Source of the DNA: Callorhinchus milii
Taxonomy: Eukaryota
Direction: 5' to 3'
Length of the DNA: 64,000 bases
Assembly (NCBI RefSeq): GCF_018977255.1
Contig: NW_024704746.1
Span: forward strand, 68,076,001-68,140,000
The position numbers and the translations under genes are program-made. Below the pieces are notes generated by a model, which was given only the letters and a program-made list of their open reading frames with translations, made no database searches and was not told the origin of the DNA. Below are positions 1-64,000 of the stretch, piece after piece; the first letter of the stretch is position 1; the number at the start of each line of letters is the position of its first letter.

Positions 1-199
1 CCTGGCTACCCATTTAAATAAATAGGGAGGTAGAAAGGGCTTTAAACTACTANGGGGGGAGGTAAAAACATAGTAAAGTATAGTCCACCACAGTTAAACT
101 TGAGATCAACAAAAGCAAGAGAGCAGATTAACAAGGGAGAAGAGCAAAGTGTGTCACCGGAAAAGGAAGTACAGTGATAGAGTGCTGGTGAATAGGGTT

Positions 200-3100
200 A
201 ATAGCCGGAAGTCAGAATTAAGGGCACTATATCTGAATGCACGAAGCATTCGTAACAAGATAGATAATGAAGGATGGGATACAAACAGTAGAGAGGAAGG
301 ATTTTAAATCTGAAAAGCAAGATGTAGAGTCAGTGTGGGTAGAGATACGTAACTTCAAGGGGCAGAAAACTGTTGTGGGAGTAGTTTATAGACCCCCAAA
401 CAGTGGTCAAAGTATCGCTCAAGGTATAAATCAAGAGATTAGTGGAGCATGTAGCAAAGGAAAGACACTAATTGTGGGTGATTTTAGCCTGCACATAGAC
501 TGGGACAACCAAATTGGGAAAGGTAACAGAAGAGGAGTTTATAGAATGTATTAGAGATAATTTTCTAGATCAATATGCTGAGGAGCCGACCAGGGAACAA
601 GCCATATTAGACCTTGTTTTGTGTAATGAAACAGGGCTGATCAGCAAACTGGAACTGAAGGCTCCTCTCGGGCAAAGCGATCATAATATGATGGAATTTA
701 GCGTTAAGTTAGAGAGGGAAGTAGTTAAATCTGAAGCAAAAGTCTTCAATTTAAATCGAGCCAAATTTGCTGTTATGAGAGAGGATTTAGCCAAAATAAA
801 CTGAGAGACTAAACTTAAAGATTTGACGGTAGACCAGCAATGGCAGACATTCAAGGAGATAGTGCAAAATTCCTAACGAGCACATATTCCTTTGAGGAAT
901 AAGAATGCCACGGGAAAGGTGGTGCAGCCGTGGCTAATGAGAGCAGTTAGGGACAGTATCAAAGCAAAAGAAAAAGCCTATAAAACAGCGAAGATGAGTA
1001 GTAAACCCGAGGATTGGGAGAACTTTAGGGAACAACAGAGGAGGACCAAAAAATTGATCAAGAGGCAGAAAATAGATTATGAGGGCAAACTAGCAAAGAA
1101 CATAAAAACAGACTCCAAGAGTTTTTACAAATATATAAAGAGGAAAAGGCGAGCGAGGGTGAATGTGGGTCCATTACAGGCAGAGACCGGAGGAATTATA
1201 ATAGGGGACAAAGACATGGCAGAGTCATTAAACAAGTATTTTTCTACAGTCTTCACCGTAGAAGACACTGGAAACATACCAAATATAGAGGACCAAGAAG
1301 ACAATGTTCGCGAACAACTTAGGGAGATTAACATTAGTAAAGAGATGGTTCTCGGCAAATTCGTGGAGTCCTGTAGCTCAGTGGTTAGAGCACTCGCTTT
1401 GCAAGTGAGAGACCTGAGTTCAATTCCAGGCAGGGCGAAACCTTGGGCAAGTTTCCTTACTCCACACGCCTAATAATAATCCCTCCAAAACCCCAAAACA
1501 ATAATAAATTGGTCATTTTCAATCTACGACTGTTTGTGGGACATTGCTGTGCGCAATTGGCTGCCGCGTTCGCCCACAAATATACAGTCAATTCACTTTA
1601 CAGTGTGTTCTGTGAAGCGCTTTGGGACGTCCTCCCGACGTGAAAAGCGCTATATCAAATGCAAGGATTATTATTATTATTATTAAATTGTCGGGTCTTA
1701 AAACCGATAAATCCCCGGATGGCCTGCATCCGAGAGCTTTAAAGGAGGTGACTACTGAGATAGTGGATGGCATGTCTATAATCTTCCAAAAGTCTGTGGA
1801 TACTGGAAAAGTTCCCATTGATTGGAAGATTGCAAACGTAACTCCACTATTTAAGAGTGGGAGAGAAAATAGGGAAAACTATAGACCAGTTAGTTTGACT
1901 TCAGTTGTAGGGAAAATTCTTGAGTCCTTAATAAAAGACGTAGTTATGGGATACCTGGAAGACCATAAAAAGATTAGGCGGTCAACACGGCTTTACAGAG
2001 GGAAGTCATGTTTGACTAACCTTTTAGAATTTTTTGAGGATGTATCCAGGAGGTTGGATAAGGGGGAACCAGTAGATGTGGTATTTTAGGAAGGCATTTG
2101 TGCCACACAAAAGGCTGTTACTCAAGATCAAGGCCCACGGGATTAATGGGACAATATTAACATGGATAGAAGAGTGGCTATCGGGTAGAAAGCAGAGAGT
2201 AGTGATAAACGGATCATTCTCGAATTGGCAGGAGATGTAACTAGTGTAGTGCCACAAGGATCAGTGCCTCGGCCTCAGCTATTTACCATTGACATCAATG
2301 ATCTGGACGAGGACATTGAATGTAATGTGTCTAAATTCGCGGATGATACTAAACTCGGCAGCAGAGTGAGCTCTCAGGATGATGCAAAAAGATTGCAACA
2401 AGATATAGATAGGCGCGGGGAGTGGGCAAGTAGGTGGCAGATGGAATTCAATGTTAGCAAGTGTGAAATTGTTCACCTCAGCAGCAAGAATGAAAGAACA
2501 GATTATTTTCTGGAAGGGGAGAAGTTAGATAGAGTTAGTATTCAAAGGGATTTGGGTGTCCTTGTACACCAGTCCCAAAAAGTTAGTTTGCAGTGCAGCA
2601 GCAACTAAGAAGGCGAACGGCAGTTAGCGTTCATTTTGAAAGGTTTAGAATATAAGAGTAGGGAAGTTTTGTTGCAACTGTATAGGGCTTTGGTGAGACC
2701 GCACCGAGAGTATTGTGTGCAGTGTTGGTTTCCTTATTTAAAAAAGGACATACTGCCCTCGAGGGGGTGCAGCGTAGATTCACTCCGTTAGTTCCTGGGA
2801 TGAGGGGACTGACCTATGAGGATAGGGCTGTATTCTCTATAGAGTACAGAAGAATTAGGGGAGAACTTATTGAAACATATAAGATTCTTAAAGGGCTGAT
2901 ATAGTAGACACTGAGGGTCTGTTTCCCCGGTGGGAGAATCTGTAACCGGGGCTCACAGCCTTTTAGAACAGAGTTGAGGAAACATTTCTTCACTCAGAGG
3001 GCAGTGAACTTATGGAATGCACTGCCCCAGAAGGGCTGTAGATGTCAGTCAGTCCTCGAACATCTTCAAGGCTGAGACTGAGAGATTCTTGAACAATAGA

Positions 3101-3245
3101 GGGATTAGGGGATATGGGGACAGAGCGGGTAATCAGAGTGAGGGGAGAAGATCAGCCGCGATCTTATTGAATGGCGGAGCACAGGCTCGAGGGGCTGATG
3201 GCCGACTCCTGTTCCTAATGCTTATGCTTTTATGTTCTTATGAAA
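200..3245 (+). mobile_element. Decayed CR1-clade LINE ORF2 (APE endonuclease + reverse transcriptase) with 3' tail, interrupted by a SINE
   Basis: LRALYLNARSIRNK, VGVVYRPPN, IVGDF, LDLVL (endonuclease); YRPVSLTSVVGK, SCLTNLLEFF, VPQGSV, KFADDTKL (RT); stops and frameshifts; (TTATG)-type tail at ~3220-3243. Confidence 0.92.
1365..1684 (+). mobile_element. Full-length young tRNA(Ala)-like SINE inserted in the CR1 RT linker
   Basis: Head GGAGTCCTGTAGCTCAGTGGTTAGAGCACTCGCTTTGCAAG..GAGTTCAATTCC (A/B boxes, TGC anticodon), L2-like tail, (ATT)n; removing it restores CR1 VLGK|LSGLKTDKSP; AAATT flanks both ends. Confidence 0.9.
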
Positions 3246-3252
3246 GTCATTT

Positions 3253-3500
3253 ATAATAATAATAATAATAATAATAATCCTCGCATTTGATATAGCGCTT
3301 TTCACGTCGGGAGGACGTCCCAAAGCGCTTCACAGAACACACTGTAAAGTGAATTGACTGTATATTTGTGGGCGAACGCGGCAGCCAATTGCGCACAGCA
3401 ATGTCCCACAAACAGTCGTGGATTGAGTGACCAATTTCTTATTGTTTGTGGTGTTTGAGGGTTATTATTAGGCTCTGTGTGGGTGGGGGCACTGCCCGAG
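3253..3500 (-). mobile_element. 5'-truncated SINE (3' half and tail); copies at 6691-6937, 34012-34245, 37508-37750
   Basis: (ATA)n followed by the reverse complement of the SINE tail and core. Confidence 0.85.
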
Positions 3501-3509
3501 GTGTCCCTC

Positions 3510-3720
3510 TGACTCCAATTGAGCTTTTTCGGGGAAAACAAAACTAAAACAAAACAAGTGTCGGAGCTGTCAATCACCAGCGGCCCCGCCCCCGTGTCCC
3601 TGCCATTGGCCAACGGGAGCTGCCGCGGCTTCCTATTGGCCGCCAACCCGTCAATCAACGCTCCGCTCCGCCCCCCCACCACAGCCTTGTTTCCCGACTG
3701 CGAACATTGGGGAACTGATC
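3510..3720 (+). promoter_or_regulatory. Candidate CpG-rich promoter (GC box, three CCAAT boxes); copies ~6947-7155, 34255-34465, 37765-37985
   Basis: CCAAT 3515-3519, GCCCCGCCCC 3583-3592, ATTGG 3605-3609 and 3635-3639 (30 bp apart); locally CpG-rich. Confidence 0.45.
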
Positions 3721-3756
3721 AGAGGTTCGCGGACCCCAAACCCTCAGCGACTGTCC

Positions 3757-4592
3757 TCCCTGTGTCCCCCCCCCCACCCCCCCCACCCCCCCTGTGCCTG
3801 AGCCCCGGGACCCCCCCCCCTGTGTCCCCCCCCACCCCCCCTGTGCCTGAGCCCCGGGACCCCCCCCTCCCTGTGTCCCCCCCCACCCCCCCCCCCCCTG
3901 TGCCTGAGCCCCGGGACCCCCCCCCTCCTGTGTCCCCCCCCACCCCCCCACCCCCTGTGCCTGAGCCCCGGGACCCCCCACCCCCCCTGTGTCCCCCCCC
4001 CACCCCCTGTGCCTGAGCCCCGGGACCCCCCCTCCCTGTGTCCCCCCCCCACCCCCCCCCCCCCCACCCCCCCTGTGCCTGAGCCCCGGGACCTCCCCCC
4101 TGTGTCCCCCACCACCCCCCCTGTGCCTGAGCCCCTGGACCCCCCCCCTCCCTGTGTCCCCCCCCCCACCCCCCCCTGTGCCTGAGCCCCGGCACCCCCC
4201 CCTGTGTCCACCCCCCACCCCCCCTGTGCCTGAGCCCCTGGACCCCCCCCTCCCTGTGTCCCCCCCCCCAGCCCCCCCTGTGCCTGAGCCCCGGGACCCC
4301 CCACCCTGTGTCCCCCCTCCACCCCCCCTGTGCCTGAGCCCCGGGACCCCCCCTGTGCCTGAGCCCCGGGACCCCTGTGTCCCCCCCCCCACCCCCCCCT
4401 GTGCCTGAGCCCCGGGACCCCCCCCTGTGTCCCCCCCCCCCACCCCCCCTGTGCCTGAGCCCCGGGACCCCCCCCCTGTGTCCCCCCCCACCACCCCCCT
4501 GTGTCCCCCCTGTGCCTGAGCCCCGGGACCCCCCCCCTGTGTCCCCCCCACCACCCCCTGTGTCCCCCCTGTGCCTGAGCCCCGGGACCCCC
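3757..4592 (+). repeat. C-rich minisatellite (~45-50 bp unit, core CTGTGCCTGAGCCCCGGGA + C runs + CTGTGT); copies 7190-7655, 34497-35400, 38005-38568
   Basis: Directly visible tandem units with variable poly-C lengths. Confidence 0.95.
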
Positions 4593-4659
4593 TCTCTCCC
4601 TCTCTCTGAGCTTCTGGTGAGTACCTTATTGTAGTCGCTGGGAATCGGCAATAATGCGC

Positions 4660-5224
4660 TGTGTGTGTGGGTGCGGGTGCGGGTGGGGGGTGTGGGGGTA
4701 CGGGGGCGGGTACGGGGGGGTGGGGTGTGTGGGGGTGCGGGTGTGGGGGTGCGGTGGGGGTGGGGGGTACGGGGGGGGTGGGGGGGGTGCGGGTGGTGGG
4801 GGGTGCGGGGTGGGGTGTGGGGGTGCGGGTGGGGGGGGTATGTGAGGGTGCGGATGGGGGGTGGGGGGGTGTGTGGGGGTGGGGGTGTGTGTGGGGGTGC
4901 GGGTGGGGGTGGGGGTGTGTGTGGGGGTGCGGGTGGGGTGGGGGGTGTGTGGGGGTGCGGGTGGGGGTGGGGGGTGTGTGGGGGTAGGGGTGGGGGGTCT
5001 GTGGGGGTGGGGTGTGTGTGGGGGGTGCGGGTGGTGGGGGGTGTGTGGGGGTACGGGTGGGGGTGGGGGGGTGTGTGGGGGTGCGGGTGGTGGGGGTGTG
5101 GGGGTACGGGTGGGGGTGGGGGTGTGTGTGGGGGTGCGGGTGGTGGGGGTGTATGTGGGGGTACGGGTGGGGGTGTGTGTGCGGGTGGTGGTGGGGGTGT
5201 GTGTGGGGGTGCGGGTGGGGGGGG
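4660..5224 (+). repeat. G-rich tandem array (GGGTGCGGGTGGGGGTGTGTG-like); copies 7723-8544, 35468-36012, 38637-39159
   Basis: Dense G3+ runs separated by T/GC/AC; G-quadruplex potential. Confidence 0.95.
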
Positions 5225-5265
5225 TCTCAAGGCTGCGTTCTCATCCACAGATGGTGGTGGGAGTC

Positions 5266-5354
5266 AGAAGTGTAAAGTGACTGTGTTTTCGCTTTGTGGA
5301 TGTGGCCCAACGGCCAATTTAAACTAAAGCGAAACTGAAAGTCCTTTCAGGGAA
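5266..5354 (+). promoter_or_regulatory. Interferon-response cluster: IRF-E/ISRE (AAAGCGAAACTGAAAGT 5326-5342) next to GAS (TTCAGGGAA 5346-5354); core copies 8644-8672, 36114-36142, 39261-39290
   Basis: Matches to GAAANNGAAA and TTCN3GAA; extra inverted IRF-like site GTTTTCGCTTTG 5285-5296 and a CCAAT. Confidence 0.55.
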
Positions 5355-5559
5355 AATAAACACTAATGGGAGTTGGAGAACAACACCCAAAGCAGAGCCT
5401 GACCCGGAGGGTCTGCTCCGGCCACGGACACGTGTGCTGCTGAACGGGAGCAGTTGAACCATTTGTAGGTGTCACACGTGTAGAGACAGTGGAGAACCGC
5501 ACGAGAGGCCTCGAGGGAGATATGGCTGTGAAAACGGCTTTTAGTGAGAATATCATCAA

Positions 5560-5899
5560 ACAGACGCTTTAGACGTTGACGAGAGCCAAAGGGTACGGCT
5601 TCCGTCGTGTCAACGTTCAGCTGAAGGAAATTTACGCTCATCCAGTCCCTGAGGTCTGACAGGCGGAACATCAGGGGACTGGGGGGGGCGCAAAGTGAGG
5701 TGGAAAAATAGAGTTGGGTGTCGTCCACATACATGTGGAAGTGTACCCAATGTCTGCGGATGACATCCCTAAGAGGGAGCATGTAGATTAGGAAGGGGCG
5801 GGGGCCCAGGATGGATCCTTGGGGTACCCACAGGTGACCGGGTGAGAGCGGGAGGAGAAGCCGTTTGTGCAGATGTACTGCTGGTGGTTTCTGAGATAG
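5560..5899 (-). mobile_element. L2-clade LINE RT fragment; uninterrupted copy at ~8880-9290
   Basis: VPQGSILGP...[11 protein letters not shown]...[10 protein letters not shown]; [10 protein letters not shown] in the 9106-9351 ORF. Confidence 0.88.
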
Positions 5900-6486
5900 T
5901 AATAGTAATCCTTGCATTTGATATAGCGCTTTTCACGTCGGGAGGACGTCCCAAAGCGCTTCACAGAACACACTGTAAAGTGAAGTGACTGTATATTTGT
6001 GGGCGAACGCGGCGGCCAATTGCGCACAGCAATGTCCCACAAACAGTCGTAGACTGAAAATGACCAATTTATTATTGTATTGTTTTTTTGGAGGGATTAT
6101 TATTAGGCTCATTGTGGAGTAAGGAAACTTGCCCGAGGTTTGGCCCTGACTGACCCCCCGGGGATTGAACTCACGTCTCTCACTCACAAAGCGAGTGCTC
6201 TAACCCCTGAGCTACAGGACTCCCCCTGAGCGACAGCACTGATTGCAGTGCCACAAGTGACACCAATACAACACGGTGTCACAGCTTCAAATAGGTGGTT
6301 CCTATTTGTGACCGAGACTTCACAGAGAAACACAAGTATGAGATAATAATAATAATAATAATCCTCGCATTTGATAAAGCGCTGTTCACGTCGGGAGGAC
6401 GTCCCAAAGCGCTTCACAGGACACACTGTAAAGTGAATTGACTGTATATTTGTGGGTGAACGCGGCAGCCAATTGCGCACAGCATC
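5900..6486 (-). mobile_element. Composite insertion: partial SINE + ~115 bp unique DNA + full SINE; B copy ~36685-37312
   Basis: Flanked by a GAGATAG direct repeat (5893-5899 / 6487-6493); empty site seen at ~9209-9220. Confidence 0.75.
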
Positions 6487-9290
6487 GAGATAGGACTCGA
6501 ACCAGCGAGTGCGGCCCCACTGAGGTGGATGACGGAGGAAAGGCGGTGGAGGAGGATTGCGTCATAACATAACATAACATGTAGGAGCAGGAGGAGGCCA
6601 TTCGGCCCTTCGAGTCTGCCCCGCCATTCAATCATGGCTGATCTTCTAATCTAACTCCAGCTAATGACCTGACGCTGCCTTATCCCCATATAATAATAAT
6701 AATAATAATAATAATCCTTGCATTTGATATAGCGCTTTTCACGTCGGGAGGACGTCCCAAAGCGCTTCACAGGACACACTGTAAAGTGAATTGACTGTAT
6801 ATTTGTGGGCGAACGCGGCAGCCAATGGCGCACAGCAATGTCCCACAAACAGTCGTGGATTGAGTGACCAATTTCTTATTGTTTGTGGTGTTTGAGGGTT
6901 ATTATTAGGCTCTGTGTGGGTGGGGGCACTGCCCGAGGTGTCCCTCTGACTCCAATTGAGCTTTTTCGGGGAAAACAAAACTAAAACAAAAGTGTCGGAG
7001 CTGTCAATCACCAGCGGCCCCGCCCCCGTGTCCCTGCCATTGGCCAACGGGAGCTGCCGCGGCTTCCTATTGGACGCCAACCCGTCAATCACCGCTCCGC
7101 TCCGCCCCCCCACCACAGCCTTGTTTCCCGACTGCGAACATTGGGGAACTGATCAGAGGTTCGCGGACCCCAAACCCTCAGCGACTGTCCTCCCTGTGTC
7201 CCCCCCCCCACCCCCCCTGTGCCTGAGCCCCGGGACCCCCCCCTCCCTGTGTCCCCCCCCACCCCCCCTGTGCCTGAGCCCCGGGACCCCCCCCTGTGTC
7301 CCCCCCACCCCCCCTGTGCCTGAGTCCCGGGACCCCCCCCTCCCTGTGTCCCCCCCCACCCCCCCTGTGCCTGAGCCCCGGGACCCCCCCTCCCTGTGTC
7401 CCCCCCCCACCCCCCCTGTGCCTGAGCCCCGGGACCCCCCCCCCCTGTGCCCCCCCCCCACCCCCCCTGTGCCTGAGCCCCGGGACCCCCCTGTGTCCCC
7501 CCCCACCCCCCCTGTGCCTGAGCCCCGGGACCCCCCCCCCCTGTGTCCCCACCCACCCCCCCTGTGCCTGAGCCCCGGGACCCCTGTGTCCCCCCCCACC
7601 CCCCCTGTGCCTGTGTCCCCCCCCCCCCCCCCCTGTGCCTGAGCCCCGGGACCCCCTCTCTCCCTCTCTCTGAGCTTCTGGTGAGTACCTTATTGTAGTC
7701 GCTGGGAATCGGCAATAATGCGCTGTGTGTGTGGGTGTGGGTGCGGGTGGGGGGTGTGGGGTACGGAGGCGGGTACGGGGGGGGTGTGTGGGGGCGGGGG
7801 TGCGGTGGGGGTGTGGGGGTACGGGGGCGGGTACGGGGGTGGGGTGTGTGGGGGTGCGGGGGTGCGGGTGTGGGGGTGCGGTGGGGGTACGGGGGTGTGG
7901 GGGTGCGGGTGGTGGGGGGTGCGGGTGGGGGGGGGTGTGGGGGTGCGGGTGGTGGGGTGTGCGGGGTGGGGGGTGTGGGGGTGCGGGTGGGGAGGTATGT
8001 GAGGGTGCGGATGGGGTGGGGGGTGTGTGGGTGGGGTGTGTGTGGGTGGGGGGGGGTGTGGGGGTGCGGGGGGGGGGTATGTAAGGGTGCGGATGGGGGG
8101 TGGGGGGGTGTGTGGGGGTGCGGGGTGGTGGGGGGGTGTGTTGGGGGTGGGGGTGGGGGGTGTGTGGGGGTAGGGGTGGGGGGGGGTGTGTGGAGGTTGG
8201 CGGTGGGGGAGTGGTGTGGGGGGTGCGGGTGGGGGGTGGGGGGTGTTTGTGGGGGGGATGCGGGTGGGGGTATGTGAGGGTGCGGATGGGGGTGGGGGGT
8301 GTGGGGGGGGGGCGGGTGGTGGGGGTGGGTGTGTGTGTCGGGGTACGGGTGGGGGTGTGTGTGGGGGTGCGGGTGGGGTGTGTGGGGGTACGCGTGGGGG
8401 TGGGGGGTGTGTGGGGGGGTGGGGTGGGGGGGTGTGTGGGGGTGCGGGTGGGGGTGTGTGTGGGGGTGCGGTAGGGTGTGTGGTGGGTGTGTGGGGGTAC
8501 GGGTGGGGGTGGGGGGGTGTGTGGGGGTGCGGGTGGGGGGGGTCTCAAGGCTGCGTTCTCATCCACAGATGGTGGTGGGAGTCAGAAGTGTAAAGTGACT
8601 GTGTTTTCGCTTTGTGGATGTGGCCCAACGGCCAATTTAAACTAAAGCGAAACTGAAAGTCCTTTCAGGGAAAATAAACACTAATGGGAGTTGGAGAACA
8701 ACACCCAAAGCAGAGCCTGACCCGGAGGGTCTGCTCCGGCCACGGACACGTGTGCTGCTGAACGGGAGCAGTTGAACCATTTGTAGGTGTCACACGTGTA
8801 GAGACAGTGGAGAACCGCACGAGAGGCCTCGAGGGAGATATGGCTGTGAAAACGGCTTTTAGTGAGAATATCATCAAACAGACGCTTTAGACGTTGACGA
8901 GAGCCAAAGGGTACGGCTTCCGTCGTGTCAACGTTCAGCTGAAGGAAATTTACGCTCATCCAGTCCCTGAGGTCTGACAGGCAGAACATCAGGGGACTGG
9001 GGGGGGCGCAAAGTGAGGTGGAAAAATAGAGTTGGGTGTCGTCCACATACATGTGGAAGTGTACCCAATGTCTGCGGATGACATCCCTAAGAGGGAGCAT
9101 GTAGATTAGGAAGGGGCGGGGGCCCAGGATGGATCCTTGGGGTACCCGCAGGTGACCGGGTGAGAGCGGGAGGAGAAGCCGTTTGTGCAGATGTACTGCT
9201 GGTGGTTTCTGAGATAGGACTCGAACCAGGCGAGTGCGGCCCCACTGAGGTGGATGACGGAGGAAAGGCGGTGGAGGAGGATTGCGTGAT

Positions 9291-9955
9291 AACATAACAT
9301 GTAGGAGCAGGAGTAGGCCATTCGGCCCTTCAAGTCTGCCCCGCCATTCAATCATGGCTGATCTTCTAATCTAACTCCAGCTAATGACCTGACGCTGCCT
9401 TCTCCCCATATCCCTTAATCCCTTTTGCAATAAGAAATCTATCTCAGTCTTGAATATGTTCGAGGACTGAGCGTCAACAGCCCTTTGGGGTAGTGAGTTC
9501 CATACATTCACTGCCCTTTGAGTGAAGAAGTTCTTCCTCAACTCAGTGCGAAAGGGCTGCCTCTGATTTTAAGGTGTGACCCCTGGTTTTAGTTTCTCCG
9601 ACCGGGGGAAACAATCTCCCACTGTCTACTCTATCATTGCCCTTTGATGATCTTGTAGGTTTCTATAAGATCCCCTCTAATTCTTCTATATTCCAGAGAA
9701 TATCGGCCCAAATTGGTCAGCCTATCCCCGTAACTCATCCCCTTCATCCCTGGTACTAACCCAGTAAATCTACGCTGCACCCCCTCCAAGGCAAGTACGT
9801 CCTTCCTTAAATAAGGAGACCACAACTGCACACAGTATTCCAGGTGTGGTCTCACCAGGGCCCTATACAGTTGCAGCAAGACTTCCCTACTCTTATACTC
9901 TTAACCCTTTCATAATGAATGCTAACATACCGTTCGCCTTCCTAATTGCTTGCTT
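9291..9955 (-). mobile_element. CR1 3' fragment inserted in L2; B copy ~39915-40580
   Basis: LYRALVRPHLEYCVQLWSPYL...LEGVQRRFT...RGDLIETYKI; ATGTT tail. Confidence 0.9.
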
Positions 9956-10669
9956 GCAGTGATCGACTGTGCCGAACGCGGCGGAGGTTCAGGACGAGGA
10001 GGCAGAGGGAGCCCTGGTCACAGATAGAGGGGATGTCGTTTGAGACTTTCACAAGCGCAGTCTCTGTCCTGTGAGAAGGTAGGAAACCTGACTGGAGGGG
10101 TTTGAAGAGGGAGCGGGAGGAGAGGTGCGCGCGGAGTTGATTGGCAACAACGCGTTCTAAGATTTTGGCGAGGAAGGGCAGTGGGTGTGTGTTTCACTGT
10201 CAATAAAGGTACTGATCCCTTGTTTGGTTGTAAAGTGAAACAAGAGGAACTCAAGGGTGTGTCTTAATATTATTAAAAAAAATACACATACTGCAGTATA
10301 TAATATAAATATCTGCATGTGAGTGTGCTCGATAGCCGAGCTGAGCATCCACTGTACAGAAGAGCTGGATGTATACAGGAACTAAAGTCACTAAAATTGA
10401 TAGTGCCTCGTTATCTTAATTTAGCTGACATTTTAATGTGTTACTAACTATGAAACCAAGAATTTAATCTAATCTGAGAATACTTTTTAGAGTTAAGGTG
10501 GTTGGCAGTCTAAAGCAGAGCGGGTTGAGGGGAGCAGGGAATATTATGTTGTCAGATGTGCCTTCCTTTCTGTGAGAAGTTACACCAAAATTGTTCAGGT
10601 GAATCTTAAAATATCTTAACAGTTTTGCATCTGCCGACACAGCCTCCTCTGCTGTCTGTTCTGCCAGTC

Positions 10670-11555
10670 TATTAGTTCACGATAATTCCTTTAATTCACT
10701 TTTCATGTCTTCTCTCCATACTCACAATAGCTATTACAATATAAAATCAATCAAAAACCCATGGATTTTAACTCATCCACTGGGGTGTTGAATTGGAGAG
10801 CGATCGAACCCTAGTTGCATAAAAGTTTTAAAAAAATTGTTTTCTGTGCTTCAGTACCACCAGACATTCAGTCACAAACACACTGAAAGAAACATCCGTG
10901 GCTTGGTATGTCGATATACTTGCTTATGATTTTCATTCCATTCCATTTCCATTACATTTCATTCAAATTAGTTCACCGCAATTCCTTTAATTCACTGTTC
11001 ATGTCTTCTCTCCATACTCACAAAACAACAACATTTGTATACTCTGACTTTCCAAGTACAGCATCAATCACAGACCCATGGATTTGAATCCATCCACTTG
11101 GGTGGTGAATTGGGCGACCAAATCCTAGTTGCATAAATAATAATAATAATAATAATCCTTGCATTTGATATAGCGCTTTTCACGTCGGGAGGACGTCCCA
11201 AAGCGCTTCACAGAACACATTGTAAAGTGAATTGACTGTATATTTGTGGGCGAACGCGGCAGCCAATTGCGCACAGCAATGTCCCACAAACAGTCGTAGA
11301 TTGAAAATGACCAATTTATTATTGTTTTTGGTTTTGGAGGGATTATTATTAGGCTCTGTGTGGAGTAAGGAAACTTGCCCAAGGTTTGGCCCTCTGCCTG
11401 GAATTGAACTCAGGTCTCTCACTTGCAAAGCGAGTACTCTAACCACTGAGCTACAGGACTCCACAAGATTGTTTTCTGTGTTTCATTATCACCAGATTCA
11501 CACAAGCACCACATTGAAACTGAAAGAAACGTTTGCATGGCTTGCATGTCAATAT
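10670..11555 (+). repeat. Old ~300 bp tandem duplication (10670-10920 / 10965-11555); second unit split by a full SINE (11133-11462, minus strand)
   Basis: Shared blocks ATTAGTTCAC..AATTCCTTTAATTCAC, CCCATGGATTT, CCTAGTTGCATAAA, CTGAAAGAAAC. Confidence 0.8.
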
Positions 11556-11944
11556 ACTAACGGCTTGTTTCATCCCTGTATTCTCTCTCCTAATGATCTA
11601 GATGTCACTTCATGACCTCCAAATAGGCCAAAGGTGCTTGTTTGATGTGGGTCCAAAACATTTCCATTTTCATGACCAAGGCCAATCAAGAGTTCAAGAC
11701 CAGATCAAGATTTCTATCCCCATCATCCTATTCTGGTAACGACTTTCTGTTTCAGATTCTTCAGCTCCTCCTGCGAGAATGTTTCAGAACTCGTGGGTGG
11801 TTCCGCACTCACTGACACTGTGCATCATGTTCCTAATTCTCTTTGATGAAAATCTCTTTGTTTCTCGCATCAGATTTAGCCACTGTATCAAAGGGCACTC
11901 GGTAACCCCTTTTTATTCTCTTTATTGCAGATCTCCCAATAAAG

Positions 11945-11996
11945 ATGGAATTTCCTTTAAACAAAACGTTCACAATATTGATATTCTCATTGTTTG
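11945..11996 (+). CDS. Copy A exon: signal peptide MEFPLNKTFTILIFSLF(G)
   Basis: Acceptor tttattgcag|11931; ATG in strong Kozak context (aaagATGg); hydrophobic core; phase-1 donor G|gtgagt. Confidence 0.8.
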
Positions 11997-14900
11997 GTGA
12001 GTGTAGTCTTTATTCTGTGTATCTGTCTGTATGATATCCCTTTTCTATTTATTTAACTGACTTGCCATGACCTGATAAGCTAGAAACACCATCAATAATC
12101 GTTATCAATACTTCACCAGTAAAATCCATCCAAACAGCACATTAATCAATATCATCCATGTGGTTTTGTCCACATAATGGTGAGCACATTTAGAAGGTCC
12201 ATGTTCAGTTTTTAGCTCTCCAGGAAGAATATCATGGGGATGGGAAGGGTGCAGCGCAGATTTATAGGATCACATGATGTATGGGACACTACGTTTATAC
12301 TGAGGCGAGTTAACTTGAAGCTTTCTCACTGGACCAGAGGAGTTTGAAAGGGGACGTTGTAGAGTTGTTTAAGATTCTGAAACATGACAAAATAAATAGG
12401 GAAAAGGTTTCCTTTAGTTGAGGAATCACTGACAAGGATTGTTAACAGAGAAATCAGGGGAGAAGTTTGAAGTAATTTCTTCACCAAGAGAGTTTTTGGG
12501 GTGTGGAATTAATTACAAGCTATTGAGGCCAACTTAATAGGATCATGTAAAAGTGAACTGGGTAAGTGGAGTGAAATGTTAAGGAATATGGGGGAAGTGA
12601 GATTAATAAAAAGAGCAACTTTATACAAAAAAAATCACGGTGGCATAGATGTAGAACCAGCTGCCCGAAGCAGTGGTAGAACCAGATGGTATAAATGGAT
12701 TTAAGTTGAAGCTAGATCTACATGTAAGGGAGAAGGGAATAGAAGGGCATGGCAGGCGATAAGTGATGGGTAGAGAATCATGTGGGGTACACATCGGCAT
12801 GGACTCATTGGGCCAAATGGCCTGTTTCTCTGCTGTACTGCGTATATCCCTATCACCCTCATCCTTGCCCAGCTCCACTGACTTCCCATCACACAGAGGA
12901 TACAGTTCAAGATCCTGGTCCTCACTTTCAAAGCCCTCCATAGCCTTACTCCCCCCTTCTTCTCTGACCTCCTAACAGCCTACCACCCTGTTCGTTTCCT
13001 CCGCTCATCAGGCTCCGGCCTACTTCACGTCGCCCGCCTTGCTAGCCCCACTCTGCAGCCACTCTCGAGAAATCCATCCCGCTGTCTCTTCGCCTTGCCA
13101 CCTCCCTCGCCATCTTCAAGTCCTTCTTCTTCGACTGTGCTTTCGATCTTCCCGCTTCCCCCCCGCCCTCCACCTTCCCCCACCCCAGGCTCGGCTCCGT
13201 AACTCTGTCTGTCCAGCGCCTTGGGTCATCCTCCCGACATGAAAGGCGCTATACAAATGTAATTCTGTTGTTGTTGTATGTAAATATGATGGGCTAAAAA
13301 TCTGAAAATTACCTTCTTTGTTGATAATTGCAAGTTAATACTTTAACTGCTGAGTTTCCAGTGATTATGGGAATTCGAGGTTCCATGATTAGGAACTTAT
13401 GTTTAATTCACCGTGATACAGAAATAAACACTAATAATATTAATAATCCTTGCATTTGGTAGAGTGTCTTAACAACAACAACAACAAGATTACGTTACCA
13501 CGTTGTTGAGATGCTTCACAGGATGTAAAAGTAATTAAGCTGTGATGTGTAGTGGGAATAGCTGTATTGCTATGGATATGGAGCAAAGACATGTAATTGG
13601 AGTTGAGATACAGATCAGCCATGATCTTATAGAATGATGGAACAGGCTTGAGGTCCTGAATGGCCTTCTCCTGCTTCTATGTTTCTATTACAGTAGAGCT
13701 TCAATGGGGAAGCAAATACATGATGGGTGGATATCATCTTTCAGTGCTGTAAACTAACTAGGACTCTAGCACTGTAATTAACTATATCAACTTGTAACTT
13801 TTTAGGTGAGGTGTCTTTGCACATGATATCTGAAGTCGTCGGCAGAGATGTATTGCTGCCCTGTCTCTTTACACCAGAATCCAATCTTGATCCTGAGAAA
13901 CTGATCATCAACTGGCAAGGGACAGACGACAACTCAGTGGTTCACAGTTTCTACAGTAACGTTGACCATCCAGAGTATCAGAATCAGAAATTCAGAGGAA
14001 GAACACAGCTGTTTCCCAAAGTCATTCTAAATGGAAATGCTTCACTTCAACTGAGAAGGCTGACTTTATCAGACAATGGGAACTACACATGCTACGTTAT
14101 TCAACATGATGATCATGCCTATGTCAAAATTGTGGTAGAACTCAGAGTGCTTGGTAGGTATTTAGAAATCTTGCAGCAACAACAAGAATAGGAGGGTCTT
14201 GAGACATACCTTGAAGGAGGCAAGGGAGACAGCGAGGCAAAGGGACTGTGGGATGGAGTTCCAAAGGGTGGGAGCAGAGAAGCTGAAGGCCCGGCCACCG
14301 ATTTTGGGGTGGGCAAGACGGGATCTGGAGCAGCTCAAGAGTAGTTTGTTTCTTGAGGGGGTGGGCAGACATCTGACATTTACAGCGGTTGTGCACCCAC
14401 GTGATGAGTGGGTGTATTGTTCACTTTTGATGATTCCGTGTGAGTCATTTGCAAGAATATGAATGTTTGTTGCAGGTGACAGGGAGGAAGGTTGTGTTAT
14501 CCAATAGAAAGGTTTTTAAGAACTACAAAAAAGCTTCAAAGTTAAAACTGAATTCATCAATTCTGGACACTCTGAGAAGCTAATGTCAATACAGAAAACC
14601 GAGACCGAGGCAGAATTTTGCCCCAAACATCGATAAACAACACTAGCAACTTTAAATGAGGAAGGAGAGGAAGTATTTTTCCATAAACAGCTAAAATTTG
14701 AATGGACTAATGGGTTACATCAAAACATATTCTGCATGTTTTAAGAGATACGAGATTTAAGATAAGTGAGCAGGATGTGAACATGTAGATGCAAATATCC
14801 GAGTCACACTGCACAGTGCTCCAAGTCAGAGAGCCAGTACGTCTACAGCAAAATACCCAAGGCAGAATTATTTACATCTACACAATACATACACAACACA

Positions 14901-17900
14901 ACCAAATCAGAGAGTATACATAACTTCATGAACAAGGAAGACGAACTTTAAAATGTTAAAATGTCACAGTGATTAACTGTCATGTCTAGTGACTTCTGTA
15001 GGCAAATGTGGCAGTCATTTTGTGCACAGCATGGTCCCACGCAGTCATGAGTTGAATGACCAAATTAGCTGGAGGGCTGTTGGCCAGGACATCCATGGGT
15101 TTAAGGCACATTAAGTTGACATCTCTCAAGAAAAGTAGACCACAGGCTAGCATTGCCTAAGACTGTTGGCCTCGTTTCCAAGATTGCACTCACATGAAGC
15201 ACCACCCAAGCACTGTAGCTTACGTGCTGGAGAGATTGTGTGCGGTTTCTGTTTCTGTGGTTTATTTTCTTTGTTAGTCAGGAAAGGCTGCAACACAGGA
15301 AGTCAGTGTAAGTATTTTTGTAAGTCAAAACTGCAGATCTGTTTTAGCCATTGCAGCACTGCACATCCGCACATGTCAACAGCACAGTGCACATCCGCAC
15401 ATGTCAACAGCACAGTGCACATCTGCACATGTCAACAGCACAGTGCACATCTGCATATGTCAACAGCACAGTGCACATATGCACATGTCAAGCAATCACC
15501 ACATCTGTGTAATCACAAGTCAGGAAGTTTAATATTCCACAAGGCTGAGATCAAATGAGTTGAAGAGCTTTCTTCACATGAACCTCTCCTGTGATCTTGT
15601 GCAATGACTTGTACTTTAATGGCTGGGAGTAGGGCATCTTTGGACACACACAAGTCCAGACACTGTCAGGTTACTCCAGAATACAGTGGAAGCAGAGACT
15701 TCAGCCTAAGTGTTGACAGGTGCTGCTTTTATAGTCCATTTCTGACATTACTGGAGACGACAGCCTCACTAACCAGTTAGAAGCAACTGTTTCCCTCATC
15801 TGAAGCCCTCTCTGACACAGAGTGCTGAAAGGGCTTGTACAAGTAAAGTTTGATGCTACACTATTACAGGCCAAAACACACACCTTTCCTCAGGTGATTA
15901 TAGACTTACACAACCCACATGGTGAAAGCCATAGCACCGCTTTTCAGGAAGAAAATTTGCTGCCACTGCTTTATGGTTATTGCAAACTCCCAGATACAGA
16001 TACGTCACAAGTCACTGAAGACAACAACCTTGAAGATCAGATTCCAAAGGAACAAATCAGAAGATTGGGAACTGCTGCAGTATTTTTTGTCATTGTCGGG
16101 ATTGGAATTGGGATCGGGATCAAGATTGCCATCAGGAAATCGATAATGAAAAAACAGCGTCATATGGATCCTGAGAGTAAGTTTTAATATGATGAGCAAG
16201 TACCTGATCACCCGCACTAAACTCCGTCACACCACCGCACCATCACAGACTCTCCCCTACCTGTTGCCTCCTCCATCGGCTGCCGCACTTTCAGTCACTA
16301 AGCCCTGAAGCTTTGGAAATCTCTCCGCAGATCTCTCTGCCTTACTCCCTCGTTCCCCTCTTTTAGATCACGACTGAAGAGCTTCCTCTTCGACTGTTTC
16401 TAGTCACCTCCTCCCCCCGGCTCGGTGTCAGGCTCCGCTACTGTTAAGCGCTCTGAAACGCTGCTGCGCGTGAAGGGCGCTATATGCATGCAAGTTGTTA
16501 CCTACAGTTGTACATACTATCGACATTCCTGAACCAAGCAAATTATCCCCATTAATCATTTCTGGTGTTTTAAGAACAAGTGCAAGTGAGACTCCACCCA
16601 TCCGAATAATAATCCTTGCATTTGACATTGCGTCTTATCACGTTTTGAGACGTCTCAAAGCGCTTCACAGAATATCCCCCTCCCCGGCCTCCCCTCACAC
16701 ACTCTATTACCTTCTCTCGCAAATATGTACCAGGTTTCCTCTTAAACACATTGATGCTTCCAGCTTCAACCACAGCATCTGGCTGTGCTTCCACATTTTT
16801 ACCACTCTATAAAATAATTTCTTCCTAAACTCTGTTTCAGATCTGTTAGTGGCTATTTTAGATTTATGCCCCATTGTTATGGACTTGCGAACGAGCAGAA
16901 ACAATCTTTTTCTGTTCACCTTACCAAATGCCTCTCCAATTTTAAACGCTTCTATCGAGTCTCTCAATCATCTTATCTCTAAGGATGAAACCCCGAAGCA
17001 GTTCAGTCTTTCCTAATACTTAGATACTCTCATCCCTGGGAGCATTCTAGTAAGCCTATGATAATACTACAATAACATTATATAGTGACAAAAACTGCGC
17101 ACAGTAATCCAAATATGGTCTGACCAACGATTATACAAATTTTACATTACTTCCTTGCTTTTGTGTTCTCTTCCCAGGGCATAAAAAAGTTCCTCTGCAC
17201 TCTAGTCAGGCTCCGCCATTGTTAAGCGCTCTGAGATGCTGCCCTGGGTGGAGGGCGCTATGTCGGTGCAAGTTGCTGTTGTAGTATTTGGATTCTATAT
17301 GGTCTTAACCACCTGTGCTGCTGTTTTAAAAGATACAGAGATTGCCCCAGATTGAGTATTGGTCTGTGCTGAGTTAGCTATTCTGGTCTAGTTAGTCTGA
17401 TTCGGGAAAAGAGGAGAAAATCAACCACAATTCTTACTGCTCTCCGTATTCTTCTCGATTTTGATCTCAGATGCTAGTGTCATCTTACAATTTCTTTGGC
17501 TCTCATAGAAATTACAGCACAGAAATGAGCCCATCGTGTCCATACCGCTGGCTCCCTCTGGAGCCCTCTACTGTTAGATTCCCCTGGTCTCTCTCCCCAC
17601 CACACACATTGTCTGTGCTGTGCGCACTCTCCCTCTGGTGCTGTCCACTATAATCCCATTCTTGTATTCTTTACAGTTAGTTATTCTTTTTCGATGAGCT
17701 ATAATTTAATAGAAAGATCAGGGGCTCTGAATTGTTTGATTTGGGGAATTTGTAACTAATAATAATACTGGCATTTGATGTAACGCCTTATCACGTCTTC
17801 GAGACTCTCAAAGCGCTTCACAGAATATAGTGTAAATTGAATTGACTATATTTTGTGGGCGAAACACGGCAGTCAATTGCGCCCAAACAAAATGTAATAT

Positions 17901-20900
17901 CTAATATCTATATAATATAAACAAACTGTCACTAATTGACTTGGAAATTGTATTTTGTTTTTCCAGGAGCGGCTTTGATAAGATACCCAAACATGGCAGG
18001 TAATAAGCTGAGCTCAATTCATGCTGTATTAATTCCAGGCCAATCTCTGCAACTAATTGTAATAAAAAGATGCCTGTTTTCCCCAGGAACAGATAACTGG
18101 AGTTTGGATTTGGGACTGTGTTAGTGTGGAGCTTCACGAGTATAATTCATGGCATTTGCTGCTTTCTGCCTTCACCCTGGTTTCTGCCTCAATTACTACT
18201 ACCCCAGGCTTCTGCTCCTCCCTTTGAATGCCATTAAAATGTTTAATGTTTTCTAACTCAATGCATACCATTTAAACGCAGCATATGCTCACCAAAATGC
18301 TGTATAGAATTAGACAAGTGCAGGTGGGCGGGGGCATAAAGCCAGGAGCTTTATTTACAGTGAAATACAGGAAAACGCTCATAATCATATCAGTTGGGAA
18401 CAACATTTGCAAACTTGTATGATTTAATCATTAATCTACACCGCACATGTGTAATGCAATGCAGCCGGCAAGTCCGCAAGCTGCAGTTTGTCATCCCAGC
18501 CAGGAAGTGCTCATGCCGTGATGGGTCACGACTGTTCTCTGCGATTGAAAGCAGCCGTAAGTGCAGGAGTAATGGAGGATAGGAGAGCAGTGTTACCAGT
18601 TAGGAGATGATTAATTTGACTGGTGCAAAGAAGTTAAGTCGTTTTGATAGGAAACTGAATGGATGGACGTACGACATTGGCGATTGTACGATTTATAAGC
18701 AATTTTTAAATTTATAAGCGATTTATAAGCCTTGAGAGCTTTACTATAATCTACTGGATCAACCACCTTAACTCAATAAGAGCAAATAGTATAGCCCAAC
18801 ATTAAAAGACAGACCCTCTGAGAAGCTCTAGGATGTTGGTTTGAGGAATGACAAATTATACTGGTCACATTAAGTCCTGAGGGAAGAAATTACATCTGAA
18901 TTTTAATCTTAAACACAAAATACTGCAGTGCTGGAAGTCTGAAATAAAAACTGAAGTCGCTGGGAACTCAGCAGGTCAGACAGCATCTATGGAGAAAAGA
19001 AAATGAGTCAACGTTTCGGGTCCACGACCTTTTGTCAGAACACCGGTTCTGGTGAAGGGTTGTGGACTTGAAACGTTAACTCACTTTCCTTTCTCCATAG
19101 ATGCTGCCTGACCTGCTGAGTTCCCAGCGACTTCAGTTTTTATTCCTAGATTTAATCTATTTTCTTAGCAATTCAGAGCCTCCCGTGTTTGGACAATACA
19201 TAAGAATTGTGCAAATTGCACAGACTCTGAAATGCTCAGAATATAAAGAACCACAAAATAAAACATGAGTTTGTTTCTTTTCAGATGCTCTTGAAGACTA
19301 CAAACTGTACCTTACAAAGAAGTATTCTAATATGATCAATAGTAACATGTCCAAATGCTACGCAAGCCTCATGAGGACAGTGGATGTCACATACCCAAAG
19401 AAGGAAGGAAAGTTCATTGAGGGAATTAATGGAGGTGGGTCAGACAATACAAAAGAAATCAAACCAACTGAAATGCTGTCTGTGGCACTGGGAAAAAAGT
19501 GCTCTTCAAAACGTATCTTAATGGTAGGAGATGCAGGTGTGGGGAAGAGCTGGACAGTTACCTGCATGAGACAAGAATGGGCGTCTGAGTCAAACGAACA
19601 ACCTTTTAAGTGCATCATTATTTTGAGATTCCATGACTTAAATAAGGTTAAAGAAAAGACAACGCTACGGAAACTGCTTCAGAGCAAGTGCTCATCACTG
19701 TCAGAAGTCCTGTCTGCACTTCTCCTTGATCCCCATGATGTGTTGATCACTTTGGATGGGCTGGATGAATTTCACCATCAGCTAAGTTGTGATGCTCCAA
19801 TAAGGGACATTGACATAGACACTGAAGCTGACGTGAACGTTCTTGTGTCCGATCTGATTTGTGGGCAACTGCTTCCTGCTGCACACATATTGGTTACCTC
19901 CCGATGGAATAATGACCAGATAAAAATTAACAAGAAATATTTTGATTGCATCCTGGCCATTTCTGGGTTTACCACTAATCAGCTACGACAATACTGCGAT
20001 GTGTTCTATCAAGATAAGGAAACAGCAAGCAAGATGTATCAACATTTTACAGAGAAAGAAACCATCACCTATCTGGCCTGCAATCCCCTAAACAGCTATA
20101 TGCTGTGCAATATTCTGAAGACATGTAAAGATTACTCTGAAGGGGTAACGGCTGTGCCAGTGACTCAGAGCAAACTCTTCTCTCTGTTCTTTGACAGCCT
20201 CTTTAGTCATGGTACTCCAGGCACTGACCAGTCACACAAATTGTCAGCGACTGATCTGGAGAAATGTAAGGATAGACCCCATGACAAAATTGTTGAAACC
20301 ATCCTAAAAGTGGGGAAGCTTTCCTATCACTATCTCTTGTCAGGGAAACACAACATGGTAGAGAAAGATCTGATTGCCTTCGATATAAACCCAACATTTC
20401 TTTCCAGTCACTTGTCAAATCTCATCTTGGAAAAGAAATGGGACAATCGGAGCAGCTTTGAGTTCTATCATGCTATGATAATGGAGCAGGTTGCAGCCTG
20501 GTATTGTGCAGACTTAGTGAGGGACAAAGCCGAAGAGCTGATCGAATGCCTGGACCTGTGGTGTCTTGGAAAGGTGCCACAGAACTCAAAGAACCCGTTG
20601 TGTATTGAAGCAGCCAAGTGGCCTGAGCACAAGAAGAACCTCTTCAGTTTCACCAAAATGTTCATGGGCTTCTTAACGGCAGGACGAGGTGGAAACTTCT
20701 GGAAGTCTGCAGCTCCCCTCAGTGATTCTACTTCCCAAGCCCTGGTCAGGTGGTTTAGGGACTGGCTATGTACAGATATAAAGCAGTCTGAGCTGCTAAA
20801 TTTAATGCATTGCCTTTTCGAGCTGCACGATAACAAAGTGACAGAAGAAGTGTCTCCTCACATCAAACGCATAGACTTTTACAACATTTCTCTGAGCCTC

Positions 20901-23065
20901 CTGGATATCGCTGCCTTGTGTTACAGTCTCCGTCATTCTCAGGTGGAAAAAATGGACTTAAGACTTTGTGACTTGAAGGATCAAGGCATAAGGCAACTTG
21001 AGGAAGTAATTGCCAAGTGCAAATCTGTCTCGTAAGTAACGCTGTTAAATGCTTCACGGGTGATGGGACAGTTCTCTCTGTGTTTCCATTGCAACATCAG
21101 TGTGACATATTGCATAGTCATTAGATTAGAATGAAGAACATGCTCACTGTCATACTAGAAAGATTTTATCACCCCAGATCAGGCTGCGCTATCAGCCTCT
21201 ACGTCCTGACACTCTGGAACACTCTCCCTCTGTCCCTCCGCCTTGCCCCTTCCTTCCCTATCTTCAGGTCCTGCCTGAAGACCTTTCTCCTTGACCGTGC
21301 TCTGGGACGAGACCTGCGTGAGGGGCGCTGTTGTTGTTGGTGGTGGTGTTTGCTCAGCCAATTTGTGAATAAGCTCTTCGAGAGGACAAGTTCAGGACAG
21401 ACAGCAAAAAGGAATCTGTGGGTAAACAACAGTTGGAATGTGTTACCAAAAATCGTTGGGCCACAGAATCATTTAAGAATCAGTTTGATGGTGTAAATGG
21501 GAGGATCAGTATTCGCTAATCGCTTGAGATCCTGTGATTTAAAATGGTAATTTAATCCACACTCAAGTGTTTCTAATCTCCATTTTACAGAATAAGTTCT
21601 AACAAACTGACTGAAGAGTCAGCCAGGATAATCAGCAACATTCTTCAAGAACCAAGTTGTGCACTTGAAAGGCTATCGTAAGTTCCTAAATACTTTTCGC
21701 AATACGTCTATGAAATACGAAGGGAAAATTCCAAAAGATGCCAATCTTTTAAAAAGGGATGCTACGACTTGCCTCTTTGATTATGATTATTTTTCCTCAA
21801 CCCCGACACCCTTTTCAGCTCCCCTGCTCGGATGCCTAACTCGCTGTGTAAAGTGCTTTGAGACGTCCTCCTGACGTGAAAGACACTATAAGTGTAAATT
21901 GTATTGTATCATCACTGTTGTGTGTCTGTTCATTCGCTCTTTGTAGAATTGGAACAAATCACCTTCAATCCAGCGGGGCTCAGATGATATGGAAAGCCCT
22001 TGAGAAAAACCAGAGACTCAAGCGCCTTTATTTGTATGATAACGGGATTACAGATAAAGGAACAGAGATAATGCCTGAATGTCTGAAACACAACAAGACC
22101 CTTGAAGTCCTACAGTAAGTCTACAATCAATTTTCTAAACGTCAGTGAAACCCCAGCTATAATTACAAGCGAGTCAGCCTGACTCAGTTGATAGCACTTT
22201 CGCCTCTGAGTCAAAGCTTTTGGGTTCAAGCCCCATGTTATAAGATGACACTCCAATGCAATGTCGCATTGTTGGGTAAGATGTTAAACCGAGGTCCGTC
22301 TACCTGCTCTGGTGGATGTTAAAGGTCCCGTTGGGCTATTCGAAAAGAGAAAAGGAGTTTCTCCCGGTGTCATGGCATACAATCCCCCAAATAAAATAGA
22401 TCACTCACTGCTTGGCTGTGGGTGGGAGATTGGTAGGCACAATTGGGCTGCTGTATTTGCCTACAATACAGTCACTCCACTTTACAGTATATCCTCTGAA
22501 GCACTTGGGATGTCATCCCGATATGAAAGGCACTATACTAAATTATTATTTTAATATTAGGAATTATTATTTTATCATTAGCAATCATCGAGCAATGTTA
22601 ATTAGACCTCTAATTTTCATACTTTGTCTGTCACAAACAGTAAAGATAGCAAATACACTTCAGTATCCACACCTTATATTGGAGCTAAGGTGACCGTTGA
22701 CTTTTCATTTCCCAAGCCTGTCTCTTAATGTCTTTCTCAGTTTATGTGGGAACACTTTCAGTGATTGCGGCCAGAGAAATATCCAGCGAGTTAAAGAGCT
22801 TCGAGCTGATCTGAAGATCGTTGTGAAGATTGCAGATGATGAAGAACTTGTCGATCGGGTTGAAAACGAAGTCACCCAGCTGATCTCTGACTTTGGGCAG
22901 TACGACCGGGAATGGCTGACAAATATTCTGCGAACAATCTTGAGAGATCTTGGAGATGAGATCTCCATAACCAATACCAGAACAGAGACAAAGATTGGTA
23001 ACATAAAACAAGGGATTCAGATAGTGCAACGCAAGCTTAAATGGGATGCCATAGCCGAATTATAA
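11945..23065 (+). CDS. Copy A: predicted 8-exon gene, signal peptide-IgV-TM-NACHT-LRR receptor (980 aa); join(11945..11996,13806..14153,15994..16176,17967..17999,19285..21031,21591..21677,21947..22114,22741..23065)
   Basis: All introns GT-AG with pyrimidine tracts; intron phases 1,1,1,1,2,2,2 are mutually compatible; total 2943 nt is divisible by 3 with a single terminal TAA; domain order fits a type I membrane protein. Confidence 0.75.
12200..13275 (+). mobile_element. Intronic CR1 3' fragment (~12200-12835) followed by L2 3' fragment (~12840-13275)
   Basis: CR1-type 3' end gggccaaatggcctgtttc; L2 ttcaagatcctggtcctcactttcaaagccctcc and tail ...cccgacatgaaaggcgctatacaaatg..(TTG)n. Confidence 0.75.
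13806..14153 (+). CDS. Copy A exon: B7/butyrophilin-type Ig V-set domain
   Basis: LLPC...INWQ...VVHSFY...QKFRGRTQLF...GNASLQLRRLTLSDNGNYTCYV; canonical Cys/Trp/Cys and D-x-G-x-Y-x-C; 348-nt phase 1-1 exon (tttag|gt ... g|gtaggt). Confidence 0.92.
15361..15492 (+). repeat. 28-bp minisatellite (GCACATCTGCACATGTCAACAGCACAGT x ~4.7) in the IgV-TM intron; B copy ~45975-46106
   Basis: Visible tandem units. Confidence 0.92.
15994..16176 (+). CDS. Copy A exon: acidic stalk, transmembrane helix and basic stop-transfer segment
   Basis: DTDTSQVTEDNNLEDQ...LGTAAVFFVIVGIGIGIGI-K-IAI-RKSIMKKQRH; acceptor ctcccag|, donor a|gtaagt; phase 1-1. Confidence 0.85.
16230..17160. mobile_element. Intronic cluster: L2 3' end (+, ~16230-16500), SINE tail (-, ~16605-16675), CR1 fragment (-, ~16690-17160)
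   Basis: Recognisable L2 and SINE tails; CR1-like minus-strand peptides (FGKVNRKRLF, EFRKKLF). Confidence 0.7.
17967..17999 (+). CDS. Copy A 33-nt micro-exon (R)AALIRYPNMA
   Basis: Strong acceptor tgtattttgtttttccag|, donor cag|gtaata; phase 1-1, frame-preserving; exon sequence identical in copy B. Confidence 0.6.
18943..19144. repeat. ~200 bp imperfect palindrome (Penelope-like/MITE-type repeat) ~140 bp upstream of the NACHT exon; B copy ~49527-49728
   Basis: Arms AATAAAAACTGAAGTCGCTGGGAACTCAGCAGGTCAG... / ...CTGACCTGCTGAGTTCCCAGCGACTTCAGTTTTTATT around a short loop at ~19042-19045. Confidence 0.85.
19285..21031 (+). CDS. Copy A exon: NACHT domain, winged helix/HD2 and first LRRs (NLRC3/NLRP-like)
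   Basis: Walker A GDAGVGKS, Walker B LITLDGLDEF, sensor ILVTSR, CNPL, FEFYHAMIMEQVAAWY; acceptor tttcttttcag| (phase 1), donor tc|gtaagt (phase 2). Confidence 0.93.
21591..21677 (+). CDS. Copy A LRR exon (87 nt)
   Basis: ISSNKLTEESARIISNILQEPSCALERL; cattttacag| and tc|gtaagt; phase 2-2; size typical of ribonuclease-inhibitor-like LRR exons of NLRs. Confidence 0.85.
21947..22114 (+). CDS. Copy A double-LRR exon (168 nt)
   Basis: IGTNHLQSSGAQMIWKALEKNQRLKRLYLYDNGITDKGTEIMPECLKHNKTLEVL; 2 x 84 nt, phase 2-2, ctttgtag| and ca|gtaagt. Confidence 0.88.
22170..22560 (+). mobile_element. Old Deu-domain-type SINE in the last intron; related copy ~31720-32220
   Basis: tRNA-like head, taaaccgaggtccgtctacctgctctggtggatgttaaagg..tttctcccggtgtc central block, L2-type tail; family assignment is from recall of DeuSINEs. 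Confidence 0.6.
22741..23065 (+). CDS. Copy A terminal exon: last LRR/cap plus helical C-terminal extension
   Basis: tctttctcag|t LCGNTFSDCGQRNIQRVKEL...KLKWDAIAEL-TAA; phase-2 acceptor in frame with the previous exon. Confidence 0.82.
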
Positions 23066-23105
23066 TCCACTCTCCCTCAATTCCTCTGCCTTGCCCTACT
23101 TGACA

Positions 23106-23447
23106 TAATAATAATAATAATAATAGTAATAATAATAATAATCCTTGCATTTGATATAGCGCTTTTCATGTCAGGAAGACGTCCCAAAGCGCTTCACAGA
23201 ACACACTGTAAAGTGAATTGACTGTATATTTGTGGGCGAACGCGGCAGCCAATTGCACACAGCAATGTCCCACAAACAGTCGTAGATTGAAAATGACCAA
23301 TTTATTATTGTTTTTGGTTTTGGAGGATTATTATTAGGCTCTGTGTGGAGTAAGGAAACTTGCCCAAGGTTTCGCCCTCTGCCTGGAATTGAACTCAGGT
23401 CTCTCACTTGCAAAGCGAGTGGTCTAACAACTGAGCTACAGGACTCC
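23106..23447 (-). mobile_element. Full-length young SINE, antisense, ~40 bp after the stop codon; B copy ~53688-54028
   Basis: (ATA)n tail through to the reverse-complement head ...gagctacaggactcc. Confidence 0.9.
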
Positions 23448-23449
23448 TC

Positions 23450-23900
23450 TCCATGTCCTCTGGTACTGTTCCCACCCCATTAAAAACCGCTGTCATCACT
23501 CCTATCCTTAAAAAACCCTCCCTGGACCCTTCTCCACTCCCTAACTACTGCCCCAACTCCAACCTCCCCTTCCTCTCCAAGGTCCTGGAACGAGTTGTTG
23601 CTTTTCAGCTACGTTCGTTCCCACACTGCCACTCCCTTCTCGAACCCCTCCAATCGGGTTTCCGTGCCGCCCACAGCACAGAAACAGAGTGACAAATGCC
23701 ATTCTGTCCATCTGTGACCAGGGCTCCCTCTGCTCCTCGCCCTCCTTGACCTCGCTGCTGCTTTCGACTCCGCGGAATGGCTCCCCTGTTAAAAGCCCCA
23801 CTCAACGCTATTTGGCAGTCCCTCCGCCTCGCCCCCTCCCTCGCCTCCGTCAAGACCCATCTCGAGACCCTCCACTTCGACCGCCCCCTCGGTCACCCTC
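23450..23900 (+). mobile_element. L2 RT N-terminal fragment joined to an L2 3' end
   Basis: LKTAVITPILKKPSLDP..NY.P.SNLPFLSKVLERVV..QSGFRAAHSTET. Confidence 0.85.
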
Positions 23901-24699
23901 CTTTCCCCCCTCACCTGGCCTGCGAGAGACCTGGGTTTGATTCCCGGCCGGTCAGGTCAGGTCAGGGCCAAACCGTGGGCGAGTTTCCTTACTCCACACT
24001 CCTGATAATAAAATCCCTCAAGAAAATAAAACAATCATAAAATTGGTCACTTCAATCCACGACCGTTTGTGAGACGCTGCTGTGCGCAATTGACTGCCGC
24101 GTTTCGCCCGCAAACATCCAGTCAATTCACTATCAAAACACTATATCAAATGCAGGGATTATTATTTATCATTTTGATTATTGACTCTTTACCCCCCCCC
24201 TCCCCAATGGATATTGCAGACACTTGGGGATTGGCTTTTTATTTGATTTGCAGTGTTTCAGAAGCTGTCAGCTTCACTGATATTATGCAGAGGGAGATTT
24301 CATTCAATCATATTCAGTACTTAAATCGTGATCTAAATCGTGTCAGATACCCGGCTGAACAGCAGAAAGGACAGAAGTAATACACTCCGAGACTTTTGCC
24401 AACTAAACCTAAACATGTTTATTTGTAGTTCACAACAATTCAAAAATTACAGACAGAAATAAAGTCTGTGCGCAAATTCCGCACCTTAGGAGAATCAAAA
24501 GGAGACTTACGACAGTGAGCCCTGAATTAATTCACTTCACAGTCTATTCTAGAAGACATGATAAGACACTCTATCGAAAACAAGGATTATTAGTATTATT
24601 ATTATCTGAAGTAATAAACAAAAATTACAATACAATTTATATAATGCAATTTACATAAATAAAGTGCTTTTAACCCAAGGTGCAGGAAGGTGGTTGGCC

Positions 24700-25500
24700 A
24701 TCTTTGTTTGGGGGTTCAGTTTAGAAGCTGCTTATTTCTAGAACTCATTGCATATAAAAGTTCAAGCCTCACAGCCTCACAGGCCTTCGCTTCAACAGAT
24801 GCTGCAAGAATTAGAATCATTCTGTTCCTTTCTTGTGTGGGCCGGACATGGACGAGCCACTGGTGGAAGAGAAGAGTTTCCTTGGAAGCAGATCAGCTTC
24901 TCTTGTAAAAGAGTCTGAAAAGGAAAGTCAATCATATGTCTACAGCTTAATTTTTGGGGAGTCATCCGGGTATCTGATGCATGCAGAAACCCATCACCAT
25001 GTTTAAGAGTCTCCAAACCAAACTGAGAATTCCATGCAGCCCATCTACACATGGAAATCCCAGAGATGTTTACTGGAATGGAATGCACTCTATCTATCTC
25101 TCTTTCCCGAAAGGGAAGCATCTTGCTTACCCAACTCTGGAGAGTATTCGGTGCAGGGTGGCAAGAGCAAACTTTGGGGACCCAGACTGTTGGGGTAATG
25201 GTTGGTGTCTAACCAGCTGAAGCTACGGAGCTTGCCATTGAAAGCATTGTCTTGTCCAGCTAAGACCACACTAGCTTTTAGGGCTTTGTCTGCAGGGTTA
25301 ATGGGAGCTGAGGGGGAGGATTCCCTGTCCCCAGTGACGGGTCTGCCCTTCCAAGACCTGCCAATGAGCCAAACTGGGCTGTGCTGTCATCAGCAGTGCC
25401 AGAGTACTGCGGACACTCCTGGCTCAGGAGCCGACTGGAGCCAGCACCAGAGCTGTTTCTTAAATGTGTCCCAGAGTCTTGACCTCAATCCGCCCCAGAC
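24700..25500. repeat. Unclassified low-copy repeat, 3 diverged copies per block (24700-25500; 28930-30060 split by a SINE; 32725-33550 split by an L2)
   Basis: Shared blocks such as GCATGCAGAAACCCATCAC, GAGTCTCCAAACCAA, CATTGAAAGCA.TGT. Confidence 0.75.
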
Positions 25501-25519
25501 ATTAATTCCGTTCATTAAC

Positions 25520-26045
25520 AACATAACAACAAAATTACATTTATAGAGCGCCTTTCACTTTGGGAGAATGTCCCAAAGTGCTGAACAGTCAGGTGTCAGG
25601 GACTCAGCATGGGGGAGGTCTGGGGTAGGGGTGAGGGAAGGCAGAGAGGTGGGAGGGCGACCGAAGGCATGATGGAAGAGGAGAGTCTTGAGACCGGCGT
25701 TGAAGGAGGCAAAGGAGGAAGCGAGGCAAAGGGACTGTGGGATGGAGTTCGAGAGTGTGGGGACAGAGAGGCTGAACGCTCAGCCACTGATGGTAGGGCG
25801 GGTCAGGCGAGAGACATGGAGCAGACGGGAGCCCGAAGAACGGAGGGATTGGGCTGTTTGGTAGGGAATCAGCAGGTTAGAGAGGTAGGAGGGGGCAAGG
25901 CCATGGATGGCCTTTAAAGTGAGGACGAGGATCTTAAACTCGATGGAGAGCCACGGGAGTCAGGCGAGGGTGGGAGTGATGGGGTCACGGAGCCTGGTGC
26001 GCGAGAGTAGATGAGCTGCAGAGTTTCGGATGATCTGCAGCTGGT
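25520..26045 (-). mobile_element. L2 3' fragment; only the first ~60 bp are retained in copy B
   Basis: (AAC)n tail, gagcgcctttcac, gaggacgaggatcttaaactc. Confidence 0.8.
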
Positions 26046-27426
26046 GAAGGTAAGGAAATACCTGGTGATGACACTAAAATTGCCCTTCACACTGTGGCAT
26101 AAATAATTAAAAATAATAATAATTTGGTCACTCAGTCCGCGGCTGTCTGTGGGGACGCTGCTGTGCAATTGGCTTCTGAGTTTCGCCCATAAAATATACA
26201 GTGAATTCGCTTTACAATGTATCCTGTGAAGCGCTTTGAGACGTCTCGAAGATGTGATGAGGCGCTATATCAAATGCAAGGATTATTATTATTAAGGACG
26301 ACACCTGTGAATATGAAACACTCCTCCCACTCATCACTCACCAGAGTGTAGTACTTTCCTGACGTGAAAGGCGCTATACAAATGTAATTTGTTGTTTGCA
26401 TTCGTCTGGACCGTGAGCTTAAAACACTGTGGGGTTTGAACCCACATCCTTCTGACCCATTGGCTTCGACTGTGTGATTCCAAGTCCTGATGTGGGGGCT
26501 TGAACCCACAACCTTCTGATTCAAGAGGCGAGAGAGAAAGAGAGCGAGAGAGAGAACGCGAGAGAGAGAGCGAGAGAGAGAGCTACCACGGCACCAGACT
26601 GACACACAATCAGAAATCGAACCCAAAACATCTTGAGTTGACCCGCAATCACTCAGTTTTACCTCAGACCGTGTCTTCTGACAATGATCTCAAATTACCC
26701 CAAATTATTAATCACTTATTGATCAGCAAAACATTTTTTTAAATTCAAACTGCACTTGAAGCGACAAAATGCTAAAACGAGTGTGCCTTACCCATCAGCT
26801 CACGTCTGCTGCTCAACACCCAGAAGCTCTAAAGGAAATAACGCCAAGATTGAGCATAGAGTACTATGTGGGCGTGTTCTGTCTGGGATTCCCCGACTTT
26901 ATACTATGACTGTATACTGTGTTCTTTGTGGCATCACATTAGGAATCCCAAGAAATCGCATGTGCACAAGATGAAGAGTTGGTTGTAAGTCGACTGACTA
27001 TATTTTGTGGGCAAAATACAGCAGCCAAAGGAACATAGGAAGAGGAGGAGGCCATTCAGCCGTTCGAGCCTGTTTGACCATTTAATTAGATCATGGCTGA
27101 TCTATACCTCAACTCATCCTTTCAATTCCAATTTCCTGCTTTCCCCCCCTATCCCTTAATACCCCGACCTACCAACAATCTATCAACCTCACTGGTGATG
27201 TGGACAAGGTTCACCGGTGTGACCTGTATTTGGTTGTGAATGTGGCATTGACTTTGAAGGTTTTAGTTTCACATTTAGAAGTAAACATCATCAGGGAAAT
27301 TTTTTTATGTCTGGTAAGTCCGACGAAAATGAAGTACTTTGCCAAACACTTCATCGCTCCCTCCATCCCTCCCCAACCCCATCCCTTATATTCTTTTAGT
27401 GTTACACAGCTGGAAGTATTATTAGT

Positions 27427-27790
27427 GGAGTCCTGGAGCTCAGTGGGTAGAGAACTCAAATTAAATGAGAGGACCGGAGTTCGATTCCTGGGCAGGGCGA
27501 AACATTGGGCAAGTTTCCTTACTCTGTTTACCAGCAGTAGGTAGGAACCCGGTTGTTAGTCGATTGGTGGATTGCTTTTCCGGGGGTAATAACCCCTTCA
27601 AAAACAGTAATAATAATTTGACCGTATATCACTCAATCCACGACTGTTTGTGGGTCACTGCTGTGCGCAATTGGCTGCCGCGTTTCACAAAGTATAGCCA
27701 GCTCACTTTACTGTATATTCTGTGAAGCGCTTTGAGACGTCGCGAAGATGTGATGAGGCGCAATATCAAATGCAAAGATTATTATTATAC
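27427..27790 (+). mobile_element. Diverged full-length SINE (copy A only)
   Basis: ggagtcctggagctcagtgggtagag...gagttcgattcc head and (ATT)n tail. Confidence 0.8.
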
Positions 27791-29521
27791 TATTAAATAT
27801 TCTCAGCTTTGCCCCACATCATTCTACTGCATTAGGCTTCCTGGCTTTCCTTCCAGCCATTGACTCACTTCTCTCTCAGCTCCTGAATCCTTTTGGTCAT
27901 TGCTAAAAATCAAACTCATTGTTATTATAACAATTCAAGACCCATCTCAAGACCCTCCTCTTCGACTGTGCCTTCAGTCACCCTCCTTCCCCTCACGCCA
28001 CCCCACGCCCTCTACCCTCCTCGATCCCAAACCCCAGTTCGGGACTCGCCTCGCAAGCGAGCGAGCGACCCGGGTTCGATTCTGGGCAGGTCAAAACCTT
28101 GGGCAAGTTTCCTCACTCCTGATAATAATCCCTCAAGAAAAAAACAATCATAAAATTGGTCACTTCAATCCACGACTGTTTGTGAGACTCTGCTGTACAC
28201 AATTGACTGCCGCGTTTCGCCCACAAACATACAGTTAATTGACTATCAAAACACTATATCAAATGCAAGGATTATTATTTATTATTTTTATTATTGACTC
28301 TTTACCCCCCCCTCCCCGATGGTCACAGAGAATATTGCAGACACTCGGACATTGGCTTTTTATCTGATTTGCAGTGTTTCAGAAGCCTGATGTGATGCAG
28401 AGGGAGATTTCATTCAATCATATTCAGTACTTAAATGGTGATCTAAATCGTGTCAGATACCCGGCTGAACAGCAGAAAAGACAGAAGTAATACATTCTGA
28501 GGCTTTTGCCAACTAAACCTAAACATGTTTATTTGTAGGTCACAACAATTAAAAAATTACAGAGAGAAATAGTCTGTGCACAAATTCCGCACCTTAGGAG
28601 AATCAAAAGGAGACTCACAACAGTGAGCCTGGAATTAATTCACTTTACAGTATATTCTGTGAAGGGCTTTGAGACGTCTAGAATCAAATACAAGGATTAT
28701 TAGTATTATTATTATCTGAAGTTAATAAAGAAATATTACAATACAATTTATACAATGCAATTTAATAATAATAATCCTTGCATTTGATATAGCACTATTC
28801 ACGTTTTCTCGACGTCTCAAAGCGCTTCATAGAATAGACTGTAAAGTAAATTGACCGTATATTTGTGGGCGAAATTTATATTACTAAAGTGCCTTTAACC
28901 CAAAGTTCCTTTCTAAGGTTGGTCATCTTCATTTGGGAGTTCAGTTTAGAAGCTGTTTATTTCTAGAACTCGTTGCATATAGTTCACGCTTCACAGGCCT
29001 TCGGTCAACAGATGCTGCACCAATTAGAATCTGGTGGACGAGCCGCTGGTGGACGAGCCGCTGGTGGACGAGCCGCTGGTGGAAGAGAAGAGGTTCCTTG
29101 GAAGCAGATCAGCTTCTCTTGTAAAAGAGTCTGTAAAGGAAAGTCAATCATATGTCTACAGCTTAATTTTTTGGGTGTTATCCGGGTATCTGACGCATGC
29201 AGAAACCCATCACCATGTTTAAGAGTCTCCAAAGCAAACTGAGAATTCCATGCAGCCCATCTACACATGGAAATCCCAGAGATGCTTTTTGGAATAGAAT
29301 GCACTCTCTCTATCTATCTCTCTATCTCTCTTTCTCTGGAGGGAAGCATCTTGCTTACCCAACTCTGGAGAGTATTCGGTGCACGTTGGCAAGAACAAAG
29401 TTTGGGGACCCAGAGTTGTGGTAACGGTTGGTGTCTCACCAGCTAAAGCTACGTAGCTTGCCATTGAAAGCATTGTCTTGTCCAGCTCGGACCACCCTAT
29501 CCATTAGGGCTTTGTAAGGTT

Positions 29522-29830
29522 GGAGTCCTGTAGCTCAGTGGTTAGAGCACTCGCTTTGCAAGCGAGAGACCTGAGTTCAATTCCAGGCTGAGGGCGAAAC
29601 CTCGGGCAAGTTTCCTTACTAATAATAATCCTCCAAAACCAAAAACAATAATAAATTGGTCATTTTCAATCCATGACTGTCTGTGGGACATTGCTGTGCG
29701 CAATTGGCTGCCGCATTTTCCCACAAATATACAGTCAATTCACTTTACAGTATATTCTGTGAAGCACTTTGGGACGTCCTCCCGACGTGAAAAGCGCTAT
29801 AACAAATGCGAGGATTATTATTATTTTATT
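29522..29830 (+). mobile_element. Full-length young SINE; B copy ~58731-59040
   Basis: Canonical head and tail. Confidence 0.9.
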
Positions 29831-30959
29831 ATTAACAGGAGCTGAGGGGAAGGAACCTCTGCCCCCAGTGACGGGTCTGCCCCTCCAAGTCCTACTGATG
29901 AGCCAGACTGGGCTGTGCTGTCACCAGTGCCAGAGTACTGCGGACACTCCTGGCTCAGGAGCCGACTGGAGCCAGCCCCAGAGCTGTTTCTTAAATGTGT
30001 CCCAGAGTCTTGACCTCAACCACCTTTCATGATAATCCACCCCAGACATTAACTCCATTCAGGGTAAAGAAATACCTGGTGATGACACTAAAATTGCCCT
30101 TTACCCCCCTAAGCCTTTGTCCTCTGGTCCTGCTGCCTCAGTGTATCTGAAAATATTGTTTTGGGCTTACAATCTCTTTTAAAATAGTCTCTTATTTATT
30201 GGAGACATCTTGAAGATGTGATGAAGATGCTATATCAAATGCAAGTATTATTATTGCATACCTCTATATCAAGCAATCAAGAAATATTCAATCAAGAAAA
30301 TGTATTTTGTTGGTCGACCATAAAAGTTGTCAATCACTGCTCTCTGTGGTCCCCTCTGAGACACTTCTTTTCAACAGCTCTCATAAAAACAAAATTGTTA
30401 GTCATTCTTCAGAGCCCATTCCTCTAACAGACGGGATCATATTTGTTGCCAATCTCTGCACGACTTCCAGGGCCTATTTCCTCAGGTTAAGAGAGGTTGA
30501 ACTTGACCATCACACAAACCCAAAGGTTTCTCAATCACCCAATTCTATACATTACCAAATCTCCGTATTGCTGAATCTTCGAGCTCTTTGTGTGTTCCTT
30601 CATGTGTCTGAACTGTGCTTCAAGTGTTGTCTCAGAAAGATTGACCTACGAAAAACAGTAATGACAACTTGCATTTATATAGTGCTCCTCATGTGGGTAT
30701 AGTCCCAGAGCACTTATAACATACAGGACAGGAAAATACTGTTGTGGTCTGGTAGTCGAATACCATAGCATCGGAATGAAAAGTAATGCTTCTATGTACC
30801 AGGGAACAGAAAACTGTTCCCTTTCGAGCTTCTCATGCCTGTGTCAACCACAGTCTGGTTTAGATAAAGAGTAAAGATCCCACTACGCTGCCCTCTCCAG
30901 CATTCCCAGGTCACTCACAGCGTGAGATACACATAAAATTGCATTTACTCAACAATAAC

Positions 30960-31460
30960 CCAACAAATTGCATTTACACAGCACCTCCCACGTCAGGAGG
31001 ACTGCCCAAGGTGCTGGACAGTCAAGGGTTTGCACCCGAGCTGGGCATTGGAGTCAAGAGGGGTGGAAAGCAAGGAGGGTGACAGTGGGAGGATGGGCAA
31101 AGGCATGGTTAAAGAGGAAGGTCTTGAGACGGGCCTTGAAGGAGGCAAGTGGGGGTACGAGGTGAAGGGACTCCGGGATAGAGTTCCAGAGGGTGGGGGC
31201 AGTGAGGCTGAAGGTCTGACCTCTGATGGTGGCGTGGGCAGGACAGTGGACATGGAGCAGGCCAATGCTTTCCGAGTTACCAACTGGCAGGTTGGTAACA
31301 TTTTAGTAGGTGGCAGAGGTCAGGGATGAGCAAAACCGTGGAGGGCTTTAAAAGTGAGGACGAGGATCTTAAACTCAATCTTATACAAATGTAATTGTTG
31401 TTGTTGGTGGTTTCTGGGGGATGGGGAGTCAGTGAAGTCGGGCGAGGATGGGGGTTAGTG
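30960..31460 (-). mobile_element. L2 3' fragments; B copy ~60170-60670
   Basis: L2 tail and ggtcttgagacgggccttgaaggagg motif. Confidence 0.75.
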
Positions 31461-33004
31461 CAGGAGAGGACAAGAGCTACGGAATTCGGAATAAGAAGTG
31501 GTAATAAAATGTGCCATTTACCGAGTTACAGTGATTCATCCAACGTTCACTGAATTCGTCTGAAAGGTACACGTTTCTTTTTTTGTCCTCGTTGGATTTA
31601 CAGGACACTGCATCGGGAGCCGCTGAAGTAACTGCATAAACTGTAAAACAGAATATTTAACACAAAGTTAAACTAAACAAATATTCCGTATACTTTTTTA
31701 AAAGGTCAATTTAAATACCTTGGGTGTCCTCCTGGCTCAGTTGATAACATTCTCACCTTCTGAGTCAGAATATTGTGAATTAAGGGAACCTATTGGGGAC
31801 TTTGAAATAATAGTCTACGCCAACACCCCATTGCAGTGCTGGGGGGAGCCCTGTATTGTTAGAGATAGTGTCTCTTGGATAAGTCGTTAAAATTGGTCCT
31901 GTCTACCTGTTCAGGTGGACCTTAAGGATCCCAAAGGACTACAGGGGAGTCAGGCTCTGCCAGTGTTAAGTGCTCGGAGATGCTGCCCTGGGCGGAGGCC
32001 GCTATATAAGTGTAAGTTATTGTTGTTGGATTGAAGAAGGGAAACAAGTTTCTCCTGGTGTCCTGGCCAACAATCCCTCAGATAAAGATGGTCATTCACT
32101 TCATGATGTCGCTCACAAAATACAGCCAAATCACCTTACAATGTGTCCTGTGAAGCACTTTGAGACATCTCAAAGACATGATAAGGCGCTGTACCAAATG
32201 CCAGGACTATTATTATTATCAAATCCCGTTTCTATTTCCTTGTGGCAAACAGTGAGAACACAAAATGCACAACTGACCTTTGATATTGTTTGGGAGGCTC
32301 TGGAACATTGATCCGGAATGACATGCACTAAGGTATATCACCATCTGAAAATATTTTTATTATTTTATTTAAATGGCCTTAAATTGCTAAAGAGTAAAAG
32401 GAACAAAAGTATACAATCGTAGAAACATATTCTAACAAATACAGAATCAGAATCTGTCAGCGGAGGTTTCTTACTTTGCCGAACTGTTTCCTTTCTGCCA
32501 TTTTTTTTATTGCATCCATGAAATCCTTTTCAGTCAACTGTTTGAAAGACAACATAGAGAAGGTCAAACAGAGGTTCAGCTCCAGAAACTCTTTCCCATC
32601 CTTTCACAATCCCTATCTTACTGTCTTCCATTACATAATTGAGCTATTCCTTAAAAGTATTCAGTATCCTGTCTCAACTACTGTTTCAGGTAGAAAAAAA
32701 AGAAAACATATATATATTTTGATTTGCTAATGGATCAGCCAGGTGTCCGACACATGCAGAAACCATCACAGCAGAGTCTCCAAACCAATGTGTCCCGGCA
32801 CAAGGAAACTCCCATCTCGGAATGGAATCTCTCTCCGGAAGGGTGGACCCCACTTATAGAATTCCAGAGTGTATTAGCCACTGTGCTGCTGGAGACTAAC
32901 CAGATTGTCATTGAAAGCACTGTTTGACAACTTTCCCATTGCTTGCCCGGCTTTGGCTTGCAGGGTCAACAGGAGGAGAGGGAAAACTCCCTGTCCCTAC
33001 TACC

Positions 33005-33380
33005 ACCAACAACAACAAGATTACATGTGTATAGCGCCTTTCACGTTGGGAGATCGTCCCAAGGCGCTGGACAGTGAACAGCATTTCAGACCTGAGCTGG
33101 GGTCAGGGGAGGCGAATGGAGGGGTGGGGAAGTGGCCGATGCCATGGTCGAAGAGGAGGGTCTTGAGGTCGGACTTGAAAGAGGATAAGGAGGGGATGAG
33201 GTGGAGTGACTGGGGGATGGAATTCCAGAGGTTGGGGGCAGAGTGGCTGAAGGCTTTCCCACCTATGGTGGGGCGGGGGACGTGGAGCAGACCAGAGCCG
33301 GCTGAGCGGACCGAACGGGCGGGTTGGTAGGGGGTTAGGAGGTCGCAGAGATAGGGTGGGGCAAGGCCATGGAGGGCCTA
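33005..33380 (-). mobile_element. L2 3' fragment present only in copy A
   Basis: (AAC)n tail + atagcgcctttcacgttgggag; empty site near 62185 in B. Confidence 0.8.
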
Positions 33381-33986
33381 AGTCCTACCAAGTCAAACTG
33401 ATGAGGATACTGGCTGGTCTATCATCAGCAGGGCTTAAATAGTGGCTCAGAAACAGACAACTGAGACCACACAGAGGATTGTCTTGATTCTGACATTCCC
33501 TTGTCAACCATACCATGTTGGAGCCAGATCAGCTCCAAGGAGATACTGCTTAACACCCCCCCCCCCCTTCCCCACCCATCTGCACCCATCCAACCCCCAT
33601 CCCCAACCACTCCCCAGGAAGATAGTTATTTATTTATCATTTGGCAATGGCAAAAGCAAGTTTGAGCCCTCACCTCGGTAAGGTGACCTCCCACCACGCT
33701 GAACGCAGATGTCTGTTACCTAAGTGTCAAAATGACCGACTAATGACTACAGAAAGCAGGGTCCCAAAACAGCCCTGAGGTGAATGATCAATTCATTAGG
33801 AATATTGTTGGCCAGGCACCAGGAGAAACTCCATAGTTTTTTGCTCCCAAAGGATAACAAAGGTTAGTTGACTATTTTGAATATTTCTCAATGGCTGTCA
33901 GGTAAGAGATGGAGCTATCTTAGAGGGATTTTCCCAAGGTTGGCGTTGAGGGGCATTTTTAAGCAGAGAAATGCAATGCATGATCT

Positions 33987-34011
33987 NNNNNNNNNNNNNN
34001 NNNNNNNNNNN
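33987..34011. other. Assembly gap (25 N)
   Basis: Run of n at the A/B junction. Confidence 1.
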
Positions 34012-37000
34012 ATAATAATAATAATCCTCGCATTTGATATAGCGCTTTTCACGTCGGGAGGACGTCCAAAGCGCTTCACAGAACACACTGTAAAGTGAAT
34101 TGACTGTATATTGTGGGCGAACGCGGCAGCCAATTGCGCACAGCAATGTCCCACAAACAGTCGTGGATTGAGTGACCAATTTCTTATTGTTTGTGGTGTT
34201 TGAGGGTTATTATTAGGCTCTGTGTGGGTGGGGGCACTGCCCGAGGTGTCCCTCTGACTCCAATTGAGCTTTTTCGGGGAAAACAAAACTAAAACAAAAC
34301 AAGTGTCGGAGCTGTCAATCACCAGCGGCCCCGCCCCCGTGTCCCTGCCATTGGCCAACGGGAGCTGCCGCGGCTTCCTATTGGCCGCCAACCCGTCAAT
34401 CAACGCTCCCTCCGCCCCCCACCACAGCCTTGTTTCCCGACTGCGAACATTGGGGAACTGATCAGAGGTTCGCGGACCCCAAACCCTCAGCGACTGTCCT
34501 CCCTGTGTCCCCCCCCCCACCCCCCCACACCCCCCTGTGCCTGAGCCCCGGGACCCCCCCCTGTGTCCCCCCCCCCCCCTGTGCCTGAGCCCCGGGACCC
34601 CCCCCTCCCTGTGTCCCCCCCCACCCCCCACCCCTGTGCCTGAGCCCCGGGACCCCCCCCCTCCCTGTGTCCCCCCCACCCCCCCCACCCCCTGTGCCTG
34701 AGCCCCGGGACCCCCCACCCCCTGTGTCCCCCCCCACCCCCTGTGCCTGAGCCCCGGGACCCCCCCTCCCTGTGTCCCCCCCCCCACCCCCCCCTGTGCC
34801 TGAGCCCCGGCACCCCCCCCTGTGTCCACCCCCACCCCCCCTGTGCCTGAGCCCCGGGACCTCCCCCCTGTGTCCCCCACCACCCCCCTGTGCCTGAGCC
34901 CCTGGACCCCCCCTCCCTGTGTCCCCCCCCCACCCCCCCCTGTGCCTGAGCCCCGGCACCCCCCCCGTGTCCACCCCCCACCCCCCCTGTGCCTGAGCCC
35001 CTGGACCCCCCCCTCCCTGTGTCCCCCCCCAGCCCCCCTGTGCCTGAGCCCCGGGACCCCCCACCCTGTGTCCCCCCTCCACCCCCTGTGCCTGAGCCCC
35101 GGGACCCTGTGTCCCCCCCCACCCCCCCGTGCCTGAGCCCCGGTAACCCCTGTGTCCCCCCCCACCCCCTGTGCCTGAGCCCCGGGACCCCTGTGTCCCC
35201 CCCCCACCCCCCTGTGCCTGAGCCCCGGGACCCCCCCTGTGTCCCCCCCCCCACCCCCCCTGTGCCTGAGCCCCGGGACCCCCCCCCTGTGTCCCCCCCA
35301 CCACCCCCCTGTGTCCCCCCTGTGCCTGAGCCCCGGGACCCCCCCCCTGTGTCCCCCCCACCACCCCCTGTGTCCCCCTGTGCCTGAGCCCCGGGACCCC
35401 TCTCTCCCTCTCTCTGAGCTTCTGGTGAGTACCTTATTGTAGTCGCTGGGAATCGGCAATAATGCGCTGTGTGTGTGGGTGCGGGTGCGGGTGGGGGGTG
35501 TGGGGGTACGGGGGCGGGTACGGGGGGGTGGGGTGTGTGGGGTGCGGGTGTGGGGGTGCGGTGGGGGTGGGGGGTACGGGGGGGGTGGGGGGGTGCGGGT
35601 GGTGGGGGGTGCGGGTGGGGTGTGGGGGGCGGGTGGGGGGGTATGTGAGGGTGCGGATGGGGGTGGGGGGTGTGTGGGGGTGGGGGGTGTGGTGTGGGGG
35701 TGGTGTGTGGTGGGGGTGCGGGTGGGGGTGGGGGGGTGTGTGGGGGTGCGGGTGGGGGTGGGGGGTGTGTGGGGGTAGGGGTGGGGGGTCTGTGGGGGTG
35801 GGGTGTGTGTGGGGGGTGCGGGTGGTGGGGGGTGTGTGGGGTACGGGTGGGGGTGGGGGGTGTGTGGGGGTGCGGGTGGTGGGGGTGTGGGGTACGGGTG
35901 GGGGTGGGGGTGTGTGTGGGGGTGCGGGTGGTGGGGGTGTATGTGGGGGTACGGGTGGGGGTGGTGTGGCGGGTGGTGGTGGGGGTGTGTGTGGGGGTGC
36001 GGGTGGGGGGGGTCTCAAGGCTGCGTTCTCATCCACAGATGGTGGTGGGAGTCAGAAGTGTAAAGTGACTGTGTTTTCGCTTTGTGGATGTGGCCCAACG
36101 GCCAATTTAAACTAAAGCGAAACTGAAAGTCCTTTCAGGGAAAATAAACACTAATGGGAGTTGGAGAACAACACCCAAAGCAGAGCCTGACCCGGAGGGT
36201 CTGCTCCGGCCACGGACACGTGTGCTGCTGAACGGGAGCAGTTGAACCATTTGTAGGTGTCACACGTGTAGAGACAGTGGAGAACCGCACGAGAGGCCTC
36301 GAGGGAGATATGGCTGTGAAAACGGCTTTTAGTGAGAATATCATCAAACAGACGCTTTAGACGTTGACGAGAGCCAAAGGGTACGGCTTCCGTCGTGTCA
36401 ACGTTCAGCTGAAGGAAATTTACGCTCATCCAGTCCCTGAGGTCTGACAGGCGGAACATCAGGGGACTGGGGGGGCGCAAAGTGAGGTGGAAAAATAGAG
36501 TTGGGTGTCGTCCACATACATGTGGAAGTGTACCCAATGTCTGCGGATGACATCCCTAAGAGGGAGCATGTAGATTAGGAAGGGGCGGGGGCCCAGGATG
36601 GATCCTTGGGGTACCCGCAGGTGACCGGGTGAGAGCGGGAGGAGAAGCCGTTTGTGCAGATGTACTGCTGGTGGTTTCTGAGATAGTAATAGTAATAGTA
36701 ATCCTTGCATTTGATATAGCGCTTTTCACGTCAGGAGGACGTCCCAAAGCGCTTCACAGAACACACTGTAAAGTGAAGTGACTGTATATTTGTGGGCGAA
36801 CGCGGCAGCCAATTGCGCACAGCAATGTCCCACAAACAGTCGCGGATTGAAAATGACCAATTTATTATTGTATTGTTTTTTTGGAGGAATTCTTATTATT
36901 ATTATTATTATTATTATTATTAGGGCTCTGTGTGTGGGGTAAGGAAACTCGCCCGAGGTTTGGCCCTGACTGACCCCCCGGGGATCGAACCCGGGTCTCT

Positions 37001-40000
37001 CACTCGCAAAGCGAGTGCTCTAACCCCTGAGCCACAGGACTCCCCCCGAGCGACAGCACTGATTGCAGTGCCACAAGTGACACCAATACAACACGGTGTC
37101 ACAGCTTCAAATAGGTGGTTCCTATTTGTGACCGAGACTTCACAGAGAAACACAAGTATGAGATAATAATAATAATAATAATCCTCGCATTTGATAAGCG
37201 CTGTTCACGTCGGGAGGTCGTCCCAAAGCGCTTCACAGGACACACTGTAAAGTGAATTGACTGTATATTTGTGGGTGAACGCGGCAGCCAATTGCGCACA
37301 GCATCGAGATAGGACTCGAACCAGCGAGTGCGGCCCCACTGAGGTGGATGACGGAGGAAAGGCGGTGGAGGAGGATTGCGTCATAACATAACATAACATG
37401 TAGGAGCAGGAGGAGGCCATTCGGCCCTTCGAGTCTGCCCCGCCATTCAATCATGGTGATCTTCTAATCTAACTCCAGCTAATGACCTGACGCTGCCTTA
37501 TCCCCATATAATAATAATAATAATAATAATAATCCTTGCATTTGATATAGCGCTTTTCACGTCGGGAGGACGTCCCAAAGCGCTTCACAGGACACACTGT
37601 AAAGTGAATTGACTGTATATTTGTGGCGAACGCGGCAGCCAATGCGCACAGCAATGTCCCACAAACAGTCGTGGATTGAGTGACCAATTTCTTATTGTTT
37701 GTGGTGTTTGAGGGTTATTATTAGGCTCTGTGTGGGTGGGGGCACTGCCCGAGGTGTCCCTCTGACTCCAATTGAGCTTTTTCGGGGAAAAACAAAACTA
37801 AAACAAAAGTGTCGGAGCTGTCAATCACCAGCGGCCCCGCCCCCGTGTCCCTGCCATTGGCCAACGGGAGCTGCCGCGGCTTCCTATTGGACGCCAACCC
37901 GTCAATCACCGCTCCGCTCCGCCCCCACCACAGCCTTGTTTCCCGACTGCGAACATTGGGGAACTGATCAGAGGTTCGCGGACCCCAAACCCTCAGCGAC
38001 TGTCCTCCCTGTGTCCCCCCCCCACCCCCCCTGTGCCTGAGCCCCGGGACCCCCCCCTCCCTGTGTCCCCCCCCACCCCCCCTGTGCCTGAGCCCCGGGA
38101 CCCCCCCCTGTGTCCCCCCCACCCCCCCTGTGCCTGAGCCCCGGGACCCCTACCCCCCTGGCCTGAGTCCCGGGACCCCCCCCTCCCTGTGTCCCCCCCC
38201 ACCCCCCCCCCCTGTGCCTGAGCCCCGGGACCCCCTACCCCCTGGGCCTGAGTCCCGGACCCCCCCCTCCCTGTGTCCCCCCCCCCCCCCTGTGCCTGAG
38301 CCCCGGCCCCCACCCCCTGTGCCTGAGCCCCGGGACCCCTGTGTCCCCCCCCCCCCCCCTGTGCCTGAGCCCCGGGACCCCCCCCTGTGTCCCCCCCACC
38401 CCCCTGTGCCGAGCCCCGGGACCCCCCCCCCTGTGTCCCCACCCACCCCCTGTGCCTGAGCCCCGGGACCCCCCCCCCCTGTGTCCCCCCACCCCCCTGT
38501 GCCTGAGCCCCAGGACCCCCCCCCCTGTGTCCCCCCCCACCCCCCTGTGCCTGAGCCCCGGGACCCCCTCTCTCCCTCTCTCTGAGCTTCTGGTGAGTAC
38601 CTTATTGTAGTCGCTGGGAATCGGCAATAATGCGCTGTGTGTGTGGGTGTGGGTGCGGGTGGGGGGTGTGGGGGTACGGGGGGGGTACGGGGGTGGGGTG
38701 TGTGGGGTGCGGGGGTGCGGGTGTGGGGGTGCGGTGGGGGGTACGGGGGCGGGTGGGGGGGGTGTGGGGGTGCGGGTGGTGGGGTGTGCGGGGAGGGGTG
38801 GGTGGGGGGGGGGGGGTGTGGGGTGCGGGGGGGGGGTATTAAGGGTGCGGATGGGGGTGGGGGGTGTGTGGGGGTGCGGGTGGTGGGGGTGTGGGGTGGG
38901 GGTGGGGGGTGTGTGGGGGTGGGGTGGGGGGTGTGTGGGTTGGCGGTGGGGGAGTGTGTGGGGGTGCGGTGGGGGTGGGGGTGTTTGTGGGGTGATGCGG
39001 GTGGTGGGGGGTGTGGGGGGGCGCGTGGTGGGGTGTGTGTGTCGGGTCGGGTGGGAGTGTGTGTGGGGGTGCGGTAGGGTGTGTGGGGGTACGCGTGGGG
39101 GTGGGGGTGTGTGGGGGTACGGGTGGGGTGGGGGGGTGTGTGGGTGCGGGTGGGGGGGGTCTCAAGGCTGAGTTCTCATCCACAGATGGTGGTGGGAGTC
39201 AGAAGTGTAAAGTGACTGTGTTTTCGCTTTGTGGATGTGGCCCAACGGCCAATTTAAAGTAAAGCGAAACTGGAAAGTCCTTTCAGGGAAAATAAACACT
39301 AATGGGAGTTGGAGAACAACACCCCCAAAGCAGAGCCTGACCCGGAGGGTCTGCTCGGGCCACGGACACGTGTGCTGCTGAACGGGGAGCAGTTGAACCA
39401 TTTGTAGGTGTTCACACGTGTAGAGACAGTGGGAGAACCGCACGAAGGCCTCGAGGGAGATTATGGCTGTGAAAACGGCTTTTAGTGAGAATATCATCAA
39501 ACAGACGCTTTAGACGTTGACGAGAGCCAAAGGGTACGGCTTCCGTCGTGTCAACGTTCAGCTGAAGGAAATTTACGCTCATCCAGTCCCTGAGGTCTGA
39601 CAGGCAGAACATCAGGGGACTGGGGGGGGGCGCAAAGTGAGGTGGAAAAATAGAGTTGGGTGTCGTCCACATACATGTGGAAGTGTACCCAATGTCTGCG
39701 GATGACATCCCTAAGAGGGAGCATGTAGATTAGGAAGGGGCGGGGGCCCAGGATGGATCCTTGGGGTACCCGCCAGGTGACCGGGTGAGAGCGGGAGGAG
39801 AAGCCGTTTGTGCAGATGTACTGCTGGTGGTTTCTGAGATAGGACTCGAACCATGCGAGTGCGGCCCCACTGAGGTGGATGACGGAGGAAAGGCGGTGGA
39901 GGAGGATTGCGTCATAACATAACATGTAGGAGCAGGAGTAGGCCATTCGGCCCTTCAGTCTGCCCCGCCATTCATCATGGCTGATCTTCTAATCTAACTC

Positions 40001-42565
40001 CAGCTAATGACCTGACGCTGCCTTCTCCCCATATCCCTTAATCCCTTTTGCAATAAGAAATCTATCTCAGTCTTGAATATGTTCGAGGACTGAGCGTCAA
40101 CAGCCCTTTGGGGTAGTGAGTTCCATACATTCACTGCCCTTTGAGTGAAGAAGTTCTTCCTCAACTCAGTGCGAAAGGGCTGCCTCTGATTTTAAGGTTG
40201 TGAACCCCTGGTTTTAGTTTCTCCAACCGGGGACACAATCTCCCACTGTCTACTCTATCATTGCCCTTTGATGATCTTGTAGGTTTCTATAAGATCCCCT
40301 CTAATTCTTCTATATTCTAGAGAATATCGGCCCAAATTGGTCAGCCTATCCTCGTAACTCATCCCCTTCATCCCTGGTACTAACCGAGTAAATCTACGCT
40401 GCACCCCCTCCAAGGCAAGTACGTCCTTCCTTAAATAAGGAGACCACAACTGCACACAGTATTCCAGGTGTGGTCTCACAGGGCCCTATACAGTTGCAGT
40501 AAGACTTCCCTACTCTTATACTCTAACCCTTTCATAATGAATGCTAACATACCGTTCGCCTTCCTAATTGCTTGCTTGCAGTAATCGACTGTGCCGAATG
40601 CGGCGGAGGTTCAGGACGAGGAGGCAGAGGGAGCCCTGGTCACAGATAGAGGGGATGTCGTTTGAGACTTTCACAAGCGCAGTCTCTGTCCTGTGAGAAG
40701 GTAGGAAACCTGACTGGAGGGGTTTGAAGAGGGAGCGGGAGGAGAGGTGCGCGCGGAGTTGATTGGCAACAACGCGTTCTAAGATTTTGGCGAGGAAGGG
40801 CAGTGGGTGTGTGTTTCACTGTCAATAAAGGTACTGATCCCTTGTTTGGTTTTAAAGTGAAACAAGAGGAACTCAAGGGTGTGTCTTAATATTATTAAAA
40901 AAAATACACATACTGCAGTATATAATATAAATATCTGCATGTGAGTGTGCTCGATACCCGAGCTGAGCATCCACTGTACAGAAGAGCTGGATGTATACAG
41001 GAACTAAAGTCACTAAAATTGATAGTGCCTCGTTATCTTAATTTAGCTGACATTTTAATGTGTTAATAACTATGAAACCAAGAATTTAATCTAATCTGAG
41101 AATACTTTTTAGAGTTAAGGTGGTTGGCAGTCTAAAGCAGAGCGGGTTGAGGGGAGCAGGGAATATTATGTTGTCAGATGTGCCTTCCTTTCTGTGAGAA
41201 GTTACACCAAAATTGTTCAGGTGAATCTTAAAGTATCTTAACAATTTTGCATCTGCCGACACAGCCTCCTCTGGTGGTTCCGCCAGTCTATTAGTTCACG
41301 ATAATTCCTTTAATTCACTTTTCATGTCTTCTCTCCATACTCACAATAGCTCTTACAGTATAAAATCAATCAAAAACCCATGGATTTTAACTCATCCACT
41401 GGGGTGTTGAATTGGAGAGCGATCGAACCCTAGTTGCATAAAAGTTTTAAAAAAATTGTTTTCTGTGCTTCAGTACCACCAGACATTCAGTCACAAACAC
41501 ACTGAAAGAAACATCCGTGGCTTGGTATGTCGATATACTTGCTTATGATTTTCATTCCATTCCATTTCCATTACATTTCATTCAAATTAGTTCACCGCAA
41601 TTCCTTTAATTCACTGTTCATGTCTTCTCTCCATACTCACAAAACAACAACATTTTTGTATACTCTGACTTTCCAAGTACAGCATCAATCACAGACCCAT
41701 GGATTTGAATCCATCCACTTGGGTGGTGAATTGGGCGACCAAATCCTAGTTGCATAAATAATAATAATAATAATAATCCTTGCATTTGATATAGCGCTTT
41801 TCACGTCGGGAGGACGTCCCAAAGCGCTTCACAGAACACATTGTAAAGTGAATTGACTGTATATTTGTGGGCGAACGCGGCAGCCAATTGCGCACAGCAA
41901 TGTCCCACAAACAGTCGTAGATTGAAAATGACCAATTTATTATTGTTTTTGGTTTTGGAGGGATTATTATTAGGCTCTGTGTGGAGTAAGGAAACTTGCC
42001 CAAGGTTTGGCCCTCTGCCTGGAATTGAACTCAGGTCTCTCACTTGCAAAGCGAGTACTCTAACCACTGAGCTACAGGACTCCACAAGATTGTTTTCTGT
42101 GTTTCATTATCACCAGATTCACACAAGCACCACATTGAAACTGAAAGAAACGTTTGCATGGCTTGCATGTCAATATACTAACGGCTTGTTTCATTCCTGT
42201 ATTCTCTCTCCTAATGATCTAGATGTCACTTCATGACCTCCAAATAGGCCAAAGGTGCTTGTTTGATGTGGGTCCAAAACATTTCCATTTTCATGACCAA
42301 GGCCAATCAAGAGTTCAAGACCAGATCAAGATTTCTATCCCCATCATCCTATTCTGGTAACGACTTTCTGTTTCAGATTCTTCAGCTCCTCCTGCGAGAA
42401 TGTTTCAGAACTCGTGTGTGGTTCCGCACTCACTGACACTGTGCATCATGTTCCTAATTCTCTTTGATGAAAATCTCTTTATTTCTCGCATCAGATTTAG
42501 CCACTGTATCAAAGGGCACTCGGTAACCCCTTTTTATTCTCTTTATTGCAGATCTCCCAATAAAG

Positions 42566-42617
42566 ATGGAATTTCCTTTAAACAAAACGTTCACAATATT
42601 GATATTCTCATTGTTTG
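42566..42617 (+). CDS. Copy B signal peptide exon
   Basis: Same sequence as the copy A exon; donor gtgagt at 42618. Confidence 0.8.
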
Positions 42618-45600
42618 GTGAGTGTAGTCTTTATGCTGTGTATCTGTCTGTATGATATCCCTTTTCTATTTATTTAACTGACTTGCCATGACCTGATAAG
42701 CTAGAAACACCATCAATAATCGTTATCAATACTTCACCAGTAAAATCCATCCAAACAGCACATTAATCAATATCATCCATGTGGTTTTGTCCACATAATG
42801 GTGAGCACATTTAGAAGGTCCATGTTCAGTTTTTAGCTCTCCAGGAAGAATATCATGGAGATGGGAAGGGTGCAGCGCAGATTTATAGGATCACATGATG
42901 TACGGGACACTACGTTTATAGTGAGGCGAGTTAACTTGAAGCTTTCTCACTGGACCAGAGGAGTTTGAAAGGGGACGTTGTAGAGTTGTTTAAGATTCTG
43001 AAACATGACAAAATAAATAGGGAAAAGGTTTCCTTTAGTTGAGGAATCACTGACAAGGATTGTTAACAGAGAAATCAGGGGAGAAGTTTGAAGTAATTTC
43101 TTCACCAAGAGAGTTTTTGGGGTGTGGAATTAATTACAAGCTATTGAGGCCAACTTAATAGGATCATGTAAAAGTGAACTGGGTAAGTGGAGTGAAATGT
43201 TAAGGAATATGGGGGAAGTGAGATTAATAAAAAGAGCAACTTTATACAAAAAAAATCACGGTGGCATAGATGTAGAACCAGCTGCCCGAAGCAGTGGTAG
43301 AACCAGATGGTATAAATGGATTTAAGTTGAAGCTAGATCTACACGTAAGGGAGAAGGGAACAGAAGGGCATGGCAGGCGATAAGTGATGGGTAGAGAATC
43401 ATGTGGGGTACACATCGGCATGGACTCATTGGGCCAAATGGCCTGTTTCTCTGCTGTACTGCGTATATCCCTATCACCCTCATCCTTGTCCAACTCCACT
43501 GACTTCCCATCACACAGAGGATACAGTTCAAGATCCTGGTCCTCACTTTCAAAGCCCTCCATGGCCTTACTCCCCCCTTCTTCTCTGACCTCCTAACCGC
43601 CTACCACCCTGTTCGCTTCCTCCGCTCATCAGGCTCCGGCCTACTTCACGTCGCCCGCCTTGCTAGCCCCACTCTGCAGCCACCCTCTAGAAATCCATCC
43701 CGCTGTCTCTTCGCCTTGCCACCTCCCTCGCCATCTTCAAGTCCTTCTTCGACTGTGCTTTCGATCTTCCCGCTTCCCCCCCGCCCTCCACCTTCCCCCA
43801 CCCCAGGCTCGGCTCCGTAACTCTGTCTGTCCAGCGCCTTGGGTCATCCTCCCGACATGAAAGGCGCTATACAAATGTAATTCTGTTGTTGTTGTATGTA
43901 AATATGATGGGCTAAAAATCTGAAAATTACCTTCTTTGTTGATAATTGCAAGTTAATACTTTAACTGCTGAGTTTCCAGTGATTATGGGAATTCGAGGTT
44001 CCATGATTAGGAACTTATGTTTAATTCACCGTGATACAGAAATAAACACTAATAATATTAATAATCTTTGCATTTGTTAGAGTGTCTTAACAACAACAAC
44101 AACAAGATTACGTAACCACGCTGTTGAGATGCTTCACAGGATGTAAAAGTAATTAAGCTGTGATGTGTAGTGGGAATAGCTATTGCTATGGATATGGAGC
44201 AAAGACATGTAATTGGAGTTGAGATACAGATCAGCCATGATCTTATAGAATGATGGAACAGGCTTGAGGTCCTGAATGGCCTTCTCCTGCTTCTATGTTT
44301 CTATCACAGTAGAGCTTCAATGGGGAAGCAAATACATGATGGGTGGATATCATCTTTCAGTGCTGTAAACTAACTAGGATTCTAGCACTGTAATTAACTA
44401 TATCAACTTGTAACTTTTTAGGTGAGGTGTCTTTGTACATGATATCTGAAGTCGTCGGCAGAGATGTATTGCTGCCCTGTCTCTTTACACCAGAATCCAA
44501 TCTTGATCCTGAGAAACTGATCATCAACTGGCAAGGGACAGACGACAACTCAGTGGTTCACAGTTTCTACAGTAACGTTGACCATCCAGAGTATCAGAAT
44601 CAGAAATTCAGAGGAAGAACACAGCTGTTTCCCAAAGTCATTCTAAATGGAAATGCTTCACTTCAACTGAGAAGGCTGACTTTATCAGACAATGGGAACT
44701 ACACATGCTACGTTATTCAACATGATGATCATGCCTATGTCAAAATTGTGGTAGAACTCAGAGTGCTTGGTAGGTATTTAGAAATCTTGCAGCAACAACA
44801 AGAATAGGAGGGTCTTGAGACATACCTTGAAGGAGGCAAGGGAGACAGCGAGGCAAAGGGACTGTGGGATGGAGTTCCAAAGGGTGGGAGCAGAGAAGCT
44901 GAAGGCCCGGCCACCGATTTTGGGGTGGGCAAGACGGGATCTGGAGCAGCTCAAGAGTAGTTTGTTTCTTGAGGGGGTGGGCAGACATCTGACATTTACA
45001 GCGGTTGTGCACCCACGTGATGAGTGGGTGTATTGTTCACTTTTGATGATTCCGTGAGTCATTTGCAAGAATATGAATGTTTGTTGCAGGTGACAGGGAG
45101 GAAGGTTGTGTTATCCAATAGAAAGGTTTTTAAGAACTACAAAAAAGCTTCAAAGTTAAAACTGAATTCATCAATTCTGGACACTCTGAGAAGCTAATGT
45201 CAATACAGAAAACCGAGACCGAGGCAGAATTTTGCCCCAAACATCGATAAACAACACTAGCAACTTTAAATGAGGAAGGAGAGGAAGTATTTTTCCATAA
45301 ACAGCTAAAATTTGAATGGACTAATGGGTTACATCAAAACATATTCTGCATGTTTTAAGAGATACGAGATTTAAGATAAGTGAGCAGGATGTGAACATGT
45401 AGATGCAAATATCCGAGTCACACTGCACAGTGCTCCAAGTCAGAGAGCCAGTACGTCTACAGCAAAATACCCAAGGCAGAATTATCTACATCTACACAAT
45501 ACATACACAACACAACCAAGTCAGAGAGTATACATAACTTCATGAACAAGGAAGACGAACTTTAAAATGTTAAAATGTCACAGTGATTAACTGTCATGTC

Positions 45601-48600
45601 TAGTGACTTCTGTAGGCAAATGTGGCAGTCATTTTGTGCACAGCATGGTCCCACGCAGTCATGAGTTGAATGACCAAATTAGCTGGAGGGCTGTTGGCCA
45701 GGACATCCATGGGTTTAAGGCACATTAAGTTGACATCTCTCAAGAAAAGTAGACCACAGGCTAGCATTGCCTAAGACTGTTGGCCTCGTTTCCAAGATTG
45801 CACTCACATGAAGCACCACCCAAGCACTGTAGCTTATGTGCTGGAGAGATTGTGTGCGGTTTCTGTTTCTGTGGTTTATTTTCTTTGTTAGTCAGGAAAG
45901 GCTGCAACACAGGAAGTCAGTGTAAGTATTTTTGTAAGTCAAAACTGCAGATCTGTTTTAGCCATTGCAGCACTGCACATCCGCACATGTCAACAGCACA
46001 GTGCACATCCGCACATGTCAACAGCACAGTGCACATCTGCACATGTCAACAGCACAGTGCACATCTGCATATGTCAACAGCACAGTGCACATCTGCACAT
46101 GTCAAGCAATCACCACATCTGTGTAATCACAAGTCAGGAAGTTTAATATTCCACAAGGCTGAGATCAAATGAGTTGAAGAGCTTTCTTCACATGAACCTC
46201 TCCTGTGATCTTGTGCAATGACTTGTATTTTAATGGCTGGGAGTAGGGCATCTTTGGACACACACAAGTCCAGACAATGTCAGGTTACTTCAGAATACAG
46301 TGGAAGCAGAGACTTCAGCCTAAGTGTTGACAGGTGCTGCTTTTATAGTCCATTTCTGACATTACTGGAGACGACAGCCTCACTAACCAGTTAGAAGCAA
46401 CTGTTTCCCTCATCTGAAGCCCTCTCTGACACAGAGTGCTGAAAGGGCTTGTACAAGTAAAGTTTGATGCTACACTATTACAGGCCAAAACACACACCTT
46501 TCCTCAGGTGATTATAGACTTACACAACCCACATGGTGAAAGCCATAGCACCGCTTTTCAGGAAGAAAATTTGCTGCCACTGCTTTATGGTTATTGCAAA
46601 CTCCCAGATACAGATACGTCACAAGTCACTGAAGACAACAACCTTGAAGATCAGATTCCAAAGGAACAAATCAGAACATTGGGAACTGCTGCAGCATTTT
46701 TTGTCATTGTCGGGATTGGGATTGGGATCGGGATCAAGATTGCCATCGGGAAATCGATAATGAAAAAACAGCGTCATATGGATCCTGAGAGTAAGTTTTA
46801 ATATGATCAGCAAGTACCTGATCACCCGCACTAAACTCCGTCACACCACCGCACCATCACAGACTCTCCCCTACCTGTTGCCTCCTCCATCGGCTGCCGC
46901 ACTTTCAGTCACTAAGCCCTGAAGCTTTGGAAATCTCTCCGCCGATCTCTCTGCCTTACTCCCTCGTTCCCCTCTTTTAGATCACGACTGAAGAGCTTCC
47001 TCTTCGACTGTTTCTAGTCACCTCCTCCCCCCGGCTCGGTGTCAGGCTCCGCTACTGTTAAGCGCTCTGAAACGCTGCTGCGCGTGAAGGGCGCTATATG
47101 CATGCAAGTTGTTACCTACAGTTGTACATACTATCGACATTCCTGAACCAAGCAAATTATCCCCATTAATCATTTCTGGTGTTTTAAGAACAAGTGCAAG
47201 TGAGACTCCACCCATCCCAATAATAATCCTTGCATTTGACATTGCGTCTTATCACGTTTTGAGACGTCTCAAAGCGCTTCACAGAATATCCCCCTCCCCG
47301 GCCTCCCCTCACACACTCTATTACCTTCTCTCGCAAATATGTACCAGGTTTCCTCTTAAACACATTGATGCTTCCAGCTTCAACCACAGCATCTGGCTGT
47401 GCTTCCACATTTTTACCACTCTATAAAATAATTTCTTCCTAAACTCTGTTTCAGATCTGTTAGTGGCTATTTTAGATTTATGCCCCATTGTTATGGACTT
47501 GCGAACGAGCAGAAACAATCTTTTTCTGTTCACCTTACCAAATGCCTCTCTAATTTTAAACACTTCTATCGAGTCTCTCAATCATCTTATCTCTAGGGAT
47601 GAAACCCCGAAGCAGTTCAGTCTTTCCTAATACTTAGATACTCTCATCCCTGGGAGCATTCTAGTGAGCCTGTGATAATACTACAATAACATTATATAGT
47701 GACAAAAACTGCGCACAGTAATCCAAATTTGGTCTGACCAACGATTATATAAATTTTACATTACTTCCTTACTTTTGTGTTCTCTTCCCAGGGCATAAAA
47801 AAGTTCCTCTGCACTCTAGTCAGGCTCCGCCATTGTTAAGCGCTCTGAGATGCTGCCCTGGGTGGAGGGCGCTATGTCGGTGCAAGTTGCTGTTGTAGTA
47901 TTTGGATTCTATATGGTCTTAACCACCTGTGCTGCTGTTTTAAAAGATACAGAGATTGCCCCAGATTGAGTATTGGTCTGTGCTGAGTTAGCTATTCTGG
48001 TCCAGTTAGTCTGATTCGGGAAAAGAGGAGAAAATGAACCACAATTCTTACTGCTCTCCGTATTCTTCTCGATTTTGATCTCAGATGCTAGTGTCATCTT
48101 ACAATTTCTTTGGCTCTCATAGAAATTACAGCACAGAAATTAGCCCATCGTGTCCATACCGCTGGCTCCCCTCTGGAGCCCTCTACTGTTAGATTCCCCT
48201 GGTCTCTCTCCCCACCACACACATTGTCTGTGCTGTGCGCACTCTCCCTCTGGTGCTGTCCTTTACAGTTAGTTATTCTTTTTCGATGAGCTATAATTTA
48301 ATAGAAAGATCAGGGGCTCTGAATTGTTTGATTTGGGGAATTTGTAACTAATAATAATACTGGCATTTGATGTAACGCCTTATCACGTCTTCGAGACTCT
48401 CAAAGCGCTTCACAGAATATAGTGTAAATTGAATTGACTATATTTTGTGGGCGAAACACGGCAGTCAATTGCGCCCAAACAAAATGTAATATCTAATATC
48501 TATATAATATAAACAAACTGTCACTAATTGACTTGGAAATTGTATTTTGTTTTTCCAGGAGCGGCTTTGATAAGATACCCAAACATGGCAGGTAATAAGC

Positions 48601-51600
48601 TGTGCTCAGTTCATGCTGTATTAATTCCAGGCCAATCTCTGCGACTAATTGTAATAAAAAGATGCCTGTTTTCCCCAGGAACAGATAACTGGAGTTTGGA
48701 TTTGGGACTGCGTTAGTGTGGAGCTTCATGAGTATAATTCATGGCATTTGCTGCTTTCTGCCTTCACCCTGGTTTCTGCCTCAATTACTACTACCCCAGG
48801 CTTCTGCTCCTCCCTTTGAATGCCATTAAAATGTTTAATGTTTTCTAACTCAATGCATACCATTTAAACGCAGCATATGCTCACCAAAATGCTGTATAGA
48901 ATTAGACAAGTGCAGGTGGGCGGGGGCATAAAGCCAGGAGCTTTATTTACAGTGAAATACAGGAAAACGCTCATAATCATATCAGTTGGGAACAACATTT
49001 GCAAACTTGTATGATTTAATCATTAATCTACACCGCACATGTGTAATGCAATGCAGCCAGCAAGTCCGCAAGCTGCAGTTTGTCATCCCAGCCAGGAAGT
49101 GCTCACGACTGTTCTCTGCGATTGAAAGCAGCCGTAAGTGCAGGAGTAATGGAGGATAGGAGAGCAGTGTTACCAGTTAGGAGATGATTAATTTGACTGG
49201 TGCAAAGAAGTTAAGTCGTTTTGATAGGAAACTGAATGGTAGTCGGATGGACGTACGACTTAGGCAATTGTACGATTTATAAGCAATTTTTAAATTTATA
49301 AGCGATTTATAAGCCTTGAGAGCTTTACTATAATCTACTGGATCAACCACCTTAACTCAATAAGAGCAAATAGTATAGCCCAACATTAAAAGGCAGACCC
49401 TCTGAGAAGCTCTAGGATGTTGGTTTGAGGAATGACAAATTATACTGGTCACATTAAGTCCTGAGAGAAGAAATTCCATCTGAATTTTAATCTAAACACA
49501 AAATACTGCAGATGCTGGAAGTCTGAAATAAAAACTGAAGTCGCTGGGAACTCAGCAGGTCAGACAGCATCTATGGAGAAAAGAAAGTGAGTCAACGTTT
49601 CGAGTCCACGACCTTTTGTCAGAACCCCGGTTCTGGTGAAGGGTTGTGGACTTGAAACGTTGACTCACTTTCCTTTCTCCATAGATGCTGCCTGACCTGC
49701 TGAGTTCCCAGAAACTTCTGTTTTTATTCCTAGATTTAATCTATTTTCTTAGCAATTCAGAGCCTCCCGTGTTTGGACAATACATAAGAATTGTGCAAAT
49801 TGCACAGACTCTGAAATGCTCAGAATATAAAGAACCACAAAATAAAACATTAGTTTGTTTATTTTCAGATGCTCTTGAAGACTACAAACTGTACCTTACA
49901 AAGAAGTATTCTACTATGATCAATAGTAACATGTCCAAATGCTACGCAAGCCTCATGAGGACAGTGGATGTCACATACCCAAAGAAGGAAGGAAAGTTCA
50001 TTGAGGGAATTAATGGAGGTGGGTCAGACAATACAAAAGAAATCAAACCAACTGAAATGCTGTCTGTGGCACTGGGAAAAAAGTGCTCTTCAAAACGTAT
50101 CTTAATGGTAGGAGATGCAGGTGTGGGGAAGAGCTGGACAGTTACCTGCATGAGACAAGAATGGGCGTCTGAGTCAAACGAACAACCTTTTAAGTGCATC
50201 ATTATTTTGAGATTCCATGACTTAAATAAGGTTAAAGAAAAGACAACGCTACGGAAACTGCTTCAGAGCAAGTGCTCATCACTGTCAGAAGTCCTGTCTG
50301 CACTTCTCCTTGATCCCCATGATGTGTTGATCACTTTGGATGGGCTGGATGAATTTCACCATCAGCTAAGTTGTGATGCTCCAATAAGGGACATTGACAT
50401 AGACACTGAAGCTGACGTGAACGTTCTTGTGTCCGATCTGATTTGTGGGCAACTGCTTCCTGCTGCACACATATTGGTTACCTCCCGATGGAATAATGAC
50501 CAGATAAAAATTAACAAGAAATATTTTGATTGCATCCTGGCCATTTCTGGGTTTACCACTAATCAGCTACGACAATACTGCGATGTGTTCTATCAAGATA
50601 AGGAAACAGCAAGCAAGATGTATCAACATTTTACAGAGAAAGAAACCATCACCTATCTGGCCTGCAATCCCCTAAACAGCTATATGCTGTGCAATATTCT
50701 GAAGACATGTAAAGATTACTCTGAAGGGGTAACGGCTGTGCCAGTGACTCAGAGCAAACTCTTCTCTCTGTTCTTTGACAGCCTCTTTAGTCATGGTACT
50801 CCAGGCACTGACCAGTCACACAAATTGTCAGCGACTGATCTGGAGAAATGTAAGGATAGACCCCATGACAAAATTGTTGAAACCATCCTAAAAGTGGGGA
50901 AGCTTTCCTATCACTATCTCTTGTCAGGGAAACACAACATGGTAGAGAAAGATCTGATTGCCTTCGATATAAACCCAACATTTCTTTCCAGTCACTTGTC
51001 AAATCTCATCTTGGAAAAGAAATGGGACAATCGGAGCAGCTTTGAGTTCTATCATGCTATGATAATGGAGCAGGTTGCAGCCTGGTATTGTGCAGACTTA
51101 GTGAGGGACAAAGCCGAAGAGCTGATCGAATGCCTGGACCTGTGGTGTCTTGGAAAGGTGCCACAGAACTCAAAGAACCCGTTGTGTATTGAAGCAGCCA
51201 AGTGGCCTGAGCACAAGAAGAACCTCTTCAGTTTCACCAAAATGTTCATGGGCTTCTTAACGGCAGGACGAGGTGGAAACTTCTGGAAGTCTGCAGCTCC
51301 CCTCAGTGATTCTACTTCCCAAGCCCTGGTCAGGTGGTTTAGGGACTGGCTATGTACAGATATAAAGCAGTCTGAGCTGCTAAATTTAATGCATTGCCTT
51401 TTCGAGCTGCACGATAACAAAGTGACAGAAGACGTGTCTCCTCACATCAAACGCATAGACTTTTACAACATTTCTCTGAGCCTCCTGGATATCGCTGCCT
51501 TGTGTTACAGTCTCCGTCATTCTCAGGTGGAAAAAATGGACTTAAGACTTTGTGACTTGAAGGATCAAGGCATAAGGCAACTTGAGGAAGTAATTGCCAA

Positions 51601-53647
51601 GTGCAAATCTGTCTCGTAAGTAACGCTGTTAAATGCTTCACGGGTGATGGGACAGTTCTCTCTGTGTTTCCATTGCAACATCAGTGTGACATATTGCATA
51701 GTCATTAGATTAGAATGAAGAACATGCTCACTGTCATACTAGAAAGATTTTATCACCCCAGATCAGGCTGCGCTATCAGCCTCTACGTCCTGACACTCTG
51801 GAACACTCTCCCTCTGTCCCTCCGCCTTGCCCCTTCCTTCCCTATCTTCAGGTCCTGCCTGAAGACCTTTCTCCTTGACCGTGCTTTGGGACGAGACCTG
51901 CGTGAGGGGCGCTGTTGTTGTTGGTGGTGTTTGCTCAGCCAATTTGTGAATAAGCTCTTCGAGAGGACAAGTTCAGGACAGACAGCAAAAAGGAACCTGT
52001 GGGTAAACAACAGTTGGAATGTGTTACCAAAAATCGTTGGGCCACAGAATCATTTAAGAATCAGTTTGATGGTGTAAATGGGAGGATCAGTATTCGCTAA
52101 TCGCTTGAGATCCTGTGATTTAAAATGGTAATTTAATCCACACTCAAGTGTTTCTAATCTCCATTTTACAGAATAAGTTCTAACAAACTGACTGAAGAGT
52201 CAGCCAGGATAATCAGCAACATTCTTCAAGAACCAAGTTGTGCACTTGAAAGGCTATCGTAAGTTCCTAAATACTTTTCGCAATACGTCTATGAAATACG
52301 AAGGGAAAATTCCAAAAGATGCCAATCTTTTAAAAAGGGATGCTACGACTTGCCTCTTTGATTATGATTATTTTTCCTCAACCCCGACACCCTTTTCAGC
52401 TCCCCTGCTCGGATGCCTAACTCGCTGTGTAAAGTGCTTTGAGACGTCCTCCTGACGTGAAAGACACTATAAGTGTAAATTGTATTGTATCATCACTGTT
52501 GTGTGTCTGTTCATTCGCTCTTTGTAGAATTGGAACAAATCACCTTCACTCCAGCGGGGCTCAGATGATATGGAAAGCCCTTGAGAAAAACCAGAGACTC
52601 AAGTGCCTTTATTTGTATGATAACGGGATTACAGATAAAGGAACAGAGATAATGCCTGAATGTCTGAAACACAACAAGACCCTTGAAGTCCTACAGTAAG
52701 TCTACAATCAATTTTCTAAACGTCAGTGAAACCCCAGCTATAATTACAAGCGAGTCAGCCTGACTCAGTTGATAGCACTTTCACCCCTGAGTCAAAGCTT
52801 TTGGGTTGAAGCCCCATGTTATAAGATGACACTCCAATGCAATGTCGCATTGTTGGGTAAGATGTTAAACCGAGGTCCGTCTACCTGCTCTGGTGGATGT
52901 TAAAGGTCCCGTTGGGCTATTCGAAAAGAGAAAAGGAGTTTCTCCCGGTGTCATGGCATACAATCCCCCAAATAAAATAGATCACTCACTCCTTGGCTGT
53001 GGGTGGGAGATTGGTAGGCACAATTGGGCTGCTGTATTTGCCTACAATACAGTCACTCCACTTTACAGTATATCCTCTGAAGCACTTGGGGATGTCATCC
53101 CGATATGAAAGGCACTATACTAAATTATTATTTTAATATTAGGAATTATTATTTTATCATTAGCAATCATCGAGCAATGTTAATTAGACCTCTAATTTTC
53201 ATACTTTGTCTGTCACAAACAGTAAAGATAGCAAATACACTTCAGTATCCACACCTTATATTGGAGCTAAGGTGACCGTTGACTTTTCATTTCCCAAGCC
53301 TGTCTCTTAATGTCTTTCTCAGTTTATGTGGGAACACTTTCAGTGATTGCGGCCAGAGAAATATCCAGCGAGTTAAAGAGCTTCGAGCTGATCTGAAGAT
53401 CGTTGTGAAGATTGCAGATGATGAAGAACTTGTCGATCGGGTTGAAAACGAAGTCACCCAGCTGATCTCTGACTTTGGGCAGTACGACCGGGAATGGCTG
53501 ACAAATATTCTGCGAACAATCTTGAGAGATCTTGGAGATGAGATCTCCATAACCAATACCAGAACAGAGACAAAGATTGGTAACATAAAACAAGGGATTC
53601 AGATAGTGCAACGCAAGCTTAAATGGGATGCCATAGCCGAATTATAA
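42566..53647 (+). CDS. Copy B of the IgV-TM-NACHT-LRR gene; join(42566..42617,44422..44769,46608..46790,48559..48591,49869..51615,52172..52258,52528..52695,53323..53647)
   Basis: Same exon sizes, splice sites and phases as copy A; frame open; 8 amino-acid differences seen. Confidence 0.73.
44422..44769 (+). CDS. Copy B IgV exon
   Basis: Same as copy A except H>Y (SLYM). Confidence 0.92.
46608..46790 (+). CDS. Copy B stalk/TM exon
   Basis: IRTLGTAAAFFVIVGIGIGIGIKIAIGKS; splice sites conserved. Confidence 0.85.
48559..48591 (+). CDS. Copy B YPNM micro-exon
   Basis: Same 33 nt and splice sites as copy A. Confidence 0.6.
49869..51615 (+). CDS. Copy B NACHT exon
   Basis: All motifs intact; acceptor ttattttcag|, donor tc|gtaagt. 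Confidence 0.93.
52172..52258 (+). CDS. Copy B LRR exon (87 nt)
   Basis: As copy A. Confidence 0.85.
52528..52695 (+). CDS. Copy B double-LRR exon (168 nt)
   Basis: As copy A with Q>H and R>C. Confidence 0.88.
53323..53647 (+). CDS. Copy B terminal exon
   Basis: Same translation as copy A. Confidence 0.82.
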
Positions 53648-56269
53648 TCCACTCTCCCTCAATTCCTCTGCCTTGCCCTACTTGACATAATAATAATAAT
53701 AATAATAGTAATAATAATAATAATCCTTGCATTTGATATAGCGCTTTTCATGTCAGGAAGACGTCCCAAAGCGCTTCACAGAACACACTGTAAAGTGAAT
53801 TGACTGTATATTTGTGGGCGAACGCGGCAGACAATTGCGCACAGCAATGTCCCACAAACAGTCGTAGATTGAAAATGACCAATTTATTATTGTTTTGGGT
53901 TTTGGAGGATTATTATTAGGCTCTGTGTGGAGTAAGGAAACTTGCCCAAGGTTTCGCCCTCTGCCTGGAATTGAACTCAGGTCTCTCACTTGCAAAGCGA
54001 GTGGTCTAACAACTGAGCTACAGGACTCCTCTCCATGTCCTCTGGTACTGTTCCCACCCCATTAAAAACCGCTGTCATCACTCCTATCCTTAAAAAACCC
54101 TCCCTGGACCCTTCTCCACTCCCTAACTACTGCCCCAACTCCAACCTCCCCTTCCTCTCCAAGGTCCTGGAACGAGTTGTTGCTTTTCAGCTACGTTCGT
54201 TCCCCACTGCCACTCCCTTCTCGAACCCCTCCAATCGGGTTTCCGTGCCGCCCACAGCACAGAAACAGAGTGACAAATGCCATTCTGTCCATCTGTGACC
54301 AGGGCTCCCTCTGCTCCTCGCCCTCCTTGACCTCGCTGCTGCTTTCGACTCCGCGGAATGGCTCCCCTGTTAAAAGCCCCACTCAACGCTATTTGGCAGT
54401 CCCTCCGCCTCGCCCCCTCCCTCGCCTCCGTCAAGACCCATCTCGAGACCCTCCACTTCGACCGCCCCCTCGGTCACCCTCCTTTCCCCCCTCACCTGGC
54501 CTGCGAGAGACCTGGGTTTGATTCCCGGCCGGTCAGGTCAGGTCAGGGCCAAACCGTGGGCGAGTTTCCTTACTCCACACTCCTGATAATAAAATCCCTC
54601 AAGAAAATAAAACAATCATAAAATTGGTCACTTCAATCCACGACCGTTTGTGAGACGCTGCTGTGCGCAATTGACTGCCGCGTTTCGCCCGCAAACATCC
54701 AGTCAATTCACTATCAAAACACTATATCAAATGCAGGGATTATTATTTATCATTTTGATTATTGACTCTTTACCCCCCCCCTCCCCGATGGATATTGCAG
54801 ACACTTGGGGATTGGCTTTTTATCTGATTTGCAGTGTTTCAGAAGCTGTCAGCTTCACTGATATTATGCAGAGGGAGATTTCATTCAATCATATTCATTC
54901 TTTCATATTCATGGACAGAATATTCAATACTTAAATCGTGATGTAAATCGTGTCAGATACCCGGCTGAACAGCAGAAAGGACAGAAGTAATACACTCCGA
55001 GACTTTTGCCAACTAAACCTAAACATGTTTATTTGTAGTTCACAACAATTCAAAAATTACAGACAGAAATAAAGTCTGTGCGCAAATTCCGCACCTTAGG
55101 AGAATCAAAAGGAGACTTACGACAGTGAGCCCTGAATTAATTCACTTCACAGTCTATTCTAGAAGACATGATAAGACACTCTATTGAATACAAGGATTAT
55201 TAGTATTATTATCTGAAGTGATAAACAAAAATTACAATACAATTTATATAATGCAATTTACATAAATAAAGTGCTTTTAACCCAAGGTGCAGGAAGGTGG
55301 TTGGCCATCTTTGTTTGGGGGTTCAGTTTAGAAGCTGCTTATTTCTAGAACTCATTGCATATAAAAGTTCAAGCCTCACAGCCTCACAGGCCTTCGCTTC
55401 AACAGATGCTGCAAGAATTAGAATCATTCTGTTCCTTTCTTGTGTGGGCCGGACATGGACGAGCCACTGGTGGAAGAGAAGAGTTTCCTTGGAAGCAGAT
55501 CAGCTTCTCTTGTAAAAGAGTCTGAAAGGGAAAGTCAATCATATGTCTACAGCTTAATTTTTGGGGAGTCATCCGGGTATCTGACGCATGCAGAAACCCA
55601 TCACCATGTTTAAGAGTCTCCAAACCAAACTGAGAATTCCATGCAGCCCACATACACATGGAAATCCCAGAGATGTTTACTGGAATGGAATGCACTCTAT
55701 CTATCTCTCTTTCCCGAAAGGGAAGCATCTTGCTTACCCAACTCTGGAGAGTATTCGGTGCAGGTTGGCAAGAGCAAAGTTTGGGGACCCAGACTGTTGG
55801 GGTAATGGTTGGTGTCTAACCAGCTGAAGCTACGGAGCTTGCCATTGAAAGCATTGTCTTGTCCAGCTAAGACCACACTAGCTTTTAGGGCTTTGTCTGC
55901 AGGGTTAATGGGAGCTGAGGGGGAGGATTCCCTGTCCCCAGTGACGGGTCTGCCCTTCCAAGATCTGCCAATGAGCCAAACTGGGCTGTGCTGTCATCAG
56001 CAGTGCCAGAGTACTGCGGACACTCCTGGCTCAGGAGCCGACTGGAGCCAGCACCAGAGCTGTTTCTTAAATGTGTCACAGAGTCTTGACCTCAATCCGC
56101 CCCAGACATTAATTCCGTTCATTAACAACATAACAACAAAATTACATTTATAGAGCGCCTTTCACTTTGGGAGAATGTCCATTCTATTCCTTTTCTACAC
56201 ATGGACGATGAGCCACTGGTCGACCAACCACTGGTGGAGGAGGCGTTGGTGGATGAGACGCTGGTGGAC

Positions 56270-57704
56270 AACAACAACAACAAGATTCCATTTATTGAGC
56301 GCCTTTCACGTCGGGAGGACGTCCCAAGGCGCTGTACAGTTGGGTCAGGCCCCGAGCAGTGGGGAAATTGTCAGGGTGAGGGGAGGGAAGGGAGGGAGCG
56401 AGGAGGGGGTAGAGAGTCGAGAGGGGAGCTGAAGGCTGAAGGTCAAAGAGAAAGGTCTTGAGACCGGCCTTGAAGGAGGAAAGGGAGGAGGCGGCGAAGG
56501 CACTGGGGATGGAGTTCCAGAGCCTCGGGGCTGAGAGGCTGAAGGCCCGGCCACCGATGGTAGGGCGGTTGGGGCGGGGGATGTGGAGCAGACCGGAGCC
56601 AGAGGAACGGAGGTAGGTAGGGGGATAGTAGGTCGGAGAGGTAGGAGGGAGCGAGGCCGTGAATGGCCTTGTAGGTGAGGGTGAGGATCTTGAATTCGAT
56701 CCTCTGGGGATGGGGAGCCAGTGGAGGCGAGCGAGGGTGGGAGTGATGTGGTCGCGGTGTCTGGTGCGGGACAGTACACGAGCTGCAGAGTTCTGAATGA
56801 CCTGCAGTGTGGAGGGAGGGCCGGGAAGGCCGGCGAGGAGAGAGTTCCCATAGTCCAGCCTTGAGGTGATAAAGGTGTGGACCAGAGTTTCAGCAGCGTG
56901 AGGGGTGAGGTAGTGCCGTAGTCTGGCGACATTCCGGAGGTGATGGAAGGCGGTGCCAGTTGTGGCGCGGATATGAGGGAGAAAGGACAGCTCAGGGTCG
57001 AACAAAACCCCGAGGTTCCTGATGGCTTTGAGAGGTGGAGAGTGCAGCCTTGGATGCTGATGCTGTCAGCGCCTGAGGTGCGGAGGCGCTGACGTGAGCC
57101 AATCAGGAGGGCCTCAGTTTTGCGCACGTTGAGCTGAAGAAAGTTATCTCTCGTCCAGGACTCGATGTCGGACAGACAGCTGTCAGGACATCGGGGGTCG
57201 TGGAGTTGAGGGTAGAGGAGGAAAGGTAGAGTTGGGTGTCATCCGCATACATGTGGAAGTTAACCCCATGTCTGCGGATGATGTCACCACAGGGGGAGCA
57301 TATAGAGGGTGAAGAGGAGGGGACCGAGGACAGAGCCCTGAGGGACACCGCACGAGACAGTGCGGGTGTGGAGGAAAAACCATTCGTGGAGACAAAGTGA
57401 AGACGGTGGGAGAGGTACGACCTAAACCACTCAAGGACAGGGCCTTGAAGGTTTAGGTGGGAGGACAAGCGGTGGAGGAGGATAGCGTGGTCGACCGTAT
57501 CGAATGCTGCCGATAGGTCGAGGAGGACGAGGAGGCAGAGGGAGCCCTGGTCACAGATGGTCAGGATGTCATTGGTGACCTTGACCAGGGCAGTTTCTGT
57601 GCTATGGGCAGCACGGAAACCCGACTGAAGGGGTTCGAATAGTGAATGGTTGGAGAGGAAAGAGCGCAGCTGGGAAGCAACAACTCATTCCAGGACCTTG
57701 GATA
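56270..57704 (-). mobile_element. Young 5'-truncated L2 LINE (RT and C-terminus), copy B only, inserted in the 15-bp VNTR
   Basis: [59 protein letters not shown]; (TTG)n tail; frameshifts. Confidence 0.93.
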
Positions 57705-57705
57705 G

Positions 57706-58290
57706 GATGAGCCGTTGGTGGGCGAGCCGCTGGTGGGCGAGCCGCTGGTGGGCGAGCCGCTGGTGGGCGAGCCGCTGGTGGGCGAGCCGCTGGTGGGCGA
57801 GCCGCTGGCGGGAGAGCCGCTGGTGGACCGACTGCTGGTGGGCGAGCCGCCGACGGGCGAGCCGCTGGCGGGCGAGCCGCTGGCGGGCGAGCCGCCGGCG
57901 GGCGAGCCGCTGGTGGACATGCCGCTGGTGGACGTGCCGCTGGTGGACGAGGGGCTGGTGGACGAGGGGTTGGTGGATGAGCCACTGGTGGACGAGCCGC
58001 TGGTGGACGAGGGGCTGGAGGACGAGCTGCTGGTGGACGAGCCGCTGGTGGACGAGGGGCTGGTGGACGAGGGGCTGGTGGACGAGCCGCTGGTGGACGA
58101 GCCGCTGGCGGGCGAGCCGCTGGCGGGCGAGCCGCTGGCGGGCGAGCCGCTGGTGGACATGCCGCTGGTGGACGTGCCGCTGGTGGACGAGGGGCTGGTG
58201 GACGAGGGGTTGGTGGATGAGCCGCTGGTGGACGAGCCGCTGGTGGACGAGGGGCTGGAGGACGAGCCGCTGGTGGACGAGGGGCTGGTG
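57706..58290 (+). repeat. 15-bp minisatellite (GTGGACGAGCCGCTG variants), ~39 units with a 240-bp higher-order repeat
   Basis: Visible tandem units; only 3 units at the equivalent site in A (~29032-29082). Confidence 0.95.
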
Positions 58291-58515
58291 GAAGAGAAGA
58301 GGTTCCTTGGAAGTAGATCAGCTTCTCTTGTAAAAGGGTCTGAAAAAGAAAGTCAATCATATGTCTACAGCTTAATTTTTGGGGAGTCATCCGGGTATCT
58401 GACGCATGCAGAAACCCATCACCACGTTTAAGAGTCTCCAAACCAAACTCAGAATTCCATGCAGCCCACATACACATGGAAATCCCAGAGATGCTTATTG
58501 GAATGGAATGCACTT

Positions 58516-58546
<31 letters not shown>

Positions 58547-61500
58547 GGAGGGAAGCATCTTGCTTACCCAACTCTGGAGAGTATTCGATGCAGGTTGGCA
58601 AGAACAAAGTTTGGGGACCCAGAGTTGTGGTAACGGTTGGTGTCTCACCAGCTAAAGCTACGTAGCTTGCCATTGAAAGCATTGTCTTGTCCAGCTCGGA
58701 CCACCCTATCCATTAGGGCTTTGTAAGGTTGGAGTCCTGTAGCTCAGTGGTTAGAGCACTCGCTTTGCAAGCGAGAGACCTGAGTTCAATTCCAGGCTGA
58801 GGGCGAAACCTCGGGCAAGTTTCCTTACTAATAATAATCCTCCAAAACCAAAAACAATAATAAATTGGTCATTTTCAATCCATGACTGTCTGTGGGACAT
58901 TGCTGTGCGCAATTGGCTGCCGCATTTTCCCACAAATATACAGTCAATTCACTTTACAGTATATTCTGTGAAGCGCTTTGGGACGTCCTCCCGACGTGAA
59001 AAGCGCTATAACAAATGCGAGGATTATTATTATTTTATTATTAACAGGAGCTGAGGGGAAGGAACCTCTGCCCCCAGTGACGGGTCTGCCCCTCCAAGTC
59101 CTGCTGATGAGCCAGACTGCGCTGTGCTGTCACCAGTGCCAGAGTACTGCGGACACTCCTGGCTCAGGAGCCGACTGGAGCCAGCCCCAGAGCTGTTTCT
59201 TAAATGTGTCCCAGAGTCTTGACCTCAACCACCTTTCATGATAATCCACCCCAGACATTAACTCCATTCAGGGTAAAGAAATACCTGGTGATGACACTAA
59301 AATTGCCCTTTACCCCCCTAAGCCTTTGTCCTCTGGTCCTGCTGCCTCAGTGTATCTGAAAATATTGTTTTGGGCTTACAATCTCTTTTAAAATAGTCTC
59401 TTATTTATTGGAGACATCTTGAAGATGTGATGAAGATGCTATATCAAATGCAAGTATTATTATTATTGCATACCTCTATATCAAGCAATCAAGAAATATT
59501 CAATCAAGAAAATGTATTTTGTTGGTCGACCATAAAAGTTGTCAATCACTGCTCTCTGTGGTCCCCTCTGAGACACTTCTTTTCAACAGCTCTCATAAAA
59601 ACAAAATTGTTAGTCGTTCTTCAGAGCCCATTCCTCTAACAGACGGGATCATATTTGTTGCCAATCTCTGCACGACTTCCAGGGCCTATTTCCTCAGGTT
59701 AAGAGAGGTTGAACTTGACCATCACACAAACTCAAAGGTTTCTCAATCACCCTATTCTATACATTACCAAATCTCCGTATTGCTGAATCTTCGAGCTCTT
59801 TGTGTGTTCCTTCATGTCTCTGAACTGTGCTTCAAGTGTTGTCTCAGAAAGATTGACCTACGAAAAACAGTAACGACAACTTGCATTTATATAGTGCTCC
59901 TCATGTGGGTATAGTCCCAGAGCACTTGTAACATACAGTACAGGAAAATACTGTTGTGGTCTGGTAGTCGAATACCATAGCATCGGAATGAAAAGTAATG
60001 CTTCTATGTACCAGGGAACAGAAAACTGTTCCCTTTCGAGCTTCTCATGCCTGTGTCAACCACAGTCTGGTTTAGATAAAGAGTAAAGATCCCACTACGC
60101 TGCCCTCTCCAGCATTCCCAGGTCACTCACAGCGTGAGATACACATAAAATTCCATTTACTCAACAATAACCCAACAAATTGCATTTACACAGCACCTCC
60201 CACGTCAGGAGGACTGCCCAAGGTGCTGGACAGTCAAGGGTTTGCACCCGAGCTGGGCATTGGAGTCAAGAGGGGTGGAAGGCAAGGAGGGTGACAGTGG
60301 GAGGATGGGCAAAGGCATGGCTAAAGAGGAAGGTCTTGAGACGGGCCTTGAAGGAGGCAAGTGGGGGTACGAGGTGAAGGGACTCCGGGATAGAGTTCCA
60401 GAGGGTGGGGGCAGTGAGGCTGAAGGTCTGACCTCTGATGGTGGAGTGGGCAGTGGACCTGTAGCAGGCCAACACCTGCTGCATATTGGTGACAGGTTGG
60501 TAACATTTTAGTAGGTGGCAGAGGTCAGGGATGAGCAAAACCATGGAGGGCTTTAAAAGTGAGGACGAGGATCTTAAACTCAATCTTATACAAATGTAAT
60601 TGTTGTTGTTGGTGGTTTCTGGGGGATGGGGAGCCAGTGAAGTCGGGCGAGGATGGGGGTTAGTGCAGGAGAGGACAAGAGCTATGGAATTCGGAATAAG
60701 TGGTAATAAAATGTGCCATTTACCGAGTTACAGTGTTTCATCCAACTTTCACTGAATTCATCTGAAAGGTACACGTTTCTTTTTTTATCGAAGTTAGATC
60801 CGTAGCACACTGCATCGGGAGCCGCTGAAGTAACTGCATAAACTGTAAAACAAATGATTTGACTCAAAGTTAAACTAAATAAATATTCCGTATACTTTTT
60901 TTTAAAGGTCAGTTTAAATACCTTGGGTGTCCTCCTGGTTCAGTTGATAACATTCTCACCCTCTGGGTCAGAATACTGTGAATTAAGGGAACCTATTGGG
61001 GACTTTGAAATAATAGTCTACGCCAACACCCCATTGCAGTGCTGGGGGGAGCCCTGTATTGTTAGAGGTAGTGTCTCTTGGATAAGTCGTTAAAATTGGT
61101 CCTGTCTACCTGTTCAGGTGGACCTTAAGGATCCCAAAGGACTACAGGGGAGTCAGGCTCTGCCAGTGTTAAGTGCTCGGAGATGCTGCCCTGGGCGGAG
61201 GGCGCTATATAAGTGAAAGTTATTGTTGTTGGATTGAAGAAGGGAAACAAGTTTCTCCTGGTGTCCTGGCCAACAATCCCTCAGATAAAGATGGTCATTC
61301 ATGATGTCGCTCACAAAATACAGCCAAATCACCTTACAGTGTGTCCTGTGAAACGCTTTGAGACGTCTCAATGACATGATAAGGCGCTGTACCAAATGCC
61401 AGGACTATTATTATTATCAAATCCCGTTTCTATTTCCTTGTGGTAAACAGTGAGAACACAAAATGCACAACTGACCTTTGATATTGTTTGGGAGGCTCTT

Positions 61501-64000
61501 GAACATTGATCCGGAATGACATGCAGTAAGGTATATCACCATCTGAAAATATTTTTATTATTTTATTTAAATGGCCTTAAATTGCTAAAGAGTAAAAGTA
61601 TACAATCGTAGAAACATATTCTAACAAATACAGAACCAGAATCTGTCAGCGGAGGTTTCTTACTTTGCCGAACTGTTTCCTTTCTGCCATCTTTTTTATT
61701 GCATCCATGAAATCCTTTTCAGTCAACTGTTTGAAAGACAACATAGAGAAGGTCAAACAGAGGTTCAGCTCCAGAAACTCTTTCCCATCCTTTCACAATC
61801 CCTATCTTACCGTCTTCCATTACAAAATTGAGCTATTCCTTAAAAGTATTCAGTATCCTGTCTCAACTACTGTTTCAGGTAGAAAGAAAAAGAAAACATA
61901 TATATATTTTGATTTGCTAATGGATCAGCCAGGTGTCCGACACATGCAGAAACCATCACAGCAGAGTCTCCAAACCAATGTGTCCCGGCACAAGGAAACT
62001 CCCATCTCAGAATGGAATCTCTCTCCGGAAGGATGGACCCCATTTATAGAATTCCAGAGTGTATTAGCCACTGTGCTGCTGGAGACTAACCAGATTGTCA
62101 TTGAAAGCACTGTTTGACAACTTTCTGGTTGCTTGCCCGGCTTTGGCTTGCAGGGTCAACAGGAGGAGAGGGAAAACTCCCTGTCCCCACCAAGTCCTAC
62201 TGATGAGGATACTGGCTGGTCTGTCATCAACAGGACTTATAGAGTGGCTCAGAAACAGAACTGAGACCACACAGAGGATTGTCTTGATTCTGACATTCCC
62301 TTCCCAGCCATATCAGCTCCAAGAAGATGCTGCTTCCCTTCTCTCTCTCTATTTCCTTCATGTATGTGTGTGAGGTTCGAGTGAAGAAGCTCCTTTGGTT
62401 CACTTGATCTTGAGCTTTCCCCCATCACCCACTCCATCTAATGTCCTCCCATTACCGGATTTAGCTTTTTTTAATATAAAATATCCGAGATTCTGGCTTA
62501 ATGACTTAACTATGTAGAAAGAATGAAAGTAGAAAGAGCTTACATTTTTATAGTGTCTTATCGCCTTAAGACATCTAATTTTACTGTAAACATTGTCACA
62601 TATAGTGGCTGTTTTTGGCAGACAAACTCAGCAGCCATTTTGCTCATAGCAAAGTCCCACAAACAACCATGAAGTGAATCATTGATTCATCTGAAGTATT
62701 CTTGGCTGAGAGAAACCTGGTGCTCTTTGAGAAAGCTGTGGGTTATCTACCAGGGGACAGCACTTTTGGCAATGGGAGCAATCTCCCAGAGTTGTAGTGT
62801 AAGCCCAAGTCCCAACTTGGAGTCTGAACCCACTTCATGACAGATGGAGAGCCAGAGGGGGAGAAATGTGGAATCCTATAGCTCACTTGAGTGACAGATT
62901 TATTATTTAATCCACGACTGTTTGCTGGACACTGTTGTGTGCAATTGGCTGCTGTTTTTCGCTCACAAAATATACAGTCACTACACTTTACAGTATATTC
63001 TGTAACTGTAACTTCGCTTCTCTTACCATGGCAGTCTGATTAAGTTGTTCCAATATATTTTTGAGGTATTTTGCAGTCAGCTGTATGAAAAAGAAGATCA
63101 ATATATCATGAGATTAAGAGAAGTTTTGCACACTGTTGAGGGAAATTCCAACTATGTCTACATTTGGCAAATTCTTAAACACAGCTTTAAGTTTGAAGCA
63201 GTTTTCTATAAATGTAATGTTACTATCTCCATAAAAACTGATTTCACAATTTGCTCATTTCTGGACCCTCTAAAATGCTACATAAATAAATCAAGACCCA
63301 GGTGAAATTTCTCCACAATTCTTCCACAATACATATCCCACCACTTTCCCATTATAAATCCAGATGTTTCTTAAATAAGTCCAGTGTCCGGACCCAAGCG
63401 CCTAACCATGTAGAACAAAAGAAAAAATAATTTGAATATTTATAGAGTGTTATCACAATTAAAACACCTTAAAGCGTTTTGTGTCAAATATAGCAGCCAT
63501 TTTGCTCACCACAAACAACCATGAGATATAACCGACTGATCTAGGGTATTATTGGCCAGGCCACTACAATGAATTTCAGAATTTTTTTTCATGGCATCTT
63601 TAGCAAGCACCTGAACAGGCAGAGTGGGCCTCAGTTTAATGTCTCTTCCAAATGAGACAACCCCCTATAACACCTTGCTCCCCCCATTACTGCACTGGAG
63701 GGGGAGATCTCGTCCTGAAATGGGTTTGAGCCTGTAACCTTCTGACCCAGAAGCACAAGTTACCATGCGGAGACTTGATTAATGGGAGAAGGGATGTTTA
63801 TGTGCGATACTAAAATTGTTAACAAAGAGAATGTGTAACTCGAGGTCTCTTACTTTGGCAAGTTTATCCTTCAGTATTAAATTGGTGAGGTCTTCAGTCA
63901 ACTGATTGAAAGACAAGACAATAGACAATCAGACACAAGATCACAGGCAAACTTTCGATCAAAATTTAAAAACAACACCTGATCTCATCTTTGCACAATA

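What the first reader, a model, noticed from the sequence alone, without database searches (positions are those of the whole stretch)
11945..23065. Candidate new receptor class: extracellular B7/butyrophilin IgV + transmembrane helix fused to a cytoplasmic NACHT-LRR (membrane-anchored NLR)
Seen: exons for signal peptide, IgV, stalk/TM, micro-exon, NACHT and LRRs lie in order on one strand. The TM exon ends at a phase-1 GTAAGT donor and the NACHT exon starts at a phase-1 acceptor, so splicing gives one 980-aa frame (969 aa without the micro-exon). I found no stop-containing cytoplasmic exon of a separate B7 gene and no CARD/PYD/death-domain exon for the NLR in between. Established: vertebrate NLRs are typically cytosolic with N-terminal CARD/PYD/BIR effectors, and BTN3A1 senses ligands through its intracellular B30.2 domain and signals via extracellular IgV to gamma-delta T cells. 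Inference: IgV-TM replaces the NLR effector domain. NACHT oligomerisation after LRR sensing could cluster the IgV at the surface (inside-out signalling), or IgV ligation could activate the NLR. Walker A/B are intact. I do not know of a described vertebrate protein with this architecture but could not search.
Basis: partly seen in the sequence, partly recalled or inferred. Interest (0 to 1): 0.93.

Follow-up and report, generated by a model that had tools for sequence, protein, structure and literature searches.

The report
Membrane-anchored NLR with B7-like ectodomain
The elephant-shark window holds a real, intact gene, present twice, for a single-pass membrane protein with a B7-H3-like immunoglobulin domain outside the cell and a NACHT-LRR innate-immune switch inside; the same gene occurs from sharks to alligators, and I found no paper that describes it.

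Summary
On the + strand, eight coding exons (11945-23065) splice into one open frame. It is letter-for-letter RefSeq Callorhinchus milii "protein NLRC3-like" isoform X2 (980 aa). The form without the micro-exon matches a 969-aa UniProt entry in length and exon structure. An intact second copy lies 30.6 kb downstream.

The gene is not a prediction artefact:
- A sawfish genomic locus has the same eight exons and the same phases.
- Two intron-free transcript-like contigs (a skate and a salamander-like species) carry the whole IgV-TM-NACHT-LRR frame.
- All 24 aligned relatives have V-set, NACHT and HD2 domains.

The family is not shark-specific. Members occur in chimaera, sharks, rays, gars, coelacanth, lungfish, all three amphibian orders and alligators. 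A tree built from the NACHT region alone makes them one clade that follows the species tree. Its sister carries a CARD where this family carries IgV+TM.

New here are a conserved [DE]xxxL[LI] sorting motif, encoded across the TM-exon/micro-exon junction, and a three-helix C-terminal tail.

The sequences sit in databases under misleading names. I found no paper describing a vertebrate NLR of this kind; sea-cucumber AjNLRC4 is the closest analogue. The direction of signalling is unresolved, and I favour inside-out. Interest is high.

The parts
11645..11735 (+). Optional 5' coding exon of RefSeq isoform X1. Its upstream ATG adds 35 aa in front of the signal peptide.
   Evidence: Including it reproduces P0001 (XP_042191490) exactly. 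Orthologues start at the downstream Met, so this exon probably acts as 5' UTR or an alternative first exon.
11931..11996 (+). Exon carrying the ATG at 11945 and the signal peptide (MEFPLNKTFTILIFSLF/G). It ends in phase 1.
   Evidence: A hydrophobic N-terminus is present in the orthologues.
13806..14153 (+). IgV exon (348 nt, phase 1 to 1) of B7-H3-like V-set type.
   Evidence: Pfam V-set scores 1.7e-10. CD276 IgV is the best hit in the PDB at 41% identity. C37, W54 and C113 are invariant in 24 relatives. The sawfish exon has the same 348-nt length.
15994..16176 (+). Stalk and transmembrane-helix exon (AVFFVIVGIGIGIGIKIAI followed by RKSIMKKQRH). It ends at a phase-1 GTAAGT donor.
   Evidence: The Kyte-Doolittle 19-residue mean is 2.52. 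A single hydrophobic helix sits at this position in every orthologue, with net positive charge after it.
17967..17999 (+). 33-nt micro-exon (RAALIRYPNMA). Together with the last Glu of the TM exon it forms ERAALI, an acidic dileucine [DE]xxxL[LI] motif.
   Evidence: A motif at the equivalent place is present in 22 of the 30 IgV-family sequences tabulated. The sawfish has a 30-nt exon in the same phase.
19285..21031 (+). Large exon (phase 1 in, phase 2 out) encoding the linker, nucleotide-binding domain with Walker A and B, HD1, winged helix with the FEFYH histidine, HD2 and the first LRR.
   Evidence: Pfam NACHT 6e-21 and NLRC4_HD2 1.5e-8. PDB sequence hits are NLRP9, NLRP3 and NOD2. The AF2 model matches closed NOD2 and NLRP3.
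21591..21677 (+). 87-nt LRR exon (ISSNKLTEESARIISNILQEPSCALERLS), phase 2 to 2.
   Evidence: It is needed to reproduce P0026 and P0001. The sawfish exon has the same 87-nt length. It is present in the transcript-derived entry V9KLB9.
21947..22114 (+). 168-nt double-LRR exon, phase 2 to 2.
   Evidence: The sawfish exon has the same length.
22741..23065 (+). Last exon: final LRR plus a conserved C-terminal tail of about 85 aa with three helices. The stop codon is at 23063-23065.
   Evidence: AF2 predicts helices at 907-926, 929-943 and 952-979. The tail has no Pfam family. It is conserved in all relatives and in the CARD sister.
42266..53647 (+). Copy B, the same nine exons (eight coding exons plus the optional upstream exon): 42266-42356, 42552-42617, 44422-44769, 46608-46790, 48559-48591, 49869-51615, 52172-52258, 52528-52695, 53323-53647.
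   Evidence: It has an intact frame and differs from copy A at 9 of 3048 coding bases, 8 of which change the amino acid. It equals P0025 (XP_007907325.2). Across 15.3 kb the two units are 98.9% identical.

Best explanation
Gene and product. This is one gene for a single-pass type I membrane NLR. After the signal peptide is cleaved, one glycosylated B7-H3-like IgV domain and a short stalk face the outside of the cell or the lumen of an endosome. One TM helix anchors the protein. The rest lies in the cytosol:
- a basic juxtamembrane stretch;
- an acidic dileucine sorting motif;
- a linker of about 75 aa;
- a NACHT ATPase switch;
- about four LRRs;
- a three-helix tail.

Origin. The gene arose before the split of cartilaginous and bony vertebrates. 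IgV and TM exons, all phase 1, took the N-terminal position that a CARD holds in the sister NLR.

Mechanism I favour (inferred, not shown). The conserved LRR-tail module keeps the NACHT closed and ADP-bound until a cytosolic cue releases it. Nucleotide-driven oligomerisation then pulls the N-termini together. Here that clusters the TM helices and IgV domains in the membrane, and may change exposure of the dileucine motif and so the amount at the surface. An intracellular alarm would thus become multivalent display of a B7-like ligand to another cell. This is inside-out signalling, as in BTN3A1.

Confidence by step: one gene and this architecture, about 0.95; type I topology, about 0.85; inside-out direction, about 0.4.
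For: One gene:
- The product is an exact match to RefSeq models.
- The sawfish locus L003 has the same 8 coding exons with the same phases; three exons have the same length.
- The skate contig L001 (3341 bp, uninterrupted 982-aa ORF) aligns to sawfish DNA in blocks that end at exon edges. The TM exon runs on to the NACHT exon across a 28-nt stretch where the sawfish micro-exon would lie.
- A second full-length intron-free contig, L004, comes from a salamander-like species.

Conserved family:
- V-set, NACHT and HD2 are found in 24 of 24 relatives.
- In a tree built without the IgV, the family is one clade with 100/100 support and follows the species tree.

Topology:
- There is a signal peptide and a single hydrophobic helix.
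- Mean net charge is 0.0 in the 15 residues before the helix and +2.25 in the 15 after it.
- Asn95 is invariant and forms an N-x-S/T sequon in 19 of 24 relatives; the Cys37/Trp54/Cys113 core is invariant.

NLR switch:
- Walker A, Walker B and the winged-helix His are present.
- The AF2 model (pLDDT 78, pTM 0.70) best matches ADP-bound NOD2 and closed NLRP3.

Effector swap:
- The sister clade has a CARD followed by the same NACHT, LRR and tail.

Inside-out direction:
- No death-fold or other known output domain is found in the cytosolic part.
- The LRR is the best-conserved region (0.70 mean pairwise identity), level with the nucleotide-binding domain (0.69); the IgV stands at 0.60.
- B7-type IgVs are ligands for receptors on other cells, and BTN3A1 is a precedent (established knowledge).
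Against: - No Callorhinchus transcript read across the 16176 > 19285 junction was available to me. The only transcript-derived elephant-shark entry covers the C-terminal half.
- The organisms and library types of the Logan runs could not be checked.
- Topology is predicted, not measured.
- Nothing tested here tells inside-out from outside-in.
- A single IgV on a stalk is also the layout of many surface receptors.
- The only characterised Ig-TM-NACHT protein, sea-cucumber AjNLRC4, signals outside-in (PMC8699970).
- The alligator orthologue has lost its Walker A motif yet keeps the rest, so ATPase cycling is not indispensable in every lineage.
- A short IgV-TM isoform exists in skate.
Confidence: 0.4

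Rival explanations
1. Outside-in receptor. The IgV binds an extracellular or lumenal ligand, either a microbe or a host counter-receptor. Cross-linking raises the local NACHT concentration, and the resulting oligomer acts as the cytosolic signalling or uptake platform. The dileucine motif drives internalisation of the engaged receptor.
For: - The single IgV, stalk and TM layout is typical of immunoreceptors (established knowledge).
- AjNLRC4 in sea cucumber works this way (PMC8699970).
- The conserved [DE]xxxL[LI] motif fits receptor endocytosis.
Against: - No recognisable output domain lies on the cytosolic side.
- The IgV is strongly conserved (0.60 identity) and of B7 ligand type, not diversified as expected for pathogen binding.
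- The sister keeps the same LRR-tail sensor with a CARD output. This suggests the sensor stayed cytosolic and only the output was swapped.
Confidence: 0.25
2. Membrane-tethered regulatory NLR. The protein has no output of its own. It sits at the plasma or endolysosomal membrane and dampens or scaffolds other pathways, as NLRX1 and NLRC3 do. The IgV serves mainly for sorting, for cis-interactions or as a lumenal anchor.
For: - No effector domain is present.
- The short LRR followed by a helical bundle recalls the C-terminal fragment of NLRX1, which is a sequence hit at E 3e-15.
- A sorting motif is present.
- The alligator copy lacks a P-loop.
Against: - The IgV keeps B7-H3-like surface residues and glycosylation sites over more than 400 million years. 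That is more conservation than a mere anchor needs.
- The ATPase motifs are intact nearly everywhere.
Confidence: 0.15
3. Annotation artefact. A B7-like IgV-TM gene and a downstream NLR gene are separate, and gene predictors and the reader joined them wrongly.
For: - A short IgV-TM-only transcript (214 aa) exists in skate, with its own alternative 3' exon.
- No elephant-shark junction read was available to me.
Against: - Full-length intron-free contigs exist from two species.
- The exon phases are the same in chimaera and sawfish.
- The architecture is co-inherited across about 30 species, and the NACHT tree is congruent with the species tree.
- No alternative N-terminal exon for the NACHT and no stop-bearing tail exon was found in the window intron.
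Confidence: 0.03
4. Resistosome-like executioner. NACHT oligomerisation bundles the TM helices into a pore or channel that kills or depolarises the cell, as N-terminal helices do in plant ZAR1-type NLRs.
For: - The TM helix sits at the N-terminal, effector, side of the NACHT.
- The elephant-shark helix is a GxGxGxG run, and sharks have VGVGVG.
Against: - The small-residue pattern is not conserved in rays, gar, lungfish, amphibians or alligator. TM identity is only 0.29.
- An ectodomain with a conserved ligand-type IgV is unexplained by a pore role.
Confidence: 0.03

Closest known systems
Vertebrate NLRs of the NLRP / NOD type (NLRP3, NLRP9, NOD2)
   Same: - The order of domains is NACHT, winged helix, HD2, LRR.
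- Walker A, Walker B and the winged-helix His are present.
- The predicted fold best matches closed ADP-bound NOD2 and NLRP3.
- The LRR exons are phase-2 units of 87 and 168 nt.
   Different: - There is no CARD, PYD or BIR.
- The N-terminus is a signal peptide, IgV and TM helix, so the protein is integral to a membrane instead of cytosolic.
- It has only about four LRRs, followed by a family-specific three-helix tail.
- Identity to any named NLR is about 25% or less.
NLRC3, the name given by the databases
   Same: Both are NACHT-LRR proteins without a classical signalling output.
   Different: This is not an NLRC3 orthologue. A bird NLRC3 falls outside the clade in the tree, identity is about 25%, and the N-terminus, LRR number and C-terminus all differ.
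CD276 / B7-H3, and more distantly B7-H4, MOG, butyrophilins and PD-L1
   Same: The IgV is 41% identical to human B7-H3 IgV1. It shares the hallmark stretch ...VHSF...RT.LF......GNASL.L......D.G.[YF]TC.V.
   Different: - There is a single IgV with no IgC domain.
- The cytoplasmic part is a full NACHT-LRR instead of a short tail (B7) or a B30.2 domain (butyrophilin).
BTN3A1 / BTN2A1 butyrophilins
   Same: As a working analogy, both couple an extracellular B7-type IgV to an intracellular ligand-sensing module through one TM helix. Inside-out signalling is established for BTN3A1 (established knowledge).
   Different: The intracellular sensor here is a STAND ATPase with LRRs, not B30.2. The two are related only in the IgV.
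AjNLRC4 of the sea cucumber Apostichopus japonicus (PMC8699970)
   Same: It has extracellular Ig domains, a membrane anchor and an intracellular NACHT, and it is experimentally a surface receptor.
   Different: - It has two Ig domains and two predicted TM segments, and no LRR.
- It is an echinoderm protein, presumably assembled independently. Homology beyond the shared domains was not tested here.
- It acts in actin-driven phagocytosis.
Predicted TM-containing NLRs of sponges and cnidarians (PMC12909245, PMC3879445)
   Same: A NACHT is combined with predicted TM segments, which challenges the 'animal NLRs are cytosolic' rule.
   Different: These are invertebrate proteins with no B7-type IgV. 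They are predictions only and their architectures are not conserved into vertebrates.
CARD-NACHT-LRR-tail sister clade (Alosa, Sardina, Spea; annotated 'NLRC3-like')
   Same: It has the same NACHT, short LRR and C-terminal helical tail. It is the nearest relative in the tree, with 99/97 support.
   Different: It has an N-terminal CARD (Pfam hit at 4e-5 in Spea) instead of signal peptide, IgV and TM, and it has no TM helix.

Membership tests
NLR (NACHT-LRR STAND ATPases) | NACHT nucleotide-binding domain with Walker A (GxxxxGK[ST]) and Walker B (hhhhD[GD]xDE) | tested here: met
   Pfam NACHT scores 6e-21. The motifs are GDAGVGKS and LITLDGLDEF. NACHT is found in 24 of 24 relatives.
NLR (NACHT-LRR STAND ATPases) | Winged-helix and HD2 modules and C-terminal leucine-rich repeats | tested here: met
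   NLRC4_HD2 scores 1.5e-8. LRR_6 is found in 20 of 24 relatives. The FEFYH histidine is present. The AF2 model matches NOD2 and NLRP3, with TM-score up to 0.83 on the NACHT alone.
NLR (NACHT-LRR STAND ATPases) | Cytosolic protein with an N-terminal death-fold or BIR effector (CARD, PYD, BIR) | tested here: not met
   No such domain is found in the protein or in the intron ORFs. The N-terminus is a signal peptide, V-set domain and TM helix.
NLRC3 orthologue group | Orthology to NLRC3: clusters with NLRC3, has a long LRR array and a CARD-like N-terminus | tested here: not met
   A bird NLRC3 lies outside the clade. Identity is about 25%. The protein has only about 4 LRRs.
B7 / butyrophilin family | N-terminal B7-type IgV with the canonical Cys-Trp-Cys core | tested here: met
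   CD276 IgV is the best PDB hit (69.5 bits for a single IgV-IgC chain) at 41% identity. C37, W54 and C113 are invariant.
B7 / butyrophilin family | Membrane-proximal IgC domain | tested here: not met
   The product maps exactly onto the exons with nothing between the IgV and the stalk/TM. Pfam finds only V-set or generic Ig matches on that same single Ig domain, and no C1-set or C2-set (IgC) match in any of the 24 relatives.
Butyrophilins | Cytoplasmic B30.2 (PRY-SPRY) domain | tested here: not met
   There is no SPRY or PRY hit.
Type I single-pass membrane protein | Cleavable signal peptide, one TM helix, positive-inside charge bias, lumenal glycosylation sites | tested here: met
   These are sequence-level checks only. 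SignalP, DeepTMHMM and experimental topology were not available.
AjNLRC4-like echinoderm membrane NLRs | Common descent of the Ig-TM-NACHT fusion | not tested
Its architecture differs (two Ig domains, two TM segments, no LRR; PMC8699970), so I treat it as an analogue.

The most novel reading that the evidence does not exclude
Jawed vertebrates ancestrally had an 'alarm-display' receptor. A cytosolic NLR sensor is hard-wired through the membrane to a B7-H3-like IgV, so intracellular danger is converted directly into multivalent presentation of a co-signalling ligand to lymphocytes. This would be an NLR-based forerunner or parallel of butyrophilin/gamma-delta T-cell sensing. The gene was later lost in teleosts, birds and mammals. 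Because the IgV is so close to B7-H3, its partner could also point to the still-unidentified B7-H3 receptor.
Probability: 0.2. Interest if true: 0.95.

Novelty: new variant of a known kind. Interest (0 to 1): 0.8.

Why it matters
Animal NLRs are taught as cytosolic sensors whose N-terminal death-fold domains recruit adaptors. This finding is a vertebrate NLR built into a membrane, with a co-stimulatory-type immunoglobulin domain in the effector position. It has been kept for more than 400 million years in sharks, gars, lungfish, amphibians and crocodilians, and no paper I could find describes it.

If it is functional, it gives a direct physical link between innate cytosolic sensing and cell-surface immune communication. 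It also shows how exon shuffling between the Ig superfamily and NLRs made new receptors, and it offers a handle on the orphan B7-H3 axis.

The gene is testable in laboratory animals that carry it: Pleurodeles, axolotl (only a partial, 526-aa relative seen here) and spotted gar.

The finding also shows that the automatic names in use (NLRC3-like, NLRP1 homolog, 'uncharacterized') hide a distinct family.

Tried and rejected
- My first exon set used the strong-looking acceptor at 15894 and gave a frameshift. I then enumerated acceptors. Position 15904 closes the frame, but RefSeq and the orthologue alignment use 15994.
- Pfam scans of the C-terminal tail, of the pre-NACHT linker and of five longer ORFs in the TM-to-NACHT intron found no family above noise.
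- The first AF2 run with 10 sequences was too poor to use (pLDDT 58). It was repeated with 24 sequences.
- Looking for an exact elephant-shark transcript contig of the 980-aa product found nothing.
- The 3' sequence of the skate short isoform has no match in the window.
- High-scoring profile hits with several IgV matches turned out to be multi-IgV proteins without a NACHT.
- Solved structures do not identify the CARD sister as any named NLR.
- Eight literature searches found no vertebrate Ig-TM-NACHT description. The library lacks most subscription journals, so this is not proof.
- The glycine-zipper/pore idea was dropped because the TM pattern is not conserved.


Full report
**What is in the window**

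The window comes from the elephant shark, Callorhinchus milii. I mapped the 980-aa protein P0026 (XP_042191492/3, 'protein NLRC3-like isoform X2') back onto the DNA with a splice-aware exact matcher. This gave eight coding exons, every intron flanked by GT and AG:
- 11945-11996: signal peptide.
- 13806-14153: IgV.
- 15994-16176: stalk and TM.
- 17967-17999: micro-exon.
- 19285-21031: NACHT to HD2.
- 21591-21677: LRR.
- 21947-22114: LRR.
- 22741-23065: last LRR plus tail.

The phases run 0/1, 1/1, 1/1, 1/1, 1/2, 2/2, 2/2, 2/stop. Leaving out the micro-exon keeps the frame and gives 969 aa, the length and exon structure of UniProt A0A4W3JFK0.

Three details should be added:
- The frame closes only with the acceptor at 15994. 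A stronger-looking acceptor at 15894 is out of frame, and one at 15904 is in frame but not the one the annotation and the orthologues use.
- The 87-nt LRR exon at 21591-21677 belongs to the gene.
- RefSeq isoform X1 adds an upstream exon (11645-11735) whose ATG would put 35 residues in front of the signal peptide. Orthologues start at the downstream Met.

**Domains**

- Pfam finds V-set (1.7e-10), NACHT (6e-21) and NLRC4_HD2 (1.5e-8), with weaker winged-helix and LRR matches.
- Walker A (GDAGVGKS), Walker B (LITLDGLDEF) and the winged-helix histidine (FEFYH) are present.
- The closest solved relative of the IgV is CD276/B7-H3, at 41% identity over 90 aligned residues. B7-H4, MOG, the butyrophilins and PD-L1 follow.
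- The closest solved relatives of the NACHT-LRR are NLRP9, NLRP3 and NOD2.
- An AlphaFold2 model built on 24 relatives reached mean pLDDT 78 and pTM 0.70. It shows an Ig sandwich, a long helix at 152-188, an NLR body, and three helices after the LRRs (907-926, 929-943, 952-979).
- Foldseek places the body closest to ADP-bound NOD2 and closed NLRP3.
- Neither the tail nor the 75-residue linker before the NACHT matches any Pfam family. The longer ORFs in the 3.1-kb intron between the TM and NACHT exons have no domain.

**Is it really one gene?**

Four independent lines say yes.
1. The same full-length architecture is predicted in many other species at 43-49% identity over 96-99% of the length. 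Among them are the sharks Heptranchias, Pristiophorus, Scyliorhinus, Chiloscyllium, Stegostoma and Heterodontus, and the rays Rhinoraja, Amblyraja, Leucoraja, Pristis, Mobula, Hypanus and Hemitrygon.
2. The genomic locus of the sawfish Pristis pectinata (L003) has the same eight coding exons with the same phases. The IgV exon (348 nt) and the two LRR exons (87 and 168 nt) have the same lengths, and the micro-exon is 30 nt.
3. A Logan contig from run SRR11241622 (L001, 3341 bp) carries a 5' UTR with in-frame stops, an uninterrupted 982-aa ORF and a 3' UTR. Aligned to the sawfish genome it breaks into blocks that end at the exon edges. The TM exon continues, after 28 nt at the position of the sawfish micro-exon, straight into the NACHT exon. 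This is what a spliced mRNA looks like. A second such contig (L004, SRR5127389, 3675 bp, 1008-aa ORF) comes from a species close to Pleurodeles.
4. Both halves are conserved to similar degrees. Mean pairwise identities are IgV 0.60, nucleotide-binding domain 0.69, LRR 0.70 and tail 0.51. The stalk, TM and juxtamembrane parts stand at about 0.3, as expected for linkers.

One caveat applies to the elephant shark itself. I have only gene models and a transcript-derived C-terminal half (V9KLB9), and no read across the TM-NACHT junction. My belief that V9K-series entries derive from the published transcriptome rests on my own knowledge.

**A family across jawed vertebrates**

A profile of ten cartilaginous-fish sequences was run against 1.84 billion representative proteins. 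It found further single-stretch, end-to-end matches. Cluster look-ups place these as follows:
- spotted and alligator gar;
- African lungfish;
- coelacanth (a partial model);
- frogs: Discoglossus, Ascaphus, Bombina, Hyperolius, Pelobates, Pelodytes, Ranitomeya, Mantella, Pyxicephalus, Engystomops;
- salamanders: Pleurodeles, Ambystoma;
- a caecilian;
- both Alligator species.

All 24 full-length members that I aligned have V-set, NACHT and HD2. A maximum-likelihood tree made from the NACHT-to-HD2 region only, so without the IgV, puts all of them in one clade with 100/100 support. The internal order follows the species tree: cartilaginous fishes against bony vertebrates, with gar, lungfish and coelacanth branching outside the tetrapods. 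There is an extra duplication in frogs. The fusion therefore arose once, before the crown of jawed vertebrates, and has been inherited vertically.

Searches seeded with the alligator and gar proteins found no member in teleosts, other ray-finned fishes, turtles, squamates, birds or mammals. Those searches depend on shared words, so absence is suggested but not shown.

The nearest outgroup (99/97 support) is a small set of proteins from shads, sardine and a spadefoot toad. These have the same NACHT, short LRR and helical tail but start with a CARD (Pfam CARD at 4e-5 in Spea) and have no TM helix. The direction of the swap is not yet polarised.

**Features that bear on mechanism**

*Topology.* Nearly every full-length member has a hydrophobic N-terminus and one strongly hydrophobic helix (Kyte-Doolittle above 2 in most) about 150-180 residues in; the exceptions are noted below. 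The helix is followed by a Lys/Arg cluster. Mean net charge is 0.0 in the 15 residues before the helix and +2.25 in the 15 after it. In the IgV, Cys37, Trp54, Cys113 and Asn95 are invariant. Asn95 forms an N-x-S/T sequon in 19 of 24 relatives. This fits a type I protein with the IgV outside or in a lumen and the NACHT-LRR in the cytosol.

*Sorting motif.* Ten to thirty-five residues after the helix, 22 of the 30 IgV-family sequences tabulated have an acidic dileucine motif [DE]xxxL[LI]. Examples are EKAPLL in sharks, EKIHLL in rays, EGVPLI in gar, DQEALL in newt and DAEKLI in alligator. The Glu and both Leu positions are nearly invariant among cartilaginous fishes. In the window it reads ERAALI: the Glu is the last full codon of the TM exon and the rest is the micro-exon. 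That such motifs bind AP adaptor complexes is established knowledge. That this one does is inference. If it does, including or skipping the micro-exon would switch endocytic or endolysosomal sorting.

*TM helix.* The run of small residues in the elephant-shark helix (GIGIGIGI) is not conserved outside sharks, which argues against a conserved pore-forming role.

*Exceptions.* The alligator protein has lost its P-loop (GNTAKIISRT). One Stegostoma isoform model lacks the TM exon.

*Short isoform.* In skate there is also a 214-aa form (P0130, contig L002). It matches the full-length cDNA closely (96% identity) up to the end of the micro-exon and then continues into different sequence that does not start with GT. 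That sequence matches, at 73% over 192 nt, a stretch of the sawfish intron about 1 kb upstream of the NACHT exon. It is therefore an alternative 3' exon, not simple intron retention. The locus thus makes a B7-like IgV-TM protein as well as the full NLR, at least in batoids.

**How it most likely works**

Shown or strongly supported:
- It is one polypeptide.
- It has type I layout.
- It carries an NLR switch with intact nucleotide-binding motifs, predicted in the closed state.
- It has a B7-H3-like ectodomain.
- It has a conserved juxtamembrane sorting motif.
- It has no known output domain in the cytosol.

Inferred: in NLRs the C-terminal LRR side senses and restrains, and the N-terminal side is what oligomerisation brings together. 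Here the N-terminal side is the membrane anchor and the IgV. I therefore favour inside-out coupling, at about 0.4. A cytosolic cue acts on the highly conserved LRR-tail module and opens the NACHT. The oligomer clusters the helices and IgVs and may mask the dileucine signal. The cell then displays a multivalent B7-like ligand. This parallels BTN3A1, where an intracellular B30.2 domain senses and the ectodomain reports.

Alternatives:
- Outside-in, about 0.25. Its precedent is sea-cucumber AjNLRC4, an Ig-TM-NACHT surface receptor that binds bacteria and drives actin-dependent uptake (PMC8699970). It would need an as yet unseen cytosolic output.
- A tethered regulatory NLR in the manner of NLRX1 or NLRC3, about 0.15.
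- Mis-joined genes, about 0.03.
- A resistosome-like pore, about 0.03.

**What is known, and novelty**

The sequences are not new. RefSeq, Ensembl/UniProt and others hold them as 'NLRC3-like', 'NLRP1 homolog', 'NLRP6-like', 'NOD1-like', 'NLRC5-like' or 'uncharacterized'. They are not NLRC3 orthologues.

Eight full-text searches over about 8.4 million open papers and preprints found no description of a vertebrate NLR with an Ig ectodomain and a TM helix:
- The whale-shark genome paper, which surveys cartilaginous-fish NLRs, does not mention it.
- The zebrafish NLR paper does not.
- A survey of tetrapod inflammasome genes does not.
- The AjNLRC4 authors state that proteins with both Ig and NACHT had not been reported.

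Subscription journals are mostly outside the library, so a description may exist that I could not see. I class the finding as a new variant of a known kind: an NLR whose effector slot holds a B7-type ectodomain and a membrane anchor.

**The second copy**

The unit is repeated about 30.6 kb downstream. Copy B (42266-53647) is intact and equals XP_007907325.2. It differs at 9 coding bases, 8 of which change the amino acid. The two units are 98.9% identical over 15.3 kb.

The alignment of the second unit starts at 34012, the first base after the 25-N gap at 33987-34011. The older UniProt model and the transcript-derived fragment are mosaics of A-type and B-type residues. The two 'genes' might therefore be two haplotypes placed in tandem across a scaffold join, not paralogues. 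I did not try to resolve the gap.

Noticed in passing
window 33987-34011 with 3265-33986 versus 34012-62187: The 25-N gap lies exactly where the second ~30.6-kb unit begins to align with the first. An older UniProt model (P0028) and a transcript-derived fragment (P0027) are mosaics of copy-A and copy-B residues. Copies A and B may be haplotigs joined in tandem instead of true paralogues.
   Followed up: partly
window copy A versus copy B coding exons: Eight of the nine coding differences change the amino acid: H58Y, R192T, V198A, R216G, N256T, E762D, Q859H and R878C in the 1015-aa numbering. Coding mismatch is 0.30%, against 0.67% over the whole 15.3-kb unit.
   Followed up: partly
window 15894, 15904, 15994: There are three candidate acceptors for the stalk/TM exon. 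The best-looking one (ttcctcag|G at 15894) is out of frame and would end the protein after the IgV. The one at 15904 is in frame, and 15994 is the one RefSeq uses. Use of 15894 would give a truncated soluble IgV or a target for nonsense-mediated decay.
   Followed up: partly
L002 (skate contig) and L003:17626-17813 (sawfish intron): A 214-aa IgV-TM-only isoform in skate uses an alternative 3' exon. Its sequence is 73% conserved in the sawfish intron about 1 kb upstream of the NACHT exon. No counterpart was found in the window.
   Followed up: partly
P0213 (Alligator mississippiensis XP_059581677): The only amniote members found are from alligators. The Walker A P-loop there is degenerate (GNTAKIISRT), while the IgV, TM, dileucine motif, LRR and tail are kept.
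   Followed up: partly
P0229 (Stegostoma tigrinum isoform X2): This predicted isoform joins the IgV directly to the pre-NACHT linker and lacks the stalk/TM exon. That would put an NLR behind a signal peptide without an anchor, so it is probably a model error or a non-productive splice form.
   Followed up: no
window 3766-5221, 7189-8527, 34520-36011, 38050-39157: These are large G+C-rich minisatellite blocks (C-rich units of about 48-57 bp followed by GTGGGG-type arrays, 60-70% GC). They create long spurious ORFs on both strands just upstream of each gene copy.
   Followed up: partly
window 57705-58296: A 15-bp tandem repeat (GGACGAGCCGCTGGT) is present in 39.5 copies at 87% match.
   Followed up: no
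window 1367-1438, 11394-11456, 29524-29591, 36970-37041, 42015-42077, 58733-58800: Six Rfam tRNA matches of modest score lie next to repeated sequence. They look like tRNA-derived SINE heads, not tRNA genes.
   Followed up: no
window 264-2605 (+), 56295-57684 (-), 9637-10193 (-) and its copy 40261-40815 (-): ORF fragments here have the look of LINE reverse transcriptase or endonuclease (judged by eye only). The introns of the gene also hold such debris, for example 16710-16967 on the minus strand.
   Followed up: no
window 11645-11735: The first coding exon of RefSeq isoform X1 would put 35 residues in front of the signal peptide and so might block ER targeting. Orthologues do not have it.
   Followed up: partly
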